Notes under the pieces: generated by a model | What the model was told of the DNA's origin: nothing | What the model saw: only the letters and a program-made list of their open reading frames with translations | Databases searched by the model: none | Made by a program: the position numbers and the translations under genes | NCBI GenBank assembly: GCA_964596195.1 | Contig: CAZQTN010000003.1 | Location: forward strand, 1-41,974 | Direction: 5' to 3' | DNA from: an uncultured Ruminococcus sp. | GTDB lineage: Bacteria; Bacillota; Clostridia; Oscillospirales; CAG-272 | Length of the DNA: 41,974 nt | Shown here: positions 1-41,974 of the stretch, piece after piece | How the letters are laid out: each line of letters opens with the position of its first letter | Numbering within the stretch: position 1 is the first letter of the stretch

Positions 1-166
1 GGTTGAATAGGTATAGGTGTTATACACCTCTCTAAGAAAATTTTACACGAAAACAAAATCCTTGTCAACAGTTTTTAAAATTTTGACCGCCGCGCGCAGC
101 GCGAGGAAAATAAGAGGCTAGCCCCTTAACTAAAAGCTTTTGACTCAGCCCCATTCGATTACTTTA

Positions 167-733
167 TTAGGCAACAGGATAAATAATGAAATGCTTTGGT
201 TTTTCCTTTAACTCTTTAAATAACAGGTTGTAGAATTTTTTCGAGATTACAACCGGCTCGTCTCCGAAACCCCAACCGATAATTATTTCCGAGCCAAATG
301 CATCAATATTTTTGGGAAGCATATCCGTATTCAATCTTAAGAAATCGCAATTAGGCTCATCAAAAACATAATTAATTCTTCCGCATGAAGGACAAGCATC
401 CTCACTATATTTTCCGATAAAGGTGTAAGCTGCCAGTGGAAGTTTGTTATTGAAAACCAGCTGGGATACGTCGGGAGTTGGAGTTGCAAGATCGCCTTTC
501 AAAACGGGCATAAAATGCACACCGTTTATTCCATTTTTCAGAATGGTTTCCTTCGCGAAATCACTGCAAAAAATCTGAGTCATAAAGCCAGTTTCTACAG
601 AACAAAAATTATACCCATTTCTCCATTTTGGAGTTTTGACTGAAACAAAAGGATTTACTTGATCTAAATGACGGTGTCGTGGGATTCCATATTCTGTGAC
701 ATACGGACATTTTGCATCATACGTATAGTCCAC
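167..733 (-). CDS. Hypothetical protein, downstream (-1) reading frame of a split gene. Possible polymorphic-toxin immunity-like protein (double-CXXCG/SitI6- or Imm11-like, from recollection only).
   Basis: 188-aa ORF with a GTG at 733 and AT-rich codon usage matching the surrounding island. It has one CPSCGR (CXXCG) motif, followed by ...LPKNIDAFG...VVISKKFYNLL...HFIIYPV, which resembles immunity-protein families I recall. The frame is continuous with ORF 664..1029 through an A6 tract. Confidence 0.55.
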   Translation of the reverse strand: MDYTYDAKCPYVTEYGIPRHRHLDQVNPFVSVKTPKWRNGYNFCSVETGFMTQIFCSDFAKETILKNGINGVHFMPVLKGDLATPTPDVSQLVFNNKLPLAAYTFIGKYSEDACPSCGRINYVFDEPNCDFLRLNTDMLPKNIDAFGSEIIIGWGFGDEPVVISKKFYNLLFKELKEKPKHFIIYPVA

Positions 734-1029
734 TTTTTTGTCTCCATGCCCATTCTAGTTACATAAAGCAAATACCAATTCGCATCTTCCATTTCTTGAT
801 TTGAAAAAACCGACGATTTTGAAATTGATGTTCCCGGCAAGGTTTCGATGTACTTCAGTAATTCGTCACTATTTTCTGTATCTGAATACACAGTATAATA
901 AATTCTCTTTGGAATTGGCCCCATTTCGTATTTTATATTTTTATTTTTCAAAAAATTAATTACGCTAACATCTTCATTCATACCACAGTAAAATTCGTAT
1001 TTCATAATACCAATTAAACCTCCCGACAA
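664..1029 (-). CDS. Hypothetical protein, upstream (0) frame of the split gene. The likely true start is ATG at 1005 (MKYEFYCG...).
   Basis: 121-aa ORF with a TTG at 1029 and an in-frame ATG at 1005 preceded by GGGAGG. A consensus promoter lies at 1056..1085. The frame terminates 22 codons after the A_AAA_AAG heptamer. Confidence 0.45.
   Translation of the reverse strand: MSGGLIGIMKYEFYCGMNEDVSVINFLKNKNIKYEMGPIPKRIYYTVYSDTENSDELLKYIETLPGTSISKSSVFSNQEMEDANWYLLYVTRMGMETKKWTIRMMQNVRMSQNMESHDTVI
733..739 (-). other. A_AAA_AAG heptamer: candidate -1 ribosomal frameshift site, or a homopolymer indel site.
   Basis: The minus strand reads GAG ACA AAA AAG TGG in the 664..1029 frame. A -1 slip gives ...K K | GTG GAC TAT ACG = VDYT, which is exactly the first codons of ORF 167..733. 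Confidence 0.35.
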
Positions 1030-1055
1030 TCATTTGGAAACCCTTTTCTCAAATA

Positions 1056-1085
1056 ATTATAACATACCGGAAAGAAAACTGTCAA
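1056..1085 (-). promoter_or_regulatory. Sigma-A-type promoter for the AT-rich split gene.
   Basis: On the minus strand: TTGACA (1085-1080), 18-nt spacer, TGtTATAAT (-10 at 1061-1056). Confidence 0.55.
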
Positions 1086-1174
1086 CTTAGCCGTCATCAA
1101 TTTAAATAATTTTGATCTTAGTTGTCGAGCAAAACTGTTAAATTTGTTAAATTTAAAAAATATTGCAAAAACAG

Positions 1175-1203
1175 TTGTAAATGTCAAAAAAATGTGATAA
1201 AAT
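1175..1203 (+). promoter_or_regulatory. Promoter of pfkA.
   Basis: TTGTAA (1175-1180), 17-nt spacer, TGaTAAAAT extended -10 (TAAAAT 1198-1203). It lies about 55 nt upstream of the pfkA start. Confidence 0.5.
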
Positions 1204-1257
1204 AGAGTCTCAACATAGGCAAACGGTTTGCCTTTATTTTTCGAGGTGAAATCTGAA

Positions 1258-2325
1258 ATGAAGAAATTTAAGACGATTGGCGTACTCACGTCGGGCGGCG
1301 ACGCCCCCGGAATGAACGCGGCTGTAAGAGCCGTAGTCCGTACTGCTATAAGCAACGGCGTTGAGGTGGTCGGTATATATAGAGGATATTCGGGACTTAT
1401 CAGCGGAGATATCAAGCCCCTCGGCCTGCGCGACGTTTCCAACATAATAAACAAGGGCGGCACGATGCTTTACTCCGACCGCTGCCCGGAGTTCAAGACT
1501 GAGAAGGGTATGTCAAAGGCTATTGCCACCTGCCGTGAGTTCGGCATTGACGGCATTGTTGCCGTCGGCGGTGACGGTACCTTCCGCGGTGCGACAGACC
1601 TTACCAACCACGGCATTCCCTGCGTAGGTATCCCCGGCACGATCGATAACGATATTTCGTCCACCGACAGCACTATCGGCTTTGACACCGCTATGAACAC
1701 GGTAATCGACCTCGTCGACAAGCTGCGTGACACCTGTGAGTCACACGCAAGATGCAACGTCGTTGAGGTAATGGGTCGCGGTGCAGGTGACATTGCCCTT
1801 AACGCAGGTATAGCATCGGGTGCTACCGCAACGGTAATCCCCGAATTTCCGGCCAACGACGACGAGATCTGCGCAAAGATATCCACCTCTCGCAGACACG
1901 GCAAGCGTAACTTCATCATCCTCGTATCCGAGGGTGTGGGATCCGATTACGCGCCTGCCCTTGCCGAGAAGATAATGGCCCAGACCGGCGTAGATACCAA
2001 GTTTGCACGCCTTGCGCACGTTGTGCGCGGCGGCAACCCTACCCTGCGCGACAGAGTTATGGCATCCGAGATGGGTGTTTTCGCAGTTAAGGAGCTGCTC
2101 GCCGGCAACTCAAACATAGTTATCTGTATGCGCAACGGCGAGATCGTTGCAACCGATATCAACTACGCGCTCAACCTTGACCGCCTTTACAAGGGCAAGA
2201 GCACCAAGGAGGAACTGCTTGAGAAGTTCGATGAGGCAACCGTCGAGCGTATGAGCGTTGAGGCCGCAGAGCGCCGCAGACACCTTGAGGAGCTTTACAG
2301 CGTAGAACAGACTATTTCACTCTAA
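1258..2325 (+). CDS. pfkA: ATP-dependent 6-phosphofructokinase.
   Basis: MKKFKTIGVLTSGGDAPGMNAA, GGDG, PGTIDND and MGR motifs are present. The start was moved from the track TTG at 1228 to ATG at 1258, which has a GAGGTG RBS 7 nt upstream. There is a roughly 35-aa C-terminal extension relative to the classic 320-aa PfkA. Confidence 0.95.
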   Translation: MKKFKTIGVLTSGGDAPGMNAAVRAVVRTAISNGVEVVGIYRGYSGLISGDIKPLGLRDVSNIINKGGTMLYSDRCPEFKTEKGMSKAIATCREFGIDGIVAVGGDGTFRGATDLTNHGIPCVGIPGTIDNDISSTDSTIGFDTAMNTVIDLVDKLRDTCESHARCNVVEVMGRGAGDIALNAGIASGATATVIPEFPANDDEICAKISTSRRHGKRNFIILVSEGVGSDYAPALAEKIMAQTGVDTKFARLAHVVRGGNPTLRDRVMASEMGVFAVKELLAGNSNIVICMRNGEIVATDINYALNLDRLYKGKSTKEELLEKFDEATVERMSVEAAERRRHLEELYSVEQTISL

Positions 2326-2335
2326 ATAAATTAAC

Positions 2336-2368
2336 GGAGCTGACCGCAAGGATCAGCTCCGTTTTTAT
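2336..2368. terminator. Bidirectional rho-independent terminator between the convergent pfkA and glycosidase genes.
   Basis: Stem GGAGCTGA (2336-2343) pairs with TCAGCTCC (2353-2360), followed by TTTTT (2362-2366). The reverse reading is also followed by a T-rich tract. Confidence 0.8.
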
Positions 2369-2370
2369 TG

Positions 2371-4398
2371 TCAATAAACGATACGCAACATCTTAAAGTC
2401 CGTCATTGACACCGTAAATGTAAGCACCTTGCCGTCATACTCAAACGGCACGGCCGAGCCATCGAGGCAATCGCACACGGCGCTCGGGGCGGCGCACTTA
2501 ACTCGGACAGTGATGCCGGCGCATCTCTTATACTCGTCGTACTTAAGATCGCACAGAGAGATAAGGCTCTCACCCTCATCCTCAAAAACGACCGCCTCGA
2601 CCGACGGGCCTGCGTCGAGATCGTACTTCTTCCGTACGTTTGAAAGAACGATATTTTTGAACACGTCGCCAAACGCGCGGCGCTCGTCATACTCAAGCTC
2701 TGCGGCGCACCATATTACCTTGCCCTTACCGAAGCGACGCTCGATATAGGCAGGATGCCCGGTGCTCTGCCAGGGTGGGCAGGAGTGGATCGATGCAAAA
2801 TGCGAGTTATCGTCGGGCTCGGCATACGGCAGAGTTATAGTTGCCCCGGTCTCGCCCGTCGCATTCTCGACTATCGGGAGAAAATAAGTGAGGGGGAGCG
2901 GATACTCTGCGCAGAACTCACCGAAGATATCCTCTTTTTCCCCTGTGGGGCTGATATACACGCGCGCACCGAGCTGAACGGGGCGGCGTTTGGTGTCGCC
3001 GTAGGTCTTACCCACCACCCGTGCGTCAAAAAACGCCTTCATAAGTCGAGAATCGGACGCACCCGAAAGGTAAAGCGTACCGCCATTTTTGACGTAATCT
3101 ATGAGCTTTAATGGCTCGTCGTTTTCAAAATCTCTTAAACTTGGTGCTATAACCATCTGATACTTTGAAAGGTCGTCAAGCGAGCCGTTTGATACTACCG
3201 CGGTGGGCACGTGGCACTCAGCAAGCCGCCTTACCGCGCCGATGGCGCAGGTCTTGTTATAGCGATCCGAGCCGTCCTCGGAGAACATCGTACGACTGTC
3301 AAAATAGACGGCAACCTCGGCGTACAGCTTGCCCCTGTCCATATAAGGCTCGTACGGGAGCTGACGCTCGAACGCCCTGCCCACTCTGTCATAAACACGC
3401 GAGTCGAGCGTGCCGATGGGGTCTATCGCATCAATGATGAGCGATGCACCGTGATGTGCCGCGGTGAGAAGTACCTCTCGCTCAAGATCAGCCTGTGGCT
3501 TGGTTATCGTATGCTCGCGCAGGCTCTTATCGCATCGACAGGTCATATATTCAAACGGCTGATTTTTGGTAACGCCGTAGTAATATTTGCACGCAAAGGA
3601 GTGTGAGTACAGATCGCCGTAAAGGTCGCCGCCGGTAAACTCGCTCTCGGCGTTGATGCCCTCGGTCGAGCCGCCGAGCCAATCACAGCCGATAACGGCG
3701 GCATAGTTAAATTCAACGGTCACCCGGGGCATTACGCGCTCGGTATATGCTCTGACAAATTGAACGAAATCAACCATCCAATCCTGCCTTGCCCGCACGT
3801 ATTTACGCCACACGGGGTCGGCCCAATCCATATTTTCGGGCAACTCCCAGCCTGTTTCCTTCAAGAAGCGATCGCGGCAGGAATCGCAATGGCACGCGAC
3901 CTCCCAATACGGCATATCAAAGAAGAGTCCGTCGATATTTTTGAACTCGCGCGCAAGCTCGTCGATCTGAACCTTTACAAACTCGCGGTACTCAAGATCG
4001 TTCGGACAGCAAAGCCCGTAGCGCTGACCGTGGTCGCGCCAGGTCGTACCGTCGCTATACTTCATTTCCCACTCTGGGTGCATCTCGATGGCACAGTTGT
4101 TGAATATAAGACTGTAATATCCAACGACCTTCATCCCGCCGGCCTTGCATTTTTCGATAAGGCGCTTGAGCTCGTTTTCGCCGCGCAAAAAATGCCTGTG
4201 CGTACGCGCGCTTTCGGTCGGGTAATTGCAAAGACCCGTGTGCGACTGAAGATAAATCATCGGACTTTGGATCCTTGCACGGACAAGATTGTCGTAATAC
4301 TCGTCGGCATTGAATTTTGAGAGAAAACGCTCGTCCGTATCGTTTATATGCATATCCGTCAGCTGACGGCGGTATACGCCCTCATACCATTTTTTCAT
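2371..4398 (-). CDS. Putative glycoside hydrolase, GHL6/GH42-like, with a C-terminal beta-galactosidase-trimerisation-like region.
   Basis: 675-aa ORF. The N-terminus (LTDMHIND...YLQSHTGLCNYPT...GMKVVGYYS) and the Cys cluster CHCDSC resemble the GHL6/GH42 TIM barrel as I recall it. The start overlaps the stop of the upstream gene by ATGA (4395-4398). Confidence 0.6.
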   Translation of the reverse strand: MKKWYEGVYRRQLTDMHINDTDERFLSKFNADEYYDNLVRARIQSPMIYLQSHTGLCNYPTESARTHRHFLRGENELKRLIEKCKAGGMKVVGYYSLIFNNCAIEMHPEWEMKYSDGTTWRDHGQRYGLCCPNDLEYREFVKVQIDELAREFKNIDGLFFDMPYWEVACHCDSCRDRFLKETGWELPENMDWADPVWRKYVRARQDWMVDFVQFVRAYTERVMPRVTVEFNYAAVIGCDWLGGSTEGINAESEFTGGDLYGDLYSHSFACKYYYGVTKNQPFEYMTCRCDKSLREHTITKPQADLEREVLLTAAHHGASLIIDAIDPIGTLDSRVYDRVGRAFERQLPYEPYMDRGKLYAEVAVYFDSRTMFSEDGSDRYNKTCAIGAVRRLAECHVPTAVVSNGSLDDLSKYQMVIAPSLRDFENDEPLKLIDYVKNGGTLYLSGASDSRLMKAFFDARVVGKTYGDTKRRPVQLGARVYISPTGEKEDIFGEFCAEYPLPLTYFLPIVENATGETGATITLPYAEPDDNSHFASIHSCPPWQSTGHPAYIERRFGKGKVIWCAAELEYDERRAFGDVFKNIVLSNVRKKYDLDAGPSVEAVVFEDEGESLISLCDLKYDEYKRCAGITVRVKCAAPSAVCDCLDGSAVPFEYDGKVLTFTVSMTDFKMLRIVY

Positions 4399-5585
4399 TT
4401 ATGTAGCCTTTCAAGATCGGGATTTTCAGCAAAGTGCTTGAGCATTACGATCGGCTCACTCGCACTCTCGTTTGTTATTGTAACACCGCGCCCTGCGGCA
4501 TCGACAGAAACAAAATACTCGTCGTACGTGAGCTGACCGTATCTGATAAGAGTCGGCGTTTCGATAGGCTGACCGCCGAATTTGCCGTGACCCGAAAGCA
4601 TTATCATACCGTATGCGGCGCCGTCCTTTACGGTAACCGTCTTGCCGGGATATACAGTCAGTCGCTTCGCCGAGGCGAGCTTGCTCTTGTAGCATATCCA
4701 CTCTTCCTTGTGTGCATTGGATTCGGTATCGACAATCGGGCGCATAAAGCGGTTCTTCTTGAAGTCGGGATCGACGTTGAGATCCCAATCTATGACGTCC
4801 ATAAGGTAATCAAAATTGCCCTTCTCTTCCTCGGGACAGTTCTTCCAAAGCAGATCCTCACCAACGCACTGACCGCCGTAAAGCACCGACTGATACATAG
4901 CATATACGTCGGATGCAAACTGCGGCTCATAGGTGCAGAGGCTTGCGGGGGCGTGAAGCACTCCCGGAGGGACGTCCCATCCCGTATCAAGCTCTATTTT
5001 ATACGCCTGCGAATAGTCAAGCAGGTGGTTGTCGCCCTTGTGGAAATTCTCGAGACACTTTTTGATCTCGTCCTTTGTACACTCGGGATTAAGACCGAAG
5101 AAGGTAAAGGGAAACTCGCCGCCGTGATTGTTCATCTGTGCGGGGAAGAAATACATTTCGGGCTTTCCCTCGGCGCCAACGCGCCTTGCGTGCTCGTCGC
5201 GGTGATGTATATGATGAGGCAGGGGGCCCGCATTATCAAAGAATTTCGAAAACATCGGCCACTTGTGATACTTATCCCAAAGATCACCTATAACCTCTGC
5301 CCCAAGCTCGTCGATAAGATCGCGAAGCAGCATCTGCTCGCTTCCGTCTTTCGATACAACGTAGCTTAAACCCTCGTCCGCGGGAGTGCCGGGGCCGTTC
5401 TCCGCCCAGGTCGTCGAGGCAAACCAACGCTCGTCGATGCCGCCTCGTTCAAGTCCGAGAACGTAGTAGTCGTCCGGGTGCAGCTTAATGCGCTTTCCGG
5501 GGCGGCAAAAGCTTCTCGGCACCCACGTGGGCTTCAAGCGGAGTATACCGCCAGACTCTTTTAATAGACTTTCGCTCAATTTCAT
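4395..5585 (-). CDS. Cupin-fold sugar isomerase-like protein (type I phosphomannose-isomerase-like).
   Basis: 396-aa ORF. It has His-rich metal-site-like motifs (LPHHIHHRDEH, VLHAP) and a C-terminal jelly-roll region. It is translationally coupled to the glycosidase gene. Confidence 0.5.
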   Translation of the reverse strand: MKLSESLLKESGGILRLKPTWVPRSFCRPGKRIKLHPDDYYVLGLERGGIDERWFASTTWAENGPGTPADEGLSYVVSKDGSEQMLLRDLIDELGAEVIGDLWDKYHKWPMFSKFFDNAGPLPHHIHHRDEHARRVGAEGKPEMYFFPAQMNNHGGEFPFTFFGLNPECTKDEIKKCLENFHKGDNHLLDYSQAYKIELDTGWDVPPGVLHAPASLCTYEPQFASDVYAMYQSVLYGGQCVGEDLLWKNCPEEEKGNFDYLMDVIDWDLNVDPDFKKNRFMRPIVDTESNAHKEEWICYKSKLASAKRLTVYPGKTVTVKDGAAYGMIMLSGHGKFGGQPIETPTLIRYGQLTYDEYFVSVDAAGRGVTITNESASEPIVMLKHFAENPDLERLHK

Positions 5586-5659
5586 TTTTCATTCTCCTCA
5601 CATGCTTTCAACAAATTACATCGTAGTGGCAAAAAATATCCACAATTTAAGTATATCAC

Positions 5660-5688
5660 GTGACAAATGCAATAAAATATGATATAAT
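5660..5688 (+). promoter_or_regulatory. Promoter of the PocR-AraC regulator gene.
   Basis: GTGACA (5660-5665), 17-nt spacer, TATAAT (5683-5688). The GGAGAA RBS lies 9 nt before ATG 5734. The -35 overlaps the palindrome TCACGTGA (5657-5664). Confidence 0.5.
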
Positions 5689-5733
5689 ATATCCAAAAAC
5701 GTTGTTTTTGTACAAAATCGGAGAAAAGAAATT

Positions 5734-6573
5734 ATGGATATAAAATTTGACAAGCAAAAGCTGGCAAGCATACTTGAGGACGTGTACACCCTGCTCGGTG
5801 TGCCTATCAGTATCTTCGACCGCGACTTTGAGTTTGTGACCTCATATCCGCCCGAGGGATACCTCACCGATTTCTGCAAAATGATAAGGGAAGACCCCAC
5901 CCGTGCGGCGAAATGTCGCCAATCGGACACCGAATCCTGTACCCTGTGCAAGCAGGAAAACCGCACGTTTTCGTATCTGTGTCACGCAGGAATACACGAA
6001 ACGGTCACGCCCATTCGCTTCGAAAAGCTTATCATCGGGTACATACTTTTCGGCGAGTATCGCACGGCGACGGACCGTACGGACGTTGAGAAATACGCCG
6101 AGGAAAACGGTATGGACAAGGGTGAGCTGCGTGCGGCATACGAGCGCCTGAGCATCCTTGATGAAAAACAGGTCGAGGCAACCTGCAATATACTCGAATC
6201 GTGTATGCTCCGCTTCTGGCTCACCGATGCTATACTGCTCAGCGACAATGACGTCGCCGAGAAAATAAAGAAATTTATAGACGAAAATCTCGGCGAGCCG
6301 CTGACCGCAGAAGATATATGCAAGAGCTTGTTTATCGGACGCAGAGAGCTATACTCGGTCTTTCGCTCGAGCTTCAACACCTCGGTTAAGCAGTACGTGC
6401 TGGACAAAAAAATAAGCAGGGCGAAAACCCTGCTTATATCAACCAATTATTCAATAACCGAAATTTCGGAAAGGTGTGGCTTTTCCGACTATAATAATTT
6501 TATTCAGCGTTTCAAGAAAATGACAGGCACGACTCCCCTGCAGTATCGCAGATCAGGCGGTGCGGGCATTTAA
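5734..6573 (+). CDS. AraC-family transcriptional regulator with an N-terminal PocR-type sensor domain.
   Basis: The N-terminus has the PocR-like Cys/His pattern (CKMIRE...CRQSD...CTLC...YLCHAGIHE). The C-terminus is an AraC dual HTH (ISERCGFSDYNNFIQRFKKMTGTTPLQYR). The gene is divergent from the isomerase-glycosidase operon. Confidence 0.85.
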   Translation: MDIKFDKQKLASILEDVYTLLGVPISIFDRDFEFVTSYPPEGYLTDFCKMIREDPTRAAKCRQSDTESCTLCKQENRTFSYLCHAGIHETVTPIRFEKLIIGYILFGEYRTATDRTDVEKYAEENGMDKGELRAAYERLSILDEKQVEATCNILESCMLRFWLTDAILLSDNDVAEKIKKFIDENLGEPLTAEDICKSLFIGRRELYSVFRSSFNTSVKQYVLDKKISRAKTLLISTNYSITEISERCGFSDYNNFIQRFKKMTGTTPLQYRRSGGAGI

Positions 6574-7298
6574 ACGCAAAAGACCGAATCAGCGATCTGT
6601 TGCAGTTTTTTGACGAGCTTTTCGTCGCAATCATCAGGGAAAAACGTTACACGGGTGGCGCTGTTACCCGTAAAGAAGCGGTAAAGCACAAGTCCGGCAA
6701 GGTAGCGACCGTACTCAGCGGAGAGGTGGAAGGTATCAGGCGCGGTAAGCGACTCGCCGCCGACCCTTATATCAAATTCGGGTGTGTTATATCCCACATA
6801 GACCGCCTCGCCCGCGGGGATAACGTCAAAGGAATACTTCTCTGCTATTGCCGCCGTAGTTTTCGCAATCATTTCGTTCATAAGATCGGTGTCGTTGTTG
6901 TAATTCACGTATGCCGGGTGAGTGCTGCCGTAGTTATATGGCCACGTGCGATGAAAAACTATGCGCGCATTCGGGCGGAGCTTTTTTATCTCGGCAACCA
7001 CGGTATCGATATAGGGGGTATAGCTCTCGATCATACCGGAAAGCGAGGATACCTGCTGTACGCTTACAACGTCCCACTCCTCACAAAGGAGCGCCGATTT
7101 AATGCTCGTCGTAGCGAGCGCCTTCGCATCCATCTGATACTCGTAGGCCGAAGCATCGTTTTTTATATTCTTCGCGTGAGTTTCGAGAGAGCAGCCGCCT
7201 ATGTAGAGGTTGCGCACGAAAAGCTCACCGTTTGATATTTCTCTTATGTATCTGGTTGCATTCGCGGAAAAGCTATTGCCTATAAAAAGTATTTTCAT
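6570..7298 (-). CDS. DUF4886/SGNH-hydrolase-like protein.
   Basis: The start was moved to ATG 7298 (MKILFIGNSFSANATRY), which has a GGAGGG RBS. The GNSFS block is typical of SGNH/DUF4886 proteins. Its stop codon shares the tetranucleotide TTAA (6570-6573) with the convergent araC-family gene. Confidence 0.7.
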   Translation of the reverse strand: MKILFIGNSFSANATRYIREISNGELFVRNLYIGGCSLETHAKNIKNDASAYEYQMDAKALATTSIKSALLCEEWDVVSVQQVSSLSGMIESYTPYIDTVVAEIKKLRPNARIVFHRTWPYNYGSTHPAYVNYNNDTDLMNEMIAKTTAAIAEKYSFDVIPAGEAVYVGYNTPEFDIRVGGESLTAPDTFHLSAEYGRYLAGLVLYRFFTGNSATRVTFFPDDCDEKLVKKLQQIADSVFCV

Positions 7299-7385
7299 TT
7301 TACCCTCCGAGGTGTTTTTCTTAATTATACTCCCATGCCCTTCAAAAGTCAATACTAGTCTAAAGCATAAAATATCCTAAATCTA

Positions 7386-7414
7386 TTGACAAAAGCATCA
7401 AAAAGTAGTATCAT
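7386..7414 (+). promoter_or_regulatory. Promoter of the Fur-family/transporter operon.
   Basis: TTGACA (7386-7391), 17-nt spacer, TATCAT (7409-7414). Confidence 0.6.
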
Positions 7415-7424
7415 AGACGAGATT

Positions 7425-7439
7425 TGAGAATTACTCTCA
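7425..7439. promoter_or_regulatory. Fur-box-like 7-1-7 operator.
   Basis: TGAGAAT-T-ACTCTCA has one mismatched pair in its 7-1-7 dyad and matches the TGATAATnATTATCA Fur-box consensus at 12 of 15 positions. It lies 11 nt downstream of the -10 element. Confidence 0.5.
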
Positions 7440-7477
7440 ATTTTTCGTTTTTGTTTTCAACCCGAAAGGATATATAA

Positions 7478-7882
7478 ATGACGTATAAGACAGAAAAAAG
7501 ATCGGAGATAACCGCGCTTTTAAAGGCATGCCCCGACCGCGCGTTTACGGTGGACGAGATCGCAGAGGCGGTATGCCCCGACGGAAGCGCAAGAAGCACG
7601 GTATACAGAATAGTATCAAAGATGGTCAAGGAGGGCTCTCTTCGCAAGATCACGGACGAGCATTCAAGGCACACGACCTACCAATACCTCGGCGAGCACG
7701 GCTGTGACGAGCATCTGCACCTCAAATGCAAGGAGTGCGGCAGGCTTATACATTTGGACGAGGAAACCTCTCATCTCCTTGAGGAAAAAATAATGACGAA
7801 CAAGCACTTTGCCATTGACGAGGGCGCGATGCTCTTCGGCAGGTGCGAGGGTTGCATAAGCAAAGGGGGTGTGCGCGCATGA
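7478..7882 (+). CDS. Fur-family metalloregulator (Fur/Zur/PerR-like).
   Basis: 134 aa with a winged-helix N-terminus, an HxH region (CDEHLHLKCKECG) and a second CxxC (CEGC). This is the typical structural-Zn Cys4 layout of Fur-family proteins. Confidence 0.8.
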   Translation: MTYKTEKRSEITALLKACPDRAFTVDEIAEAVCPDGSARSTVYRIVSKMVKEGSLRKITDEHSRHTTYQYLGEHGCDEHLHLKCKECGRLIHLDEETSHLLEEKIMTNKHFAIDEGAMLFGRCEGCISKGGVRA

Positions 7883-8799
7883 CTATGCTGCTTCACGCAC
7901 ACGGCGACACCGAGCACGCAAGCCTCTTTGAGGGAATACTCCACGAGGTTTTACTTGACGGACTTATCGACACGCTGAAAATTATTCCCTTTCTCTTCCT
8001 CACTTATCTTTTAATGGAGTTTATCGAGCACAAGGCATCGGGGCGCACGGTTGCCCTGCTCGAAAAATCAGGCAAGGCAGGCCCTGCAATAGGCGGACTG
8101 CTCGGCGTTTTGCCCCAATGCGCATTCTCCGCGGTGGCGGCAAATCTTTACACGGGTAGGGTCATAAGCCTCGGAACGCTTATTGCGGTATTCCTTGCGA
8201 CCTCAGACGAGATGCTGCCGATAATGATCAGCTCCGGCGCATCCTGGCAGAGCGTTTTAGCCATTCTCGGCTATAAGCTCGCAGTCGGAATTATCGCAGG
8301 CTTTGCGATAGATATCGTGCTTCACCTGCTCAATCGCGGCAAGGAAAAGATCGACATCGACGAGATATGCGACAATGACAACTGTCACTGCGAGAGAGGT
8401 ATACTCCTCTCCGCCCTGCACCACACGCTTACGATATCGGTATTTATCCTCGCTGTAACGCTTGTGATAAATCTGTTGATATTCTTCGTTGGCGCGGATA
8501 CGCTTGGCGGCATTGTAAGCCGCATTCCCGTGCTTTCGCATCTTATAGCGGCGCTCATAGGCCTTATCCCCGGCTGTGCGACCTCGGTTGCCCTGACCAC
8601 TCTCGGTCTTGAGGGTATCATTTCGGGCGGAACGATGATGGCAGGCCTGTTTTCGGGTGCGGGAGTAGGTATACTCATTCTCGTGCGTCTCAACAAGCGT
8701 CCAAAGGAAAATCTTGCGATAATGGGTCTGCTCGTTGGTATTGGATTTGTTTTCGGACTTTTGTTTGACCTTTTCAATTTTGCAGATTTTATTGCATAA
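7879..8799 (+). CDS. Polytopic membrane protein of the ArsP_2 / 'putative manganese (heavy-metal) transporter' family.
   Basis: The start was set to ATG 7879, which overlaps the fur-family stop (ATGA) and has a GGGGGT RBS. The motifs LPFLFLTYLLMEFIEHK...GLLGVLPQCAFSAVAANLY...ATSDEMLP match my recollection of PF11449-type proteins. It has a His-rich N-terminus (HAHGDTEH) and a CDNDNCHCE loop. Confidence 0.7.
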   Translation: MTMLLHAHGDTEHASLFEGILHEVLLDGLIDTLKIIPFLFLTYLLMEFIEHKASGRTVALLEKSGKAGPAIGGLLGVLPQCAFSAVAANLYTGRVISLGTLIAVFLATSDEMLPIMISSGASWQSVLAILGYKLAVGIIAGFAIDIVLHLLNRGKEKIDIDEICDNDNCHCERGILLSALHHTLTISVFILAVTLVINLLIFFVGADTLGGIVSRIPVLSHLIAALIGLIPGCATSVALTTLGLEGIISGGTMMAGLFSGAGVGILILVRLNKRPKENLAIMGLLVGIGFVFGLLFDLFNFADFIA

Positions 8800-8823
8800 A
8801 TTTAACTATTTTCAGAAAAAATA

Positions 8824-8852
8824 TTTACACGCGGCGCGTAATGTGTTAAAAT
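8824..8852 (+). promoter_or_regulatory. Promoter of the oxidoreductase gene.
   Basis: TTTACA (8824-8829), 17-nt spacer, TGtTAAAAT (TAAAAT 8847-8852). Confidence 0.5.
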
Positions 8853-8881
8853 GAAAAAAATACTTTTATATGGAGATCATT

Positions 8882-9928
8882 ATGAAAAAGAAACTTGCAA
8901 TCGTCGGCTACGGCGGTCAGGGCGCGTGGCACGCGCAAAAAGCGATGGCGAGCGACGTTATCGAGCTTGCCGGAATTTACGACATCGCCGAAAAAAGAGT
9001 CAAGGCGGCAATCGATAACGGCATTCACGTTTACGGCTCGCTTGAGGAGCTCGTCAGCGACCCTGCTGTTGACATCGTGCTTTGCGCAACGCCGAACGAC
9101 GTACATAAGGATATAGTTATTGCGGCATTGTCGCAAAAAAAGCACACCGTATGCGAAAAACCCGTATCACTTACGGTACAGGACTTCGACGATATGGTGG
9201 CGTGTGCAGAGGAGAACGGCGTGCTGTTTACCGTACACCAGAACCGCAGATGGGACGTCGACTTCCTCGCTATAAAGAGCCTTATAGACTCCGGCGAGAT
9301 CGGCGAGACGATCAGCATTGAGTCACGCGTGCACGGCTCGCGCGGCATTCCCTCCGACTGGAGATGCCACAAGCAGTACGGCGGCGGAATGATCCTCGAC
9401 TGGGGTGTGCACCTCATTGACCAGATGCTCAAGCTTATACCCGAAAAAATAACGAACATCTTTTGTGAAGTAACGAACATAACGACCGACGAGGTCGACG
9501 ACGGCTTCCGCCTTTATATAACCTTTGAGGGTGGCAAGCGCGCGACCGTCGAGGTCGGCACCTATAACTTTATCGCAATGCCGAGATTCTATATGCAGTG
9601 CCGCTCGGGCAGCGCATATATCGAGGACTGGCAGAAGAAGTGCCGCGTTGCAAGGCTTAAGGCCTGGTGCGAAAAGGAGGTGCTCCCCGTACAGACGGCG
9701 GCAGGCATCACCAAGACAATGGCGCCGAGAGACGAGATCACGATCGACTCGTACGAGATCGAGCGCCCAACGGCAGACGTGCACGACTTTTACCGCAACT
9801 TTACCGCCGCGATCGACGGTAAGGCGGAGCAGCTTATCAAGGCATCCGAGGTAAGGCGCGTGCTTCTGGTTATGGAGGCGGCGTTCAAATCGGCCGAAAC
9901 AAAAACTGCTTTGGCAGTAAATATCTAA
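8882..9928 (+). CDS. Gfo/Idh/MocA-family NAD(P)-dependent oxidoreductase.
   Basis: MKKKLAIVGYGGQG is a Rossmann start and EKP is the family motif. The start was moved to ATG 8882, which has a GGAG RBS. Confidence 0.85.
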   Translation: MKKKLAIVGYGGQGAWHAQKAMASDVIELAGIYDIAEKRVKAAIDNGIHVYGSLEELVSDPAVDIVLCATPNDVHKDIVIAALSQKKHTVCEKPVSLTVQDFDDMVACAEENGVLFTVHQNRRWDVDFLAIKSLIDSGEIGETISIESRVHGSRGIPSDWRCHKQYGGGMILDWGVHLIDQMLKLIPEKITNIFCEVTNITTDEVDDGFRLYITFEGGKRATVEVGTYNFIAMPRFYMQCRSGSAYIEDWQKKCRVARLKAWCEKEVLPVQTAAGITKTMAPRDEITIDSYEIERPTADVHDFYRNFTAAIDGKAEQLIKASEVRRVLLVMEAAFKSAETKTALAVNI

Positions 9929-9941
9929 AAAATCTTACACG

Positions 9942-9975
9942 GGGTGACTCCAATGGCTTGGAGTCACCCTTTTTC
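9942..9975 (+). terminator. Strong intrinsic terminator-like hairpin.
   Basis: A 12-bp perfect stem, GGGTGACTCCAA (9942-9953) pairing with TTGGAGTCACCC (9958-9969), has a 4-nt loop and is followed by TTTTT. It ends only 22 nt before the next start codon. Confidence 0.75.
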
Positions 9976-9996
9976 TTAACTTGCCATAGGATAAAT

Positions 9997-11892
9997 ATGA
10001 TTATGGAAAATTACAAGAAACGAACGGTTAATTTGATATCAAATCTCCTGCTTGAATACAAGCAAAACCCCACCGTCGTGCCCTACTATCCGCAAAAGAC
10101 CGTGCTGATGCAAAGGGATCGACAGCCCTTGCCGCACGGCACGCCGGAGGCGCACGGCATATCCTCTCTTGCCATAACGCAACTTTTGCGCGCACTTGAG
10201 GTAGAGCCGCGAGCAAACCTACACTCTATCGTGGTGGTAAAGGACGGTGTAGTCATCGCAGAGGCGTCAGCACCCGAATACTCCGCGACCCTGCCACATC
10301 TGTCGCATTCTATGTCAAAGTCTGTGACGGGTATGCTGATCAATACGCTGATCGACCGAGGCGAGCTTAAGCTCGATACGCGGATCACAGACCTGTTCCC
10401 CGAAATCACACCGAGGGAGGAACGCTTTTACGACTTGACGGTCGCGCACCTGCTCACTATGTCGAGCGGCGTTGTGTTTGCCGAGGTCGGCTCGGTCAGC
10501 GAGAACGAATGGACGCGTGCCTATTTCGAGTCGGAGATGGCCTTTGCGCCGGGCGAGGAATTTGCCTACAACAGTATGAACTCGTATATCCTTATGCACG
10601 CGGCAGACAGAATCGCAAGAAGAAAGCATGGCGCCGACGCTGAGATGCTTTTGAGGGAGCGCATTCTCCGACCGATGGGAATAAACAATTGGTTTTGGGA
10701 GAAGAGTCCTGAGGGTGTGCCCAAGGGCGGCTGGGGACTGTATCTGTCCACTGAAAGCTGGGCAAAGCTCGGCGTTATGATGATGCAGGGCGGCCGCTTC
10801 GGCGGCAGACAGATACTGAGCGAGGAGTCGGTGCGCCGCTCAACCGCCGTCAGCATAAGCGTGCCGCCCGAAATAAGCCCCCACGATTACGGATATCAGA
10901 TATGGGTTGAAAAGGACGGCGGCTTTTTGTTTAACGGGATGCTTGGGCAAAACGTGTGGGTGTGCCCGGAGCGCTCCCTGGTCGTAGCGATAACGGCAGG
11001 AAGCTGTGAGCTGCTTCAGGGTAGTCCTGCGGTAGCGCTGGTGAAGGAGGCGCTCGGCTCACGGAGAGAAGGAAGCGTGCACCACAGACGCTCAAACGAG
11101 CGCGAGCTTGAGAACAAATGTAAATCTTTCTTTACATCTAGAGAGTGGTTAACATTACACGCCCCCTTGCGCGGCCTGCCCTACCTACTCGGACTTAAAA
11201 ACCGCACCCCGTTCGATAGTGAGCTCTTACCATTAGTCGGAAAATACCTTTTCCCGACCAATAATCTCGGCATTTTACCCATATTCGTAAGCGTTATGCA
11301 GAACAACTACGGTGGCGGAATACGCAGCCTTGAGTTCTCGCGCCGAGGCTCGCTTTTGCACCTCGTATGTGAGATGGGCGCGGGCACGGTACACCTCGAC
11401 CTCGGTATCTACTCCTACGCCGAGGGCACCCTGACCCTCGCCCAAGAGCGCTATCTCGTCCGTGCGGCCGTCAGCACCGAGGCGGACGGCGAGGGCGGAA
11501 CCGTCTACAAGCTTGAATTTATATTTCCGGAGCTGCCGAACGTGCGCCGCGCCACTATGTCACTTTCTGCAAACGGACGGCTGCGCGTTCGGCTGTCCGA
11601 GGTGCCAAACGAGAGGATAAGCGACAATCTTTTGCGCGCTGCAGGGACGATGAGTCCGCGTCTTTCCTCATTATTCTCTATGCTTGAGCGCACGCTTGGG
11701 CACGATTATCTCACACGAAAGCTCGGTGAGCTTTTCAACCCTGAGATAACGGCAATATCGACCGCCGCGCCCGACCTTGAGGCTGCCTTAGAGGAGGAAA
11801 ATGAGCGCATCTCGGCAAAAATCAGCTCCTCGCGCCTCGTGCGTTCTCTGCTCTCACGCTTTTTCCGCGGGGGACGGCGAGATAACGGATAA
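9997..11892 (+). CDS. Serine hydrolase, beta-lactamase/PBP4*-fold, with a roughly 300-aa C-terminal extension.
   Basis: The SxxK motif (SHSMSKSVTG) is about 110 aa from the start. The start was set to ATG 9997, because the track start at 9958 lies inside the terminator hairpin. Confidence 0.75.
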   Translation: MIMENYKKRTVNLISNLLLEYKQNPTVVPYYPQKTVLMQRDRQPLPHGTPEAHGISSLAITQLLRALEVEPRANLHSIVVVKDGVVIAEASAPEYSATLPHLSHSMSKSVTGMLINTLIDRGELKLDTRITDLFPEITPREERFYDLTVAHLLTMSSGVVFAEVGSVSENEWTRAYFESEMAFAPGEEFAYNSMNSYILMHAADRIARRKHGADAEMLLRERILRPMGINNWFWEKSPEGVPKGGWGLYLSTESWAKLGVMMMQGGRFGGRQILSEESVRRSTAVSISVPPEISPHDYGYQIWVEKDGGFLFNGMLGQNVWVCPERSLVVAITAGSCELLQGSPAVALVKEALGSRREGSVHHRRSNERELENKCKSFFTSREWLTLHAPLRGLPYLLGLKNRTPFDSELLPLVGKYLFPTNNLGILPIFVSVMQNNYGGGIRSLEFSRRGSLLHLVCEMGAGTVHLDLGIYSYAEGTLTLAQERYLVRAAVSTEADGEGGTVYKLEFIFPELPNVRRATMSLSANGRLRVRLSEVPNERISDNLLRAAGTMSPRLSSLFSMLERTLGHDYLTRKLGELFNPEITAISTAAPDLEAALEEENERISAKISSSRLVRSLLSRFFRGGRRDNG

Positions 11893-11959
11893 ACCGTCGG
11901 TTCCTGAAAGAATATCGGACTTTCTCAGGCGATTTAAGCGTAAATAACGGCAAAACGTA

Positions 11960-11988
11960 TTGACTTTTTACACTTTCAAGTGTAAAAT
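11960..11988 (+). promoter_or_regulatory. Promoter of the giant lipoprotein gene.
   Basis: TTGACT (11960-11965), 17-nt spacer, TAAAAT (11983-11988). The AGGAGA RBS lies 8 nt before ATG 12032. Confidence 0.55.
11969..11984. promoter_or_regulatory. Perfect 7-2-7 palindrome (candidate operator) in the promoter spacer/-10.
   Basis: TACACTT-TC-AAGTGTA. It spans the spacer and the first bases of the -10 element. Confidence 0.4.
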
Positions 11989-12031
11989 ATAATCAGCAAA
12001 CAAAAAAAATCCAAACAAAGGAGAAAAACAA

Positions 12032-15000
12032 ATGAAAGCAGTCAAGAGATCCCTCTTGCTCCTTTTGTGTGTTGCAATGCTCGTAGCAGGCGCGATCGTT
12101 ATGTCCGCTTGCTCAAAGGATTGCACCGAGCACGATTGGGGCAACTGGACGGTGACTACCGCCGCTACCTGTATAGCGGAGGGCACCGAGACCCGCACCT
12201 GTAACGAGTGTGGCGAGACGGATACGCGCAAGATCGACAAGGTCGCGCACTCCTTCTCTACCTACGTGTCTGACGGCAATGCGACCTGCACGGCCGACGG
12301 CACCAAGACCGCAACCTGTACGACGAGCGGCTGTACCGCAAAGGACACCGTAGCCGATGCAGGCTCCAAGAAGGCACACACCTTCACCAACTATACGTCG
12401 AACGGCGACGCCAACTGTCAGAAGGACGGCACTAAGACCGCAACCTGTGACACCGAGGGCTGTACCGCCACCGAGACGGTAACTGACGCGGGCTCGAAGA
12501 AAGCCCATTCCTTCACCACCTATCACTCCGACAACAACGCAACCTGCGCAGCTGACGGCACTAAGACCGCAGTTTGTGACTGGTATGGCTGTCAGGAAAC
12601 CGATACGGTGGCCGACGAGGGCTCGAAGAAGAGCCACTCCTTCACCAACTACGTATCGAACAACGATGCAACCTGTGTGCTCGACGGTACTAAGACCGCG
12701 ACTTGTAGCTTCAACGGTTGCTCCGAGACCGATACGATAGAGGACGAGGGCTCCAAGCTCGGACACCTGTGGGATGGCGATCTCACCTGTGAGACCGGCC
12801 ACTCCTGTACCAGAGACAACTGTGACGCTGAGGAAGCGGCACTCGGCCACGATTACAGAGTAGTCGGCGGCGCCGAGCTCACCTGCGAGCAGGACTCCAC
12901 CACTATTTACGCCTGCCAGAACGGCTGCGGCGACGACTTCACCGTTACCAACGAGCTGGCTAAAGGCCACTCTGTTGACGAGTGGACGCTTGACGACGAG
13001 CGGGTCATCGGTGAATGCACCTACGAGCTCATCTACGTCGGCACCTGTGCGAACCCCGGCTGTAGCCAGATCCAGTTCAAGACCGAAGAGGTTGTGAGCC
13101 ACACTCTCAAGTCCACGATACATACCGACGCTACCTGCTCCAACCCCGGACAGAAGCTTATCACCTGCTCCGAGTGCGGCAACTATGAGGCCTATGAGGA
13201 TTACACCAACACCGAGGCTCACGTCTGGACGGTTCAGTCCACCGAGGGTAACGTAACCACCTACGAGTGCTCTGAGTGTCATAGCACCAAGACCGCGATC
13301 ACCGCAACCGAGAGCACCGAGGCTACCGTTGATAAGAGCACCCTTGAGTCTGTCGGCGAGGTTGAGCTTAAGGATGCGAGCATCGCACTTGACAGCGAAA
13401 CTCTCGGCGGCCTTGACGGCGACGTAAGCATCTCCGCAGGCACCCTTGAGGGCACCGACCTTGAAGCAGTAAAGGGCACGCTCGATCAGGATAAGCTTGA
13501 TCAGATCGGCGAGAACCCCATCTACAACTTCGGGCTTAACGATGCAAGCGGTGCCGTTTCCAGCTTCAACGGCTGGGTAACCATCCGCGTTCCCTATACT
13601 CTCGCCGACGGCGAGGACGTTGACTCCATCGCAGTATGGTTCATCAACGACGAGGGCGAGGTCGAGTCTATTCAGGCTACCTACGATAACGGCTACGCCG
13701 TATTCTCCACCAACCACTTCTCCTACTACACCGTAACCCGTCTTACCCCTGCGGAAAGATGCGCGCTTTACAACCATTCCTACAAGGTAACCACCGTAAA
13801 TGCAACTTGTATTACCGACGGCTACGTGCTTAAGGTTTGCCAGCGCTGCGGTCACTCCGAAAAGGAGATCACCGGTAAGGCTACCGGCCACGCAATCACC
13901 ACCACTACCGTTGGTGCAACCTGTACCAAAAGCGGTACTGCAACTCACTCCTGTGACAACTGTGAATACGAGAAAGTTGAGAAGATCGCACCTCTCGGTC
14001 ACGCATGGGCAGCTACCGATAGCGACGAGGCTACCTGTCGGAAGGCAGGCTACACTATATACACCTGCTCCACCTGTAGTGCATCCTACAAGACGGTAAT
14101 CGCTCAGAAGGCTCACTCCTACACCGATACCGTAACCAAGGCTACCTGTACGACCGACGGCTACACCACCAAAGTCTGTGAGTGGTGCCAGTACACCGTA
14201 ACCACTAACAAGATCGCGGCACTCGGCCACGATTACAAGACCTCCACCGTACAGAACGGCTGTACCACCGAGGGCTACACACTTCACGATTGCTCACGCT
14301 GTGACGCAAGCTACAAGACCGACATCGTACCTCCCTCTCACACCTGGGATATCGAGGCACCCACCTGCGGTAAGGGTCAGACCTGTATCGTATGTGGCAA
14401 GGGCGGTCAGTCCGCAACCGGCAACCACACCATGGCGGGCGGCATCTGCTCCGTTTGCGGCGTCGGATGCAACCACACCTATAATTCCGTAGTAACCGCG
14501 CCCACCTGTACCGAGATCGGTTACACCACCAACACCTGTACCGTCTGCGGCGTAGTTGAAAAGACCGACTACAAGTCCGCTGTCGGACACACCGGCGCGC
14601 TTACCTGTACCGTTTGCGGCGAGTCCATCGTTCCCGCAGACTTCTACACCAAGGTATTTGAGTCCATCCTTAACGAGAAGTACACCATCCTCATCGACTC
14701 TATGCAGGTCGACGACGGTATATATGTCGTTGACAGCGAGATCTACGTATCGATCAAGGGCGGCATCAACGGCTGGGGCACGGTCAACGTCAAGGCCTAC
14801 GGCACAGTTGCAACCTTCCGCGCTATTATCGAGGACGGCGTGCTCTACCTTTGCGGCGAGAACACCACGGCTCTTACCGAGTCGAAGAACATTTACGCAA
14901 AGATCCCCTTCATCGAGCTTATTTCCGAAACAGAGGATGCACCCGTAGCGGTATCAATGATCGCATCCCTTCTTATGAACGAGGACGTACTCAACTGGGC

Positions 15001-18000
15001 AAACGACACTCTCCTTCCCTTCGTTTCCAACCTTACCGAGGGCGGCAAGGACGAGGCAAACCTTATCGCTGAGGTTCTCGTTAAGCTTATCTGTGACGTC
15101 ACCGAGGTTGACGGCAATATCGTCATCACTCCCAGCGCAGAGAAGCTCAAGGCACTTAATGCAAGACTCGCAACCGAGACTATCGGCGAGTTTATCGATG
15201 CTGAGTTCGGCGTACGCACCTACGACGATATCGTAGGCAATATCGAGGCATTGCTTAACGCAACCGTCGGCGACCTTATCGACGGTGCGGCAGCAAACGG
15301 CGCTGACGTTATCGCACTCGTTGGTTCACTTGACGCTCTCATTTCCAAGATGGTGGGTCAGGAATGCACCATCTCCGACCTTATGGGTCTTGAAGTCACC
15401 ATTCAGGAAATGCTTCAGGATGATGAGCTCCGCGCGATGACCGTTGAGCAGATAATTGCTATGATCATCGAGGAAATGGGCGGCAGCAGCGGTGGCGGTA
15501 ATGTGGTAACGCCCGAGCCGCCCGTAGAAACCCCCGTGCCCGATTACAACAAGGGCGGAACGGCTGAGCCTGCAAGCGAGGACGGGAAGATCGAGTCCGA
15601 CTCCACCGAGGAGGAGATCGATATCAGCGACAAGATCGTTGAGCTTCTCACTCAGCTTAAGTCTATGACCCTCTACGAGGTAATCGGCGTTGAGATGGAG
15701 ACCTCCGAGGCCGTTGAATACGTTGACGGTATGATCGACGAAGTACTTGCAGAGATCACCCTTTCCATCACCGCCGACAAGAGCGGCAAGCTTATCTCCA
15801 TTGACTTTGCATACGCAGAGTACTGCGACCTGTCTATCGTTGCAGATTACACCTCTACCATCGACTACTCCCAGGTGAAGGCTAACGCAGAGGCCAACAC
15901 CAACCTCAAGGCTGACGAGGATTACATCAGCGGAACCTACAAGTACGGCGAATACGTCTTTGAGATAGACGAAAATGGCAAGCTCGTTAGTATCCGGTAT
16001 ACCTCCATCGCCGACGAACCGAACATAATATGGGAATCCTTCTACGACGACGAGGACAACTACGTTGAGCTCGTTATAGTCAACAAGTACATTGACGAAT
16101 ACAGCGCAGATCTCACCAACGCTCTCATCGCGACGCACAGCGACTGTAAGAATTGGATCGGCGTTGGCATGGTAGCACCCGGCACCTGTACCTCCACGTA
16201 CCAGACCGTTGTCAAAAGATACGTAAACGGCGAGCTTGTTGAGACCATTGACGACCCCGAGATGCTTGAGATGCTCGGTATCGGATCAGATGATTATTCC
16301 TACACCTCAAGCGAGATGATCTGGGTTGGGTTCTTCATCGACTCCGTAACCGGCGAGATCACCAGTTTTGGCGATGCCTATACGCTCCACGAATACGAGG
16401 AGGATGAGGCTAAGCACGTTCCCGCCGTCGGATGCGAGGGCGCAGGCGAGTATCACTACTTCTGTACCGAGTGCGGCGAGACCCTTGTTGTTCCTTACAC
16501 CAACGGCCACGACTACGAGTGGAGCTACGAGCTTAAGGAGGGCGCTACCTCCTGCGAGGACGGCGTTATTGCAACCTACGCCTGCACCGTGTGCGGCAAG
16601 GTACGTAGCACCTATGAAACCGATTATCACGAAACCGATTGGGAGGAGCTTGACTTCTCCGGCTACGGTGTATGTGAGAACCACTATTTTGAGAAGTACT
16701 CCTGCCCCTGCGGACAGAACAGCGGCTTCAGCTACTACAACGGCTTTGATTGGATGGACGGCTACGCATACTGCCCTGAGTGCGGCGTTACCGTAAGCGC
16801 GGACTACACCTACACTCCCGGCGATGGTTGTACGATGAACGAGGCCAGAGTTATCCGCATAACCAAGAACGGCGCGACCATCTACTCCGAGACCGCAAAC
16901 CGCACCTACGAGGATCACGACACGAGAGAGATAGTAACCCTTATGCCCGGCTCCACCACCTGCGAGGACGGTATCATCGTTAAGTGGGTCTGCTCCAAGT
17001 GCGGCGAGGTTGAGAGCGAGTACGAGGAGTACTACCACCGCGAGTACGAGAAGATCATCGTTGACTTCTCAGATTACGGCAGCGTCTGCGGCGGCTACCT
17101 CTACACCTACGGCTGTGCCTGCGGATATTACGAGGACAAGGGCTGGGTACACATATCCGCCGACTGCGAGTTTGAAAAAACTGACGTATACTACAACGAA
17201 TGGCGCGACTACTGCTACAAGTACACCTGTGCAGTAACCAGCCCCGCTTGCGGCTTTACCTACTACGAGCGTAATCGCCTCGTTGAGGGCACGTGCGGCT
17301 ACACCGTATACACAGAATATTATGTAATCGAAAACGGCAACGAGGTCATTCTTTACAGCTACGTTTACACGGATGAGATATATCACAGCTACGAGTCCTC
17401 GTCCGAGAACAAGACCCCCGTTACCGAGTTCCCCTGCCTGTACCTCGTATCGAGAGTTGAGGCGTGCACGGTCTGCGGCCACGAGAACACCTACAACGGC
17501 TACGAATTTATCCACGAGAAGACCAACCACGACGACGGCTACTACTGTGACGTCTGCGGCGATGGCGATCACTACGAGTGTGACGATCAGGGCAGAACTG
17601 TCTGGGAGCTCCACGTTTATTGGTACGCAAACGGCGCGGGTATCCAGAAGGATCAGCAAGAATATCGCTGGATGTACTACAACGACTATCGGTTCACAAC
17701 CTACGAGTACGGCTCTGACGATTACTACTATCTCAGAGACGGAAAATGGGAGATTGTGGATCCCTACTGGCACTCCAACACCTACGAGTACGACTTCAGC
17801 GGTGAGTGCTCCGTCACGATAACCTACGAGAACTCCGATGGAGAGCGCGATTCTTACACCTACCGTGCTTGTGAGTACTTCAACTACGGCTCTGCTACCG
17901 CAGCAACCTGTACTCAGCACGGCGTAGGCACCAAGACCTGCCTTGTCTGCGGCACCGCCAGCTCCTACGAGCTCGAGCCCATCTGCCACGATTGGTATTG

Positions 18001-18808
18001 GTACGACAAGGATGGCGGCTTCGTCTGCGTACACTGCGGACTTAAGAACGCGAACGGCGCAAGCGGTGATATCGTGCTTGAGGATGCGAGCGACCTTGAC
18101 GGTGACGAGGACACCTACATCGTAGGCTACTACTACCGTATGGGCGACAAGTTCGAGATCATCTACGCGATCACCCTTATTGACGAGTACGGCGACGAGA
18201 TAGCATTCGTTGATCTTGATGCTTACGGCATAGCGATCACGCCTTGGGGCGACGGCAGATATATTACCTTCTCCAAGTCGGCAGTTATAGCCGCGGCGGC
18301 TCAGATGGGCTACACCGAGGATCAGTACGACATCCGCATCTCCTTCGTTCCCGTTGGTTGGGAGCAGGAGCTCGATTACGCGATCACCTTTGAGGTGATG
18401 TCCGCGACCGACGAGTGCGAGCACTACTACTACGACGACGTATGCGTATTCTGCGGCGAGAGCTACGAGAATAGCGGAAACGTTGAGGACGGTAACGTAA
18501 ACGTCGATACCGGTGACGTCCTTTACGCCTGGGAGAACGTTAACGAAGAGACCGACGACGGCAAGGTTGTTGTAATACAGACCATGTCCTTCAAGCTCTA
18601 TAAGGATGGCACGGCATATTACGTTGCTACGCTTGAGGACATAACCTCCGGCACGTTCACCACACTTGAAGAGGCAGATGGTGAATGGAAGGAAACCGAG
18701 GACGAAGAATACGGACCTTACATCTGGGCTATCTTCTACTTTGAAGAAGGGCCGGCAGAGCTGATATTCCTGTTCGACGAAAACGGTCATGTTTATCCCG
18801 ATATCTAA
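12032..18808 (+). CDS. Giant (2,258-aa) Cys-rich repeat lipoprotein of unknown function.
   Basis: Signal peptide MKAVKRSLLLLLCVAMLVAGAIVMSAC with a lipobox Cys27. It has arrays of His-Cys3 modules, an acidic Cys-poor centre and a Tyr/Cys-rich C-terminal half. The gene has a strong RBS, its own promoter and its own terminator. Confidence 0.9.
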   Translation: MKAVKRSLLLLLCVAMLVAGAIVMSACSKDCTEHDWGNWTVTTAATCIAEGTETRTCNECGETDTRKIDKVAHSFSTYVSDGNATCTADGTKTATCTTSGCTAKDTVADAGSKKAHTFTNYTSNGDANCQKDGTKTATCDTEGCTATETVTDAGSKKAHSFTTYHSDNNATCAADGTKTAVCDWYGCQETDTVADEGSKKSHSFTNYVSNNDATCVLDGTKTATCSFNGCSETDTIEDEGSKLGHLWDGDLTCETGHSCTRDNCDAEEAALGHDYRVVGGAELTCEQDSTTIYACQNGCGDDFTVTNELAKGHSVDEWTLDDERVIGECTYELIYVGTCANPGCSQIQFKTEEVVSHTLKSTIHTDATCSNPGQKLITCSECGNYEAYEDYTNTEAHVWTVQSTEGNVTTYECSECHSTKTAITATESTEATVDKSTLESVGEVELKDASIALDSETLGGLDGDVSISAGTLEGTDLEAVKGTLDQDKLDQIGENPIYNFGLNDASGAVSSFNGWVTIRVPYTLADGEDVDSIAVWFINDEGEVESIQATYDNGYAVFSTNHFSYYTVTRLTPAERCALYNHSYKVTTVNATCITDGYVLKVCQRCGHSEKEITGKATGHAITTTTVGATCTKSGTATHSCDNCEYEKVEKIAPLGHAWAATDSDEATCRKAGYTIYTCSTCSASYKTVIAQKAHSYTDTVTKATCTTDGYTTKVCEWCQYTVTTNKIAALGHDYKTSTVQNGCTTEGYTLHDCSRCDASYKTDIVPPSHTWDIEAPTCGKGQTCIVCGKGGQSATGNHTMAGGICSVCGVGCNHTYNSVVTAPTCTEIGYTTNTCTVCGVVEKTDYKSAVGHTGALTCTVCGESIVPADFYTKVFESILNEKYTILIDSMQVDDGIYVVDSEIYVSIKGGINGWGTVNVKAYGTVATFRAIIEDGVLYLCGENTTALTESKNIYAKIPFIELISETEDAPVAVSMIASLLMNEDVLNWANDTLLPFVSNLTEGGKDEANLIAEVLVKLICDVTEVDGNIVITPSAEKLKALNARLATETIGEFIDAEFGVRTYDDIVGNIEALLNATVGDLIDGAAANGADVIALVGSLDALISKMVGQECTISDLMGLEVTIQEMLQDDELRAMTVEQIIAMIIEEMGGSSGGGNVVTPEPPVETPVPDYNKGGTAEPASEDGKIESDSTEEEIDISDKIVELLTQLKSMTLYEVIGVEMETSEAVEYVDGMIDEVLAEITLSITADKSGKLISIDFAYAEYCDLSIVADYTSTIDYSQVKANAEANTNLKADEDYISGTYKYGEYVFEIDENGKLVSIRYTSIADEPNIIWESFYDDEDNYVELVIVNKYIDEYSADLTNALIATHSDCKNWIGVGMVAPGTCTSTYQTVVKRYVNGELVETIDDPEMLEMLGIGSDDYSYTSSEMIWVGFFIDSVTGEITSFGDAYTLHEYEEDEAKHVPAVGCEGAGEYHYFCTECGETLVVPYTNGHDYEWSYELKEGATSCEDGVIATYACTVCGKVRSTYETDYHETDWEELDFSGYGVCENHYFEKYSCPCGQNSGFSYYNGFDWMDGYAYCPECGVTVSADYTYTPGDGCTMNEARVIRITKNGATIYSETANRTYEDHDTREIVTLMPGSTTCEDGIIVKWVCSKCGEVESEYEEYYHREYEKIIVDFSDYGSVCGGYLYTYGCACGYYEDKGWVHISADCEFEKTDVYYNEWRDYCYKYTCAVTSPACGFTYYERNRLVEGTCGYTVYTEYYVIENGNEVILYSYVYTDEIYHSYESSSENKTPVTEFPCLYLVSRVEACTVCGHENTYNGYEFIHEKTNHDDGYYCDVCGDGDHYECDDQGRTVWELHVYWYANGAGIQKDQQEYRWMYYNDYRFTTYEYGSDDYYYLRDGKWEIVDPYWHSNTYEYDFSGECSVTITYENSDGERDSYTYRACEYFNYGSATAATCTQHGVGTKTCLVCGTASSYELEPICHDWYWYDKDGGFVCVHCGLKNANGASGDIVLEDASDLDGDEDTYIVGYYYRMGDKFEIIYAITLIDEYGDEIAFVDLDAYGIAITPWGDGRYITFSKSAVIAAAAQMGYTEDQYDIRISFVPVGWEQELDYAITFEVMSATDECEHYYYDDVCVFCGESYENSGNVEDGNVNVDTGDVLYAWENVNEETDDGKVVVIQTMSFKLYKDGTAYYVATLEDITSGTFTTLEEADGEWKETEDEEYGPYIWAIFYFEEGPAELIFLFDENGHVYPDI
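12248..12739 (+). repeat. Four tandem 123-bp (41-aa) near-identical coding repeats.
   Basis: The unit is H-[ST]-F-x-x-Y-x-S-x-x-x-A-x-C-x-x-DGTKTA-x-C-x4-C-x-x-x-(D/E)T(V/I)-x-D-x-GSK. It spans aa 73-236 in four copies, with exact 41-aa periodicity. Confidence 0.9.
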
Positions 18809-18820
18809 TATAATATGACG

Positions 18821-18858
18821 CACGCCCCACGGCTTCGGCCGTGGGGCGTGGTTTTTCT
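18821..18858 (+). terminator. Rho-independent terminator of the giant gene.
   Basis: A 12-bp stem, ACGCCCCACGGC pairing with GCCGTGGGGCGT, has a TTCG loop and is followed by GGTTTTTC. Confidence 0.9.
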
Positions 18859-18871
18859 TTCTCTTATTGAA

Positions 18872-18965
18872 GCCTCTCACTTTGGGAGAGGTGGCGCGAG
18901 CACTGCGAGCGACGGAGAGGGCCCTCTCAGTCACCTGCGGCGACAGCTCCCCCGAAGTGGGAGCC
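18872..18965 (+). repeat. Multi-hairpin intergenic repeat element, copy A.
   Basis: About 94 nt sharing long identical blocks with 22154..22243. It contains the hairpins CCTCTC/GGGAGAGG, the palindrome GAGAGGGCCCTCTC, and GCTCCC-N7-GGGAGC. Confidence 0.75.
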
Positions 18966-19051
18966 TTAGATAAGAAGGAGCACGCGTGTGTTAGCACAAG
19001 GTTACCGAGAGTCACATTCGCACTCTACCTCAGTCTCGCTATGCTCGCCCG

Positions 19052-19179
19052 TGTCATCCTGAGCGAAGCCGAACTGCATAGCAGTGCGAGGCATAAGCCG
19101 AGCAGGATCTCGGGCGAATACAAAAGCATTTTCGCCCTTTGGGTTCGACCGCGGGCTTTGCCCTACGCTCAGAATGACA
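19052..19179. repeat. Inverted repeat pair TGTCATCCTGAGCG ... CGCTCAGAATGACA flanking 100 nt.
   Basis: The 14-nt arms match at 13 of 14 positions. Between them is an internal hairpin, GGGCGAA-N11-TTCGCCC. The pair lies in a 500-nt region with no credible CDS. Confidence 0.6.
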
Positions 19180-19255
19180 TAAGGACAGGCCCTTATCTAC
19201 CCGTTAGGTTAATTCGTTATCGTTACTTGCCATATTACACGTAAGCCGTCGGCAC

Positions 19256-19284
19256 TTGACATCGTTTATCCTATGTGTTAAAAT
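19256..19284 (+). promoter_or_regulatory. Promoter of gene 19316..20323.
   Basis: TTGACA (19256-19261), 17-nt spacer, TGtTAAAAT (TAAAAT 19279-19284). A GGGAGAG RBS precedes ATG 19316. Confidence 0.6.
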
Positions 19285-19315
19285 ACTCACATATAAAACC
19301 TGATGGGAGAGAGCT

Positions 19316-20323
19316 ATGACTATCATTAAAAAAATAAGCACCGCCGTTTTGGCAGTGCTGTTAATATTAGTTACGTTGCTTTTAGCGTTTAACGTTTTTC
19401 TGAATATCGTATTCTTTGATTTCTTCTCCGGTAGCCGCGATATGGGCGAGCTTGAGGGAATATCCGACGGCTTCGTGCATCAGGGGCTTGACTACGTAGA
19501 CGGAACGTTTCTGACGGCGGGATATATGAAGGACAAGGGCCCCTCGCGCATCTATCGCACGAAGGACGGCGAGTCACTCGGCTATACCGAGCTTCTTAAG
19601 GCAAGCGGCAAGGCGTACACGGGGCACGCGGGCGGCATCACCCATTATGGCGACTATCTGTACGTTGCGGGCGGCACCGGATTTGACGTGTTCCCTCTTG
19701 CGGATATTTTAAACGGTGAGCCGACGGCGACCTGCCTCGGCACGGTGAAGTCCTTTAACGACCCTGCGTGGTGCACGGCGTACGGCGGCTATATATTCGG
19801 CGGCTCGTTCGCATGCTCCGACTCTGCGAGCTACGCGCCTGAGGCAGGCGAGGTTATGACGGCGCCAGACGGCAGCGTGAACAACTCGATAATCACGGTA
19901 TTTAAGCTCGACGAGAATGCCGAGCTCGGCATTGACCCTGCGCCCGTGGCGGTCATTTCATCGGGCGACAAGGTACAGGGCGCGTGCTTTACCGAGGATG
20001 GCAATCTCATCCTCTCGACCTCGTGGAGCTTCACGGTGTCAAAATTCTGTTTCTACAACCTTAAGGACGCTGTGGCAGAGGGCACGGCGACCCTCGGCAA
20101 GACCGAGGACTCGGACGGTGTGAGCGTACCCCTGTACTACCTTGACTCGCGCACGCTGAGCTACACCCTTAAATCCATACCGATGGCCGAGGAGATAATC
20201 ATTGTTGACGGCTATATGTATATAATGAACGAATCCGCCTCGCAAAAGTACAAATTTGGCAACCTTATAGGCGGCCGCCGCTTCTATGCCTATGAGATAA
20301 CGGACGGGCATTTTGAAAAGTGA
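19316..20323 (+). CDS. Membrane-anchored hypothetical protein. The extracytoplasmic domain is possibly beta-propeller-like.
   Basis: 335-aa ORF with an N-terminal TM helix (ISTAVLAVLLILVTLLLAFNVFLNIVFF). The remainder is Gly/Tyr/Asp-rich in a beta-type pattern. I recognise no family. Confidence 0.75.
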   Translation: MTIIKKISTAVLAVLLILVTLLLAFNVFLNIVFFDFFSGSRDMGELEGISDGFVHQGLDYVDGTFLTAGYMKDKGPSRIYRTKDGESLGYTELLKASGKAYTGHAGGITHYGDYLYVAGGTGFDVFPLADILNGEPTATCLGTVKSFNDPAWCTAYGGYIFGGSFACSDSASYAPEAGEVMTAPDGSVNNSIITVFKLDENAELGIDPAPVAVISSGDKVQGACFTEDGNLILSTSWSFTVSKFCFYNLKDAVAEGTATLGKTEDSDGVSVPLYYLDSRTLSYTLKSIPMAEEIIIVDGYMYIMNESASQKYKFGNLIGGRRFYAYEITDGHFEK

Positions 20324-20330
20324 CAATTAA

Positions 20331-20367
20331 AAAGGACGGAGAATATTTCCTCCGTCCTTTAATTTTT
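20331..20367. terminator. Bidirectional terminator between convergent genes.
   Basis: An 11-bp stem, AAAGGACGGAG pairing with CTCCGTCCTTT, has an 8-nt loop. T-runs follow on both strands. Confidence 0.85.
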
Positions 20368-20390
20368 AAACCCTGCGGGGGCAGGATTAA

Positions 20391-21035
20391 TTACTCCTGT
20401 GCGGGAGCTTCCTCAGCTGCGGGAGCCTCCTCAGCTGCGGGAGCAGCCTGTGCTGCCTGCTGTGCGGCGAGAGCCTGAGCAACTGCTGCGGCAACCATAG
20501 CTGCCTGCTGAGCTGCGCGCTCCTCGTCCTCCTTTGCACGCTTAGCGGCAAGAGCAGCCTCTTCCTCGGCACGCTTAGCTGCGAGTGCAGCCTCCTCAGC
20601 GGCCTTCTTAGCTGCGAGCTCCTCTGCTTCCTTAGCAGCCTTCTCGCGAGCCATATAATCCTTACAGATAAGGTTGGTGGACTTCATATACTTGTGCATA
20701 GCGATCAGCGGACCAAGGCCGAAAAGCATGCAACCAAGAGTGTTCCAAAGAATGTAAGATGCAGCGCCGGTAACACCGTTAACGTTGTGTCTTTCACCGT
20801 ATGCCTTAACGCGGCTTGCGGATGCGCACCACCAGATGATGGGATAGATGCAAAGAGTGATGGGGGTGAGAAGAAGGTACTTAAGGAAGCCACCGGTCTT
20901 CTTGCCGTCCTCTGCACAAACTACGTTGAGGTCCTTAGCCTGCTTGTGAACGAACACAAAGGGCCAGATGCCGCAAGTAATAGCCGTAAGCAGGAAGTAG
21001 AGTATCATGCTACGGTTTGTCTTGAGCTTAGTCAT
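20391..21035 (-). CDS. DUF4234-like membrane protein with an Ala/Glu/Lys-rich low-complexity C-terminal tail.
   Basis: The start was set to ATG 21035 (MTKLKTNRSMILYFLLTAITCGIWPFVF), which has an AGGAGA RBS. The two-TM DUF4234-like core is followed by AKEAEELAAKKAAEEAALAAKRAEEEAALAAKRA...AAPAAEEAPAAEEAPAQE. Confidence 0.7.
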   Translation of the reverse strand: MTKLKTNRSMILYFLLTAITCGIWPFVFVHKQAKDLNVVCAEDGKKTGGFLKYLLLTPITLCIYPIIWWCASASRVKAYGERHNVNGVTGAASYILWNTLGCMLFGLGPLIAMHKYMKSTNLICKDYMAREKAAKEAEELAAKKAAEEAALAAKRAEEEAALAAKRAKEDEERAAQQAAMVAAAVAQALAAQQAAQAAPAAEEAPAAEEAPAQE

Positions 21036-21126
21036 AATGATTCTCCTGTAAAAGTTTAATTTATTTGAAAGCCTGAGCAGCAATCACAAAGTTAGAATAT
21101 GAATAAAAAGTCATTTTGATGAAACA

Positions 21127-21155
21127 ATTATACTCTTATATTTAACAAATGTCAA
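21127..21155 (-). promoter_or_regulatory. Consensus sigma-A promoter for the DUF4234-like gene.
   Basis: On the minus strand: TTGACA (21155-21150), 17-nt spacer, TATAAT (21132-21127). Confidence 0.65.
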
Positions 21156-21247
21156 TATCTTTTTAAATAAAATTTAATAAAAAATGAACAATTTAATAAG
21201 ATTTAATGTACATTTCGCCCACGGTAAGAATTATGGCAAGCACGCAC

Positions 21248-21276
21248 TTGCAAAATACTCTTATCGGTGGTATAAT
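21248..21276 (+). promoter_or_regulatory. Promoter of the TrmH-family methyltransferase gene.
   Basis: TTGCAA (21248-21253), 17-nt spacer, TATAAT (21271-21276). Its position shows that the track start at 21206 is upstream of the transcript. Confidence 0.65.
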
Positions 21277-21307
21277 AGATGCGAATATACAGATGGAGCA
21301 CCCAAAA

Positions 21308-22135
21308 ATGGCAAAAATACAGGAAATAACCGATTTTAACGCGCCTGAGCTGGACGTTTTCGTCAGGCTTACGGGCGCACAGCTACGCAACAAGCTGGAG
21401 CCCGAAAAGGGCGTTTTTATAGCAGAAAGTCCGACCGTAATTGAGGTCGCACTTAACACTGGGTGCGTACCCGTGTCACTTTTAACCGACAAAAGGCTGA
21501 TAAACGGAGCAGTCTCAGGCATCATCGACCGCCTCGGTGACGACGTGCCCGTATATACTGCGGAGCGCGATCTGCTCACGGCACTCACAGGCTTTGAGCT
21601 TACGCGCGGTGCGCTTTGTGCAATGAAGCGACCCGTACAGCCGAGCGTCGAGGACGTGTGCCGCGGTGCACGCAGGGTTGCGGTGCTTGAGGCGGTGACC
21701 GACTCGACCAACATCGGTGCACTTTTCCGTTCGGCAGCGGCAATGCACATTGACGCGGTGCTTGTGACGCCCACCTGCTGTGACCCGCTCTGCCGCAGGG
21801 CGGTTAGGGTGAGCATGGGCACAGTTTTTCAGATACCGTGGGCAAAAATCGGTGACACTCCGGCAGATTGGCCGACGAAGGGACTCGAAAGACTGCGCGA
21901 GCTTGGCTTCAAAACTGCGGCAATGGCACTCACCGACGAGTCGGTAAGCATTGACGACAAAGAACTTATGGCAGAGGAAAAATTGGCGATCATTCTCGGC
22001 ACGGAGGGTGACGGCCTGTCAAAGCACACTATCGCCGAGAGCGATTATACCGTAAAGATCCCGATGGCGCACGGCGTTGACTCCTTAAACGTTGCGGCCG
22101 CAGGTGCAGTTGCCTTCTGGCAGTTAACAAGATAA
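21308..22135 (+). CDS. TrmH/SpoU-family RNA 2'-O-methyltransferase.
   Basis: SpoU motifs are present: NIGALFRSAAA, LAIILGTEGDGLS, IPMAHGVDSLNVAAAGAVAFW. The start was set to ATG 21308, which has GGAG 9 nt upstream and lies downstream of the promoter. Confidence 0.85.
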   Translation: MAKIQEITDFNAPELDVFVRLTGAQLRNKLEPEKGVFIAESPTVIEVALNTGCVPVSLLTDKRLINGAVSGIIDRLGDDVPVYTAERDLLTALTGFELTRGALCAMKRPVQPSVEDVCRGARRVAVLEAVTDSTNIGALFRSAAAMHIDAVLVTPTCCDPLCRRAVRVSMGTVFQIPWAKIGDTPADWPTKGLERLRELGFKTAAMALTDESVSIDDKELMAEEKLAIILGTEGDGLSKHTIAESDYTVKIPMAHGVDSLNVAAAGAVAFWQLTR

Positions 22136-22153
22136 GCGAATGCATTTTTTATT

Positions 22154-22243
22154 GCCTCTCACTCCGGGAGAGGTGGCACGGCCTTGCCGTGACGGAGAGG
22201 GCCCTCTCACCCGCTACGCGGGAGCTCCCCCGAGGTGGGAGCC
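22154..22243 (+). repeat. Multi-hairpin intergenic repeat element, copy B.
   Basis: It has the same blocks and orientation as 18872..18965. It also has an extra hairpin CACGGC-CTT-GCCGTG. It sits between the trmH-family stop and the terminator. Confidence 0.75.
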
Positions 22244-22251
22244 TATAAAAA

Positions 22252-22296
22252 ACACGGGCAAGCCTTGCAAACAGGGCCTACCCGTGTAACTTTTTT
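22252..22296. terminator. Bidirectional terminator (trmH-family gene / pepF).
   Basis: Stem ACACGGG (22252-22258) pairs with CCCGTGT (22281-22287), followed by AACTTTTTT. The reverse reading is followed by TTTTTTAT. Confidence 0.6.
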
Positions 22297-24097
22297 ACTT
22301 GTTTTTGTTATAAATTTCTCTGAACTGACGGACAGAGGATGCGAAGTCCTCGATCGCGTCGCTGACCACGGCGGGATCACGCATATCGATGCCGGCAACG
22401 AGCAGGCTGTCAAGGGGTGACTTGGAGTCGCCGCACTTGAGGAAGTCGATATACTTGCCGACGTAGGATGCGCCCTCCTCCTCGATACGCTTTACGATGG
22501 CGCTTGCCGCAGAGATACAGGTCGCGTACTTGTAAACGTAGAAGCAGCTGTAAAAGTGAGGGATACGCGCCCATTCAAGCGCGATCTGCTTGTCGCAGGC
22601 GACGTCCTTGCCAAAATACTTTTTGACCAGCTTATAGTAAGCCTTATTCACGAGGTCGGCGGTAAGGGTCTCGCCCTTCTCTACGCGTGCATGCATCTGC
22701 TTTTCAAAGGAAGCAAACATCGTCTGACGGTAGAGGGTCGCCTTGTAGGTCTCCATAAGACCGTCGAGAATGTAGAGCTTTTCCTCATCGGACTTGCACT
22801 CGCGGAGCTTGCGGTGAGCGAGAAGGAGCTCGTTTACGGTAGAGGCGACCTCGGCGACGAAGATTCGGTAACCGGAGTTGTGCGGCTCGTTGTACTTGGT
22901 TGAGAACCAGGTGTGCATCGAATGGCCCGCCTCGTGCGCGAGGGTGGACACGTCGTCAAAGTTGCCGTTGTAGTTAAGGAGAATGTAGGGCTCGGTGTCG
23001 GGACAGCCTGCGCTGAACGCGCCGCCGCGCTTGCCTCTGGTGGGGTAAACGTCGACCCATCCCTTTTCGGTAAGACCGGCCTTAAGAGTATCGTAATACT
23101 CGTCGCCGTAGATCTTTACGGTGTCGAGCACCTGATCTACCGCCTCCTCATAGCTGTACTCACGGGAAAGCGAGCCAACGAGGGGAGCGTAGATGTCGTA
23201 GAGGTGGAGCTTATCAAGGCCGAGCACCTCGCGCTTAAGTGCGTAGTAATCGTAGAGGGGCTCAAGGCTCGTTTCCACGGTCTTTATAAGATTGTTGTAG
23301 ATCTCGGGGGTGACCTCGTCCTTGAAGGTGGATGCGGTGAGAGAGTCCTTGAAGCTGCGCGCCCTGGCCAGCGTGGTCTCCTCTCTTATACGGCCGTCAA
23401 GCAGGGTCGCAAAGGTGTTGGCGAACTGGCCGTAGGTTCTGTACATCTCCTTGAATGCCGCCATACGAACGCGACGCTCGGAGGAGCGGAGGTAGATACC
23501 GTAGCTTGCATCGGTAAGCTCGACGCGCTTGCCGTCCTCACCCTTGATCTTGCCGAATCTCATATCCGAGTTTGCAAAAATGCTTCTGATATTGTCGTGC
23601 GAGCCAAGGCAATCACCAAGAGAGGACATAAGCTTCTCGCAGTCGTCTGAGAGGGTGTGGGGCTTCTCACGCAGGGTCTTCTCGATCGTGCGACGGAAGC
23701 TTTCGAGCTCAGGCTTTTCGACAAACCAGCTCTTCACGGTCTCCTCGTCAAGGCGAAGAATGTAGGGGGTCACGAACCAGGTAGCGCTGTCTGCGCTGAC
23801 GGCAAGGCTTCTCACTCTGCCGGAGAGCGCCTGATAGGTGTTGTCTGAGGTATCGGTAGCAAAGTTGAGGTGCGCATAGCTCCAGAGCTTTTCGATCATA
23901 CGGCTGATATCTGCCATATCGGAAAGCGCACAGTAGAGTGCATCAGCCGAGGAGGTCATAGCCTTCTCGTGCTTTTTGAAATCGGCGATCATAGCCTCGG
24001 TGCGCTTGTAATCGGCATCGAAGTCTGCGACGCTCTTATATATCGCGGACAGATCCCATTTATACTTACTGTCTACGTCTTTTCTTTCAAGGGGCAT
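22295..24097 (-). CDS. pepF: Oligoendopeptidase F (M3B metallopeptidase).
   Basis: 600 aa with the HEAGHSMH zinc motif and typical PepF length and N-terminus (KYKWDLS...). The GGAGAA RBS lies inside the 3' end of the upstream gene. Confidence 0.92.
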   Translation of the reverse strand: MPLERKDVDSKYKWDLSAIYKSVADFDADYKRTEAMIADFKKHEKAMTSSADALYCALSDMADISRMIEKLWSYAHLNFATDTSDNTYQALSGRVRSLAVSADSATWFVTPYILRLDEETVKSWFVEKPELESFRRTIEKTLREKPHTLSDDCEKLMSSLGDCLGSHDNIRSIFANSDMRFGKIKGEDGKRVELTDASYGIYLRSSERRVRMAAFKEMYRTYGQFANTFATLLDGRIREETTLARARSFKDSLTASTFKDEVTPEIYNNLIKTVETSLEPLYDYYALKREVLGLDKLHLYDIYAPLVGSLSREYSYEEAVDQVLDTVKIYGDEYYDTLKAGLTEKGWVDVYPTRGKRGGAFSAGCPDTEPYILLNYNGNFDDVSTLAHEAGHSMHTWFSTKYNEPHNSGYRIFVAEVASTVNELLLAHRKLRECKSDEEKLYILDGLMETYKATLYRQTMFASFEKQMHARVEKGETLTADLVNKAYYKLVKKYFGKDVACDKQIALEWARIPHFYSCFYVYKYATCISAASAIVKRIEEEGASYVGKYIDFLKCGDSKSPLDSLLVAGIDMRDPAVVSDAIEDFASSVRQFREIYNKNK

Positions 24098-24099
24098 TT

Positions 24100-25467
24100 T
24101 TATTCTCCTTTGTTTCCTTTATTATGGTGGTGAAAGAGACTGTGATGCTCGTGGGGGTGGGGGTCGTGAGGACGGCGGAACTCGGTGGAGTCCTTGATCC
24201 TCGAGCTCTTCTTTTCCTCGGGCTTGATGTCACCGGCCTTGGTAAGCGAGATCTTGGTGAGCATAGGACCGAAGAGCTCGTAAATAAGCACAGCAAAGAG
24301 AGTGATGTTAGCAACTATTACGCCGATATTGGAATTATCACCCGTGAATATCGCCTGAGTCTTTATCGCCATACCGAGCGCAACCCCCGCCTGAGGAAGA
24401 AGGGTTACACCAAGGTATTTAACGATGTTGTCGTCGCACTTCATAGCCTTGGAGGACGAGAAGGCGCCGAAGTATTTACCAAGCGAGCGCGCAAGGATAT
24501 AAACCACGCCAATAAGGACTATCCAACCGTTTTTGAACACGGAGAGTTCAAGCTCCGCACCGCTCAAAACGAAGAAAAGAATTAACACGGGGCCAGACCA
24601 ACGGTCTGCACGAGCCATAAGCTCGTCAGAGAAATCGCACACGTTACAGAACACGGTGCCGAGCATCATACAAACGAGCAAGGACGAGAACGCAACGTGG
24701 ATCGTGCCTATATGGAAGTCGAACGACGAGAGTCCTACGGCAAGCAGAACGAAGCAGATCGACATTGCCAGTCGCTTTGAATTGGAGTGGAAGAAGCGCT
24801 CAAAGAGATTGAACGCGAAGCCCATTACCGCACCGAGCGCAAGCGAGAGAACGACCTCAAGCATGGGCTCAAGAATCATAGCGACAACGGATACGTTACC
24901 CGTAGAGATGGAGCGTGCAACGCCAAGCGAGATAGCAAAAAGGACGAGGCCGACTGCATCGTCTATTGCAACGACGGGAAGAAGCATATCGGTCAGGGGG
25001 CCCTTTGCCTTATACTGCTTTACGACCATAAGGGTCGCGGCAGGGGCAGTAGCGGATGCGACTGCACCGAGGATTATTGCCGCTGAGAGAGGAAGAACGT
25101 CCTCGCCGAGGATAAAGTGGAGGCCGATGAGCGCCGCATCAACGACGAGGGTGGCAACTACGGCCTGAAAAACACCGACGACGGCGGCCTTCTTACCTAT
25201 CTTTTTGACCTGCGAGAGGCGGAACTCGTTGCCTATTGAGAATGCGATAAAGCCGAGGGCAACGTCGGAAATTATAGAGTAGGAATTGACGTCCTCGTGG
25301 CTGATAAAGCCAAGTCCGGGAACGCCGATGGCGCCGAGCACGTACGGGCCGACAAGGATTCCGGCGATCAGATAAGCGGTTACGGCAGGAAGCTTCAGGA
25401 GCTTTGCCACGCGGGACAGCATAAGTCCTGCGAAGATTGCGATTGAAAGACTCAAAAGTACTTGCAT
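24100..25467 (-). CDS. Cation:proton antiporter (CPA2/Kef-type Na+/H+ exchanger family) with a His-rich C-terminal tail.
   Basis: Multi-TM protein. MQVLLSLSIAIFAGLMLSRVAKLLKLPAVTAYLIAGILVGP is a typical CPA N-terminus. The start was set to ATG 25467. The tail is RRPHDPHPHEHHSLFHHHNK. Confidence 0.85.
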   Translation of the reverse strand: MQVLLSLSIAIFAGLMLSRVAKLLKLPAVTAYLIAGILVGPYVLGAIGVPGLGFISHEDVNSYSIISDVALGFIAFSIGNEFRLSQVKKIGKKAAVVGVFQAVVATLVVDAALIGLHFILGEDVLPLSAAIILGAVASATAPAATLMVVKQYKAKGPLTDMLLPVVAIDDAVGLVLFAISLGVARSISTGNVSVVAMILEPMLEVVLSLALGAVMGFAFNLFERFFHSNSKRLAMSICFVLLAVGLSSFDFHIGTIHVAFSSLLVCMMLGTVFCNVCDFSDELMARADRWSGPVLILFFVLSGAELELSVFKNGWIVLIGVVYILARSLGKYFGAFSSSKAMKCDDNIVKYLGVTLLPQAGVALGMAIKTQAIFTGDNSNIGVIVANITLFAVLIYELFGPMLTKISLTKAGDIKPEEKKSSRIKDSTEFRRPHDPHPHEHHSLFHHHNKGNKGE

Positions 25468-25561
25468 TTTTTGTTTTCTCTTAAAGTTATTATTTAAATA
25501 AAAATCATTTTTATTGGGACTATCACCAAGATCAGGCAACAGTCCCTTAATTGCGTATTAT

Positions 25562-25590
25562 ATACTATCACAAAACTTTTCGTTTTGCAA
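25562..25590 (-). promoter_or_regulatory. Promoter of the antiporter-pepF operon.
   Basis: On the minus strand: TTGCAA (25590-25585), 17-nt spacer, TGaTAGTAT (25567-25562). Confidence 0.5.
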
Positions 25591-25608
25591 GTAGTTTTAA
25601 ATATTTAT

Positions 25609-26628
25609 TTAAAAACTGCCATCAAGCGACACCTCGCCGCGCAGATCCTTCTCCATAAGCTCCTTTACAACTGCGGCGTCACGGTGCTTTGAGAAGAGAT
25701 AATACAGCTTTGCGACGGCGGCCTCGGTAGTCATATCAAGTCCGCTGACGGCACCCGCACGCGTCAGATACATACTCGCCGCATAAGCGCCGAGCTCAAC
25801 CTTGCCCTTGCCGCACTGAGAGGTAACCACGATGACCGTGCCGTGCTCTCTTGCCGCCTCGAGCAGGGGTGCAAGTGAATGTCCGTCGGGGATGTTGCCT
25901 GCACCAAAGGCCTCAAGCACTATGCCGCGCACGCCGCCGTCGAGCACCGCCGCGAGCAGGTCGTACGAGAAGCCGGGGAACATTTTTATTACTGCGATCG
26001 GCACGCTTGCGACCTCGAACAGAGAAAACTGCTCCGCTCCGCCCCCACGCAAAAACTTCTTTCGATAGGTTATAGTCGTGCCTATCTCGGCAAGCCTTGG
26101 ATAATTCGGTGAGGCGAAGGCCTCAAGATCGTCGGCGGATATTTTGGTCGCGCGATTACCGCGCATCAGCTGTCCGCCAAAGTAGAGACACACCTCGCGC
26201 ACCTCGCCCGATGCCGCAACGAGCATTGACGTGACGAGATTATCTATACCGTCGCTGCGCATACGGCAAAGCGGTATCTGCGAGCCTGTGAACACGACCG
26301 CCTTGTTAAGTCCCTCAAGCATAAAGGACATAGCCGAGGCGGTGTACGCCATCGTGTCCGTGCCGTGAAGAACGACAAATCCGTCGAAATCGTCATACCT
26401 GTCGCGAATAAGTCCGCCTATCTCGTTCCACTCACGCCACGTCACGTCCGATGAGTCGAGCAAGCGCGAGAGGCAAATGACCTCATAGCTCGGGAAGCCG
26501 GGTAAATTTATATCGTGTATTTTGTAGAGCATTTCGGGAAATGCCTTGGGGTTTGGCATATAGCCGTTTTCGGTGGGCATCATACCGATGGTGCCACCCG
26601 TGTAAATTACACAGACCTGTTTTTTCAT
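25609..26628 (-). CDS. ansA: L-asparaginase, type I (cytoplasmic).
   Basis: It has the VIYTGGTIGM and HGTDTMAYTASA motifs and is 339 aa long. Confidence 0.92.
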   Translation of the reverse strand: MKKQVCVIYTGGTIGMMPTENGYMPNPKAFPEMLYKIHDINLPGFPSYEVICLSRLLDSSDVTWREWNEIGGLIRDRYDDFDGFVVLHGTDTMAYTASAMSFMLEGLNKAVVFTGSQIPLCRMRSDGIDNLVTSMLVAASGEVREVCLYFGGQLMRGNRATKISADDLEAFASPNYPRLAEIGTTITYRKKFLRGGGAEQFSLFEVASVPIAVIKMFPGFSYDLLAAVLDGGVRGIVLEAFGAGNIPDGHSLAPLLEAAREHGTVIVVTSQCGKGKVELGAYAASMYLTRAGAVSGLDMTTEAAVAKLYYLFSKHRDAAVVKELMEKDLRGEVSLDGSF

Positions 26629-26640
26629 ATTTCTCCGTCT

Positions 26641-27876
26641 TTATTCCGTGACTATTTTTGCAATTCTGACCACAACGCTCTGGCCGTACGGCTGAGGGGT
26701 GGCGAATATCTTGACGGCGTTGCCGTCCTGATTAAATTCGACCGCATCATCGGTCTCGAGCCATTCAATGCTCTTTACACGCTCGTCGAGCGTGATGCTG
26801 ACGGAGTAATTCTCACGCTGGTCGTCGGTGAGAGCAACGTGGTGGTTGCCGCCCATCGGAAGCTCGTGACAGAAGAGATAGTAGGCATCCTTGCCGCGCA
26901 TAACGAAATCGTCCTCATTTCCATCGACCGGAATACGAGTGGGTGCGGTGCCGACGCAGGCCTCGGAGAAGCTGCCTATCCACTCGCCGAGAGTGACGAG
27001 CATAGCGGTATCAAGGGTGCGCAGCTTACCGTTTGCCATAGGTCCGACGTTCATAAGAAGGTTTGAGCCGTAGCGGCGGCAGACGCAATAGTCCTTGATT
27101 ATATCTGCCATTGATTTGAAGTTGTAATCAAGGCTTGCATATCCCCAGTGATCACCAAAGACCTGGCACATCTCGCTGGCGATATACTTGGGGGCATCAC
27201 CCATATTGATGGGCTGAGGCTTGCCGCGCTCAAAGGTAACCGAGTCAAGCTCGATGTGGCCGAGCGCGCCTCTGGCGTGAAGTCCGGTGTTGTTGATGAT
27301 CATAGCATCCGGCTGATGCTTGCGGATAAGAGAATAAAGTGCATCCTCTTCCCAATCGGCATCCTTTTTATCCCACATCCCGTCAAACCAGAGTCCGCCG
27401 ATCTTGCCGTAGCGGGTACAGAGGATCTCAACGCTTGCGCGGAGGTACTCAAGGTATTTCTTGAAATCGGTGTTGTAGCACTCGACCTTCCAATCAAGGA
27501 GGGTGTGATAGAAGAAAGGAACGATATCGGCGGCGCGGCAGGCATCGACAAATTCGCGCACCAGATCACGACCGGCAAGCGCGTGGGGTGCATCGTAATC
27601 GCTTATGGGAGATGCGTCGTAGAGGGAAAATCCGTCGTGGTGACGGGTCGTGAGGGTTATGTATTTACAGCCTGTGGCCTTAGCGGTGGCAACAAGCTCG
27701 GTTGCCCAATCCGGGTCGGGATTGAAGCGCTTGGGCAGCTTCTCATATTCCTTGGGGTCAAGCTCACACGAATAGAGCGACCACTCTCCCCTGCCGATTA
27801 CGCTGTAAAGGCCGAAATGGACGAACATTCCGAACTCCATAGCCTCAAAATCCTTAATACGTTGCTCAACAATCAT
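26641..27876 (-). CDS. Alpha-L-fucosidase (GH29).
   Basis: FGMFVHFGLYSVIGRGEWSLY and GCKYITLTTRHHDGFSLYD are characteristic of the GH29 N-terminal catalytic domain. Confidence 0.88.
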   Translation of the reverse strand: MIVEQRIKDFEAMEFGMFVHFGLYSVIGRGEWSLYSCELDPKEYEKLPKRFNPDPDWATELVATAKATGCKYITLTTRHHDGFSLYDASPISDYDAPHALAGRDLVREFVDACRAADIVPFFYHTLLDWKVECYNTDFKKYLEYLRASVEILCTRYGKIGGLWFDGMWDKKDADWEEDALYSLIRKHQPDAMIINNTGLHARGALGHIELDSVTFERGKPQPINMGDAPKYIASEMCQVFGDHWGYASLDYNFKSMADIIKDYCVCRRYGSNLLMNVGPMANGKLRTLDTAMLVTLGEWIGSFSEACVGTAPTRIPVDGNEDDFVMRGKDAYYLFCHELPMGGNHHVALTDDQRENYSVSITLDERVKSIEWLETDDAVEFNQDGNAVKIFATPQPYGQSVVVRIAKIVTE

Positions 27877-27887
27877 AACATTTCTCC

Positions 27888-28385
27888 TTATAATAAATTT
27901 GCGGCGATCACGCCGAGTATTCCAAACGCAATTCCGATGAGTCCGCCGACCGTAACGTCACGCACAAAATGTATGCCACATAGCACCCGTGTCACGGCAA
28001 TCAGCACCGCAAGGAGCAAAAGTCCGAGTGTTACGACGGGATTTACGAGCCAGGACAGAGTTGTGATAACGAAGGCGGAATAGCAGTGCCTGCTGGGAAA
28101 GGATTCGCCCTGCTTTTCCTTAGGCTTAACGAGGTAAAAATCATAAACCTCGTAAGGGCGGGGGCAGTTGAGAAGCTTGCGGAGCACGGTCACGGTGATG
28201 TAACCGAGTGCCGCGGCGGCCGCCGCAATAAGTGCATCGTACCACTCATCGCCAAGCGCTGAAATCGCCAGCACGAGCGCAAAGAAGGCAACGTTCAGAC
28301 CAACGCATATCTTGCCTATCAGCATCAGGCATTTTTTCTTCTTTTCGGACTCGTAGACCGCACGCAAAAGCTTTTCCATCTCCAC
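27888..28385 (-). CDS. PAP2-family phosphatase (membrane).
   Basis: It has the PSRH and RVLCGIHFVRDV acid-phosphatase motifs and four predicted TM helices. The start could instead be ATG 28379. Confidence 0.85.
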   Translation of the reverse strand: MEMEKLLRAVYESEKKKKCLMLIGKICVGLNVAFFALVLAISALGDEWYDALIAAAAAALGYITVTVLRKLLNCPRPYEVYDFYLVKPKEKQGESFPSRHCYSAFVITTLSWLVNPVVTLGLLLLAVLIAVTRVLCGIHFVRDVTVGGLIGIAFGILGVIAANLL

Positions 28386-28412
28386 CTCGTAAACGGGAAT
28401 TTATTCAAGGAG

Positions 28413-28441
28413 ATTTTATCATATATAAAGGAACAAGTCAA
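28413..28441 (-). promoter_or_regulatory. Promoter of the PAP2-fucosidase-asparaginase cluster.
   Basis: On the minus strand: TTGACT (28441-28436), 17-nt spacer, TGaTAAAAT (TAAAAT 28418-28413). Confidence 0.6.
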
Positions 28442-28465
28442 TACCTTTGATTATTTTAAATGTTT

Positions 28466-30820
28466 TTACGCCGCGAGCACGCGCATAACGGAAACGGTAA
28501 GGTCGTCGTCCGTTTTGGAGTTTTCAAGCGCTACAGCAAGCAGCTCGTCGGCGTACTCGGAGGCCGACTTGTCGGTGGGTCTTGAAAGAAATTCAAGAAG
28601 CCACGGCACCTCGTCGGGCAGTACGGCCACACCGTCGGAGAGCATCACGACGTAATCACCGCCCTCTACCCGCGCAACGACCTGCTCGGAGTCGACAGAG
28701 GCAGAAAGCCCGATCGGTGCCGTGCGTGAGCGAATGCGGTATATCGAATCGGCGTGCTTGACGTACGAGGGGGCGGCGCCGCATTTGGTAAACGAGGCCT
28801 CACCCGTCACCAGATCAAACGAGAAAATATCGACCGTGGTCGAGCACTCCTCGCCGCGGTGCTTTATTATTCCGCTCAGGGAATCAAGCACAAGAGAGGT
28901 ATTGTCCCCTGTAAGCATCTCGGAAAGAAAGCGGCAGGCAAAGCGGGAGGTGCGCATTGCAACGGCGCCGGAGCCCATACCGTCCGAGAGAAGCGAATAG
29001 AACACGTCGTCGCGCTGAGCAAAATCCGCGCTATCACCCGACAGCCCGGTGCGAGGGGATGCGGAGGAGACCGTCGCGCTCTCAATTTTCCACACGGGTG
29101 CCGCCTTACACTCCAAAACAGTTATTTTATCACGCACCTCGCGAGAGAGGATCTCAAGGCGCGCGCCCACGGCTCGCGAAAGCTCGCCAAGCACGCGTTC
29201 GGAGGATAATTCGCGCCCCTCTCCCTCCTCGGCGGCGATGATCATACACTCTCTGCCGTTGCCCATCACGCGCACGCACCCCTCCGGAAATCCAAGAGAT
29301 GCGAGAGTGCCCGTCAGTCTGCGCGACGCATCCTCGTCAACTGTGCTGTGCCGCCTTGCGGCAGTGCGCTCGCCGTTCATAAGCTTGGATATAAGCTCGT
29401 ATTCCCCGGCCAGAGCATCCATACGGCATTTTTCATAGCACTCCCGCTCGTATTCTCCCGACAGGCGCACGATCTCCGAATATATAGAGCCCGCGCATTC
29501 CGGAGCGCCGAGGATCCTTGTGACGTCATCGACCGTTATGCGGTCTCCCTTATACAGCTTTGAGGCCATAGCATCTATTTTTTCTTCACACGGGGTGGGG
29601 TTAAGTGATGCCGTGACCGCTATAACGATGTTTCTGTACTCATCAAATTCTCCGTGCGAGGAGCCTTGACCGTATTCCTTTATCGCACCTGCCGCAAAGA
29701 GCAATGACGACTCAAGCATCCCCGCGTCCAAAAGACTCTCACGACGGCGCATTATAGCATCGTCGGCCGCCTCCGCACCCGCGCGGGAAAGATCTACGAC
29801 AGCCTCAGGCTCGCTTTCTCTTTTCGCCACCCTCAGATAAGGTGTCATAAGCATTGCGGCAATGCCGTATTCGGGGAGGGTGGAGAGAAAATCGGTGAGC
29901 CCCCCTGCATACGCACACCACGCACACAAAAGCGCGCCGCCGCCAAACAGAGCGTAACCGAGGCCAAGAGAAAATAACGCACCCGAGCCAAGGCCGGCAA
30001 GTGCAAATGCGACAGCACCCGTCGCGCTTATACCTATCGCCCCGACGAAGCCGACTACGCCTGCACGCAGAGCACCGAAGCGGCGCGCAACGAACAGCGT
30101 TGCCACGCCGACGAATATGTAAGAGAGCGATATACCGAAGAAATCGTAGCCGTCAAGGGAAAGCCCCACCAAAAAGCATATCACGAGCGACGAGAGCTGA
30201 AAAAGAATGAGCGCCGCGCTCTCCCGCTCTCCCCTCTTGCCCGAGAAGATCCTGCGCCCCTTGCCAAAAAGCTCTATCGGGTCGATATCCGAGGTGAAAA
30301 CACCGAAAAACGAAAAAGCAAGCGCAACGGTCAGAAGCACACCCGTGCAACCAAAAAGGATCGACGAGAGCGAAAATGAGTTGATCAATATCTCGTAAAA
30401 GGCGCCTATAAACGAGCCTATCGCCGCCGAGGCCACACGCATAACGTACGACTCGCTGAACAGGCGCACCGCCATACCGTCCTCGTCGCGCGAGCCGCCC
30501 GATATTATGATGCGCAAAAACACTATCACCACCGATATTATCGCGTGCAAAAGTCCCGTGCCGCCGAGCGATACAGACCCGAACAGCGCACCGAAAAGAG
30601 CCACCCAAACGTGTGAGGGAAGCGTGGCGAGGAGCGCCGTGGCAAGCGGATAGGCACCAAAAGCTATATGACGTCTTGCAAAAAACAGCGCCATCAGAAA
30701 TACGGCTATGTCCACCGCTAGCGCGCCGCGCTCTCCCCTTCTGCGCTCGATCTCGCGCCGCACAGTCGCGGCTATACCGCCAAAAAACGACCCGCGGCGC
30801 GGCGTTTTTTTCTTATCCAT
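28466..30820 (-). CDS. spoIIE: Stage II sporulation protein E (PP2C phosphatase with a polytopic membrane domain).
   Basis: 784 aa. About 10 N-terminal TM helices are followed by a C-terminal PP2C domain with SLLSDGMGSG and VVMLSDGV motifs. Confidence 0.9.
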   Translation of the reverse strand: MDKKKTPRRGSFFGGIAATVRREIERRRGERGALAVDIAVFLMALFFARRHIAFGAYPLATALLATLPSHVWVALFGALFGSVSLGGTGLLHAIISVVIVFLRIIISGGSRDEDGMAVRLFSESYVMRVASAAIGSFIGAFYEILINSFSLSSILFGCTGVLLTVALAFSFFGVFTSDIDPIELFGKGRRIFSGKRGERESAALILFQLSSLVICFLVGLSLDGYDFFGISLSYIFVGVATLFVARRFGALRAGVVGFVGAIGISATGAVAFALAGLGSGALFSLGLGYALFGGGALLCAWCAYAGGLTDFLSTLPEYGIAAMLMTPYLRVAKRESEPEAVVDLSRAGAEAADDAIMRRRESLLDAGMLESSLLFAAGAIKEYGQGSSHGEFDEYRNIVIAVTASLNPTPCEEKIDAMASKLYKGDRITVDDVTRILGAPECAGSIYSEIVRLSGEYERECYEKCRMDALAGEYELISKLMNGERTAARRHSTVDEDASRRLTGTLASLGFPEGCVRVMGNGRECMIIAAEEGEGRELSSERVLGELSRAVGARLEILSREVRDKITVLECKAAPVWKIESATVSSASPRTGLSGDSADFAQRDDVFYSLLSDGMGSGAVAMRTSRFACRFLSEMLTGDNTSLVLDSLSGIIKHRGEECSTTVDIFSFDLVTGEASFTKCGAAPSYVKHADSIYRIRSRTAPIGLSASVDSEQVVARVEGGDYVVMLSDGVAVLPDEVPWLLEFLSRPTDKSASEYADELLAVALENSKTDDDLTVSVMRVLAA

Positions 30821-30870
30821 AAAACTACCTTCCTTCTTAAATAAAGTTATACGCTAATTCTACATCATAC

Positions 30871-31019
30871 GGGCGGTAGAATACAGTCGCTTTTTGCAAG
30901 GACTATCCGACGATTTCGGGCGGTACTTGAAAATACTTGTCAAGGGCGGTATAAAAGTGCAGTTTTTTAAGAAAATTTGCTTTATTTAAATTGAATATTC
31001 GGGGCGGTTATTGAAATAC
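30871..31019 (+). promoter_or_regulatory. Four direct copies of a GGGCGGT(A/T) motif in the spoIIE-truB intergenic region.
   Basis: The copies start at 30871, 30918, 30944 and 31002. Copies 2 and 4 extend to GGGCGGTAcTTGAAAATAC and GGGCGGTTaTTGAAATAC. Confidence 0.45.
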
Positions 31020-31039
31020 GCTTTATTTTATGATAAAAT
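31011..31039 (+). promoter_or_regulatory. Promoter of truB-addA.
   Basis: TTGAAA (31011-31016), 17-nt spacer, TGaTAAAAT (TAAAAT 31034-31039). Confidence 0.55.
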
Positions 31040-31078
31040 ATCTGTAACAGATATATACCGTCGCCAAAGGGTGGCGGA

Positions 31079-31984
31079 ATGGAGATAAATGTGAAAAGCG
31101 GAGCTGTCATAATATACAAGGAACAGAATATGTCGTCGCAGGGGGCAGTATCACGCCTCAAGCGCCTTTTGGGAGAGAAAAAGGCCGGGCACACCGGTAC
31201 GCTCGACCCGCTGGCGACGGGAGTTTTGCCCATACTCGTCGGCAGAGGCGTAAAAGCAAGTGAATACATCGTAAGCGAGGACAAGCACTACCGCGCGACC
31301 TTGCTGCTCGGAGTCACTACGGATACCGAGGACGTGACCGGCACGGTGCTCACCGAATGCGATGTCGTCCCGGACGAGCAGGCCGTCAGAGCAGCGGTCA
31401 GCAAAATGATCGGGGAAACGGAGCAAATACCCCCGATGTATTCCGCGATAAAGGTAGGCGGAAGAAAGCTGTACGATCTTGCGCGCGAGGGAAAGACGAT
31501 AGAGCGCGAGCCGCGCAGGATAACGGTATACTCGATAGATTGCGAGCGCCTTTCCGAAAAGGAGTACGCGCTTGACGTGCATTGCTCAAAGGGCACCTAC
31601 ATACGCACGCTGTGCGCCGATATCGGAAGACTGGTTGGCTGTGGCGGTACGATGAAGACCCTTGAACGCACGGAGTGCGCAGGCTTTACCCTTGCCGATG
31701 CGCACACACTTGACGAAATAGAGAAAATGAGTGCCGAGGAGCGCGAGGCGATCGTGATCCAGACGGACGAGCTGTTCCCCACGGTACCGAAGCTGACACT
31801 CACTCCTTTTTTTGCACGGCTTGCACGGTGCGGTGTGGAGATATACCTCAAAAAGATATCAGCATCAGCAGACGTGGGAGATAAATTCCGTCTTTACGAC
31901 GAGGGTGGCTTTTTCGCCCTTGGAGAGGTGCGAGAGTACGAGGACGGCCTTGCAATAAAGCCGATCAAGCAGTTCGACGTATAA
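31079..31984 (+). CDS. truB: tRNA pseudouridine(55) synthase.
   Basis: It has the catalytic motif HTGTLDPLATGVLPILVG and a PUA-like C-terminus. The start could instead be GTG 31091. Confidence 0.92.
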   Translation: MEINVKSGAVIIYKEQNMSSQGAVSRLKRLLGEKKAGHTGTLDPLATGVLPILVGRGVKASEYIVSEDKHYRATLLLGVTTDTEDVTGTVLTECDVVPDEQAVRAAVSKMIGETEQIPPMYSAIKVGGRKLYDLAREGKTIEREPRRITVYSIDCERLSEKEYALDVHCSKGTYIRTLCADIGRLVGCGGTMKTLERTECAGFTLADAHTLDEIEKMSAEEREAIVIQTDELFPTVPKLTLTPFFARLARCGVEIYLKKISASADVGDKFRLYDEGGFFALGEVREYEDGLAIKPIKQFDV

Positions 31985-31994
31985 GGAGAAAGAA

Positions 31995-34900
31995 ATGGCA
32001 AAGACATTTTCGCCCGAGCAGCTCTCGGCGATAGAAACGCGCGACCGCACACTTCTCGTGTCGGCGGCGGCGGGCTCAGGTAAAACGACCACCCTGACCG
32101 AGCGCATCATTCGCTCCCTGCTCGACGAGGAGCGGCCCGAGAGCTTAGAAAATATGCTGATCGTAACCTTCACCAACGCCTCGACCGCCGATATGGGCCG
32201 CAAGATCTCGGAGGCGCTTAAGGAAGCGATAAAGCAAAATCCGGAAAACAAGCGCCTTGAAAAGGAGCTGTACCTGCTCCCCTCGGCGCGTATAAGCACC
32301 ATAGATTCATTTTTAAACGAGATAGTGCGCGCAAACGCCGACAGAGTCGGAGTGCCGCCGAATTACCGCCTGGCAGACAAGGCGGAATGCACCATACTTG
32401 AGTGCGCCCTTATCGACAATCTGATAGCGGCGGTATACGACTCGCAGCTGCCCGAGGTCGGAGAGCCCGAGGAGTTTGAGGCAATGTGCGACTGTCTGAC
32501 CGACAGCAAGACGACGAGCAACCTCTGTGACATTTTCCGACTTTTGCACGAAAAAAGCAAGAGTGCGATAGAGGGAGTCGGTATTTACCAGCTTCTTGCA
32601 AATAATTATTTACAAAAAGAGGGGTTTGCCGTCGAGGATACTCCGTATGGTAAAGACCTTATAGAGCTCACCAAGGATGCCGTAAAATTTTACACGGGCG
32701 TCATCCTTTCCATTTCAGATGAGCTTTCAGCAGGCACCGCGGCAGAGGCGGCGGACGCCGACGTTCACAAGCAAAACGCCGAGATACTCGCGGGGCTTCA
32801 AAAATGCGATACGTATCTGAAAATCCGCGACGCGCTCAAGAGCCTTATATTCATCGATATGCCCCGCTGTCCCAAAAAGGATCACACCGAGATCCTCGAC
32901 TTCGGGCGCGAGGAATTTATGAAAATAAAGAAGCAGCTCTCAAAGCTTTACACAGATTTTTACATCTACACAGAGGCTATGTGGCACGAGCTGTTCAGGG
33001 AGCTGTACAGTAAGCTCTCGTGCCTTGCGCGATTTATGCGTGCCTTTGATACGGCGTACACGAGAGAAAAGATCAGGCGCGGCGTGCTTGAGCACTCGGA
33101 CGTTTCCCGTTTTGCCTACGCCTGCCTTTACAACGAGGACGGCACGCCCGGCGATATCGCCGAGGCGTATGCAAAGCGCTTTACGTCGGTCTATATTGAC
33201 GAGTACCAGGACGTCAACGCCCTGCAGGATGCGATCTTCGCGGCTGTGTCGAGGAATAACCGCTTTATGGTTGGAGATATAAAGCAGTCGATATACGGCT
33301 TCCGCTCCGCAAAGCCGGAGATATTCGCCGAAATGAAGGGCAGCTTTCCGAAGCTTGAGCCCGGTGTATACTCCCCTGCTTCATCTATATTTATGTCGCA
33401 GAATTTCCGCTGCGACAGAGGAATTATAGATTTCACCAACGAGATATTCGACCGTATGTTCGGAGTCGTAAAAGATAGTATCGGATACGTACCCGAGGAT
33501 GCGCTCGTATTTTCAAAAGTCTACAAGGACGGAGTTGAGCCGCCCTACTGTCCTGCCACAGTCTACCTTGTCGAAAGGCCGGAGAGCGACGATCCGTTCG
33601 AGGAAAAGACCTACGGCCCACGCTTCGTAGCAAGAAGGATCAAGGAGCTTTTACAGGGAGGCCGTCTGGCAAACGGAGAAGCGATCAGACCATCCGATAT
33701 AGCGATACTCCTGAGAAAGCGAGACGGGGCAGAGGACTTTGCCACAGCGCTGGCAAGCGAGGGTGTTCCCTGCGAAACGAGCGACACGCCCGGCTACTTT
33801 ATGAACTCCGAGGTGCTCCTGGCTCTGTGCCTGTTGAACGCCATCGACAATCCGCAAAAGGACGTGTACCTTGCAGGTCTTATGTGCTCGCCTCTTTACG
33901 GCTTCACGGCCGACGATCTGCTGAACTACCGTATGACGGATAAAGACGGCACGCTCTGGCGCGCGGTATCCAAATACGCCGCAGAGCACCCCGAGGACGA
34001 GAAGCTCGAGCGCTTCACCACCTCGCTTGCTCATTACAGATGCCTTGCCGAGGGAATGAACGTCGACGCGCTGATATACCGCCTTTATAATGAAACGGGC
34101 CTGCTTGCCCTCGCCTCAAGGAACGGCGGTAAGGATAACCTGATGCTCCTTTACAACTATGCGCGCAAATTTGAGGGCTCGTCCTTCAAGGGTCTTTACA
34201 ACTTTATAAATTACGTTAACAACGTCGCCGCGCGCGAGGACGGACTTGAGGACGGCGGCAACAAAACGGGAGACGGAGACACGGTTAAGATAATGACCAT
34301 TCACTCCTCAAAGGGACTTGAATATCCCGTTGTCTTTCTCGCCGAGGCATCGCGCGGACTGACCAACAGAGACCTCACCGAGCGTATTGCATATTCTGAG
34401 GGGTATGGAATGTCGTTCAACCTCCGTGCGCCCGACGGTCTTGCGCTTGTGCGCAACCCGATGCAGAATATCATTCACGAAAGAATGAACCGCAAATTCT
34501 ACGAGGAAGAGCTGCGTGTTTTATACGTTGCGCTCACGAGGGCGAGAGAGCGGCTGTTCATCGTCGGCGACCTGAAGGCCAAGTCTCCGGATGCCTATCT
34601 GGCACAAACGGAGGTTAAAGGGCGCGCGCTTACACCGTACGGAATAACGCGCCTGGGCTCGTACCTTGATATTATAATGGCCGCCAAGACCTCGGCCAAG
34701 GTCGAATATATCGGCGATTTCGACCCGATCGCACCCGAAAACGACCAAAAAACCGACGAACGTACAGAAAATTCCGTGCCCACAGCCCAATTTACGGAGG
34801 CCGACGTCGCAGAAATATACGAGCAGATGATCGAGCGCTTCGGATATGAATATCCCTATAAAACAATGACCGAGATGCCCGAAAAAATGTCGGTATCACG

Positions 34901-35600
34901 CCTATACCCCACCGTGCTTGATGAATCTGATGACGGCGAGCTTTTGCCGTTTGAGGAGGAGAGATCGGAGCGCGAAGCGGCAGAGGGCGAGGTAGTGCGA
35001 AGAGACGCCCTGCCCGACTTTATGACGGGAACCGAAGCCGACGAAAGCGCACGTCGAGGCATCGCAACGCATATGGTGCTTCAGTTCTGCGACCTTAAAA
35101 ACCTTAAATCAAGGGGTGCGCGCGCAGAGCTTGACCGCCTGCGTACGGCCGACTTCCTCTCCGAGCGCAACAAGGAACGCGTGCGTCTCTACGAGATCGA
35201 GTTGTTTGCAAAATCGGAGCTGTTTGACGATATGCTTAAGGCCAAAAATCTTTACCGCGAGTTACGCTTTAACTGCCGTTTGCCCGCCACTCTTTTCACA
35301 GAGGACGAGGCTAAAAAGGCCGATTTACGCGACACGGGTATACTTGTTCAAGGAGTTATTGACTGTCTGATCGAGGATAACGAGGGCAGGCTCCACCTTG
35401 TCGATTATAAGACCGATCGCCTCACGCGCGAGGAGATGGCAGACCCCACCCTGGCACAAAAAAAGCTGAACGGCAAGCACGCCCTTCAGCTCTCGTACTA
35501 CGCGATGGCAGTCAGAAAAATGTTCGGCCGCGAGCCGAGCACCGTCAGCGTATATTCAATGCCTCTCGGCCGCACCGTGCCGATAGAGGTCAAAAAGTAA
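31995..35600 (+). CDS. addA: ATP-dependent helicase/nuclease subunit A (AddA; UvrD-like helicase plus RecB-type nuclease).
   Basis: It has Walker A (AAAGSGKTTTL), helicase motifs (DEYQDVN, TIHSSKGLEYPVVF, LLYVALTRA) and a C-terminal nuclease motif (GVIDCL...LVDYKTD). It is 1,201 aa. An AAGGAGAA RBS lies 10 nt after the truB stop. Confidence 0.9.
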   Translation: MAKTFSPEQLSAIETRDRTLLVSAAAGSGKTTTLTERIIRSLLDEERPESLENMLIVTFTNASTADMGRKISEALKEAIKQNPENKRLEKELYLLPSARISTIDSFLNEIVRANADRVGVPPNYRLADKAECTILECALIDNLIAAVYDSQLPEVGEPEEFEAMCDCLTDSKTTSNLCDIFRLLHEKSKSAIEGVGIYQLLANNYLQKEGFAVEDTPYGKDLIELTKDAVKFYTGVILSISDELSAGTAAEAADADVHKQNAEILAGLQKCDTYLKIRDALKSLIFIDMPRCPKKDHTEILDFGREEFMKIKKQLSKLYTDFYIYTEAMWHELFRELYSKLSCLARFMRAFDTAYTREKIRRGVLEHSDVSRFAYACLYNEDGTPGDIAEAYAKRFTSVYIDEYQDVNALQDAIFAAVSRNNRFMVGDIKQSIYGFRSAKPEIFAEMKGSFPKLEPGVYSPASSIFMSQNFRCDRGIIDFTNEIFDRMFGVVKDSIGYVPEDALVFSKVYKDGVEPPYCPATVYLVERPESDDPFEEKTYGPRFVARRIKELLQGGRLANGEAIRPSDIAILLRKRDGAEDFATALASEGVPCETSDTPGYFMNSEVLLALCLLNAIDNPQKDVYLAGLMCSPLYGFTADDLLNYRMTDKDGTLWRAVSKYAAEHPEDEKLERFTTSLAHYRCLAEGMNVDALIYRLYNETGLLALASRNGGKDNLMLLYNYARKFEGSSFKGLYNFINYVNNVAAREDGLEDGGNKTGDGDTVKIMTIHSSKGLEYPVVFLAEASRGLTNRDLTERIAYSEGYGMSFNLRAPDGLALVRNPMQNIIHERMNRKFYEEELRVLYVALTRARERLFIVGDLKAKSPDAYLAQTEVKGRALTPYGITRLGSYLDIIMAAKTSAKVEYIGDFDPIAPENDQKTDERTENSVPTAQFTEADVAEIYEQMIERFGYEYPYKTMTEMPEKMSVSRLYPTVLDESDDGELLPFEEERSEREAAEGEVVRRDALPDFMTGTEADESARRGIATHMVLQFCDLKNLKSRGARAELDRLRTADFLSERNKERVRLYEIELFAKSELFDDMLKAKNLYRELRFNCRLPATLFTEDEAKKADLRDTGILVQGVIDCLIEDNEGRLHLVDYKTDRLTREEMADPTLAQKKLNGKHALQLSYYAMAVRKMFGREPSTVSVYSMPLGRTVPIEVKK

Positions 35601-35661
35601 CGCGCAAAATGGAGAAAACTGTAGGTTTTCAACCTTAAACACTTAAAATATTACAAAGTAA

Positions 35662-35705
35662 AAGCGTAGACATTGCAGTTAACAACGTCTACGCTTGTTT
35701 TTTGT
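35662..35705. terminator. Bidirectional terminator (addA / trigger-factor-like gene).
   Basis: Stem AAGCGTAGAC (35662-35671) pairs with GTCTACGCTT (35687-35696), followed by GTTTTTTG. The reverse reading is followed by TTTACTTTG. Confidence 0.8.
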
Positions 35706-35735
35706 TCGATCATGCCTAAATGAAGCAGCGTCTTT

Positions 35736-37388
35736 TTATTTTACGGTTACAAGCTCCTCCAGGATCTTATCCATTCCGTAGTTGTAATACACGTTTTCAT
35801 CAAAGTAATCGTCGCCGTAGTATTCGAGCATTTCCGCCCTGATCTCATTGGCGCGGGCATCGTACTTTTCGCCCTCGAGCTTAGAAAGCTCATCTGCGTT
35901 AAGCTCAAGATGATACTCGTAATGCGACTCGATGATCTCATCACGCATACGGTTGAACTCTGTCTTGTCGGGGATGAAGCCCTCTTCCCTTATGATATAG
36001 TAGAAGATAAGCTCCTCGGTCGCCGCATCCTCAGCCTTGGTCTTAAGATGAGCGCGCCAATCCGCACCCTGAGACAGGGAGAGATATTCAAGTGCCGCGG
36101 CATCAATGCTGCTATAATAGCTGCTGTAAAGCGAGTAGTAATATGAAACCTCGTTGTAATAAGCATCGTAATACTGATCCACGTTGGCTTCGGGCAGCTT
36201 TTTGATCTCGACTGCTTCAAAGAGGATATCCCACACAGCCTCGATAATGAGATCCTCGTTGGTCTGCTCTATCTCCTCTTTTATCTCCTTAGTGAGATAA
36301 TTCTTATACTTTGCAACAATATCCGCGCCCTCGTAGTCGGCAAGGTCTTCCGCCGTGATCTTGAGAGTCTCGGTGATAAACTTTTCATCAAGCTCGGGGG
36401 TGTCGTAGATCACCGCGCTTGAGATATAGAGATCGAACTTCGCATCAACACCGCGCAAAGAGGCCTCGGTGTAATCTGCAGGGAACGCAACGTCGACCGT
36501 CAGAGGTGCACTCTCACAGCCGCGGGTCACAAACTCTATCTTCATATCGCTGTATCCTGCACTGCCCGTGCCGTAGGGGAAGGTCTTGGATGAGAGCTTG
36601 GTGCCTATTTTCTGCGCCTCGGTGCCCTCGGCGGTGCCGAGAAGGAACGCCTTAAAGCCCGTGCCGTAGATGGCATCAATATCCTCGCTAAGATCTATAC
36701 GCTCGGCACTCGCCTGCTTGTACGTGCCTGCATCATCGGGGTAAAACGCCGTGTAGGTGAGATAAATTACGTCACCCTCCTGTACCGTGCCCTCGCCGTA
36801 TTTCAAAAAGGGCTGATAGTCCGAGGGGACGACGCCCAGCATACCGTCGGTAAAGCCGGTTATAAAGTAAGTCGCGGAGGTGGAGTCGGAAATGACCTTG
36901 CCGCTTCCGACCTCAAGCATTATCTTTTCTCCGCTCTCAAAATTAGAGGAGATCTCAACGGTCTTGCCATCCCCGTCGATATAGTATCCGCGATACATAA
37001 GCGAAACCACGTCGCCAAGCGTTATTGCCTCGCTCTTGTAGGCTCCTCCGCTGTAGAGTGGATCCTTGCTCTTGTTCTCAACGAGCACCTCGTTTATCTT
37101 ACGCAAAAGGTCTATCTCCTCGTACGACTCAAGCGGGATATCCACGCTCATATTGCCGTAGTCGTCGCGCGAGATCTCGATGTACTTAGAGAGGTTATCC
37201 TTCATAAGATCAACGGGCACGCCGCGTATCGCGCGCACGATGAATACCACCGCCGTGGCAACGAGCGCCACGATAAGCACGGAGGCAACGATGGTAAATA
37301 TCTTTTGCTTTTTCGTCATCGGGGCGTCCTTTTTTGGCGTTTTGGCGGCACCCGTGTGACTTTTATTCATTTTTTTGTTGTTTGACAT
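35736..37388 (-). CDS. Membrane-anchored trigger-factor-like protein (FKBP-type PPIase plus trigger-factor C-terminal-like domain).
   Basis: The start was set to ATG 37388, which has a GGAAGGA RBS. The Lys-rich N-terminus is followed by one TM helix (IFTIVASVLIVALVATAVVFIV). The motif VDVAFPADYTEASLRGVDAKFDLYI...PELDEKF matches the trigger-factor signature (FPedY...LaGk.a.F.v.v). Confidence 0.7.
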   Translation of the reverse strand: MSNNKKMNKSHTGAAKTPKKDAPMTKKQKIFTIVASVLIVALVATAVVFIVRAIRGVPVDLMKDNLSKYIEISRDDYGNMSVDIPLESYEEIDLLRKINEVLVENKSKDPLYSGGAYKSEAITLGDVVSLMYRGYYIDGDGKTVEISSNFESGEKIMLEVGSGKVISDSTSATYFITGFTDGMLGVVPSDYQPFLKYGEGTVQEGDVIYLTYTAFYPDDAGTYKQASAERIDLSEDIDAIYGTGFKAFLLGTAEGTEAQKIGTKLSSKTFPYGTGSAGYSDMKIEFVTRGCESAPLTVDVAFPADYTEASLRGVDAKFDLYISSAVIYDTPELDEKFITETLKITAEDLADYEGADIVAKYKNYLTKEIKEEIEQTNEDLIIEAVWDILFEAVEIKKLPEANVDQYYDAYYNEVSYYYSLYSSYYSSIDAAALEYLSLSQGADWRAHLKTKAEDAATEELIFYYIIREEGFIPDKTEFNRMRDEIIESHYEYHLELNADELSKLEGEKYDARANEIRAEMLEYYGDDYFDENVYYNYGMDKILEELVTVK

Positions 37389-37395
37389 TTCAATT

Positions 37396-37836
37396 TTATC
37401 CTTCCAAAAAGGAGTCTGCAAACGACGTGGCAAGGGTGTCACAGCGCTCGTTATACTCGTGGCCGTCGTGACCCTTGACCCATACGAATTTCACCTCGTG
37501 CCGCTGTGTAAGATCATATAGACGCTGCCAGAGGTCGGGATTTTTAAGCTCATCCCTTCCCCGCTTCCAGCCGTGGGCGCGCCAGGAATCGACCCACCCC
37601 TCCAGAAAAGCATCGACTACGTATTTCGAGTCGGAATAGAGTGTCACAAGGCAGGGCTCCTTAAGTGCCTCAAGGCCCGATATAGCGGCCAAAAGCTCCA
37701 TACGGTTGTTGGTCGTTTCCCTCTCGCCGCCGGACAGCTCACGCTCGTACTTACCGTACACGAGTATCGCGCCCCATCCTCCGCGACCGGGATTGCCGCG
37801 GCAGGCGCCGTCTGTATAAAGCTGTACTTCTTTCAT
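37396..37836 (-). CDS. rnhA: Ribonuclease HI.
   Basis: It contains MKEVQLYTDGACRGNPGRGGWGAIL, TNNRMEL, DSKYV and WVKGHDGHEYNERCD. The start was set to ATG 37836. No obvious SD sequence is present. Confidence 0.9.
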   Translation of the reverse strand: MKEVQLYTDGACRGNPGRGGWGAILVYGKYERELSGGERETTNNRMELLAAISGLEALKEPCLVTLYSDSKYVVDAFLEGWVDSWRAHGWKRGRDELKNPDLWQRLYDLTQRHEVKFVWVKGHDGHEYNERCDTLATSFADSFLEG

Positions 37837-37898
37837 TATATAATTATTAAAGGGAAATCCGACAGTGTTTGTGCTGTCGGATTTCACATAGGTCTTTT

Positions 37899-40055
37899 TT
37901 ACTCAGTCTCGGTCTCTACGGTAAGCTCTTCAACGCGCTTAACGGTACCGATATAGTCGTTGTCGTAGCTTACGAGGGTAGCGATGCCTTCCTCGGTCTC
38001 CTCAGACTCAATAAGCGCATCCATAAGCTTGTCGAACTGATACATGATCTCGAAGCTGTCCTCGTAGTAGCTGTCTACGTAGTAAGTGTAGATGTAGTTG
38101 TTCTCGGTAAGATCCTTGAACTCATCCTTGGTAAGCACAAGGTCGAATGCCTGTGCAACGATATTGATGGCGATAGCCTCAGCGACGTGTGCCTTAGCTG
38201 CTTCCTCAACGACCGCAACGGCCTCGTCGTAGGTATCCACCTCCTGGTCAAACTCGTTGGGAATAACGTGCTGAATGAGGAAGTTCTTGAAGCTTCCGCC
38301 GTACTGCTTGTAGTAGCTCTGGGTAGCGGAGGAGTTGGAGCTTCCGCTAAGCGTGTAATTCTCGTAGAAGCAGTACTCGTAGCTGTCTATGAGGTAATCG
38401 TAAGCGGACTTAACAGCCTTCTTGGGGTAAGAGGTAACGGTTACCCCAGCGATAATCTGCTCGTAAACGTAGGTCGCAACCTTTTCGTTGATATCGTCGT
38501 TGTAATCTGCCTCAAGGTCAGCGTAAACGATATTGTTTTTATATCCGGTAACGATAGTGTCAGCGCCTCCGTCAATAGTAGCGGTGAGCTCGGTAATAAG
38601 AGCGTCTCTATCAGCGACTGCGGCATCGTACTCGCCCTTAGCGCCCTCCTCTGCCTCCTCGGTGTCGGTAGCCTCTGCGCCGAGGTAAGCCTTCTCAGCC
38701 TCCTCAAGGTCGTCCTGTGCTGCCTCGAGCTTGTCGGTTGCAGTCGCAAGAGCTTCCTTAGCCTCGTCTACTGCGGTCTTGTTAGCATCGGTAGCCTCTG
38801 TTGCGTAAGCAGCCTCAGCCTCCTCAAGTGCGGTGGTCTTTTCATCAAAGGTGGTCTGTGCTGTCTCAAGAGCCTCAACAGCCTCGTCGTAATCCTCCTT
38901 GGCTGCATCCATAGCCTCCTTGGAATCAGCTACATCGGTCTGTGCGGAAACAAGCTTGGTTACAAAATCCTCAAGAGAGAGCTCCTCACCCTCAACGGTG
39001 AACTCGTACTTCTCAAGGAGCTGATGTGCGGTATCGTCCTCCTCATCCTCGGAGTGCTCGTGCTCGGAGTAATCCTTACCGAAGAGGATGGTAGCGAGGA
39101 TATCAAGAGTCAAGTCATCGCTGTATATGTCGTTAAGAATGGACTCAGCGGTGATCTCGGCAACCTCTACGTAAGAAACGGGATATACGTGATAGGTGAG
39201 CTCAACGTCCTTAAGGTTCTGCTTGGTCGAGCCGGTGTAAACGGTGGGAGACTCGTTCTTATCTTCGGTGTAGGTAACGTCGGTAACAGTCTTGTAAGCG
39301 CCGGTCTCTACCCAGTCGATAACGAGGTTGGTGTAAGTGCCCCTAACGTCCTCGGCATAGGCCTCATCAGTCCAATCGAGAGTGCTGATCTTGGTGCCGA
39401 CGGTAGCGTTGTCGATAAGATGCTTATGCAGAGCGTTATTCTCGTCAAGAACTACTCTGTGGCTTGCTACGGTTTCGGTAACGTCCTCAATCATGCCCTC
39501 AGAGTCGGTCTGCTCGTACGCTCTGGTATAAGAAAGATATACGATCTGACCTGCGGTAACGCCGCCGCTGGTTACCTGCTCGTAAGCGGAGCCCTCGGTG
39601 AACTCGTAGCCTGCGAAGGCCTCTGCGATCTTCTCAGCAAGATCGGTGGTGTACTCACCAAGACCGAGCTGAACGCTGGTGGCGGCACTTTCCTTCATCG
39701 TGCTGGTGAAGAAGGTGTACTCAACGTCGTTGATAACGGCGGTTGCGTAATAGCAGTAGTAGAAAAGGTCGTTCTCACCAACAGTGCCCTCGGTCTTCTT
39801 GTCGTCGGTATCGGCAAGCTTGGCAAGGGATGCCATAATGGTGTCGAGCACCTTCTGCTCTCTGGTCTCGGCATTCTCGGTGAAGTCGCCGTCCAGTATC
39901 TCAAACTCTGCAAGTGCGGCAAGGAACGCATCCTTGTCGAAGGTGGCGTACTTGGTCATATCGTCACCCGTGTAGCTGTAAGCACAGCTTGCAAGAGTGA
40001 GGACGGACATTACTACCACAAGAATTAAGCTGATAATTCTCTTTTTCATTGTCAT
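37899..40055 (-). CDS. Lipoprotein, trigger-factor/PPIase-chaperone-like, with an acidic coiled-coil insert.
   Basis: It has the lipobox LTLASC. The start is ATG 40055 or 40049. A FKBP-like beta region is followed by a roughly 130-aa Ala/Glu/Asp coiled coil (EEAEAAYATEATD... / EEAEKAYLGAEATD...). The C-terminal region resembles the trigger-factor C-domain of its neighbour 35736..37388. Confidence 0.65.
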   Translation of the reverse strand: MTMKKRIISLILVVVMSVLTLASCAYSYTGDDMTKYATFDKDAFLAALAEFEILDGDFTENAETREQKVLDTIMASLAKLADTDDKKTEGTVGENDLFYYCYYATAVINDVEYTFFTSTMKESAATSVQLGLGEYTTDLAEKIAEAFAGYEFTEGSAYEQVTSGGVTAGQIVYLSYTRAYEQTDSEGMIEDVTETVASHRVVLDENNALHKHLIDNATVGTKISTLDWTDEAYAEDVRGTYTNLVIDWVETGAYKTVTDVTYTEDKNESPTVYTGSTKQNLKDVELTYHVYPVSYVEVAEITAESILNDIYSDDLTLDILATILFGKDYSEHEHSEDEEDDTAHQLLEKYEFTVEGEELSLEDFVTKLVSAQTDVADSKEAMDAAKEDYDEAVEALETAQTTFDEKTTALEEAEAAYATEATDANKTAVDEAKEALATATDKLEAAQDDLEEAEKAYLGAEATDTEEAEEGAKGEYDAAVADRDALITELTATIDGGADTIVTGYKNNIVYADLEADYNDDINEKVATYVYEQIIAGVTVTSYPKKAVKSAYDYLIDSYEYCFYENYTLSGSSNSSATQSYYKQYGGSFKNFLIQHVIPNEFDQEVDTYDEAVAVVEEAAKAHVAEAIAINIVAQAFDLVLTKDEFKDLTENNYIYTYYVDSYYEDSFEIMYQFDKLMDALIESEETEEGIATLVSYDNDYIGTVKRVEELTVETETE

Positions 40056-40119
40056 TCTTTCCTCTATGTTTTTATTTTTTAAACGAATAAATTTGGCGCG
40101 TATATAACGAGCATCAATC

Positions 40120-40148
40120 ATTATATCATACTTTTTTAAAAAAAGCAA
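40120..40148 (-). promoter_or_regulatory. Promoter of the lipoprotein gene.
   Basis: On the minus strand: TTGCTT (40148-40143), 17-nt spacer, TGaTATAAT (TATAAT 40125-40120). Confidence 0.55.
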
Positions 40149-40182
40149 ATGTTTTTTTAAAATTTATGATATTTATTTAAAA

Positions 40183-41974
40183 TCAAAAATCGTAACCGCT
40201 CTCAAGGTCAAACTCCTCGCCGTTCATAAGCGAGATAAAGTTGTTTACGATCTTCTTAAAGCCGTAGGTCGAGATGTAGAAATCCGATACAGCAGAGGAC
40301 TGAAGCATACTGCCGTTTCCGTCCTCCTCGTACAGGCGTACTACTACTCGGCGGTCAGCGGTGCGGTAAAACTCATAGGTGTAATAATTCTCGTCCTGGT
40401 CGTCGCCGTCCTTGTCGGTATCGATCTTGATCGAGAACTTCATCAGCATCTTGCACTCCTCGACTGCAAAATCCTGCTCTGCCTTATCAACGGAGTCCTC
40501 AAAGTCGACGTAGAACATCGAGAGAATGAACTCCTTGAAGTAGGTGGTACCGAGCGAATCGGGGAAATACGCGGTAAGCGCGTCGTCGCTCTCGGCGGTG
40601 TACTCATAGAGCTCGTCGAAGGAATAATAGTTCCTGCCGTTTTTCTCTATAAGCTGAGTGAGCAGATTGGGTGTGCACTCCCCTGTGGGAGTAACGTTTA
40701 CCTTTATGCGGTCAAAGGTGTCGGAGTAGCTTTCGGGGGGCTTGCCGCCGACCTGCAGGCCGGTAGAGGTGATATACGAGAGCTGATGTATTATATCGAG
40801 CTCGTAGCTGCCAACCAGGTCGTCGAGTGCGAGTTCTATCTTTATCTCTTGCATAAACTCAACGTCGGTCATAAGCATATTTCTTCTCGCCCAAAGATCA
40901 ACGAAGGTATCATCGAGGAAGAAGAAGGTCTCGGCGTCAGCCTTTACGATAACGTCGTAGAGGTCGGAGGCAACTATTCTCGTGCCGTCGTCCTGAACGT
41001 CGCTGATATAGAGGGTAAAGCCAAGCTTTTCGTAGTAGGTGTAATCGTCAAGGGTCTCGTCATCGCCGCTGTCGATGGCAACGAGATTTCTCGGCAGCTC
41101 AAAATAGATCCTGTGCTCGTAAAGGCCGAGGTCGTAGAGCTTTTCGGGAGTTATGCCGACGGATACGATCTCGGAGCCTGAGAGGCCTGAAGAGCTCGAT
41201 GCGTTGTCGGTAACACCGCCGAGAAGCTGAAGTATGTGATAGCATACGTTGTAGTTAAGACCGTAGAGCAGGTAGTCGTCGGTCTTGTTCTCGTAGATAG
41301 AGTCGCCGTAGAAGGGATCACGCTCGGAATACGAGAGGAAGGAGAAGGAAACTATCTCCTTTTTGGTGACGAAATACTTGATCCGGCTGATCTGATAGGT
41401 GCTGAAGGCGCTGAACGCCTCGAAATACTGCGAATCAAGGTCGAGAGTAATGCTCACGAAGGACGCCGTCTTACCGATTATCATCGACTTGAGCGCCTCG
41501 TCAAAGGCGTCCTCGGTGTTTGCAAGATCTACGACACCGATGTGCTCCTCGTCGTCAAGGACTCCGTTTACGATCAGCTGGTAGCGGAAGGAAACGACCG
41601 AATCCTCGGCAACCGTTTTTACCGCCTTGCCGTCCTGATTCTCGATCTCGATGAGCTGAGTTATCTTTGCCTGATAGGTGACGCACTCGGCATTCTCGCG
41701 GTCGTAGCTTACGGTAAACTCAACGGGGGTGTCAAGCTTGCCGATAGAGAGGGCGCGCAAAGCACTTACCGCATCTGCGGGGAGTGACTTGGAGGTGAGG
41801 TCTATAACGGCGTGTGCGAGCATCGGGCCCTGAGATTTGCCGTTAACGGTGTAATAATACGCGACCTTGATAAGGTCGTTGTCGCCGACGGGGGTGCCCG
41901 CCTTGACTATATCGTCGCCGTTGCCTATTATCGACTCGATCTCGACTATCTCATAGGTGTACTTTACGGAATCC
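40183..41974 (-). CDS. Large hypothetical protein, 5'-truncated by the window edge. Possibly DUF4340-like (very tentative).
   Basis: The reading frame stays open from the listed Met (41823) to the last base of the window. I checked codon by codon and found no TTA/CTA/TCA in frame. More than 597 aa are visible. The protein is acidic and Tyr/Asp-rich, and I recognise no catalytic motif. Confidence 0.75.
   Translation of the reverse strand, partial: DSVKYTYEIVEIESIIGNGDDIVKAGTPVGDNDLIKVAYYYTVNGKSQGPMLAHAVIDLTSKSLPADAVSALRALSIGKLDTPVEFTVSYDRENAECVTYQAKITQLIEIENQDGKAVKTVAEDSVVSFRYQLIVNGVLDDEEHIGVVDLANTEDAFDEALKSMIIGKTASFVSITLDLDSQYFEAFSAFSTYQISRIKYFVTKKEIVSFSFLSYSERDPFYGDSIYENKTDDYLLYGLNYNVCYHILQLLGGVTDNASSSSGLSGSEIVSVGITPEKLYDLGLYEHRIYFELPRNLVAIDSGDDETLDDYTYYEKLGFTLYISDVQDDGTRIVASDLYDVIVKADAETFFFLDDTFVDLWARRNMLMTDVEFMQEIKIELALDDLVGSYELDIIHQLSYITSTGLQVGGKPPESYSDTFDRIKVNVTPTGECTPNLLTQLIEKNGRNYYSFDELYEYTAESDDALTAYFPDSLGTTYFKEFILSMFYVDFEDSVDKAEQDFAVEECKMLMKFSIKIDTDKDGDDQDENYYTYEFYRTADRRVVVRLYEEDGNGSMLQSSAVSDFYISTYGFKKIVNNFISLMNGEEFDLESGYDF

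Follow-up and report, generated by a model that had tools for sequence, protein, structure and literature searches.

The initial annotation of the 41,974-nucleotide window analysed here, from an uncultured Ruminococcus sp., described a lipoprotein built from regular modules with one His and three Cys each, and proposed that every module is a small zinc-binding bead of its own. The locus raises the question of where the metal sites of such an array lie and what role the array plays at the cell surface. We consider it probable (roughly 0.7) that the lipoprotein contains two metal-stapled beta-sheet rods, forming a stalk that projects distal regions.

Organisation of the gene and its flanking signals

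The gene and the signals around it are as follows.

11960..11988, + strand: putative sigma-70-like promoter TTGACT-17 nt-TAAAAT, from a consensus scan (10/12 matches), assigned purely by pattern match
11967..11986, no strand assigned: operator-like palindrome TTTACACTT-tc-AAGTGTAAA, overlapping the promoter spacer and the -10 hexamer
12017..12023, + strand: ribosome-binding site AAAGGAG, read from the sequence and ending 8 nt before the ATG
12032..18808, + strand: lipoprotein coding sequence (2,258 aa)
18821..18860, + strand: intrinsic terminator, with a G+C-rich stem (18821-18850), TTCG loop and T-run

The preceding gene stops at 11892, 68 nt before the promoter-like element. The promoter with palindrome and the terminator claimed initially were both recovered, with a terminator stem of 13 pairs rather than 12. 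The palindrome arms (TTTACAC...GTGTAAA) occur at the same position upstream of the orthologue P0005 (L001 7941-7960), and comparison with Fur, Zur and PerR boxes revealed no resemblance.

Regions of the lipoprotein

Along the protein we distinguish the following regions.

12032..12112, + strand: signal peptide with lipobox VMSAC (aa 1-27, lipoprotein pattern), Cys27 predicted to be acylated
12122..13282, + strand: array 1 (aa 31-417), 10 predicted interleaved Cys3His sites
13292..13756, + strand: strongly conserved Cys-free domain (aa 421-575) ending NHFSYYTVTRLTPAER, with many invariant columns in alignment A3
13760..14617, + strand: array 2 (aa 577-862), nine predicted interleaved Cys3His sites
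14633..16387, + strand: acidic Cys-poor central region (aa 868-1452), defined by composition and conserved among orthologues
16388..18805, + strand: Tyr/Asp/Cys-rich C-terminal half (aa 1453-2258), almost all beta in an AF2 model (pLDDT 84.4)
17894..18406, + strand: family-defining C-terminal domain (aa 1955-2125) with the motifs CGLKNANGASGxIVLED, FSKSAV, YDIRISFVPVG and DYAITFE

The N-terminus (MKAVKRSLLLLLCVAMLVAGAIVMSAC), with its K/R n-region, hydrophobic core and V-M-S-A-C27 lipobox, conforms to the lipoprotein pattern of PROSITE, and all 14 orthologues of alignment A3 have Cys27, supporting the annotation of a probably lipid-tethered, extracellular protein. As first reported, an LPXTG-like motif is absent (by regex) and so is an SLH family (by Pfam); Pfam likewise reports no cell-wall-anchor family. 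The Cys-free domain does end in NHFSYYTV (aa 561-568); its description as beta-rich comes from the first reading of the sequence alone, and its single family match is weak (NCBIfam GBS IgA-binding BAC, E 3e-4, aa 507-572). The central region bears out its description as acidic and Cys-poor (Cys 1.0%, net charge -79) and matched nothing in Pfam, NCBIfam or PDB sequence searches. The composition reported for the C-terminal half was also correct (Tyr 12%, Cys 5%, Asp+Glu 19.5%), but we counted nine CxxC pairs there rather than dozens. HMM matches identify canonical modules at aa 1453-1533, 1629-1669 and 1955-1988, together with variant CxxC/CxC knuckles. Foldseek comparison of this half with the PDB returned generic matches only (TM<=0.10), and for the distal part neither Foldseek nor profile searches gave an informative match. 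Of the 120 homologues listed, 60 share the family-defining domain, in many cases as their extreme C-terminus, and it was found at 40 loci in MAGs of uncultured gut Clostridia.

The module pattern H-x8-14-C-x7-11-C-x2-4-C-x10-15-H matches the lipoprotein 16 times, compared with a mean of 0.055 and a maximum of 3 in 2,000 shuffled sequences. Thirteen matches fall in aa 34-853, including the example quoted in the initial annotation (aa 657-695); the other three, at aa 1453-1533 and 1629-1669, were not listed there. When shortened variants (aa 245-272, 770-798 and 799-814) and two end caps (H397..C413/C416 and H853..C859/C862) are included, aa 31-862 contain 19 His+Cys3 sets, exactly the approximate number first given, although the near-invariant spacing attributed to them applies to 13 of these 19 N-terminal units and not to the remainder. 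Array 1 opens with a leading Cys31, one 39-aa module and four 43-aa C-x9-C-x4-C modules, followed by four irregular modules and the H397/C413/C416 cap; part of it is encoded by a 129-bp DNA tandem repeat (12277-12757, 3.7 copies, 71-73% matches). Array 2 opens with Cys577, five 37-38-aa C-x9-C-x2-C modules and two short modules, and continues with a full module opened by C813-x-H815 and the H853/C859/C862 cap. Across about 3,100 modules, Cys2 is conserved in 100%, Cys3 in 95%, Cys1 in 91-93% and the Gly at C1+4 in 92%, and no residue other than His occurs where the His column is aligned. The number of anchored modules per orthologue ranges from 13 to 42.

Distribution of the module and homology to the T. 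ramosa IgA protease

Sequence searches assigned the module to no family in Pfam, NCBIfam or the PDB, and no Pfam zinc-finger or zinc-ribbon family scored above threshold for the lipoprotein. The A1 profile, however, matches the sequence of PDB entry 9qa6_A, the Thomasclavelia ramosa M64 IgA protease (IgAse), at aa 844-978 and 1096-1142, and the family HMM gives 19-30 bits for three IgAse modules. Judged from these profile matches, the module is homologous to the IgAse domains ZBD1/ZBD2 (= CTD2/CTD4). It is therefore uncharacterised, as first stated, in belonging to no named family, but it is not new: it was already described in 2025 as a predicted domain, a zinc-linked "periscope" stalk fold (PMC12237041; PMC12415215), and the lipoprotein is a further member with 19 consecutive predicted Cys3His junctions. 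The deposited 9QA6 sequence includes ZBD1/ZBD2, which are not resolved in the structure; their fold and zinc are predicted from models, and the authors regard the domains as a possible novel fold pending validation (PMC12237041; PMC12415215). In these models the sheets are three-stranded, with tetrahedral Cys/His sites where one subdomain meets the next (PMC12237041), and SAXS shows CTD2 to be a fully extended rod (PMC12415215).

The likeness between the two proteins extends to three-stranded up-and-down beta-sheets arranged end to end, Cys/His tetrads at the sheet interfaces with hardly any hydrophobic core, extended rods (by SAXS for CTD2) read as the stalk, or periscope, of a Firmicute surface protein, and the lack of a Pfam family or structural homologue for either. 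IgAse differs in having no more than 3+2 sheets, in which most sites are His2Cys2 and one is Cys3His, a C-terminal sortase anchor and a protease as cargo, whereas the lipoprotein has two arrays in which the 19 Cys3His junctions follow one another, more modules in its C-terminal half, an N-terminal lipid anchor and no recognisable enzyme or adhesin domain. Since Cys3His is the majority type across the family, IgAse is the divergent member.

In a survey of the distribution, a five-module profile with a cut-off of E<=1e-30 matched 16,680 clusters of proteins. The module also occurs in proteins matching GH20, LRR, Flg_new, cohesin/dockerin and Big_2, besides the IgA protease, and Foldseek against BFVD found the same fold in gut-virome proteins named as SLH-domain and leucine-rich-repeat proteins. 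All hosts are gut anaerobes.

This recurrence of the module as a spacer among many unrelated surface proteins bears on whether the metal sites are themselves the function, for example as a surface buffer, store or sensor of zinc or another metal, as a metal-dependent switch of stiffness or fold, or as rubredoxin-like Fe redox centres. A single surface protein with at least 19 sites, and more in its C-terminal half, would suit such a role, as would the genes for a Fur-family regulator and a metal/arsenic efflux permease 3-4 kb upstream, which are syntenic in one orthologue. However, this Fur/ArsP neighbourhood is missing at the orthologue P0012, and the best score of the regulator, as PerR-like, is well under the cut-off. 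Moreover, fully coordinated Cys3His is typical of tight structural rather than exchangeable sites, and a site spacing of about 3-4 nm, scaled from IgAse, is beyond electron hopping. We consider a metal-based function unlikely.

The metal sites probably lie between neighbouring modules

Topology, covariation and ligand bookkeeping argue that each Cys3His site lies between neighbouring modules, where Cys1 of module k is joined by three ligands of module k+1 (His, Cys2 and Cys3). This interleaved register yields 19 (C,H,C,C) sets and uses every Cys of aa 28-867, whereas a register confined to single modules has no use for Cys31 and Cys577 and lacks one ligand in each cap. We examined ligand swaps in about 3,100 modules from 120 homologues, clustered at <=60% identity, which lessens the non-independence of these related sequences without removing it. 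Where Cys1(k) is missing, the knuckle of k+1 contains an extra His or Cys in 59/70 clusters, compared with 41/503 otherwise (OR 60, p 1e-41); the same module (OR 0.8) and the preceding module, analysed as controls, showed no association. Modules at the end of an array, after which no His follows, lack Cys1 in 24/44 cases, against 40/680 elsewhere (OR 19), and a Cys <=5 aa before the module's own His occurs in 192/682 first modules but only 10/2,382 others (OR 93). These three independent rules support the interleaved register.

Direct coupling analysis (1,179 di-module rows, Meff 877) coupled the residues that follow His(k) with the knuckle loop of the same module, the turn at Cys1(k) with the residues directly preceding His(k+1), and the residue two before His(k+1) with the k+1 knuckle; by the beta0/beta2/beta3 pairings, strand beta2 has Cys1 at one end and Cys2 at the other. 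The AF2 model of consecutive modules (aa 574-775) is confident (pLDDT 94.7) and all-beta with three strands per module, with Cys1 in the turn between beta0 and beta2 and the knuckle in that between beta2 and beta3. As Cys1 and the CxxC knuckle are at opposite ends of a 6-7-residue strand, the Cys3His set is predicted to span modules k and k+1.

The proposal that each module of about 40 aa folds round one Zn with its own His and three Cys, flexibly strung to the next, fits the regular count of ligands. A C-x2-C-G knuckle at a beta-hairpin tip, preceded by an aromatic/Thr-rich strand, is indeed shared with zinc ribbons and C2H2 fingers, and a profile comparison weakly matches C2H2 arrays (Aart, E 1.5e-4); IgAse subdomain I likewise distantly resembles the TFIIS zinc ribbon (PMC12237041). 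Such self-contained units are nonetheless decidedly unlikely given the strand that separates Cys1 from Cys2, the leftover Cys31 and Cys577 with their incomplete caps, the compensation of Cys1 loss in the next module rather than its own, the joint loss of Cys1 and the following His at array ends, and the IgAse models, which put the sites at subdomain interfaces (PMC12237041). The module also has one knuckle per sheet rather than two and no helix in the AF2 model, and the lipoprotein is an extracellular protein rather than a nucleic-acid binder; with its fourth ligand supplied by the neighbour, the metal would bridge domains rather than nucleate one. Interleaving of the ligands of adjacent sites along the sequence is characteristic of RING/PHD and DnaJ Cys-rich domains, which are closed two-metal domains. 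The predicted register resembles theirs in that Cys1(k), upstream of the knuckle of site k, binds at k+1, but here the interleaving continues indefinitely down a linear array, and the sole cross-brace-type match in Pfam was PHD_4 (E 0.08, below threshold).

Of the initial proposal, metal ligation rather than disulfides and the set of three Cys and one His are retained. A disulfide-stabilised Cys-rich repeat devoid of metal, EGF-like or similar, with intra- or inter-module bonds, might be expected of an extracellular protein, small modules of this kind usually using disulfides, and zinc in the module, IgAse included, is deduced solely from ligand types. Metal ligation best explains the invariant His and three Cys, an odd number per unit. 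The missing Cys1 is replaced by His itself in 55 of the 70 independent clusters, and since His can stand in for Cys in binding metal but not in disulfide bonding, these swaps argue against disulfides, as do the uniformly anaerobic hosts and the experimental IgAse structures, which contain no disulfides despite 24 Cys, the ZBDs not being resolved in them (PMC12237041). We therefore regard this reading as very improbable. That the reading frame is a repeat assembly artefact or decaying pseudogene is extremely improbable: repeat arrays misassemble easily and the window is of metagenome type, but the 6.8-kb frame is uninterrupted and has a ribosome-binding site, promoter and terminator, full-length orthologues are 37-77% identical, with ligands invariant throughout the 13 closest homologues (independent assemblies), the gene is syntenic in another MAG, and repeats 71-73% alike in DNA are too divergent for assembly collapse.

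A proposed metal-stapled stalk

We propose that the lipoprotein would be anchored by its lipid to the membrane of an uncultured gut Clostridia (Eubacteriales) cell, with aa 31-862 forming two rods of three-stranded up-and-down beta-sheets of 16-44 aa each, mostly 37-43. A tetrahedral Cys3His site would clamp each sheet junction, its metal, predicted from the ligand types, most probably being structural Zn2+; in this site, Cys1 at the beta0-beta2 hairpin tip of sheet k would meet the opening His and C-x2(4)-C knuckle of k+1. Array 1 is predicted to have ten such staples and array 2 nine. Scaled from the model of another protein, IgAse ZBD1 (about 37 Å per sheet), the rods would total very roughly 55-70 nm.

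Stalks in which small beta modules in tandem make up a rod, projecting a distal region from the Gram-positive surface, are known from periscope proteins and fibrillar adhesins, with Sgo_0707 (SHIRT repeats) and SasG/Aap (G5-E repeats) as examples (PMC8201768; PMC9999234). The lipoprotein is unrelated to these in sequence or fold, although it shares single-layer sheets without a core with G5 repeats, and a repeat number that differs among orthologues with periscope proteins. SHIRT and G5-E stalks need no internal metal, the Zn of Aap serving dimerisation through His/Asp/Glu surface sites. The variable module number and the reuse of the module in varied proteins support the stalk reading; the DNA repeats, only 71-73% alike, count against it, as canonical periscope repeats are near-identical in DNA.

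The stalk would lift three parts of the protein off the membrane, through and perhaps past the cell wall: the Cys-free beta domain, the acidic central region and the C-terminal region, which is all-beta. The distal region may have binding activity. The staples would stiffen sheets that have almost no hydrophobic core, taking the role that disulfides play in the extracellular repeats of aerobes, in a module that is a very widespread predicted stalk element.

Results

The giant gene is an uninterrupted frame at 12032..18808 on the forward strand of the window and encodes a protein of 2,258 aa, as the initial annotation had stated. The lipobox proposed there is also present: the N-terminus, MKAVKRSLLLLLCVAMLVAGAIVMSAC, comprises a basic n-region (K2, K5 and R6), a hydrophobic core and the residues V-M-S-A-C27, of which Cys27 is unchanged in an alignment of 14 orthologues. 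The predicted signal peptide appears to be that of a bacterial lipoprotein, a class defined by a terminal lipobox [LVI][ASTVI][GAS]C whose Cys falls at residues 15-35. A motif check of the protein revealed no LPXTG-like motif and a Pfam scan gave no Gram_pos_anchor or SLH match, which upholds the earlier statement that signals for sortase or SLH anchoring are absent. A promoter carrying a palindrome and a terminator had likewise been predicted and were located as follows, the promoter being promoter-like by sequence.

11960-11988: promoter-like site upstream of the giant gene, overlapped by a palindrome at 11967-11986
18821-18850: terminator with a 13-bp stem, downstream of the giant gene

The palindrome, a TTTACAC-N6-GTGTAAA inverted repeat, overlaps the spacer and the -10 element and is retained at the equivalent place before P0005, an orthologue with 70% protein identity in another MAG (locus L001, 7941-7960). 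From its sequence it looks like a candidate operator for some repressor; comparison with Fur, Zur and PerR boxes revealed no resemblance.

The protein contains 105 Cys and 49 His. The pattern H-x8-14-C-x7-11-C-x2-4-C-x10-15-H, which describes a module of about 40 aa with one His, a first Cys (Cys1) and a knuckle formed by Cys2 and Cys3, has 16 matches in the protein, compared with a mean of 0.055 and a maximum of 3 in 2,000 composition-preserving shuffles. Thirteen matches lie within aa 34-853 and three further ones, absent from the initial list, at 1453-1533 and 1629-1669. When the shortened variants (aa 245-272, 770-798 and 799-814) and two end caps (H397..C413/C416 and H853..C859/C862) are included, aa 31-862 holds 19 sets of one His and three Cys, in agreement with the estimate of about 19 modules; these form array 1 (aa 31-417) and array 2 (aa 577-862). 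The Cys-free domain between the arrays, terminating in NHFSYYTV, and the acidic centre (poor in Cys at 1.0%, with a net charge of -79) are as first described. The C-terminal half is indeed rich in Tyr, Asp and Cys, but it contains nine CxxC pairs rather than dozens.

In a canonical periscope protein, tandem repeats are highly identical in DNA, permitting length variation (Whelan et al., 2021, PMC8201768). The giant protein is similar in that the number of anchored modules varies from 13 to 42 across 14 orthologues (14 in the window protein, 25 in P0004 and 42 in P0011), as expected of modules with a spacer role. However, TRF detected a 129-bp tandem repeat, present in 3.7 copies that match at only 71-73%, and picked up nothing of array 2 at the DNA level; since the repeats have diverged to this extent, the protein is not a canonical periscope with rapid length switching.

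To define the family, HMMs were seeded on the window modules and iterated once, giving approximately 3,100 modules in 120 homologues. Across these modules Cys2 is conserved in 100%, Cys3 in 95%, Cys1 in 91-93% and a Gly at Cys1+4 in 92%, and the His column holds no other residue where it is aligned. The array 1 type (43 aa, C-x9-C-x4-C) and the array 2 type (37-38 aa, C-x9-C-x2-C) merge into one family. A five-module profile (A1) matched 67,096 of 1.84 billion cluster representatives at E≤1e-3, 43,335 at E≤1e-10 and 16,680 at E≤1e-30, the longest matching protein having 7,583 aa; the weak end of these matches may include eukaryotic C2H2 arrays, of which the E≤1e-30 set should be free. No model in Pfam or NCBIfam covers the module, and the whole protein gave no match above threshold in either database (PHD_4, E 0.08; GBS BAC, E 3e-4 on the Cys-free domain).

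A word-indexed search identified 1,133 homologues of the giant protein among 8,000 scored candidates, and the 13 closest (P0002-P0014) align over their full length with 37-77% identity. The C-terminal domain (aa 1955-2125) is common to 60 of the 120 listed homologues, and a search for it in GTDB species-representative genomes gave 40 loci, nearly all in MAGs of uncultured Clostridia, Eubacteriales, Oscillospiraceae or Christensenellaceae; where the record names a source, this is a human, roe-deer or sheep gut sample. A scan of genome contigs with the central domain alone gave zero relatives. The remaining homologues have the modules alone in common, joined to GH20, LRR, Flg_new, cohesin/dockerin or Big_2 domains. 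Many of P0002-P0011 extend past the C-terminal domain in repeated copies of a minimal unit with the pattern C-x-H-x6-7-C-x2-C (as in ECNHEFVDGWCIYC), which by sequence is a self-contained Cys3His mini-site and alternates with full modules and a Tyr-rich beta unit of about 70 aa. The window protein has a single copy of it (C2129-x-H2131...C2138-x2-C2141).

Searches of PDB sequences using phmmer with the whole protein, and using a profile of 14 orthologues, yielded matches to C2H2 fingers or the Kti11 knuckle alone, all of them below threshold. The A1 profile additionally matched the M64 IgA protease of Thomasclavelia ramosa (IgAse; chain 9qa6_A) at aa 844-978 (E 0.015) and 1096-1142, and the family HMM scored 19.2, 21.8 and 30.0 bits on three IgAse modules, using a fragment of the enzyme rebuilt from alignment output. 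The profile and HMM searches suggested initially returned no Pfam or NCBIfam family, and the claim that the module belongs to no described family does not hold, since it is homologous to the stalk domains ZBD1 and ZBD2 (CTD2 and CTD4) of IgAse, the ZBD names coming from a PLoS Pathog paper (PMC12237041) and the CTD names from a PNAS paper (PMC12415215), both of 2025. Judged by sequence, the individual modules of the giant protein would correspond to ZBD subdomains. The published models of ZBD1 and ZBD2 consist of three-stranded up-and-down sheets with sites that are mostly His2Cys2, one being Cys3His, and the three sheets of ZBD1 span approximately 110 Å (PMC12237041). CTD2 is a fully extended rod by SAXS and zinc has been proposed to be structural (PMC12415215). 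CTD2 SAXS provides the only solution data on the rod, these papers giving neither metal content nor an experimental ZBD structure (PMC12237041; PMC12415215). A full-text literature search beyond these two papers found no other account of the module.

The initial annotation read the His and Cys as metal ligands, with one His and three Cys per repeat, and both the reading and the stoichiometry are right. It also pictured the modules as self-contained beads, each metal being held by the His and three Cys of one module, and this is contradicted by the array ends, ligand swaps, DCA and strand topology. The statistics that follow are anchored on the HMM; a test of first and last modules using the strict pattern missed variant neighbours and did not separate the registers. 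The arrays of the window protein open with an additional Cys shortly ahead of the first His (C31-x2-H34, C577-x4-H582 and C813-x-H815), and most homologues begin their arrays with CxH. Among homologues, a Cys lies no more than 5 aa ahead of the His in 192 of 682 first modules compared with 10 of 2,382 internal modules (OR 93). At the other end, the cap has the form H-x5-7-CxxC and contributes three ligands only; Cys1 is absent in 24 of 44 array-terminal modules that lack a following His, compared with 40 of 680 otherwise (OR 19).

Ligand swaps were counted after clustering sequences at ≤60% identity. Of 70 clusters in which module k lacks Cys1, 59 have an extra ligand in the knuckle loop of the next module, k+1, compared with 41 of 503 clusters that retain Cys1 (OR 60, p 1e-41). 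As controls, the same module gave an OR of 0.8 and the preceding module showed no association. The extra ligand is typically a His, as C-x2-H-x2-C, or else an additional Cys. Structural zinc is unusual in bacterial extracellular proteins, small extracellular modules normally being held by disulfides or calcium. Disulfide formation by these Cys is a rival to metal binding; the main argument against it is the replacement of Cys by His, which makes chemical sense for a metal site but is meaningless for a disulfide. Most of the swap signal comes from a recurrent di-module subtype, found in P0036, P0040, P0042, P0050, P0054 and T. ramosa IgAse, in which an "H-x-W-G-x-W ... A-T-[ENQT]" module without Cys1 precedes a C-x2-H-x2-C knuckle; this subtype yields His2Cys2 sites, as in IgAse.

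Mean-field DCA was carried out on 1,179 di-modules (Meff 877), aligned on anchors because MAFFT collapsed or shifted the repeats, and most couplings were seen in both module copies. Residues following His(k) are coupled with the knuckle loop of the same module, the Cys1(k) turn with positions -2 and -3 of His(k+1), and position -2 of His(k+1) with the knuckle of module k+1; the strand pairings beta0-beta2 and beta2-beta3 were also recovered. An AlphaFold2 model of aa 574-775 (34-row alignment, pLDDT 94.7) has exactly three strands per module and, by DSSP, zero helices within the array. Cys1 occupies the turn joining beta0 to beta2 and the knuckle that joining beta2 to beta3, a strand of 6-7 residues lying between them. 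As in the IgAse ZBDs, the AF2 model and DCA pairings predict three-stranded antiparallel up-and-down sheets placed end to end. With Cys1 and the knuckle at opposite strand ends of such a sheet, His(k) and knuckle(k) lie at one end and Cys1(k) and His(k+1) at the other.

These observations can be read consistently, from sequence and model, as sites shared by neighbouring modules, site k+1 being formed by Cys1(k), His(k+1), Cys2(k+1) and Cys3(k+1). Counted in this interleaved register, the window protein contains 10 + 9 sets of (C,H,C,C), using all Cys of aa 28-867 with none to spare. Bookkeeping, swaps, DCA and strand topology together point to convergence of four Cys/His ligands between sheets, as described for the IgAse ZBDs, and the register, derived here independently, agrees with the published IgAse models.

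Two familiar zinc folds were considered and ruled out. A C2H2 finger has a beta-beta-alpha fold with C-x2-4-C and H-x3-5-H on the helix; the array gave a weak knuckle-hairpin match to it (E 1.5e-4 for the whole array, per-domain E not significant), but the model contains no helix within the array and there is no HxxxH motif. In a classical zinc ribbon, a single Zn is bound by two knuckles of one domain, whereas the module has one CxxC knuckle, Cys1 at the far sheet end and no Pfam zinc-ribbon match.

Foldseek comparison of a five-module model with the PDB gave a best E of 0.02 and TM≤0.21, a weak test for a 40-aa unit in long rods; matches to IgAse are missing because the ZBDs are unresolved in 9QA6. 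Against BFVD, the same fold was found in two proteins from gut-virome contigs, one bearing the name of an SLH-domain protein (E 5e-14) and the other that of a leucine-rich-repeat protein (E 1.6e-5), which, as far as predicted folds allow, shows the module to be a spacer of surface proteins. The C-terminal half was modelled separately (aa 1440-2258, 35 rows, pLDDT 84.4) and is nearly all beta. Foldseek of this half against the PDB gave generic all-beta matches only (DDB1 and LptD, TM≤0.10), and the whole-protein profile of 14 orthologues detected no solved relative of the Cys-free domain, acidic centre or C-terminal domain in the PDB.

The genes surrounding the giant gene encode a Fur-family regulator, ArsP_2, a GFO/IDH/MocA oxidoreductase, a beta-lactamase-fold protein, SpoU, PepF and a Na/H exchanger, together with asparaginase, fucosidase, SpoIIE, TruB and AddA, and are an ordinary chromosomal set of a spore-forming Firmicute. 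None carries a copy of the module. The neighbourhood is syntenic at orthologue P0005 but not at P0012, and the giant gene therefore looks free-standing. Features of the neighbourhood are as follows.

4395..5585, reverse strand: ORF of 396 aa
7478..7882, forward strand: Fur-family regulator, weakly PerR/Fur-like
7843..8799, forward strand: ArsP_2/arsenic-efflux-type permease, start overlapping the regulator by 40 nt
9958..11892, forward strand: beta-lactamase-fold protein of 644 aa, directly upstream of the giant gene and syntenic with it in L001
19316..20323, forward strand: 335-aa protein with an N-terminal membrane helix, preceded by a strong promoter-like site (11/12) at 19256-19284
37899..40148, reverse strand: ORF of 749 aa
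40183..41823, reverse strand: ORF of 546 aa

A Pfam scan at E≤1e-5 assigned no family to the ORFs of 749, 546 and 396 aa. The regulator and ArsP_2 pair, 3-4 kb upstream of the giant gene, is present in L001 and absent near P0012, making a link to the zinc-rich giant protein unlikely; a shared metal regulon was rejected, given synteny in only one of two orthologues, the weak PerR/Fur score and a palindrome that is not Fur-box-like. In NCBIfam the 9958..11892 product best matches "3-succinylated cholic acid synthase" (E 4.9e-53), scoring 180 bits, far under the 800-bit cut-off. On this basis the product may be an acyl-transfer enzyme, of bile acids or otherwise, rather than a beta-lactamase. The 335-aa protein has no Pfam or NCBIfam family, and its gene is missing from the otherwise syntenic L001 locus. 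Rfam gave zero matches across the window, including the 465-nt spacer at 18851-19315.

Discussion

We infer that the giant protein is a stalk, with zinc as the metal of its staples, and assign a probability of approximately 0.7 to this stapled-stalk explanation as a whole; its distal part might bind a ligand. Acylation at Cys27, which is probable, would anchor the protein to the outer leaflet of the membrane. Directly after the anchor, array 1 would then provide ten stapled sheets extending roughly 30-37 nm, by scaling from the modelled IgAse ZBD1; a distance of this order is needed to traverse a Gram-positive wall. Moving outwards, it would be followed by the conserved Cys-free domain, then array 2 with its nine staples, the acidic centre and lastly a C-terminal region that is all beta. 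An electron-transfer chain of Fe sites was rejected on the inferred site spacing of approximately 3-4 nm.

The central idea has already been published for IgA protease, and the giant protein is another case of a recently proposed, still unvalidated kind of domain; the size of the family and its canonical Cys3His form, previously undescribed, are new here. The giant protein is an unusually clean and canonical member of this family and a better test case than IgA protease, having long, regular arrays of the majority Cys3His type, and the covariation rules lead to a specific, testable ligand assignment at every site. More tentatively, and in our view rather doubtfully, the arrays might represent the canonical form of a very large family that the protein-family databases lack, one numbering at least 16,680 clusters at 50% identity (E≤1e-30), whose longest members reach about 7,600 aa and through which anaerobic gut Firmicutes would chain core-less beta-sheets by inter-domain Cys3His zinc staples into extracellular rods. 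Such an open-ended, interleaved metal chain would have no described structural precedent and would give a sizeable part of the surface proteome a zinc-dependent shape, the giant protein being a membrane-anchored and perhaps wall-spanning stalk with a new distal all-beta module.

Although very common, the module has been missed by annotation; with a family model, giant gut Clostridia surface proteins now listed as "hypothetical" would be labelled by the tens of thousands. A rod of core-less sheets joined only by inter-domain Cys3His staples would constitute a distinct design principle, one that suits anaerobes. Provided that the staples contain zinc, its limitation by the host could alter the display of commensal surface proteins, and, if the broader proposal is true, adhesins, glycosidases and IgA proteases of gut Firmicutes would be sensitive to zinc withholding by the host, for example by calprotectin.
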